Below, one piece after another: positions 1 through 31,983 of a DNA stretch of 31,983 nucleotides. Position 1 is the first letter of the stretch; the number at the start of each line of letters is the position of its first letter. The translations under genes and the position numbers were made by a program. The notes below the pieces were generated by a model. The model was given only the letters and a program-made list of their open reading frames with translations. It was not told the origin of the DNA and ran no database searches. The DNA comes from Vitrella brassicaformis CCMP3155 (lineage: Eukaryota > Protista > Chromerida): NCBI GenBank assembly GCA_001179505.1, contig CDMY01000675.1, positions 1 through 31,983 of the forward strand. The letters run 5' to 3'.

Positions 1-60
1 CCGATGCCGAGGCCGCTCGCATCTGGACGGCCATGCGTCACCGTCACCAAGCAGGGGGAC
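1..60 (+). pseudogene. 3' tail of a truncated F-box-like gene fragment (copy of 25020-25080); window starts inside it
   Basis: Frame 2 reads DAEAARIWTAMRHRHQAG, matching DAEAARQWAAMRHRHQAG at 25021-25075, which follows an F-box-like motif. Confidence 0.5.
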
Positions 61-1236
61 CTCCTTTTGTCTGAGAGGGAGAGAGGGCGGCCTTTATCGC
101 CGCTCTCCTCCATGTGCACTGGCTCGGGGGCAGCGGGCGTGTGGCTGGCCGTCGTGGTGGGGTGCGTCGGTATTCTTTATGTGTGTGTGCGTGTGTTGTG
201 TGTCTGGATGGATGAATGGTCAGTGTACTGGCAGTTTCTTCAGTACCGTAGCGCAGGCACCCACTCACTGGTGTGTGTAGTTCGCTGGATGGCTTTCCTT
301 CGCAAAGGTCACAGGTAGGGAGATTGACGCGGCATTGGTTGCCTGTAGATTCCGTGAGCACAGACAGACAGGCAGGAGAGAGAGAGGTGTGCACTACTTC
401 ACGGGCAAGTCTGTCTGCCCGTCTGCCCTCTCGTCTGTCTGCCTGGTGTGTGTGAGGCAGCTTGCTGTGCTGAACCGCACACAACGTGTCGTCTTTCTGT
501 GGTCGACGGAGGGCGAATTGACGGATGGATGGATGGTAGTCGGTGGCCAGTTTCCCTTCGCAAAGGTCACAGGCAGACTGACTGACTGACTGACAGACAG
601 GTATGCAGCAAGGAGTGTGCGGCATTTTATGTGTGTTGCCTGTCTGCTTTGGCGAGTGCATTTGTTCTGGTTGCTGCTTCACGTGGGCACAGGCAGGCAG
701 GCAGACAGGCCGAGGTGCACTGGCAATGAACGAACAGGTCTCCGTGGCTGCCTGTTTGTCTATCTGTCTGAGGCAGCTCGTTCGTTGAACCACACAGACG
801 TACATCCATCTCGTGTCATGTGTGTCACGCGCGTCGGTCGATGGGGGGCAATGGAGGAAGACAGGGTAGAGGAGAGAGGGCCACATCCGTCATGCAGCTG
901 CAACTGGAGAGATAGAGATAGAGGTGACTTGCTGCCTGTGCGGACAAACAGTGGCAGTGTCATTACATGGTGATGGCTGGGCGGCCACGGACCCGCTGGT
1001 CTGTTCAACACCGATAGATTATCCACACAAAGCCACACAAAGGCGCCCTGACAGCCCATCGTCACCACCAAAGTCAATTGAGATCTCCGCCCCCTCAGTG
1101 CATTTGAGTGATATTTGTCCTCTGAACGGTCTGTTTGTGCTCATCAAGTGTGCCCTCAAAGCCAAGGGGCGGGGAAATGGCCACAAATACTGTGCGAGCT
1201 GGATCGCCTCCCTTCGCGAAGAGAAAGAGAGTAGAA

Positions 1237-4200
1237 ATGGCGCCGCCTTACGTCGCCTGGCATCCTGCACCGATGCCCTGTCATCAACATTATTACTATC
1301 CGCCTGGACGGCCGGCACTTCCGCTCCTCAACCCGCCGGCGTCCTATGGCTACCACGAGGGGCTNNNNNNNNNNNNNNNNNNNNNNNNNNNNNNNNNNNN
1401 NNNNNNNNNNNNNNNNNNNNNNNNNNNNNNNNNNNNNNNNNNNNNNNNNNNNNNNNNNNNNNNNNNNNNNNNNNNNNNNNNNNNNNNNNNNNNNNNNNNN
1501 NNNNNNNNNNNNNNNNNNNNNNNNNNNNNNNNNNNNNNNNNNNNNNNNNNNNNNNNNNNNNNNNNNNNNNNNNNNNNNNNNNNNNNNNNNNNNNNNNNNN
1601 NNNNNNNNNNNNNNNNNNNNNNNNNNNNNNNNNNNNNNNNNNNNNNNNNNNNNNNNNNNNNNNNCCATTTGGGGTTTGTGGCTGCGCACTCGCGCCGGCC
1701 CCGCTGCGGCCCATCTACACGGCCACGGCCACCCCACCACTGATGGGACTGCAGCACCAGCAGGCTCCCCGCACGACGTCCGCCGCACCACGGCCACGGC
1801 CACCTATCCACCCCTGCGGACCGGGGCCTGCTGTTATCGTTGCTGGGCCGCTTAACGGCGGTCTTCAGCCGGGAGAGGGAGGGGTACATGTGCATGTGCA
1901 TGATTCATCCAGCCAGCAGCCCACCAGCCACCACCACGAGGCTGCTCCAGCTATGCCGCCCACTAGAGAGGAGGACCACCATGGGCAGGCCAGCAAGACA
2001 GAGGAGGGAGAGAGAGAGGAGAAGGCCAACACAGCCGCCCCCATGCCACCAGCAGCACCAGAGCTCCCCGAGCTGAGTAGCCAGCACCAGCAGCAGAGTG
2101 GAGAGGGCGACGAGCCGGCCAGTAGAGAGGAGGAGACGACGGCCAGCACGAGAGAGGAGGAGAAGAAGGACGAGAGGGAGGAGGAGAAGGACGAGAGGGA
2201 GGAGAAGGACAAGAGGGAGGATGCTGACGTAGCTGTTGCTGTTGACGAGAGTGTCCCCCGGCCAGCCGAGGAGGCACCACATGATAGTCTGCATGAGGAG
2301 GGCGTGTCTGCTGCGCCCGACTGTGACCAGGAGATGTCTAGCGGGTGAGGCCACACGCAGAGAGTGACACGTTGACCACACGACGCATCTCATCTGTTCT
2401 GTCTGTGCGTTTGTTGTTTCCCTTCATCCTCAGATTGTCGATTGCTGATGTGATTAACGAAGCCGCCCAGCCCACACCAGCCGCTGCACCTTCAGCACCT
2501 CAATCTCCCTCTCCCGCCCCCCACTACACACTGGTGCACAGCGGCCAGGCTGCGGACTGCCTACACCAGCGCGACTCAATCTCGTTTGCACACATCCAGG
2601 AAGGCAGCCGCAGCCTCTTGTGCGTCCGCAAGACCACCGCCACAATCAGACAGCGCACCGAGCCGCCCCAGCTCTACCTACTCTCCCACCACCATGCCAC
2701 CCGCACCAGACGCCCCACCGACCAGCTCCCTGACGCCGACCCATCGGCCGCCAACGGCAAGGGGATTATCCCCCCCATCCTGTGGCCGGTCGTCAAGGAG
2801 GCGCTCGGGGGCGAGTACGGGCGTGTGCAGGGTCTCTTCCGCAAGGGAGGGCCCGCATACTGCCTGTACTTGACCTCCAGCGAGGGGCGGCAAGGGGGCC
2901 ATGCCGCTGGCGGACAACTGGCTGTCATCGATGCCATCGACCCCCCCACCAGGCATCAGCGACAGGGCGGCTTCGTGTGTCTTCGTGTGCTCGCCTTCCC
3001 GCCTGGTGCCGCCTCAGTGCTGCCCCTGCTGGCGGCCAGGAAAGTGACCCACATCGACGGCAAGGAGGTGGGCACCATGGCGGGAATAGAGATGGCGAGC
3101 GGCAGCGAGATCGACAAGATCATGCGGGAGGAGCTGGGGCTGGATGAGGAGGAGAGGCAGCTGGCGAGGGTGCTAGGCACCATCGACCTGCTGGACAAAG
3201 CCATTCATGGGATGCATAATGTGAGCGGGGGCACATGACACTGACAGGAGAGGGGCAGATCAGACCACACGACGTGTGCACATGTGTCACCTTCTTTCTC
3301 TGGCTGATTGGTGTGTGTCTTGGTGTTCAGGTAGCCATTTTTTCTGTTGAGGAGGCGCAGAGGCGCGTCGAGGAGGCCGTGGCTGCTGCCGTTGCTGCCG
3401 GTATGTCGCCCGCGGACGCCATCAGCCCCGTGCAGCTGGCCGAGGAGCTTCCGCGCCCCTCGACCTTCGTGTCGACCGACGACGAGTCGTCGAACATCCT
3501 TGTTGGTTTCCAGCATGTGGTGTTTGACCTCGTCGGCGGCGGCCAGCGCACGCGCAAGCTGGTGGTGGCCGTGCCCACCCGCATCGATGCGGCCGGCAAG
3601 GAGAGGGGCAACATTGTCACGGGCGGCTGCAAGCCCTCTGCCTCGCCCATGGAGCAGGCCGTCCTCAACGACCTGTCCCATGCCCGCCGGGAGAGGGGCG
3701 GAGCCGCCTACAACCCCCAGACCGCCTACGTCGACCAGCTGTCGCCCCCCGGCCAGGCTCCTCCGTCTGTGGGGCAGTGGGCGCAGCGCAACCTCGACTA
3801 CCCCGGGTGGCAGCCATCGGACGACTACTGGAGCATGGGAGCCACAGCGCTCTCCATGCTCTCTGTGTCGTCCGGCTGCACCGCCCACGACCTCAAGCCG
3901 CCATTCTTCATCATGAAAGACGTTATGGAGGCGTATCAGAAGGACGGGGACGAGAAAGGCGGCGAGTGGACACCCGGCAAGTGGCACATGCGCGCCATGG
4001 ACCTCGCCGGCCTCGTCGCCGATGAGGACAGGGCGGCACAGCGGCAGATCGAGGACGCCATCGGAGGGGGGCAAGGAGAGGATGAGGAGGAGGAAGAGGA
4101 CGAGCCTGACGCGGGTGAGGAGGTTGGAGAGGGGCAAGGGGAGGGCGAGGAGGAGGGGGAGGAAGACGTCGAGCCTCGCCCGGACGAGTTGGTGGAGTCT

Positions 4201-4548
4201 GCTGTCAACCGCAACCTCTCGCGGTTCCACCAGGTCACCGACGACGTCCGGAAGGCCGTCTTTGGCCAGCTTCGCGCGGCACCAAGCCCCACCAGCGACA
4301 CGCAACAGCCATCGGCCAACCTGCAGCCCACCCCCGCCGAGAGGGCCGCCGTCGAGGCGCTCCACCGCAAGCAGGGCGACCGTCTCACGCTCGACATCGC
4401 CGCCAAGACCATCCTAGCAGAGACTATCATGAGCGTCAACCCATACGAGCGTACGGTGGCGATGGCGGAGCGGGCGGTGCGGATGCTGGTGTTGCTGGTG
4501 GAGCTGTGGGCTGGCGTGGTGTATCCCGTTCATGATGGCCTGCCGTGA
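1237..4548 (+). CDS. Divergent protein-kinase-fold protein (probable pseudokinase) with Pro/His/Glu-rich disordered N-terminus, copy A; exons 1237-2344 (contains N gap), 2434-3220, 3331-4548
   Basis: GT-AG introns 2345-2433 (phase 2) and 3221-3330 (phase 0) join the track ORFs in frame. Kinase landmarks occur in order: FRKGGPAYCL (Gly-loop-like, 2837), VCLR (VAIK-like, 2975), STDDESSNILV (HRDxKxxN-like, 3472), VVFDLVG (DFG-like, 3526), SPPGQ (APE-like), SDDYWSMG (subdomain IX, 3817). An in-frame upstream ATG at 1178 is an alternative start. Confidence 0.8.
1365..1664. other. Assembly gap (300 N placeholder)
   Basis: Exactly 300 N; the paralogous interval in copy B (26349-26704) is about 356 bp. 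Confidence 0.99.
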
Positions 4549-4938
4549 CTGACGAGTGTCTGGGCTGGAGGGGGTGCTGTGCGTGTGTGTGTGTGTGTAC
4601 AGTATGTGTGTGTATTTTTCTGTCCCCCCGACTGACTGAGTGTGGCTGGCATGGATACTCACGGTGGATCGATGGATGGATTTTTCTCGAGTATGTAATG
4701 GCGTACAGGACACTGACTGTGTGCGGTTCTTTTCTGTGGCCCGACGGACGGCTGCTGACTGAGAGCCGATCGGTCTGCACACACACACCCACGACACACA
4801 CGACACACACCTGGCTGCCCACTTACCTGTACAGTACCTGTGCATGTTGATTGTGTTGTTGGCTGGCCTGCTGATCGATCAGTCCACCTTACACTGATGA
4901 CTGACTTGCAGAGAGACAGACAGCACTCACTCACTGAC
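4444..4938. repeat. 495-bp direct repeat, apparently identical to 6043-6537
   Basis: Constant offset of 1599; the ORF track gives identical peptides for 4545..4850 and 6144..6449. The left copy ends exactly at the N gap. Confidence 0.93.
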
Positions 4939-5238
4939 NNNNNNNNNNNNNNNNNNNNNNNNNNNNNNNNNNNNNNNNNNNNNNNNNNNNNNNNNNNNNN
5001 NNNNNNNNNNNNNNNNNNNNNNNNNNNNNNNNNNNNNNNNNNNNNNNNNNNNNNNNNNNNNNNNNNNNNNNNNNNNNNNNNNNNNNNNNNNNNNNNNNNN
5101 NNNNNNNNNNNNNNNNNNNNNNNNNNNNNNNNNNNNNNNNNNNNNNNNNNNNNNNNNNNNNNNNNNNNNNNNNNNNNNNNNNNNNNNNNNNNNNNNNNNN
5201 NNNNNNNNNNNNNNNNNNNNNNNNNNNNNNNNNNNNNN
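4939..5238. other. Assembly gap (300 N placeholder)
   Basis: Exactly 300 N. Confidence 0.99.
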
Positions 5239-6147
5239 GGCTGCAAGCCCTCTGCCTCGCCCATGGAGCAGGCCGTCCTCAACGACCTGTCCTACGGCCG
5301 CCACGGGAGCGGCGGAGCCGCCGACAATCCCCAGACGGCCTACGTCGACCAGCTGTCGCCCCCCGGCCAGGCGCCTCCGTCTGTGGGGCAGTGGGCGCAG
5401 CGCTACCTCGACTACCCCGGGTGGCAGCCAGCGGACGACTACTGGAGCATGGGAGCCACAGCGCTCTCCATGCTCTCCCTGTCGTCCGGCTGCACCGCCC
5501 ACGACCTCAAGCCGCCATTCTTCGTCATGAAGGCGATGATGGAGGAATACCAGAGGCTCGGGGACGCGAGCGGCGACGAGTGGACACCCGGCAAGTGGCA
5601 CATTCGCGCCATGCAGCTTGCCAGCATCGTCGCCGACGCATGCGACGTTGGGCCGCGGCAGATGGAGGACGCCGACGCCTTCGGAGGGGGGCAATGGGAG
5701 GGCCAGGAGGGAGAGCAAGAGCAAGAGGACGAGCCTGACTCGGGTGAGGAGGTTGGAGCGGGGCAAGGGGAGGGCCAGGGGGAGCAAGACGACGAGCCTG
5801 AGGAGTACAAGTGGGTCAAGTCTTCTGTCAACCGCAACCTCTCGCGGTACCACTGGGTCGAGGACGACGTCAGGGAGGCCGCCTTCGGCCCACTGCGTGC
5901 GGAGCAGCCATCGGCCAGCCTGCAGCTCACCCCCGCCGAGAGGGCCGCCGTCGAGGCGCTCCACGGCAAGAAGGGCGACAGTTTCTCGCTCGAGAGTGCC
6001 GCCAAGGCCATCCTGGCGGAGACCATCGTGAGCGTCAGCCCGTACGAGCGTACGGTGGCGATGGCGGAGCGGGCGGTGCGGATGCTGGTGTTGCTGGTGG
6101 AGCTGTGGGCTGGCGTGGTGTATCCCGTTCATGATGGCCTGCCGTGA
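5239..6147 (+). CDS. Third pseudokinase paralog, 3' part of last exon only (5' end lost in gap)
   Basis: Open frame GCKPSASPMEQ...ADDYWSMGATALSML...VYPVHDGLP-stop, homologous to 3625-4548 and 28027-28956. Confidence 0.75.
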   Translation, partial: GCKPSASPMEQAVLNDLSYGRHGSGGAADNPQTAYVDQLSPPGQAPPSVGQWAQRYLDYPGWQPADDYWSMGATALSMLSLSSGCTAHDLKPPFFVMKAMMEEYQRLGDASGDEWTPGKWHIRAMQLASIVADACDVGPRQMEDADAFGGGQWEGQEGEQEQEDEPDSGEEVGAGQGEGQGEQDDEPEEYKWVKSSVNRNLSRYHWVEDDVREAAFGPLRAEQPSASLQLTPAERAAVEALHGKKGDSFSLESAAKAILAETIVSVSPYERTVAMAERAVRMLVLLVELWAGVVYPVHDGLP

Positions 6148-8095
6148 CTGACGAGTGTCTGGGCTGGAGGGGGTGCTGTGCGTGTGTGTGTGTGTGTACA
6201 GTATGTGTGTGTATTTTTCTGTCCCCCCGACTGACTGAGTGTGGCTGGCATGGATACTCACGGTGGATCGATGGATGGATTTTTCTCGAGTATGTAATGG
6301 CGTACAGGACACTGACTGTGTGCGGTTCTTTTCTGTGGCCCGACGGACGGCTGCTGACTGAGAGCCGATCGGTCTGCACACACACACCCACGACACACAC
6401 GACACACACCTGGCTGCCCACTTACCTGTACAGTACCTGTGCATGTTGATTGTGTTGTTGGCTGGCCTGCTGATCGATCAGTCCACCTTACACTGATGAC
6501 TGACTTGCAGAGAGACAGACAGCACTCACTCACTGACCGCCACCGACCATCATACACACACAGGGACGGCCATTGCTTTGTGGTGGTTTTTGCGGCCGTC
6601 CAGCGCACTCACTCACTCACTCGCTCACTTGACGTGTGCTGCCAGCAGCTGCCTCCTCTCTGACAGGCAGGCGTGTGTCCCTCCCGCACTCTCTGTGTGC
6701 ACACAGACTGTGCGCTTGTCGGCCCTTTGCCGCCGTCAGGTTGGTTTCGTTTTTGGCCCGCCGAGCAGCTGCGGATGGGTGGTTCCGCGATGACCACCCA
6801 TCCCTCCCTCCACTGCACTGCACTCCAGTGCACTGCCTGTAGGTGTAAGTGTGCAGGCAGTCATTCGCTCATGCGGTCCGCTGGCTGACAGTGAGTCGAG
6901 TCGGGCGATGGGGCCCAGCAGATGGATACGTACGGCTGTGCCTGCCTGCTGTCAACACGTGTGGGACTTCGCATGGCAATTGCAAGCAGACGGGGCAGGC
7001 AGGCAGGCAGGCAGGGGACACTAGTGTCAGGTTTCCCCACACAAATGGCACTCTCACATTAGTGTGTGGTCGCTGGATGGCGCGGCTTGTCATCTGCTAG
7101 GTGTCTGTGTACGTCTCTTTTCTGCGTGTTTGCGGTGTGGTGATATTTCTCTGTGTCTGTCGACACTGCTCAGTGATCATCTGCTGCCAATGTCAGCCAT
7201 TGCGAGTGTCCATCGACGCTTCCACGTCCCTTGTGCAGAGCCGAGAAGCCGGCCAGTGCCCGTGTCCGCAGTCGGCTGAGGAACATGTGTTTTGTACCTG
7301 CCAGCCATCCGCTTTTTCCTGTCCGTGTGCCTGTGGGCATGGGGAGCGCTCTCTGTGCACTGCATTGATTGGGTTGAGCGGCCACCGTCATTGACTTCAT
7401 TCAAACCGATACTGTCCGACCATTTTTACTCATTGCTCGTCATCACATCACCCACATCACCCACCCCACTCACTAGAGCGACCACAAGTGGACCTCAACA
7501 TCTCACTAACGCATCAAACGCTGCACAAAAAGGGAGCCACGAACTACTGATTGGCTGAAAGGCGCGTCCTCATCGCTCACTCGGCAAAGGCAGCGGCCGC
7601 TCTGTGTGGGCGGCGCCAGGGCGCACCCGCCGGCCGGATGAGAGAGCCATAAATGAACAGCGCACTTTTCTCTCGACAGCCTCCAATGCCCAACAAGGCT
7701 AGCTGCAATCCACAGACGCCTCTACACACCCGCAGCAATGCACTCCGCACCCTCGGCCATACTTGGACGCATTCTCCGCTCGCAGCTGGCGACCGCTCAT
7801 GCGCTCTCTTGTCGTCCTGGACCAGGAAGGCGTGGAATAAGAGAGGCAGGCCGTGCCACCCATCAACCCATCAACCAATCCTCTCCCGCATTGATTGCCC
7901 TGGTCGACGCAGCCAGCACTCATCTCATACAAACCATCAGCCTGCAACTACAACAGTGAGTGCAGTGCTGTCGATTGGGGTGAGTGGTGTGTGTGGACGA
8001 GAAGACCGCCCGTACCTCTGCTCTGGGAGTCTCCTCACGTCGATATGCCATCCTGTGTTGCCTCTCTGCCTGCTGCCTGCCACTGAGCGGCGTCG

Positions 8096-9158
8096 ATGGA
8101 CGCAAACACACCTCAAGAGAGCCACCTGCAGCAGCCACCCCAGACCATCCAGACACGCAGAGCAGCGTATGGTCATTGATCCTTGCCCCCCTCGCCCTTA
8201 TTTGCCTTCCCTCACCTCATCAGAGCCCCTCCAGCCACCCTCGCCGCCCCAGCAGGCTCCAACGAGGCCGCGGCAGCTCGCAGTGGCGATCAGAAGTGCC
8301 CATTTACGGCACAAAGGCCGGACTTCGTTAGAAGGTCGCCCCAAGCCCCCCACTGACCCCCAGAGGCGAGAAAGGCAGCGCCCGAGTGAGGAAATCGATC
8401 GGTCGTTCCGGGGGGCCGCAGTTGAGCACGATTCCACTTCAAGTCACCGTAGTCGACTGCACGAACCTCCCCATAGCTTTCAAATGCCCAAATCACCAAA
8501 CTCAGCAACAAAGCTCGCTGGCTAAGTTCGCAGTGCTGCGTTGAGACTTTCTCCTCTCCGTTCGATACGCTCAGGCACCATGAAGGACAGAGAACACTGC
8601 AGAGTGCGAAGCAAATTGCCATTGACCATTCCGATGGCTCTCTGCTGGAGAGCCCCACCACGGCCTTTGCCCCTCTCCAGAGGGTGTTCCCTGCAGCCTT
8701 GTGGTCTCTACGGCTGCTGTCTGCAGCCTACTGAGGCGCACTTTCAGACGAGGTACGGACTGACGAGCATTGGGAGTGACTCGGAGGGAAACACTGACAC
8801 ACTCTCCTCTCTCCGCTGCGCCGCATGGCTGCAGGTTCCTCGCTCAGGGTGCGCCCCCGCTGCTGCAGACGGGCGCCCTCGACCACCTGAGCCTACGGCC
8901 TCCAAATTTGAGGTGGTCTTTTCGGCGGCATGGCTTCTTCCACAGGGCCCTGCCGGAAAAGAGCCTTAAAGACACGACTGAATCTTCTGTAGGCCTTGCA
9001 GAGCGAGTGTAGAGGCCACTACGGTCAGACTGGCTGCCTCCGAAGCCCGCACTAGCTGAGCTGCCCTCTGCAGCGCCGTTTCCCATGTGTCTGATCCCTC
9101 GATGGGACGTTGCTGCTTTCCGCAGTGATTGTGTCCTTCACCATGTTGTGTGCTGCAG
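8096..9158 (+). CDS. Tentative small 5' exons of the 9159-13137 gene (e.g. 8096-8166, 8224-, 8575-8683, 8732-, 8834-)
   Basis: A phase-consistent chain of GT-AG junctions can be drawn (MDANTPQESHLQQPP.. / APPATLAAPAGSNEAAAARSGDQKCPF / HHEGQRTLQSAKQIAIDHSDGSLLESP / RFLAQGAPPLLQTGALDHLSLRPP), but it needs some unusually short introns and has no homology support. Confidence 0.3.
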
Positions 9159-12100
9159 GCGAAGGCCTCGCGTGATTTGACAATGGTGTCTTTGGTGGAG
9201 GGAAAGGAGGATCGAGAAACCTTAGCTAAGCTCGCAGACGCCTCTCCTCCCCCAAAGATCTCGGTGCCTGCTGTCGTGTATTGTGTTGTTCTGTCCTGGT
9301 GCAGTCGGCTTGTTACCCCGTGGGCCACCTGTGCCCCGCTGGGCACCTTTTGTCGCCTCATGGCGCCGCCTGACCCCCTCCCCCCGTCGCAGGCCTCCTC
9401 GATATGGATGGTGGGAGGCCACCCGTCTTGTGAGGTCGGCATCTATTGGCTGAGGGGTGACCAGCGCGAGGACATCATCATCTTCGTGAGGAAGGTGCTG
9501 GTGCTGGAGGGCCACCTGACGGCGACACGCTCACACTCGAGCAGACGACTGACCATCCTTCTCGAGTATGACGACCTCATGAAGCACATCAACGATTTCA
9601 AGCCCATGCTCTTCGGTCGCGCCCACAACACGGGTGTGCTGCTCACCGGCAAAGCGACAGAGGAGCTGGTGCAACAGGCCACCCGGCTGTACGAAGCGCT
9701 CCGTGTGCGGACCGTGGTGGTGCCGTGGCAGCAGCTGAGCCGTGCCGAGGCCCTCGAGACTTCCATCGAGGAACAGGCGAAGATGACAGTGCGTGTGGGC
9801 ATGTTGCTCGAGCCTGGCGAGATCTCCAAGGTGCCGCGCGTCCTAGGCGTCTCGTCGAAGCAGCTGGATTGGCCGGCCGACATCGGCCGATTCGCCAGCT
9901 TTGTCGTGATTGATGGGCGGGAGAAGGGTGCTGCCAGCAGCAAGGGAGGGGAGGGGGGGAGCGAGAGGCCGTCAGCCGTCTTGGAGACGGTCAGCACACA
10001 AGAGTCCAACCAGTACTCTCACCTAGCCCCGCCCCTGCCTGTGTGGCGGCTGATGCCGATGCACCGGTAAGGAAGAGGAACGAGACGCGCACCCCCACGC
10101 ATCCATCAGTGTGACGTGTTGGTCGTGTGTTGCCTTGGCAGCACGTCGGACGTCTTCGGCATTGCGTGTTTCGAGACCCAGTACGGCCACGGCTTGGCTG
10201 GCTTCTGCATGAGCGAAACGGCCCCCATCCTCGACAAAGCCATCGACGGTGAGACCACACACAACCCTCCCTCCACACCAACACATTACAACACACTCCA
10301 ACACGACGATTTCGTTTCTATCTGTGTGGTGTCAGACTTCGCTCTCGACCTGTCGACCTTCCCCCTCGCCCCCTCCCTCACCGACACACAGACCGACGAC
10401 ACCATGACCAGCACCACCACCGCCCCCACCAGCACCAGCACCAGCGCCCTGACCACCAGCCCCTCTCCCCCACCTCTCACATACACACCCACACTCGATC
10501 TCTCCGCCATGTGCAGCTTCGCGGCGCAGCGAAGAGCGGGAGAACAATCGGTGAAGCAGCTGACGACAGAGGCATTCGAGAGGGAGCTATACAACTATGT
10601 GGATGGCTACTGATACCGGTGATTCCTTCCGTCGGCGGCTGACGGGTCGACCCAACGACAAAGACAAAATATTCGACAGAGGTGAGCGCACACACACCGC
10701 CCATCGTCTCTCACTCCCTCCATCTGTCTGTCTGCCTGCCTGCCTGCCTGGCTGTGTGTCTGTGTGTGTTTGTAGTGGTTGAGAGTGGTGCGGCGAGGCT
10801 GTTCGCCGCTGACAACGAGCTCACCATCCTCCTCAACATCATCAACCGCACCGTGCCCGTGACTGACGACGAGCTGCAGCTGCACTGGCCGCACCTGACC
10901 GGCATCATCCACCTCAGGAACGGCGGCACCACCGGCGATGCCATCCTCTATCAGACCGTCAGGCTCGGCCTGCCCAACGTCTTGGCGACCATCTTCGAGA
11001 GGCTGAAGGTCCATATGCACGACAAGGTGCTGACCTGGGACACTATCGGCAGCGGTCGGCCGATTTCGACGGGGAACATCCTGCGGCTGTTGGGCCAGTC
11101 GACATCACCCCAACGTGAGCACCGCCTCGCTCCACACCACACACGTGCTATTCCATTTGGGTCGCGTTTTGTGCCAGATACGGAGCAGTCGACGAGCTCA
11201 TCGGTGGTCCCAACCACCACGACCACCACCACTGAGGCGAGCAAGCCAGGTGAGAGCCGGCACGTCGCTGCACGGGTGCCGTCATGTTGTCTTGTCCATT
11301 CAATGGATGTGTGCCGTCAGGTGCTGCTGGCTTGGTGGACAGCTCGGCTTCGTCGGCAGTCGTCCCCTCTGACCCCGACACCCACACCCACACCCACACC
11401 CACACAGACCACCAGCATCAGCAGCACTGCCGCCATCAGCGGCGTGGCGGCGGCCGCCCCCCTCTCCCTCCTCGTCCCCCAGCCCACCCACACATACGAC
11501 TTCTCCAGCGAGGACGTCATCAGCCAGGTGGCGAGCGGCCACGGATGGTCGGCACACGCGACTGCCAGCGTCAAGGACATCATCGCTGTGCGGCACTCTG
11601 GAGTGCGAGTGCTGGTCACGTCAAGGCCACACATGAGCTTCTTCCCCCCCAAGGGTAGCCGAGAGCCGTACGCACATGGGATGTTCCACATACACGACCA
11701 TGGTGTGATGGCCGTATCGTCCTACATCCAGAGGGACGGCAGGCGCGGCACGGATCGCAAATACATGGTCGCCTTGGAGGGCATCCAGCCGAGGCTCACG
11801 ACCCTAGAGGGTGAGTAAGAGAGATGGACCCAAGGGAGAAATTTCCTCACTTGTGCGTGTGCAGTGTCCTGTGCAGCGTTTCAGGCCTTCCTCGTCAGGG
11901 ACCAAATGTGGGACCAGACGGTGCCGACCGTCGGCAGCGAGGACGCATCCACCGCAGCCGGCCGTCGCGACCCGCAGGCCCCCCAGAGCATCGGCTTCCT
12001 GCGGGTGGCGGCCAACTTTGAGAACGGCATCGTGTCCGTGTGGGCCGACAGCGACACACCAAGCAAAGACCCCATCGGCCTGTCCTGGAGCAGCCGCATG

Positions 12101-13137
12101 GCCCAGCGCTTGCTCGATGCCAACACTCAAGAGACTCAAAAGACTCAAGAGGACCTCGGCTACTACAGGGTGCGGCTGGAGGACTTCGGCTGGGACCAGG
12201 TGGAGAGGGACGGCATGGGCGGTGTCTACAAGCTCACCGACGTCAGCGGACAAAAAACTTTCGCGTACCCCAATTGCTGGAGAGGGCGACGAGTGGCAGC
12301 CAGCAGGGGGCACTCACCATTCGCCTAGGTGGCCCACCCACCTTTTCGTCCTCATCAACGCCTTTGTTCAGTCCCGACGACCTCGCCACTGACGAGCAGA
12401 GGAAGCGGCTCTCGAAGTAGGCAACAGAGGGACGGGATGGAAGGGCAGACACACACATCACTGTGTGTGTGCGTGTGCAGGCGTTTGAAGGATTTGCGTG
12501 TGGAGATGGAACACGAGGGCATCAAATTCATCTCTGCCGACGGCACCGACTCCATCATATTCGGGAAGTAAGGAGCTCTTGTCCACCTGCACGCACCAAT
12601 ACTCTGCCCGTTGATCGGTAGCCATCCGTGTGTCGTTCATCTGTCTGTCCTTGGGTGCTTGTGTGTGCGTGCATCAGGTTGAGGACGATGGTAGGGGTCG
12701 CTCGACTGGATGAGCTGATTGACAACTTCCAGAATGAGACTGCCCTCGTCCTGTATGACGAAGCAGCTGTCGAGGATTCCAAAAAACGGCTGGCGTCTGG
12801 CATGACCATGGAGGCAGCACGAGAGAGCAGCGGTATGCGGCGGTCAGGCATCCCTGGGATGGGGAGAGGGATTGGGAGAGGGATGGGGAGAGGGCTGCCA
12901 CCACAGGCAGCGATGCCACCACAACCGGTCCCGGCCCCCTCCCTCTCCCTCTCCCCCGCCCCCTCCCCCGCCCCCGCCCTCAGCGCAGCCTCTGCCGACG
13001 TCTCGCAGCTGTCCTCCTCCCTCACACCCGCACCCGCACCCACACCCACACCCGCACCCACACCCACACCCACATCCGCACCCGCAGCCGCATCCAAGAC
13101 CAAGTCCAAGGGCAAGGTCCACAAGACCATCGGTTGA
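9159..13137 (+). pseudogene. Multi-exon gene of unknown function, frame-disrupted (pseudogene or sequence error); exons about 9159-9263, 9393-10066, 10142-10248, 10336-10681, 10776-11249, about 11343-11810, 11877-about 12300, 12372-12416, 12481-12567, 12678-13137
   Basis: Phase-consistent GT-AG introns at 10067-10141, 10249-10335, 10682-10775, 11811-11876, 12417-12480, 12568-12677. Clear frame break at 10608-10613; ambiguous junctions near 11250-11370 and 12240-12371. One ankyrin-like motif (GDAILYQTVRLGLPNVLATIF), Thr/Pro linkers, GMGRG repeats and a Pro-rich tail. Confidence 0.7.
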
Positions 13138-13240
13138 TTTGACGGCCAGGGGATGGGGGTGGGTGGCGTGCTACAGTGGTAACGTAGATGCATACGTGGG
13201 CGGGTGGGCAGACGGGTGGTGCGTGGGGCTGTGGTGGGAG

Positions 13241-13624
13241 CTGCTGTGCCGGCGGTCGGTCGACCGTCTTCTTTCTTTCTCTGTCTGTCTGTGTGTGGTG
13301 GGTGAGCAAGAGTACCTGACGCACACACAACCAAAACACACACACACACACTCATATGGAAGACGACAGATGAGTGCCGTCTGTGTGGGCGTTTTGACAT
13401 GAGCGTGTGGGTGCTGGTGGCATGCAGATGGACGGGCCGTGGGGCCACACACACAAAGAGCCCCTGCACCGCTGTTTTGGCGTTTTGTTCACTCAAGGGG
13501 ACGGCTGATTTGACGGGATGGGGCGGGAGAGATCGGTACGGTGCGTGTGCGGAGGGCAATGGGTTCTCATCTGCTGGCTGGGAGGGCTGTGGCCGAGCAG
13601 TCCGTCTATTGTACGTGTGGATTG
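13241..13624. repeat. About 380-bp non-coding direct repeat, copy 1 (pairs with 15468-15850)
   Basis: Both run ctgctgtgccggcggtcggt...catatggaagacgacagatgagtgcc...gtacgtgtggattg with few differences. Confidence 0.9.
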
Positions 13625-15467
13625 TGCGTGTGCCTGGGTTGAGCTGTCTGCCTGCCTGCCTCATTCACTCACTCCTTCACTCACTCATTGCTGTAGCGGG
13701 GGGTATGGCTGCCGAAGATATTGCTTGCATGGTGCTCACATGGCCAGGCGCCCCACACGAAGCCGTCCGTGTGCGTGGCGCATGGTGAATGTGGCTGCTC
13801 ATAGGCCATCCCCATGTGTGCATCATGCCTGCGGCCCTCTCTTCCTCCGTGTCTGCCAATCGCTCGACACCCAGTGGACATGGTGTGTGTTGTGCTGGCT
13901 TGACCACTCACTGGCGATCGAGCTATGCTGCGGGGGGCGATGGGGGGCTGTGCGTGGAAGTTAGTGATGGAGGGGTCAGGCGAGGCTGGTGGGTGGGTGA
14001 GCGGGATTTGCTGTCCGTGGGGCTCAGTGGTGGGTTGGAAGGTGTGCACTGACTGACATGCCGGTGCGATCGGCCTGCTGTGTGTGTCACGGTGTGCGCG
14101 TGAGAGAGAGAGAGAGTTACACTACGGGCTGCTGCTTTTCTAAACGTTTAAGTGTCACTTACCTACAGTATGCGCGCAGAGAGCGACACACGGCCGACCC
14201 GACCCGACTTGACGTGGACCTGCTGGGTGTGGGTGTGTCGTGTGTGCGTGGGTGCAAGTGTGTGTGGCCAGGCGAGTGCTGCTCGCTATGTGTTTTGGTG
14301 CTGCCGCCTTTTTGCATTTGTGCAGTTGCCTGCTGATGGTGTGTGTATGGGTGTGAAGGGTCCCTCCCCTCCCCAGCTCAGCTTGTCGATCTATAAGCTC
14401 TAAGACTTATGCCCTTTATCCATTTTCCTTTTGCCTTTCCTCTGTTTGCCCATTTTATGATCAAAACGCTCAAGTCGCTCTGTGCGTGTATGCCTGCCTG
14501 CCTGCCTCGCTCACTCATTCATTCATTCACTCACTCACTGCGCATCTGCCTGGCTGCCCGTGTGTCTGTGTGTGGCTGTATGGCCGTTGACGTGGCGCCA
14601 CACACGTGGGGTCTGGTTTTGGTGGTGTGGATTGCTTGGCTGGGCGTTCTGCGCGTCTGCCTGCGTCTGCCTGACTCAAGGGGGATCAAGGATGGATGGA
14701 TGGATGGATGGTATGACAGCCACGTGCCCGACCGATAGCTATACAGACCATGATTGCTCACTCACCAAATGCCTGTTTGCTTGTAGGCACTGAGTGGCTG
14801 GGACGGGAGGGAGGGGAGAGGCAGGCTGCAGAAGGGCTGCCTGTTGCGTCATGGCGGATGGAGTGCACACACATTCACAGAGCGCTGTATGTGCAATGAA
14901 TGGATGGATGGATGGATGGAAGGACAGACGGACGGGTGCTGTGTGTGCGGATGCGGATCGATGCGGTTTTCTGTTTGCTGCCGTGTGCCTGTCGCCGTGG
15001 AAACGGCATAGAGGGGCACCTGTGACGCGACAGCAGGGACATCGACGGGTGCTGTGTTGTGTGCCTGATGCCCTTGGTGCGGGTTTTGGATGCGGCCCCC
15101 TCCCCCCCTCCAGCTTGCCCGTATGCCTGCCTGTTGCCATAGGCCGTCAGACTCATACGTACATCCATGAGTGTCCATCCAACTCGATCGACGGTCCATC
15201 CTGTCTCTTTCTTTTGCCTTTCTCCTCCTGTCTGCCTGTTGGTGCCCTTCATGTCATGGCAGCCTGACGCCGTCTTTTGCGGCCTTTTTCCTGCTGCCTT
15301 TGTGTCTTTTGTTGATGGGACCGAGGCGTTAACTAACGCACATGTGCCCATACGTATGCATCTGCATATTTGTCTGCACGCTCTATACGAGTAGCAAAGG
15401 CACCCCATGCCCTTTGCTCGCATGCCCGTGCCCGTGTTTGCCTTGTTTCTTTTTCTGTATAGGATGG

Positions 15468-15850
15468 CTGCTGTGCCGGCGGTCGGTCGGTCGACCGTCT
15501 TCTTTCTTTCTCTGTCTGTGTGTGTGTGGTGGGTGAGCAAGAGCACCTGACGCACACACACACAACCAAAACACACACACACACACTCATATGGAAGACG
15601 ACAGATGAGTGCCGTCTGTGTGGGCGTTTTGACATGAGCGTGTGGGTGCTGGTGGGTGGCAGATGGACGGGGCGTGGGGCCACACACACAAAGAGCCCCT
15701 GCTTCGCTGTTTTGGCGTTTTGTTCACTGAAGGGGACGGCTGATTTGACGGGATGGGGCGGGAGAGGTCGGTACGGTGCGTGTGCGGAGGGCAATGGGTT
15801 CACATCTGCTGGCTGTGGCCGAGCAGTCCGTGTATTGTACGTGTGGATTG
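15468..15850. repeat. About 380-bp non-coding direct repeat, copy 2
   Basis: Same sequence as 13241-13624. Confidence 0.9.
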
Positions 15851-15979
15851 CGACCGACCGATGCGCCCACAGTCATGGGTCATGGTGTTTGTATGGGCCC
15901 ACCCGTCGGGACTGCATATCTCTCTACCTATACAAGTAGCACTGACTCTCACCCAAGGAAGTGGGAGGGAATTTGCGTT

Positions 15980-17757
15980 TTGCCCGCCCCATTGCCTTTT
16001 TGTGCAATCCAGGCCGACAGCAGCCATGACCACTTGATGTGATTTGATCTCCTTCATTGCCCATCACTTGCTCCGATTGCCTGCCTGCATCGTTCGTGTG
16101 CGTGTGCCGACCTGTTGAATTCAGGACTCTGTCTGTCTGTCTGTCTGCCTTGCCTGTTTTGTGTCGACACGTGCCTGCGGCCCTCAAGTCTCGCTTCGTT
16201 TATGTGCGTCTGTCGGTGGTGCGTTGATGAAGGCAGCGGGCTGAGAGGTGACTCTCACACCCGCGTGCCTTTGTCGACACATCACCACAAACCTGATGCC
16301 GCGGTGCCTCCGTGTGTGTGCACGACGTCGGTGTGTGTGTGTGTCCTCTCTCCTTCTCTCCTCTCTCTCTCTCTCTCTCTCCCTATGTGTCCATTGAAGT
16401 GGTTTAAGGCCTTTATCGAGTGGGAAGGTTTAATATGACGGGCGACTTTGTTGAGAGCAGGCCCGGCCCCCTCGTGCAAAGCACATGGCTGGCCCGGGCT
16501 GAGGTCTTTTCTCTTTCTTTCGTCTGGCCGTGTGTGAAATAGGAAGCGAGAATCACAGCCAGCTTATCGACCACCCAGTCACTTCGTCTGTTCGTCTGTC
16601 TGCCTGTCTGTCTGTATTGCCCTCACCTCGCACCGCACACCCAAGCCCCTCTGACTGAACAGGCAGACAGACAGACAGACAGCTGGAGTCGAGTTGAGCT
16701 AAGCCCCCTCTCTCCCTACTACACAGATGTTTTCACGTGCGTACCGTCCGCGTGTATCGGTGGGCGTTGTCTGTCTGTCTGTCTGCCTTGCCTGTTTTGT
16801 GTCGACACGTGCCTGCGGCCTTCAAGTCTCTCTTCGTTTATGTGCGTCTGTCGGTGGTGCGTCGATGAAGGCAGCGGGCTGAGAGGTGACTCTCACACCC
16901 GCGTGCCTTTGTCGACACATCACCACAAACCTGATGCCCCGGTGCCTCCGTGTGTCCATACGTGTGTGTTGGACATATATTCCAGGCCTATATGTCCAGT
17001 ATGTTCATGTGTGTGGATGTGATGTGATGGCAGTGAGGCGCTCCGTCAGCACGGCTGGCTGGATGCGATTGAGTTTGTTGATACATGTATGAATGAATGG
17101 GGTGCATGCAAAGCACGTCGTCCCCCTCTCCCCCCTTCTATCTACGCTGCCTTTGTCTTCTCAATGTACGTACTCTCTGTCTATGTGCCCCTTGATTGGT
17201 CGTGCGTCGGTGGTTGGGCATGTGCGTGAGAGCTGTGCACAGCCCCCCACCCCACCAGCCATCCATCGACGCACCAACCAATATTCAACAGATGTCCACT
17301 TGCCTTTTATCCAGTGAGATTATTTTCAATTGAGACGATGGCCGACTGTGTTGTGCATGTGTCTGTCGGTGTGCAGCGGTATTCCTTCCGACTGATGGGT
17401 GCACACAGATGTGTTCGCCCTCCTGGTTCGCAAGAGATGCGATGCACCGACAGACACACGCACGCTCAGATGGCCGATAAATATGTACATCAGACGATCC
17501 GAAACAAGTGAGAGAGACCATATGCATATCGATGGACCGACATCATTCGATGCCAGCAGATGTCTCTCAGTCAAGAGCAGCCACGCACTCCCCCATCAAA
17601 ACGCATCGATAAAGTGGATGGCGGAGCACATTGTCACTGAGGCGTGTCGACAGACACAAAGACGTCTCTATGGTTACGCATTCTCTATAGTTGATGGACC
17701 TTGATGAATCGTTTATTGGCCAAACCAATCGGTCGACACTTGGCACAATTTCCCATT
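15980..17757. repeat. About 1.8-kb non-coding repeat unit, copy 1 (pairs with 18211-19565); contains an internal duplicate (16131-16320 = 16771-16955)
   Basis: 15982-16530 matches 18211-18780 and 17112-17757 matches 18785-19565. The block gtcgacacgtgcctgcggcc...caccacaaacctgatgc occurs three times. Confidence 0.88.
16345..16382. repeat. (CT)n microsatellite
   Basis: cctctctccttctctcctctctctctctctctctctccc. Confidence 0.9.
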
Positions 17758-17760
17758 CAG

Positions 17761-17910
17761 CTAAGTCTGCATGCGCTCCATCAGCACACCAGCCGTCACC
17801 ACAGCCGACTTCGCCCGGCAGGTGGCTCGCACACATACGAGCTCACGGACGAGGAGGGAGGGGATAATGCGCCTGCGCCACAGCTCATCGGGCACCAAAT
17901 CAGAGATCGC
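17761..17910 (-). pseudogene. F-box-like exon fragment, truncated (5' end in gap, stop at 17763-17761)
   Basis: Minus frame reads AISDLVPDELWRRRIIPSLLVRELVCVRATCRAKSAVVTAGVLMERMQT-stop, fitting the F-box consensus LPxE(L/I)xxxIxxxLxxxxLxxxxxxCR. Confidence 0.6.
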
Positions 17911-18210
17911 NNNNNNNNNNNNNNNNNNNNNNNNNNNNNNNNNNNNNNNNNNNNNNNNNNNNNNNNNNNNNNNNNNNNNNNNNNNNNNNNNNNNNNNNNN
18001 NNNNNNNNNNNNNNNNNNNNNNNNNNNNNNNNNNNNNNNNNNNNNNNNNNNNNNNNNNNNNNNNNNNNNNNNNNNNNNNNNNNNNNNNNNNNNNNNNNNN
18101 NNNNNNNNNNNNNNNNNNNNNNNNNNNNNNNNNNNNNNNNNNNNNNNNNNNNNNNNNNNNNNNNNNNNNNNNNNNNNNNNNNNNNNNNNNNNNNNNNNNN
18201 NNNNNNNNNN
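17911..18210. other. Assembly gap (300 N placeholder)
   Basis: Exactly 300 N. Confidence 0.99.
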
Positions 18211-19565
18211 GCCCGCCCGCCCCATTGCCTTTTTGTGCAATTCAGGACGACAGCAGCCATGACTTTTCGCTGTGATTTGATCTCCTTCACTGGCCATCAC
18301 TTGCTCCGATTGCCTGCCTGCATTCCTTCGTGTGCGTGTCTGCGTCTGCGTGTGCGTGTGCACACCATGTGCCGACCTGTTGAATTAATGACTCTGTCTG
18401 TCTGCCTTGCCTGTTTCATGTCGACACGTGCCTGCGGCCCTCAAGTCTCGCTTCGTTTATGTGCATCTGTCGGTGGTGCGTTGATGAAGGCAGCGGGCTG
18501 AGAGGTGACTCTCACACCCGCGTGCCTTTGTCGACACATCACCACAAACCTGATGCCGCGGTGCCTCCGTGTGTGTGTCCTGTCTCCTTCTCTCCCCCCT
18601 TTCTCTCTCTATGTGTCCATCGAAGTGGTTTAAGGTGTGTGCAGCCCTGCTGTTTGTTGCCTTTATCGAGTGAGAAGTTTTAATACGACGGGCGACTTTG
18701 TTGAGGGCAGGGCCGGCCCCCTCGTGCAAAGCACATGGCTGGCCCGGGCTGAGGTCTTTTATGTTTCTTTCGTCTGGCCGTAATGCACGTCGTCCCCCCC
18801 CTCTCCCTCCTGTCTATCTACGCTGCCTTCGTCTTCTCAATGTACTCTCTGTCTATGTGCCCCTCAAGGGATTGGTCGTGCGTCGGTGGTTGGGCATGTG
18901 CGTGAGAGCTGTGCACAGCTCCCCACCCCACCAGCCATCCATCGACGCACCAACCAGTATTCAACAGATGTCCACTTGCCTTTTATCCAGTGAGATTATT
19001 TTCAACAAGACGATGGCCGACTGTGTTGTGCATGCGTGTGTCTGTCGGTGCAGCGGTATTCCTTGCGACTGACTGGATAGGTGCAGTGGACTGCACCCCG
19101 GTTCGCAAGAGATGCGATGCACGACATGACACACGCACGCTCAGATGACCGATAGATATGTACATCAGACGATCCGAAACAAGTGAGAGAGAGTTGGGTG
19201 AGTGAGTGGGTGTGTGGGTTGGTGGCCTCCTTACGAATGATAGGTCCATCTGCTCGGCAAACGACTCACTCTGCCACACGCACACACACACACACACATA
19301 CACACGCACGCACACACACACATCTCCATACGCATATCGATGGACCCACATCATTCGATGCCAGCAGATTTCTCTCAGTCAAGAGCAGCCACGCACTCCC
19401 CCATCAAAACGCATCGATAAAGTGGATGGCGGAGCACATTGTCACTTAGGCGTGTCGACAGACACAAAGACGTCTCTATGGTTACGCATTCTCTATAGTT
19501 GATGGACCTTGATGAATCGTTTATTGGCCAAACCAATCGGTCGACACTTGGCACAAATTCCCATT
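18211..19565. repeat. Non-coding repeat unit, copy 2 (lacks the 16531-17111 middle of copy 1)
   Basis: Junction cgtctggccg-taat-gcacgtcgtcccc at 18771-18795 joins sequence equivalent to 16530 and 17112. Confidence 0.88.
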
Positions 19566-19594
19566 AAAAGACACCTGGATCACGTCCGCCTGCA

Positions 19595-21213
19595 TCAAGG
19601 CCTGATGAGAAACACGATCGCCTGAATGAATCAGCGGCACACTGACAGTAGGTATTCCCGCTACACGTGGGGCTACCTGTAGTGCGACTCCCATGTCATT
19701 GTGTGTCTGCAGCTCCGCCATTTTGTCCACACCGCCCGCCTGACGTGAAATGTGATGTTCGCTTCCCGTCATTCTCTCTCTCTCTTGTTCCCTCACCTGG
19801 TCCACCAGACTGGAGTAGGGGTTGTCGGGGAGGCCCTCATTGGCCTGCTTCTGCCGACCCGCTCCGCACACACAAACGCAACACACATCGGGTATCACAC
19901 AGGCGGCAGCTTGTTGACCTACCTTAGTATCTTGCCGACCAAGTAGATCATGGCTGTAAGTCGATTGTTATTGTCGCCGTCGAGCAGGTCACAGAAGGGC
20001 TGGATGCCGCCACACTCAATCACATGCTCAGCCTGCATTGCATGATTGAACGAGAAATGAACACACACACAGGCACGTGAGTGTGGGGCTGTTCAGCGGT
20101 CAGCGTAGGCACCTGTCGCTGCGAACCTCCTCGGGCTATCTTTCCGATGCTCTCTTCACTGCCATCTCCTTCAGGTAGGGATCGGTCTCCTCGGCGGCCG
20201 CCAGGTCGACCAGCAGCGGCACCAAATCAGCATCGATGATGGCCTGGACGTGGGCAGCGCTACCTGTATCAAATCAATCCACACACAACCACGGCCCTAC
20301 ACGTGACGTCCTCGGAATCAGGGAGTGTGTGTGACGATTTGTGTCACCTGCAGCGGTGAATTGCACTATCAGGCACCCCACTCCACCAACGCGCCACGGT
20401 CGGCATCGGTACCTGAGAACGTGGGCAGGCAGGACAAAGCCGACCATGCACCTCAGGACAATCTCTCAGGCACTCATGTATACTGACTGACCGTCTTTCT
20501 CGGCGAACCAGCCGGCGATGTCCGCTAGGAGCACTCGTGCGGACTGCAGCATATGCTCGTGCCGCTGCGGTGCGGCGATGAGACCGGGATCACAGTGGGG
20601 CGAACTCGGCGAGTGGGGCGGGGAGGGGCTCATTCTCGGCGACTATCCACACATCGCACAGCAGGCGGCCACTCCATGACAGCACCTCGGCGTTGGTGGC
20701 CTCACGCATTACCTTCAGCAGTGGCTCGAGGATGCCGGCCGCCACCACGGCACCGCTGTGATGTTGCGCAGCGCCACCATGGCCCCCCAGCACACGAGGG
20801 GCGGGACAGCACCAGCATTGGCCACCGTTGCGGCGTGATGAGCGGCTAGCATGCCCAGCAGGCATGCTGCCGGCCCCTGCAGCTTCTCGTTCCCCAGCTG
20901 CTCCACCCACCAACACAGGCACGACACGGACGTTGACGGCCTTCTGCCCCACCATGCCATCCAGGTGCTTGATGAAGAGCAGCCGCATGAGCTGCCGCAC
21001 GGCGCGGACCCGAAGCTGCCCATCACTGGCCGACGCTATCAGGTGGCAGATGTCGGTCACGACGGCCGTGATCTCGGCCCCGACGGCCTCGTCGTAGGCC
21101 TCCTTCGTGCGGATGGCATTGTAGAGCTTCCTCGTCTTGGTCAGCACTGCTTGGGGTGAGGGATGGCCAGCTGTGGTGCTGGCGGCATCGGCTGGGCTGC
21201 CCGCCGACTCCAT
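19595..21213 (-). pseudogene. Importin-alpha-like ARM-repeat pseudogene lacking a recognisable IBB domain; approximate exons 21213-20492, 20412-20348, 20263-20113, 20032-19923, 19861-19797, 19739-19677, 19621-19595
   Basis: Importin-alpha-type motifs in order: VANAGAVPPLV, AMVALRNI, AVVAAGILEPLLK, HVQAIIDADLVPLLV, SIGKIARGGSQRQ, VIECGGIQPFCDLL, DNPYSSLVDQ, AGGVDKMAELQTH. Lesions include a 4-bp CACC duplication at 20904-20911, frameshifts near 20760, 20600 and 20150, and in-frame stops near 20370. Confidence 0.8.
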
Positions 21214-21836
21214 CGCCTCACGGCTGCGAAGACCAACACGCACACACAGATTGCAGACTGGTCCACGGCTGCTCTCTGCCGTTCTTCTGACCTGGCGAGT
21301 ACTCGGCTTCCCTTCACTTTGGTCCCGCTGACGCGCTGCTGTCCGGTGCAGATCTCACAGCTCACCTGCAGGATCGAAGACACCACGAAATGAGATAGAT
21401 CAGGGCTGCACGTGATGCCTTCTGGTCCCCGCGCCAAACAAACGCTCACTCACTGACAGAGATCTCCTCCGCAGCCCGCGAGATGGACCGCAGCAGGCGA
21501 GGCACTCAACGCCAAAAGAGAATACAACACGCCTCTGCAAAGGTCTCTCGGCTCACGGGAAGGGCATCTTCATCGCCTGGCATTAAAAAGTTTCTCATCT
21601 TCCAGCTCGCGCCGATTCGATCGTTCCTGACAGCCTGTTTCAGCGATTGTGACGCCTTCCAGAGGGCAGCAGGAGCCCCATCAGACATAAACTGATGGTT
21701 GGAACTCATCGCTGAGGCCCATCGCACGGCACCGTGGCGGCTGTCACGGTGAGGCCAGCAGTACGATAAACGAGCGGCAATGCCGGATGACTGATCAATC
21801 AAGAGGTGTTCTGTGTTCGGTTGGTCTGACTGACAG

Positions 21837-23098
21837 GTCAGTAGCATGAAATGGCCGCAGCGGAGAGGTACGCCCGACTCGCACACAGCAACAGACAACA
21901 GATGCACTTCGAGGTGTGCTGTGCTGTCTGTCATGTGTTGCAGCCGTGTTGGTGGACGGGATGGTCAAGAGAGCAGCGTCGATGGGCTGCCGCGACGCGA
22001 CCCTCATGCGGGCGGTGCGGCTGCTGGACGTGTGCCGCGCCGACAAACTCATCGACACGAACAACGCCACACAGGCAAAGAGATCTGAATGACAGACAGT
22101 GAGTGAGGACTGATGGGATGTGTGTGTCACTTGGCTGGGTGCTGACACACAGGTAGCAGATGCGTGTGTGGCCGCCTGCGTCGAGCGGCTGGAGCCATAC
22201 CTGCTGATGGACGACATGCCGGATGACCCCACACACACTCAGGCACACAGACACAGACACGCACACGACGCACACCTGTGCAGCGCCGACCTGTCTGTCT
22301 GGCTGGCTGGCTCCCTGTGTGCAGGTGGTGTGTCGTGCGGCGGCTGATAGTTCTTTGTGCGGCATTGGGTGTCTGGAGAAGCTGTTCACTGCGGCCGGCA
22401 TGGACACCCACGGACGACTGTTCTCATTCGCCAAACACCTCATGGTCAGTCTGTCCGCCAGCCACACACAGACACCTCCAGCTCTCGAATGGCTTTTCCC
22501 TGCCTGCCTGTCTGTCTGTCTGTCTGTCTGTGCAGTTCTTGTCGATGTGTGACGTCGAGTTGGCCGGGTGCGATGTCCGCCTGCTGGCCGCCACGGCCGT
22601 CTACGTCACACGCAAGACCAACCAGAAGCAGATAGCGGGCGGCATATGGGTGGGCCAAAGCGGCACGTGTGTCCTGGCCTATCTATGGCCTGTGTGGCTT
22701 TGTGAGTCCGATTGTCCATTGTCAGAGTGCGCCCCTTGTGAGTGAGAGTTCGGTTAGCCAGTCGGCATTGGAGTCGAGCATGACGACGTTGAGGATGCAG
22801 CGGCTCATGTGGGGCGATACACAGACCACCAAAGGGGTGAGCATGTCAGAAGACCAGTAAAATCGCCAACACAGCACCGTGTTGATGTCATTGTGTGTCG
22901 TTTGTGTGGTGTGTGCAGATACTGACCGATGCAGTAGACGAGCCGTTCGCCTCGCCCGACCGCCACCGCGTCGCATCGACCCGCAGCCTCACACAGCAAG
23001 AGCATGGAAGGATGGATGGCTGTCGTCGTTTGTCGGTCGGTCTTTTCTGTCACCGCAGCGCATTCCCTCGTCAGTCAGTCAGTCCACTGCTGCTCTGA
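21837..23098 (+). CDS. Divergent cyclin (N and C cyclin boxes); exons 21837-21867, 21944-22074, 22153-22242, 22325-22444, 22536-22649, 22726-22836, 22919-23098; 5' end unresolved
   Basis: Spliced product: MKWPQRRAVLVDGMV (MRAILVDW-like), TLMRAVRLLD, VADACVAACVERLE, FLSMCDVELAGCDVRLLAATAVYVTRK (Cyclin_C), W-SAPLVSES, AVDEPFASPDRHRVAS. All junctions are phase-consistent if 22075 and 22243 are GC donors. Confidence 0.78.
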
Positions 23099-23998
23099 CC
23101 TCGCCGCTCCTCAGGAGTAGCGGGGGATCGATGGGCAGCGGTGGACGGGCCGGGCGGGGCAATGCAATGCAATCAATGCATTGCATGTTGTGTTTGTTCG
23201 TTTCCTCCCCACACCGCCTCGAAACCAGTCAGCCCATTACTGCTTTTTCCTTCCTCTGGCCGCGCCCTTGGCGAGCTGAGGAGACGGGCAGGAGTGGACA
23301 CAAATCGGTCGGATGGAGGGAGGGAGGGTTGGGTGCCGTGTGTGTGGTGTCTGCCGTGGGGTTCATTTTGTCGTCGTCGGTCTATCGGTTCGTTTCTCCG
23401 TCTCATGTTTTCCATTGACTGGGGGGGCAGGGGAAGTCAGCGTCGGTGTTTCTTTGACCTTTTGTCGACTGTGTGTAAGTGTGTTGGGGGGGACTCAGGG
23501 GATGGCTGGCGTGTCAGTACTGACCCGTCCTCTTTTTGTGCGTGGGATGTCAAGGGGAGCATCACCACGTGGGACAGCCAGCCCATCGACCACCCAATTA
23601 GGTACTCAGCCTGTCTGTCTGCCTGTCTGTCTTGCTCTCACCTCGCCCCCCACACCCACACATAGCCAAGCCCTCTGATTGATACAGAGCCAGGCCAAGC
23701 CAAGTTGAGCTGTTTCCGTGTGCATGCCGTCTGTGTGTGGGTGTGTGCGCCAAGCACCCACCCTCCCACACTACTCGCTCTCAGACAGACAGATCAAGGG
23801 GGCGGTGTAGTCTCTATCTACTGCTGCGTCCGCTGTGTGTGTGTGCGTACTGTCTGTCTGTCTGTCTGTCTGTGGCAGAGTGTGTGTGTGCGAGTGACGT
23901 GTGCGCGCAATGATGGCGGTTTGCGAGAGCGAGGCGGATGATATGCATACGGGTCTGTCTGATGGCCGGTGTAGACACCACAGACATACAATGATATC

Positions 23999-24640
23999 TT
24001 AGATGGGATCCCTCACAGCCATGGGATGGGCAGGGCTGTGGATGCGATGTGTGCGGCTCAGCGTGGTTGATGGAGTGAACTGGTCAACATGAATCGATGG
24101 ACAGATGGCAGACTGATCAGACAAAGGAAATTGCGACCAGCACACATCCGCGAGCTTAAAGGCTGAGCGGCTGCCGATCTCCTGTTCTTTTTGGCGACTG
24201 TAGGGCTGCGCGGAGTGCCTGTGTGGTGCACCAAGGGCTGCCGAGATGATATCGATCAGCAGGCGAGTCGTCATCTCCCGGCTGGCGGCACTGATCTGAC
24301 CTCACCTGACAAAGTGAGACTGTGAGAGGGACAGAAAAGGCATTAGCGACGGCATTGCATGTGTTCTCTGTGTGTGGCTGTGTGACAGGGCTGTGCCGTG
24401 GACTGTAGGTGCTGACGGTCGCTGCCTGCCGGCTCAAGCTGTGCGTTGAATCCAGCAGCCGTGGCAGGTTGATTGCCTCTTCCTCACGCTGAGTGAGAGC
24501 GGCGTCTGTCCATCAACGGTCAGACCAGCCATAGCAGTCCGGGTGTGAGGGAGATCATGCCGTCGTATTGGTACTGGCGGCATGTGGCTGAGGATGGCGT
24601 CTGGCGCTGGCCGGTTGTCAGACACGAGGTCAGCTGAATG
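23999..24640 (-). pseudogene. Degraded coding fragments of a lineage-specific expanded family
   Basis: Protein-like pieces in alternating frames (DNRPAPDAILSHMPP / YQYDGMISLTPGLLWLV / NLPRLLDSTHSLSRQ / LLIDIISAALGAPHRHSAQPYSRQKEQEIGSRSAFKLADVCW) broken by stops. Family resemblance is from recall only. Confidence 0.35.
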
Positions 24641-24722
24641 GATGATGACAGCACTCGAGAGGCGGCTCCCTTGATGCAGCCGCCGCAACGACCGTTTCTT
24701 TCTCTCCTTGGTCTGTGTGCAG

Positions 24723-25075
24723 GTGAGGATTGCTGTGGTTCCCGCTGCTCACGAGGGCTGGTCCTACCGACTCACTCACGAGAGCGGACAGCCACCCACC
24801 ACACACGACAAACAGGTCGGTGGCAGAGACGACACACCTGGCTGCATTCCCATCCCCTCTGTGTGTGCTGTCAGCCATGGCATCGTCTGTCCCGCGATGA
24901 ACTCGTGTGCATCTTCGGCTACCTGTACCCGTGGGAGCTCGAGCGGCTGGACGCCTCGCTGGGCGCCCCGCTGTTTCTCCTCGCCGCCGCCCACTACTCA
25001 CACCTTTCCATCGATGCATCCGATGCCGAGGCCGCTCGCCAGTGGGCGGCCATGCGTCACCGTCACCAAGCAGGG
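24723..25075 (+). pseudogene. Truncated F-box-like gene; exons 24723-24815 and 24875-about 25075
   Basis: GT-AG intron 24816-24874 (phase 0) joins VRIAVVPAAHEGWSYRLTHES.. to PWHRLSRDELVCIFGYLYPWEL (F-box-like LSxDxLxxIFxYL). The frame then runs into GT-rich non-coding sequence. Confidence 0.6.
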
Positions 25076-26220
25076 CGACCTCCCCTGTCTGAGAGGGAGA
25101 GAGGGCGGCATTTATCGCCGCTCTCCTCCATGTGCACTGGCTGGGGCAGCAGCGGGCGTGTGGCTGGCCGTCGTGGTAGGGTGCGTTCGGTATTCTTTAT
25201 GTGCGTGTGTTGTGTGTCTGGATGGATGAATGGTCAGTGTACTGGCAGTTTCTTCAGTACCGTAGCGCAGGCACCCACTCACTGGTGTGTGTAGTTCGCT
25301 GGATGGCTTTCCTTCGCAAAGGTCACAGGTAGGGAGATTGACGCGGCATTGGTTGCCTGTAGATTCCGTGAGCACAGACAGACAGGCAGGAGAGAGAGAG
25401 GTGTGCACTCATTCACTGGCAAGTCTGTCTGCCCGTCTGCCCTCTCGTCTGTCTGCCTGGTGTGTGTGCGGCAGCTTGCTGTGCTGAACCGCACACAACG
25501 TGTCGTCTTTCTGTGGTCGACGAAGGGCGAATGGGTGCAGGTGAGTACAAGTGGATGGATGGATGGTAGTAGGTGGCCAGTTTCCCTTCGCAAAGGTCAC
25601 AGGTAGACTGACTGACTGACTGACTGACTGACAGGCATGCAGCAAGTAGTGTGCGGCATTTTATGTGTCTTACCTGTCTGCTTGGGCGAGGCCATTTGTT
25701 CTGGTTGCTGCTTCACGTGGGCACAGGCAGATAGACAGGCAGAGGTGTACCAATCAATGAACTGAACCACACGTACATCCATCTCATGTCATGTGTGTCA
25801 CGTGTGTTGTCGATGGGGGGCAATGCAGCCAGACAGACAGACAGACAGGGTAGGAGGAGAGAGAGGGACTCATCCAACAGGCAGCTGCAACTGTAGAGAG
25901 AGATAGAGGTGACTTGCTGTCTGTGCGGACAAACAGTGGAAGTGTCATTACATGGTGATGGCTGGGCGGCCACGGACCCGCTGGTCTGTTCAACACCGAT
26001 AGATTATCCACACAAAGCCCCACAAAGGCGCCCTGACAGCCCATCGTCACCACCAAAGTCAATTGAGATCTCCGCCCCCTCAGTGCATCTGAGTGATATT
26101 TGTCCTCTGAAGGGTCTGTTTTGCTCATCAAGTGTGCTCGTCAGACAAGGGGCGGGGAAATCGCCACAAAAAATGTGCGAGCTGGATCGCCTCCCTTCGA
26201 AGAGAAAGAGAGAGATAGAA

Positions 26221-28956
26221 ATGGCGCCGCCGTGCGTCGCCTGGCATCCAGCACAGATGCCCTGTCATCCTCATTATTACTATCCGCCTGGACGGTCGGC
26301 ACTTCCTCTCCTCAACACGCCGGCGTCCTATGGCTACGACGAGGGGCTGTCGCGGCACTACTATCCCGTCCCCGCCACCGCGCCCGACGCCCCTGAGGGC
26401 CAGCAAACTGAGATGTGCGCCCCCTGTGAGGCTGTGGTCAACGCCGCCCGCGCTATGGACCAATGGATCCGAGAGCAAGTCGCGAAGATCGGCGACTCGC
26501 TGCGGCAGTGCGGGTGCTGCCTCGTCAGCGGACCAGAGAGCCAAGAGGCTCAGCGGCCGAGCGGTCCCTCGGCCGACGACCAGCTGACAGGCACCTCGCC
26601 GACCACACCTCACTGGGGGAACGCTGCACACCCCCGGGCTCTGCAGCAGCGCGACGGCCCTCCTGCTGCATCCTACCCCCTTCCCCATCCCCTTCCCCAC
26701 CCCCACCATATGGAGTTTGTGGCTGCGCACTCGCGCCCGGCCCCGCTGCGGCCCATCTACCCGGCTACGGCCACCCCACCACTGATGGGACCGCAGCACC
26801 AGCAGGCTCCCCGCACGATGTCCGCCGCACCACGGCCACGGCCACCTATTTACCCCTGCGGACCGGGGCCTGCTGTAATCGTTGCTGGGCCGCTTAACGG
26901 CGGTCTTCAGCCGGGAGAGGGAGGGGTACATGTGCATGTGCATGATTCATCCAGCCAGCAGCCCACCAGCCACCACCACGAGGCTGCTCCAGCCATGCCG
27001 CCCACTAGAGAGGAGGACCACCACGGGCAGGCCACGACGACAGAGGAGGACAAGGTCGAGAGGGAGGAGGAGAGGGAGGATGCTGACGTAGCTGTTGCTG
27101 TTGACGAGAGTGTCCCCCGGCCAGCCGAGGAGGCACCACATGATAGTCTGCATGAGGAGGGCGTGTCTGCTGCGCCCGACTGTGACCAGGAGATGTCTAG
27201 CGGGTGAGGCCACACGCAGAGAGTGACACGTTGACCACAAGACGCATCTCATCTGTTCTGTCTGTGCGTTTGTTGTTTCCCTTCATCCTCAGATTGTCGA
27301 TTGTTGACCTGCATAGCGAAGCCGCCCAGCCCACACCAGCCGCTGCACCTTCAGCACCACTCTCTCCCTCTCCCGCCCCCCACTACACAATGGTGCACAG
27401 CGGCCAGGCTGCGGACTGCCTACACCAGCGCGACTCAATCTCGTTTGCACACATCCAGGAAGGCAGCCGCAGCCTCTTGTGCGTGCGCAAGACCACCGCC
27501 ACAACCAGACAGCGCACCGAGCCGCCCCAGCTCTACCTACTCTCCCACCACCATGCCACCCGCACCAGACGCCCCGCCGACCAGCTCCCTGACGCCGACC
27601 CATCGGCCGCCCACGGCAAGGGGATTATCCCCCCCATCCTGTGGCCGGTCGTCAAGGAGGCGCTCGGGGGCGAGTACGGGCNNNNNNNNNNNNNNNNNNN
27701 NNNNNNNNNNNNNNNNNNNNNNNNNNNNNNNNNNNNNNNNNNNNNNNNNNNNNNNNNNNNNNNNNNNNNNNNNNNNNNNNNNNNNNNNNNNNNNNNNNNN
27801 NNNNNNNNNNNNNNNNNNNNNNNNNNNNNNNNNNNNNNNNNNNNNNNNNNNNNNNNNNNNNNNNNNNNNNNNNNNNNNNNNNNNNNNNNNNNNNNNNNNN
27901 NNNNNNNNNNNNNNNNNNNNNNNNNNNNNNNNNNNNNNNNNNNNNNNNNNNNNNNNNNNNNNNNNNNNNNNNNNNNNNNNNCGCATCGATGCAGCCGGCA
28001 AGAAGAGGGGCAACATTGTCACGGGCGGCTGCAAGCCCTCTGCCTCGCCCATGGAGCAGGCCGTCCTCAACGACCTGTCCTATGGCCGCCACGGGAGCGG
28101 CGGAGCCGCCGACAACCCCCAGACGGCCTACGTCGACCAGCTGTCGCCCCCCGGCCAGGCTCCTCCGTCTGTGGGGCAGTGGGCGCAGCGCTACCTCGAC
28201 TACCCCGGGTGGCAGCCATCGGACGACTACTGGAGCATGGGAGCCACAGCGCTCTCCATGCTCTCCCTGTCGTCCGATTGCACCGCCCACGACCTCAAGC
28301 CGCCATTCTTCATCATGAAGGCGATGATGAAATTCTTCATCATGAAGGCGATGATGAAGACCTACCAGGAGCTCGGGGACGCGAGCGACGACGAGTGGAC
28401 ACCCGGCAAGTGGCACATGCGCGCCGTGCAGCTCGCCAGCATCGTCGCCGACGCATGCGACGTTGGGCCGCGGCAGATGGAGGACGCCGACGGAGGGGGC
28501 CAATGGGAGGGCCAGGAGGGAGAGCAAGAGCAAGAGGACGAGCCTGACTCGGGTGAGGAGGTTGGAGCGGGGCAAGGGGAGGGCCAGGGGGAGCACGACG
28601 ACGAGCCTGAGGAGTACAAGTGGGTCAAGTCTGCTGTCAACCGCAACCTCTCGCGGTACCACTGGGTCGAGGACGACGTCAGGGAGGCCGTCTTTGGCCC
28701 ACTGCGTGCGGAGCAGCCATCGGCCAGCCTGCAGCCCACCCCCGCCGAGAGGGCCGCCGTCGAGGCGCTCCACAGCAAGAAGGGCGACAGTTTCACGCTC
28801 GACATTGCCGCCAAGACCATCCTGGCAGAGACCATCGTCAGCCCCAGCCCATACGAGCGCACGGTGGCGATGGCGGAGCGGGCGGTACGGATGCTGGTGT
28901 TGCTGGTGAAGCTGTGGGCTGGCGTGGTGTATCCCACCCAGGATGGCCTGCCATGA
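26221..28956 (+). CDS. Pseudokinase paralog, copy B; exon 1 26221-27203, exon 2 from 27293, gap hides exon 2 end, intron 2 and start of exon 3, last exon to 28956
   Basis: Open exon 1 (MAPPCVAWHP...DQEMSS), the same phase-2 intron (27204-27292), and an intact C-lobe SDDYWSMGATALSML...YPTQDGLP-stop. An in-frame ATG at 26173 is an alternative start. Confidence 0.8.
27682..27981. other. Assembly gap (300 N placeholder)
   Basis: The flanks map to 2821 and 3581 of copy A, implying a true size near 760 bp. Confidence 0.99.
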
Positions 28957-30164
28957 CGAGTGTCTGGGCTGGAGAGGGGGTGCTGTGTGTGTGTGTGTGA
29001 TTGTGTACAGTGTGTGTGTGTGTGTATTTTTGTGTCCCCCCGACTAACTGACTGAGTGAGTGGTCGACTGACTGTGGCTGGCATGGACATTCACGCTGGA
29101 TCGATGGATGGATTTTCTCGAGTATGTAATGGCGTACAGGACACTGACTGTGTGCGCTTCTTTTCTATGGACCGACGGACGGCTGCTGACTGAGAGCCTG
29201 TCGGTCTCTGCACACACACAGACACGACACACACGACACACACCTGGCTGCCCACTTACTTGTACAGTACCTGTGCATGTTGATTGTGTTGTTGGCTGGC
29301 CTGCTGATCGATCAGTCCACCTTACACTGATGACTGACTTGCAGAGAGACAGACAGCACTCACTCACTGACCGCCACCGACCATCGTACACACGCACCGC
29401 CACACCATACACACACAGGGACGGCCATTGCTTTGTGGTGGTTTTTGCGGCCGTCCAGCGCACTCACTCACTCGGTGCTTGCCACCTGCTCATAGGCAGG
29501 CGTGTGTCCATCCTGCACTCTCTGTGTGCCCACAGACTGTGCGCTTGTCGGCCCTTTGCCACCGTCAGGTTTCGTTTTTGGCCCGCCGAGCAGCTGCGGA
29601 TGGGTGGTTCCGCGATGACCACCCATCCCTCCCTCCCTCCCTCCCTCCCTCCACTGCACTGCGTGTAGGTGCAAGTGTACAGTCAGTCATTCGCTCATGC
29701 GGTCCGCTGGCTGACAGTGAGTCGAGTCGGCCGATGGGGCCCAGCTGGATGGATACGGACGGCCGTGCCTGCATGCCTGCCCGCTGTCAACACGTGTGGG
29801 ACTTCGCATGGCACTTGCAGGCAGGCCGGCAGGCAGGCAGGGGACACTAGTGTCAGGTTTCCCCACACAAATGGCACTCTCACATTAGTGTGTGGCCGCT
29901 GGATGGCTCGGCTTGTCATCTGTTTCGTGTGTTCTCTGCTCGGTGTCTGTGTACGTCTGTTCTCTGCATGTGTGTGTTTGCGGCGTGATGTTATTTCTCT
30001 GTGTCTGTCGACACAGCTCAGTGATCATCTGCTGGCAATGTCAGCCATTGCGAGTGTCCATTGACGCTGCCACGTCCCTTGTGCAGAGCCGAGAAGACAG
30101 CCAGCCATCCGTTTTGCCCTGTCCGTGTGAGTGTGGGCATGGGGTTGTATGGCCACGCATTCAG

Positions 30165-30265
30165 TCAGTCTGTTTGTCTGTATGTCTGTCTGTCTGTCTG
30201 TCTCTTTGTCTGTTTGTCTGTTTGTCTGTTTGTCTGTTGTCTGTTTGTCTGTCTGTCTGTCTGCC
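30165..30265. repeat. Imperfect (TCTG/TTTG)n microsatellite
   Basis: tctgtttgtctgtatgtctgtctgtctgtctg...tctgtctgtctgcctg. Confidence 0.9.
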
Positions 30266-30267
30266 TG

Positions 30268-30377
30268 TCGTCAAGCCAGTGCACACCCTGCTGCTGCCCG
30301 AGGAGGACCCGCCGTCACACATCGACTTCGACAAAATGAGCGGGGGATGGGGGCTGCTCGAGCTTCTCGCCATGAAG
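30268..30377 (+). pseudogene. Orphan exon-like fragment
   Basis: Reads VVKPVHTLLLPEEDPPSHIDFDKMSGGWGLLELLAMK followed by a gtcagc donor-like site, with coding-like codon usage; no partner exons found. Confidence 0.35.
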
Positions 30378-30709
30378 GTCAGCACCACGGCAGCTGGGCA
30401 ATGTCAGCAGAGGGTGCCTTCATTCGAGCATCTGTGTCTGTGTCTGGTTGTAGGTGAGGGCTGCTGCAAAGGAGCAATCGACGGAATTAGTGGGGTGGAA
30501 TGGCGGCGGCGAGGACGTGCCACCGTCAGGATAATATGAGGGTGTGCGTGGGCGGCTTGGTTGGCAGTTAGATCCTGTGTTTTGTGTGATTTGGGATTTG
30601 TGATTCCGTTGCGGTCTATCGCTCATATGTGTTTGTGGACCTGTACGTTTCATTCAAATCTCTCGTGCGGTCACCACAAGTCGTCATTCATTCATTCATT
30701 CATGAGTCA

Positions 30710-31983
30710 TCACAAGCCGTCGATCGTTCGTTTGGCCTTTGATGCATTCAACACATAATCAGTAGTCGGGTACTCCCTCAAAGCCTGGAGCACGGATGGC
30801 GAGAGGCCTGACAGAGGGACGGAATGCCATGCGTTACATTGTGCCTCGATTCAGTGTTCAACTGCCTGTGCTACATACCTAAGTAGATACTCCCCACATC
30901 AAGATGCTGGATGGCGGGAATCCAGTCTGCACTCTCGTCCAGACGGTGACGCAGGACCTCCCCATCTATCGCCGACAAGCACGCCTCCTGTAGCTGCTCC
31001 CCGCTCCCCATCGCCTCCAGCACACCCACCACATCACCCTCGGCCGCCATACTGCTGTCACCGCTGCTCAAGCTGCAGAGAGCCAGAGACGCCACCTTGC
31101 CGGCGAGCCTGCCAGTGAATGCCAGCTGCCGAGCTGCCTCACAACCGACTGGCCCCTCCGCTGTCAGCAGCATGCCCTCTGGGAAGGCGTCCTGTGGGAG
31201 CAGCTGCAGCGCAGACCACACAGGGGAGGTGGGAGGGTGCTGGGAGAGGTCGATGCTGCCAGATTTGATCTGCAGCTCCTTGACGTGTGGGAATCGGTGC
31301 ATATCGGCAAAGGCGGCCGGGTCGGTGGTGCCGCTGTGCTGGCCGTCAGTATCCTCCCACGGTCTGGGTGTGGTAGGCTCCCACTTGATGAGCGTGATGG
31401 CCCTGGCGATCTGGCCCATCTTGCCGATGACGAAGGGCGAGATGGCGCTGAGCTGACGAGGGCGTGGGCAGGGCCGAGTTCGATGCTGATGCCGTCGGCC
31501 GGGAAGGTCAGGTCGATGGTGCAGTTGGGCGCCGTGATCTTGCGAGCGGGCAGCTGGGATCTGAGGCCGTCGAGCTCCTGCAGGATGTGGAGCATCAGCG
31601 GGTACCAGTGGGGACGGGCTGCCTCGTCGGGGTCATGTGATCTCGCTTGCTGTGGGACACGAAACTCCAGACACTTCAGTGACCGACAGCCGCCCTTCAT
31701 CAGAATCCCGCGAAGCTCCTGAAAGCAAAAATGAATGGGCACCTTTGCGCTTTCATCCACCCGCCCACCCCCGACTCACATCGCAATCAAATTCATCCTC
31801 AGGCAACTCCACTTCCTCGATGCTCTCCAGCGGCTCCAGTGTGCCATTGGGCATCCCTCTGAGAAACTCCCTAAGTGTCCTGAGGGCGATGCCCCAGCCG
31901 GGTCTTCCGCTGATCTTCCGCAGACAGCCCGAAGACCGCACGAAGGCCGGTCTGCACCACGACCTGAACTGCACCTCCTCCAG
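30710..31983 (-). pseudogene. 3' part of a lineage-specific (LRR-like) family gene with a frameshift near 31440; exons >31983-31780, 31718-30879, 30807-30710
   Basis: GT-AG introns 31779-31719 (phase 0) and 30878-30808 (phase 1) are in phase. The coding frame switches between ...ISIELGPAHALVSSAPSRP and SPFVIGKMGQIARAIT with no intron-like sequence between them. Confidence 0.65.

What the first reader, a model, noticed from the sequence alone, without database searches (positions are those of the whole stretch)
1237..4548. Multi-copy ~1,000-aa pseudokinase family hidden by splicing
Seen: three ORFs in different frames splice into one protein with all kinase subdomains in order. Compared with the canonical ePK consensus (established), the catalytic motifs are altered: GxGxxG becomes RKGGPAY, the beta3 VAIK lysine becomes R (VCLR), HRDxKxxN becomes STDDESSN (Asp and Asn kept, His/Arg lost, Lys to Glu), DFG becomes DLV, and APE becomes PPG, while DxWSxG survives. 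There is a long insert between DFG and APE and an acidic Glu-rich insert in the C-lobe. Frames stay open in all three copies although most neighbours are frameshifted, which suggests selection. Inference: an undescribed pseudokinase family expanding by local duplication, conceptually like the Toxoplasma ROP5 array but with no evident signal peptide; it has a disordered N-terminus and a possible KRKR nuclear localisation signal just before the ATG.
Basis: partly seen in the sequence, partly recalled or inferred. Interest (0 to 1): 0.75.

Follow-up and report, generated by a model that had tools for sequence, protein, structure and literature searches.

The report
Vitrella-only gene family, possibly kinase-like
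This is a real three-exon gene of the alga Vitrella brassicaformis, one of about a dozen fast-evolving copies found in no other organism, and it may be an extremely diverged protein-kinase look-alike, but only one short stretch resembles kinases significantly and its fold could not be predicted.

Summary
Window 1237-4548 is a GT-AG spliced three-exon gene, and the junctions 2344/2434 and 3220/3331 are in frame. The public 798-aa Vitrella brassicaformis CCMP3155 model (P0003, "uncharacterized protein") uses exactly these junctions.

The gap at 1365-1664 lies inside exon 1. With 300 N the two sides are in different frames. Continuity is shown only by ungapped paralogues: window copy 3 and a copy on contig C243.

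The window holds one full copy, one C-terminal fragment and one copy broken by a gap. About a dozen further loci lie on four or five other contigs, several with stops or frameshifts. A profile search of 1.84 billion protein representatives found only five Vitrella proteins.

The pseudokinase reading is plausible but unproven:
- Pfam, NCBIfam and a PDB profile search gave no kinase hit, even at E<=10.
- Two AlphaFold runs were unusable (pLDDT 39 and 46).
- My profile-profile test against 13 bacterial and phage Hanks kinases found only a 26-column alphaF-like match (P=7e-4, about 9 SD above shuffles).
- The catalytic-loop match and the collinear motif chain are not significant.

The "DLV" Asp is not conserved, whereas an invariant I-D-A-A-G is the better DFG candidate. 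dN/dS is 0.35-1.0, so constraint is weak.

The parts
1237..1364 (+). Exon 1, part before the assembly gap.
   Evidence: It is 84% identical to codons 1-50 of the translation of window 26200-27204, the copy 3 exon 1 query.
1365..1664 (.). Assembly gap (300 N, length only estimated) inside exon 1.
   Evidence: The flanks are in different frames at the nominal length. Ungapped paralogues show about 120 codons here in one open frame.
1665..2344 (+). Exon 1, part after the gap. It encodes a low-complexity N-terminal region rich in Pro, His and Glu. The public model P0003 starts at the ATG at 1953.
2345..2433 (+). Intron 1 (GTGAGG...CCTCAG, 89 nt).
   Evidence: The junction is identical in P0003.
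2434..3220 (+). Exon 2 (262 codons), the candidate N-lobe. Motifs: GGPAYCL 2846-2866, VCLRV 2975-2989, PPGAASVL 2999-3022, AGIEMASG 3080-3103, IDLLDKAIHGMHN 3182-3220.
   Evidence: Paralogues are 37-42% identical and conserve GGPxYSL, FxxL[RK]V, FPPG and AGIxMAxG.
3221..3330 (+). Intron 2 (GTGAGC...GTTCAG, 110 nt). Its position is conserved in diverged paralogues.
3331..4548 (+). Exon 3 (405 codons plus stop), the candidate C-lobe.
5239..6147 (+). Copy 2: only the last 302 codons of exon 3, following gap 4939-5238. It is annotated publicly as a 294-aa protein (P0001).
26221..28956 (+). Copy 3: complete ungapped exon 1 (26221-27203), intron (27204-27292), exon 2 start (27293-27681), gap 27682-27981, then exon 3 from codon 84 (27982-28956). 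The public model P0006 (732 aa) splices across the gap.

Best explanation
This is a real, spliced, protein-coding gene of Vitrella brassicaformis. It belongs to a species-restricted family that grows and decays by local and dispersed duplication. The family has roughly a dozen loci, some intact, many fragmentary or broken.

The protein has three parts: a long low-complexity N-terminal region (exon 1), a roughly 670-residue conserved part (exons 2 and 3), and a copy-specific acidic insert.

The conserved part is most likely a very diverged derivative of the eukaryotic protein-kinase fold. My proposed mapping is inferred, not shown:
- Gly-rich loop: GGPxY[SC]L.
- beta3: [AC]L[RK]V, which is Arg in this gene.
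- Catalytic loop: [SA]TDxxxxNILV.
- beta7-beta8 hairpin: unusually long.
- DFG equivalent: I-D-A-A-G.
- APE equivalent: P-x-E.
- A variable insert of about 40 residues.
- alphaF: DDxW[ST]xG.
- Subdomain XI: the Arg in an R-T motif.

The beta3 Lys is replaced by Arg, the Gly loop carries a Pro, and HRD has lost its His and Arg. The window protein would therefore count as a predicted pseudokinase, acting as a binding or scaffolding module rather than a phosphotransferase. Because the catalytic Asp, the Asn and the DAAG Asp are family-invariant, residual or atypical nucleotide-dependent activity cannot be excluded.
For: Gene and splicing: the GT-AG joins are in frame and the public model P0003 has the same junctions. 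Vitrella gene models were built with RNA-seq intron evidence (PMC4501334).

Family: copies lie on C675, C364, C243, C759, C179 and C911.

Restriction to Vitrella: the exon 3 profile found only 5 proteins, all from this genome's family, among 1.84e9 representatives. Word searches found only Vitrella proteins.

Kinase-like signals:
- hhalign of the family profile against 13 diverse Hanks kinases gave a 26-column alphaF match with P=7e-4. Its score was 34.0 against 14.7+-2.1 (maximum 18.5) for 24 column-shuffled templates.
- The best hit upstream of alphaF is the catalytic loop, in the register that puts the family's invariant D and N on the kinase D and N. This held with both the Hanks profile and the YegI profile.
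- Weak collinear hits fall on the Gly loop and on APE.
- ESM Atlas neighbours of exon 3 are mostly Pkinase clusters, score 0.91.
- AlphaFold secondary structure, although from low-confidence models, follows the order strand, loop, long hairpin, DAAG, short strand, helix starting at P-x-E, helix starting at DDxW.
- The residues invariant across 33-45% identical paralogues are the ones that map to kinase core positions.
Against: - No Pkinase or related hit appeared in Pfam or NCBIfam at E<=10, for single exons or for full-length models.
- Family profiles found no kinase among 177,635 PDB sequences at E<=10. The top hits were antibody heavy chains ending in DYWGQG, which shows how easily the DxW..G motif arises.
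- AlphaFold2 gave mean pLDDT 39 (full length) and 46 (exon 3 paralogue). Foldseek had no hit at E<=0.001 and no kinase domain among the weak listed rows.
- In the restricted test the catalytic-loop hit scored 14.8 against shuffles of 12.4+-1.9; the six highest of 60 shuffles scored 15.1-16.9, which I estimate as p about 0.1.
- With relaxed gap costs the collinear chain scored 55.0 against 41.5+-8.1 for block-shuffled templates, and 1 of 24 shuffles reached it.
- The positive control YegI, which Pfam also misses, reached 98.8% probability over 196 columns in the same test. This family reached only 25.6%.
- The distance from beta3 to the hinge is too short for a full five-stranded N-lobe (my own count).
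- Exon 2 had no ESM Atlas neighbours.
Confidence: 0.5

Rival explanations
1. This is an orphan family with a fold unrelated to kinases. It would be a fast-evolving, lineage-specific protein in which a few short motifs (D-x4-N, DAAG, DxWxxG) resemble kinase signatures by chance. The reader, and I, aligned them because we were looking for them.
For: - All HMM-level searches were negative.
- AlphaFold failed twice.
- Only one 26-column segment is significant, and the remaining motif matches are at noise level.
- The same DxW..G motif pulled antibody chains out of the PDB.
- The N-lobe spacing does not fit.
- dN/dS is 0.35-1.0, which is typical of young orphan families.
Against: - The alphaF-like hit has P=7e-4 in a single pre-specified comparison and lies about 9 SD above shuffles.
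- The ESM Atlas neighbours are kinase fragments.
- The top-scoring upstream hits land on the catalytic loop with two independent kinase profiles.
- The family-invariant residues and the predicted secondary-structure order fit the C-lobe topology.
Confidence: 0.35
2. This is an active atypical kinase or nucleotide-dependent enzyme rather than a dead one. The fold would be kinase-like and the chemistry retained through the invariant catalytic-loop Asp and Asn and the DAAG Asp. Arg, or Lys in some paralogues, in beta3 would contact the nucleotide, as in kinases that moved or replaced canonical residues.
For: - D and N of [SA]TDxxxxN and the D of IDAAG are invariant in all paralogues, down to 33% identity.
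- The C759 paralogue has Lys at the beta3 position.
- Paralogues have Glu or Asp in PPG[ED]ASVL, where the alphaC Glu could lie.
Against: - The fold itself is unproven.
- In the window gene the candidate alphaC acidic residue is Ala, and beta3 is Arg.
- The Gly loop carries a Pro.
- Purifying selection is weak, which fits an enzyme poorly.
Confidence: 0.1
3. The copy number is largely an assembly artefact: uncollapsed haplotypes or misjoined repeats in a gap-rich scaffold. On this reading it is one or two genes rather than an expanding family.
For: - All three window copies touch 300-N gaps.
- Copy 2 is a fragment that begins right after a gap, 390 bp past copy 1's stop.
- Related loci on C364, C243 and C759 also contain gaps, and the C364 copy and one C243 copy (668 kb) lie at the ends of their contigs.
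Against: - The copies differ by 4-15% at synonymous sites inside the window.
- Paralogues on other contigs are only 33-45% identical in protein, with a conserved intron position. This is real paralogy, far beyond allelic divergence.
Confidence: 0.05

Closest known systems
Eukaryotic protein kinase (Hanks-type) superfamily, Pfam PF00069 / clan PKinase
   Same: - An alphaF-like D-x-W-[ST]-x-G helix is significantly similar in profile-profile comparison.
- Collinear candidates exist for the Gly loop, beta3, the catalytic loop D-x4-N, a DFG-like D-A-A-G, a P-x-E and a subdomain-XI Arg.
- The predicted secondary-structure order fits the C-lobe.
   Different: - There is no HMM match at all.
- beta3 has Arg in place of Lys.
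- HRD has become [SA]TD, and DFG has become DAAG.
- The beta7-beta8 hairpin would be about 18 residues longer.
- There is an insert of about 40 residues before alphaF, and an acidic insert in the C-terminal half.
- The stretch from beta3 to the hinge is too short for beta4 plus beta5.
- AlphaFold does not recover the fold.
Toxoplasma ROP5 / ROPK pseudokinase arrays
   Same: Tandem and dispersed multi-copy, fast-evolving, possibly non-catalytic kinase-like genes in an alveolate. This is an analogy only.
   Different: - No sequence relation was found: the profile search returned no apicomplexan protein.
- I saw no signal peptide or hydrophobic N-terminus. This rests on reading the sequence, not on a prediction tool.
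- Vitrella is a free-living alga, so a host-directed effector role has no basis.
E. coli YegI family (bacterial kinase that Pfam misses)
   Same: It is a kinase-type domain that is invisible to Pfam hmmscan. I used it here as a positive control for the profile-profile test.
   Different: YegI aligns to Hanks kinases over 196 columns at 98.8% probability. The Vitrella family aligns over 26 columns at 25.6%, so it is far more diverged, or unrelated.
Other Vitrella pseudokinase-like families noted by this scan (s1-218492, s1-205699, s1-248783)
   Same: Same genome, and the same theme of lineage-specific, multi-copy, degenerate kinase-like genes.
   Different: These are on other pieces of the genome. 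A look-up by sequence found no overlap with this family. I did not test whether any of them is the same family.

Membership tests
Protein kinase superfamily (PF00069 / PKinase clan) | Significant match to a kinase profile HMM | tested here: not met
   Pfam and NCBIfam hmmscan of the exons and of the full-length models P0003, P0004 and P0006 gave no kinase family at E<=10. Family profiles against PDB sequences found no kinase at E<=10.
Protein kinase superfamily (PF00069 / PKinase clan) | Bilobal kinase fold | tested here: inconclusive
   AlphaFold2 gave mean pLDDT 39.3 (P0003 with a 14-row alignment) and 46.0 (P0004 with 10 rows). Foldseek against the PDB gave no match at E<=0.001. The models are too poor to count for or against.
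Protein kinase superfamily (PF00069 / PKinase clan) | alphaF motif D-x-W-[SA]-x-G in a hydrophobic helix | tested here: met
   hhalign gave 26 columns, P=7e-4, score 34.0 against shuffles of 14.7+-2.1. The motif is conserved in all paralogues.
Protein kinase superfamily (PF00069 / PKinase clan) | Catalytic loop Asp and Asn (HRDxxxxN) | tested here: inconclusive
   [SA]TDxxxxNILV is invariant in D and N. It is the top hit upstream of alphaF against two kinase profiles. Its score of 14.8 is not significant: column shuffles gave 12.4+-1.9 with a maximum of 16.9. His and Arg are absent.
Protein kinase superfamily (PF00069 / PKinase clan) | beta3 Lys (VAIK) | tested here: not met
   The window gene has Arg (VCLRV, 2975-2989). 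Paralogues have Arg, except one on C759 with Lys. The alignment to VAIK appears only with relaxed gap costs.
Protein kinase superfamily (PF00069 / PKinase clan) | Gly-rich loop GxGxxG | tested here: not met
   The motif is GGPxY[SC]L, with Pro at the second Gly position and Ser or Cys at the third. The hhalign hit to the Gly loop has P=0.25.
Protein kinase superfamily (PF00069 / PKinase clan) | DFG Asp | tested here: inconclusive
An invariant I-D-A-A-G follows a predicted long hairpin, 31 residues after the Asn. hhalign did not align it to DFG.
Pseudokinase (kinase fold lacking at least one of the beta3 Lys, catalytic Asp or DFG Asp) | Kinase fold plus loss of a catalytic residue | tested here: inconclusive
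   The loss of the beta3 Lys holds if the mapping is right. The fold is not shown.
ROPK / ROP5 family | Sequence homology to coccidian rhoptry kinases, and a signal peptide | tested here: not met
   The profile search of 1.84e9 representatives returned only 5 proteins of this Vitrella family. The N-terminus MAPPYVAWHP... has no hydrophobic stretch.

The most novel reading that the evidence does not exclude
The family is a genuine derivative of the protein-kinase fold that has drifted beyond the reach of HMMs and AlphaFold. It would have a reduced N-lobe, a beta7-beta8 hairpin lengthened by about 18 residues, and DAAG in place of DFG, yet keep the three catalytic acidic/amide residues invariant. 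That would make it a new, chromerid-born branch of atypical, possibly still nucleotide-using, kinase-like proteins evolving by birth and death.
Probability: 0.2. Interest if true: 0.6.

Novelty: new variant of a known kind. Interest (0 to 1): 0.4.

Why it matters
If the kinase ancestry is real, this family marks how far a kinase domain can diverge while keeping its core acidic residues. It would be a natural test case for fold-recognition methods, because HMMs and AlphaFold2 both fail on it.

It would also add to the picture of Vitrella as a genome rich in lineage-specific degenerate kinase families next to the apicomplexans, where pseudokinase arrays became virulence factors.

If the ancestry is not real, this is an ordinary fast-evolving orphan family, and a reminder that ordered short motifs can mimic kinase subdomains.

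Tried and rejected
Negative or unusable results:
- Pfam and NCBIfam scans of every exon and of the public models found nothing relevant.
- A profile search of PDB sequences returned only antibody chains and a copper-binding protein, at E 0.07-0.4.
- AlphaFold2 on the full public model and on a compact exon 3 paralogue gave low confidence both times. Foldseek on both models gave nothing. I did not run VIA-align, because nearly all residues are below pLDDT 60.
- The family profile against the organism's own genome at E<=10 found only family members and no ordinary kinase.

Problems with alignments and controls:
- A first combined alignment (A3) and a trial including P0006 misplaced fragments. 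I rejected them in favour of A5.
- Shuffling the query alignment crashed hhalign because the fragments' end gaps became internal gaps. I shuffled the template instead.

Getting kinase sequences by reference:
- The phage 933W stk gene then seeded a tblastn search that gave 12 diverse plasmid-borne Hanks kinases.

Readings I rejected:
- A C-terminal transmembrane helix, because the hydrophobic end carries conserved charged residues.

Every full-length analysis used P0003, the public model returned by a search.
Full report
**Origin of the window.** The window is contig C675 of a 72.7-Mb assembly in 1064 contigs. Public proteins identical to its ORFs are named as Vitrella brassicaformis CCMP3155. 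The assembly size and scaffold number match the published genome (PMC4501334). It is a GC-rich eukaryotic sequence with short GT-AG introns.

**Gene structure.**
- Exon 1 ends at 2344, in ...AGCGG|GTGAGG.
- Intron 1 ends at 2433, in ...CCTCAG|A. The split codon GG|A keeps the frame into LSIADV...
- Exon 2 ends at 3220, in ...AAT|GTGAGC.
- Exon 3 starts at 3331, after ...GTTCAG|GTA, in phase 0.

A profile search returned the public 798-aa model of this very locus, P0003, an "uncharacterized protein" with no Pfam domain on record. Vitrella models were predicted with RNA-seq intron hints, but I could not inspect reads for this gene. The exon 2/3 junction (intron 2) sits at the same place in paralogues only 38-45% identical in protein, which argues for a real intron. 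Single-exon searches were done by reference, and full-length work used P0003.

**The gap.** The stretch 1365-1664 lies within exon 1. The piece from the ATG at 1237 to 1364 is in frame 1 and the piece 1665-2344 is in frame 0. With 300 N they do not connect in frame. As the N-run length is only an estimate, copy 1 cannot answer the question. In copy 3 of the window (ATG 26221 to donor 27203) the homologous region is ungapped and forms one open frame. The same holds for C243:649298-650167 (88% identical). By alignment about 120 codons are missing in copy 1. P0003 starts at an ATG after the gap (1953), so the public model is N-terminally truncated. Both copy 1 and copy 3 have an in-frame ATG 17-20 codons further upstream with no stop in between.

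**Copies.**
- A self-comparison shows that 1-4938 is repeated at 25020-29371 with 85-96% identity. Region 5239-7256 matches 28027-30104.
- Copy 2 is only the last 302 codons of exon 3. It begins right after a gap that follows copy 1's 3' flank.
- Copy 3 lacks the second half of exon 2 and the first 83 codons of exon 3, which fall in a gap.
- A fourth close copy (91-96% identical) lies at the end of contig C364.
- Diverged paralogues (33-45% identical) lie on C243 (613-625 kb, 653 kb, 668 kb), C759 and C179, with a fragment on C911.
- Several of these carry in-frame stops or frameshifts.

Pairwise Nei-Gojobori dN/dS is 0.35-1.0 among the close copies and 0.4-0.8 among the old ones. Constraint is therefore weak, which looks more like birth-and-death turnover than strong selection.

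**Distribution.** The exon 3 family profile, scored against 1.84 billion representative proteins, hit five proteins. All belong to this Vitrella family. Two word-based searches agreed. No paper in the library couples Vitrella with this family.

**Is it a kinase? Sequence models.** They say no, or not detectably.
- Pfam and NCBIfam gave no kinase hit at E<=10 for any exon or full-length model.
- Family profiles found no kinase among all PDB sequences at E<=10. The top hits were antibody heavy chains ending in DYWGQG.

**Is it a kinase? Structure prediction.** It was inconclusive.
- P0003 with a checked 14-row alignment gave mean pLDDT 39.3.
- A compact exon 3 paralogue, P0004, gave 46.0, with only the last 100 residues above 60.
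- Foldseek found nothing with either model.

This is absence of a usable model, not evidence of a different fold.

**Profile-profile test.** I assembled, by reference, 12 diverse plasmid-borne Hanks kinases plus the phage 933W Stk, and ran hhalign locally.
- The positive control was E. coli YegI, a kinase that Pfam also misses. It aligned over 196 columns at 98.8% probability.
- The Vitrella family aligned over only 26 columns. GWQPxDDxWtvGxtALsmL aligned to the kinase alphaF motif with P=7e-4 and probability 26%.
- That score, 34.0, stands against 14.7+-2.1 (maximum 18.5) for 24 column-shuffled templates and 13.3 for the reversed template.
- Upstream of it the best hit places [SA]TDxxxxNILV on HRDxKPxNIL. 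The YegI profile gives the same register. Its score of 14.8 is not significant: 60 column shuffles gave 12.4+-1.9, and the six highest scored 15.1-16.9, which I estimate as p about 0.1.
- With relaxed gap-extension costs the alignment chains Gly loop, beta3, alphaD/E, catalytic loop and alphaF in order. Its score of 55.0 is matched by 1 of 24 block-shuffled templates (41.5+-8.1).
- ESM Atlas feature neighbours of exon 3 are mostly Pkinase clusters at score 0.91 with low shared-feature counts. By the tool's own calibration this is a lead only. Exon 2 had no neighbours.

**What the paralogues say about the motifs**.
- Conserved across the family: GGPxY[SC]L; FxxL[RK]V (Lys in one C759 copy, Arg elsewhere); FPPG[EDA]xSxL; AGIxMAxGxxI; IDLLxK...MH; [SA]TDxxxxNILV; IDAAGxxxGxxxT; [PA]xE[TQ]xxxN; VG[EQ]WA; YPGWQPxDDxW[ST]xG; and an R-T followed by ...LV..W...YP at the C-terminus.
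- A better mapping takes the invariant I-D-A-A-G as the DFG equivalent. It lies 31 residues after the Asn instead of the usual 13. Both AlphaFold runs predict the intervening residues as one long beta hairpin, in the place of beta7-beta8.
- P-x-E lies 22 residues after that Asp, which is the usual DFG-APE distance. A variable insert of about 40 residues comes next, and then alphaF.
- Under this mapping the catalytic Asp, the Asn and the metal-binding Asp are all invariant. The losses are the beta3 Lys (Arg), the HRD His and Arg, and a canonical Gly loop.
- The stretch from beta3 to the putative hinge has 30-36 residues. That is too short for alphaC plus beta4 and beta5, so the N-lobe would be atypical.

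**Weighing.**
- That this is a real, spliced, multi-copy, Vitrella-restricted gene is well supported.
- I rate descent from a kinase fold at a little over one half. It rests on one significant local similarity plus several individually weak, mutually dependent hints, against uniformly negative HMM results and AlphaFold failure.
- Given a kinase fold, the window protein meets the usual bioinformatic definition of a pseudokinase, because it lacks the beta3 Lys. The invariant acidic residues keep an atypical activity possible.
- The ROP5 comparison is an analogy of genomic arrangement only. There is no homology, no signal peptide and no host.

**Earlier notes of this scan.** They list other Vitrella pseudokinase-like families on other pieces of the genome. 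A look-up by sequence found no overlap with this one. I did not test whether any of them is the same family. They did not change my reading.

Noticed in passing
L053 (G000:C243:646500-656400), positions 2796-6347 and 6634-7437: Three tandem copies of the exon 1-like N-terminal module, 67-88% identical to the window's, sit just upstream of an exon 2 that is only about 38-40% identical. The disordered N-terminal exon seems to be exchanged or homogenised between otherwise old paralogues, by gene conversion or exon shuffling. Assembly error in a gap-rich region is the alternative.
   Followed up: partly
window 1177-1239 and 26170-26223: Both copy 1 and copy 3 have an in-frame ATG 17-20 codons upstream of the MAPP... 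start, with no stop in between. A conserved K-R-K-R motif (AKRKRVEM / SKRKREIEM) lies in that stretch, so the true start and a possible nuclear-localisation-like motif are open.
   Followed up: partly
window 13240-19565: A second set of local direct repeats is unrelated to the gene family: 13240-13624 matches 15467-15850 (93%), 15982-16531 matches 18215-18781 (83%), and 17110-17757 matches 18782-19565 (89-98%). The spacing is about 1.7-2.2 kb, around another 300-N gap at 17911-18210.
   Followed up: no
window 1-1364 and 25020-26348: The roughly 1.2 kb upstream of the gene is duplicated together with it (90-91% identical). The repeat unit is therefore the gene plus its 5' flank (duplicated from window position 1, the scaffold edge), not the coding region alone. 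The 218-aa ORF at 24638-25294 lies mostly just upstream of the second copy of this unit and overlaps its first 275 bp; it has no Pfam match.
   Followed up: partly
window 9129-11818, 20590-21243, 30871-31760: The longer ORFs between and beyond the copies have no Pfam match at E<=0.1.
   Followed up: partly
L057 (E. coli K-12 NC_000913.3) 9040-10986: The experimentally named kinase YegI gets no Pkinase hit from Pfam hmmscan at E<=0.01, yet it aligns to a 13-sequence Hanks profile at 98.8% with hhalign. This is a useful calibrator for 'kinase invisible to Pfam'.
   Followed up: yes
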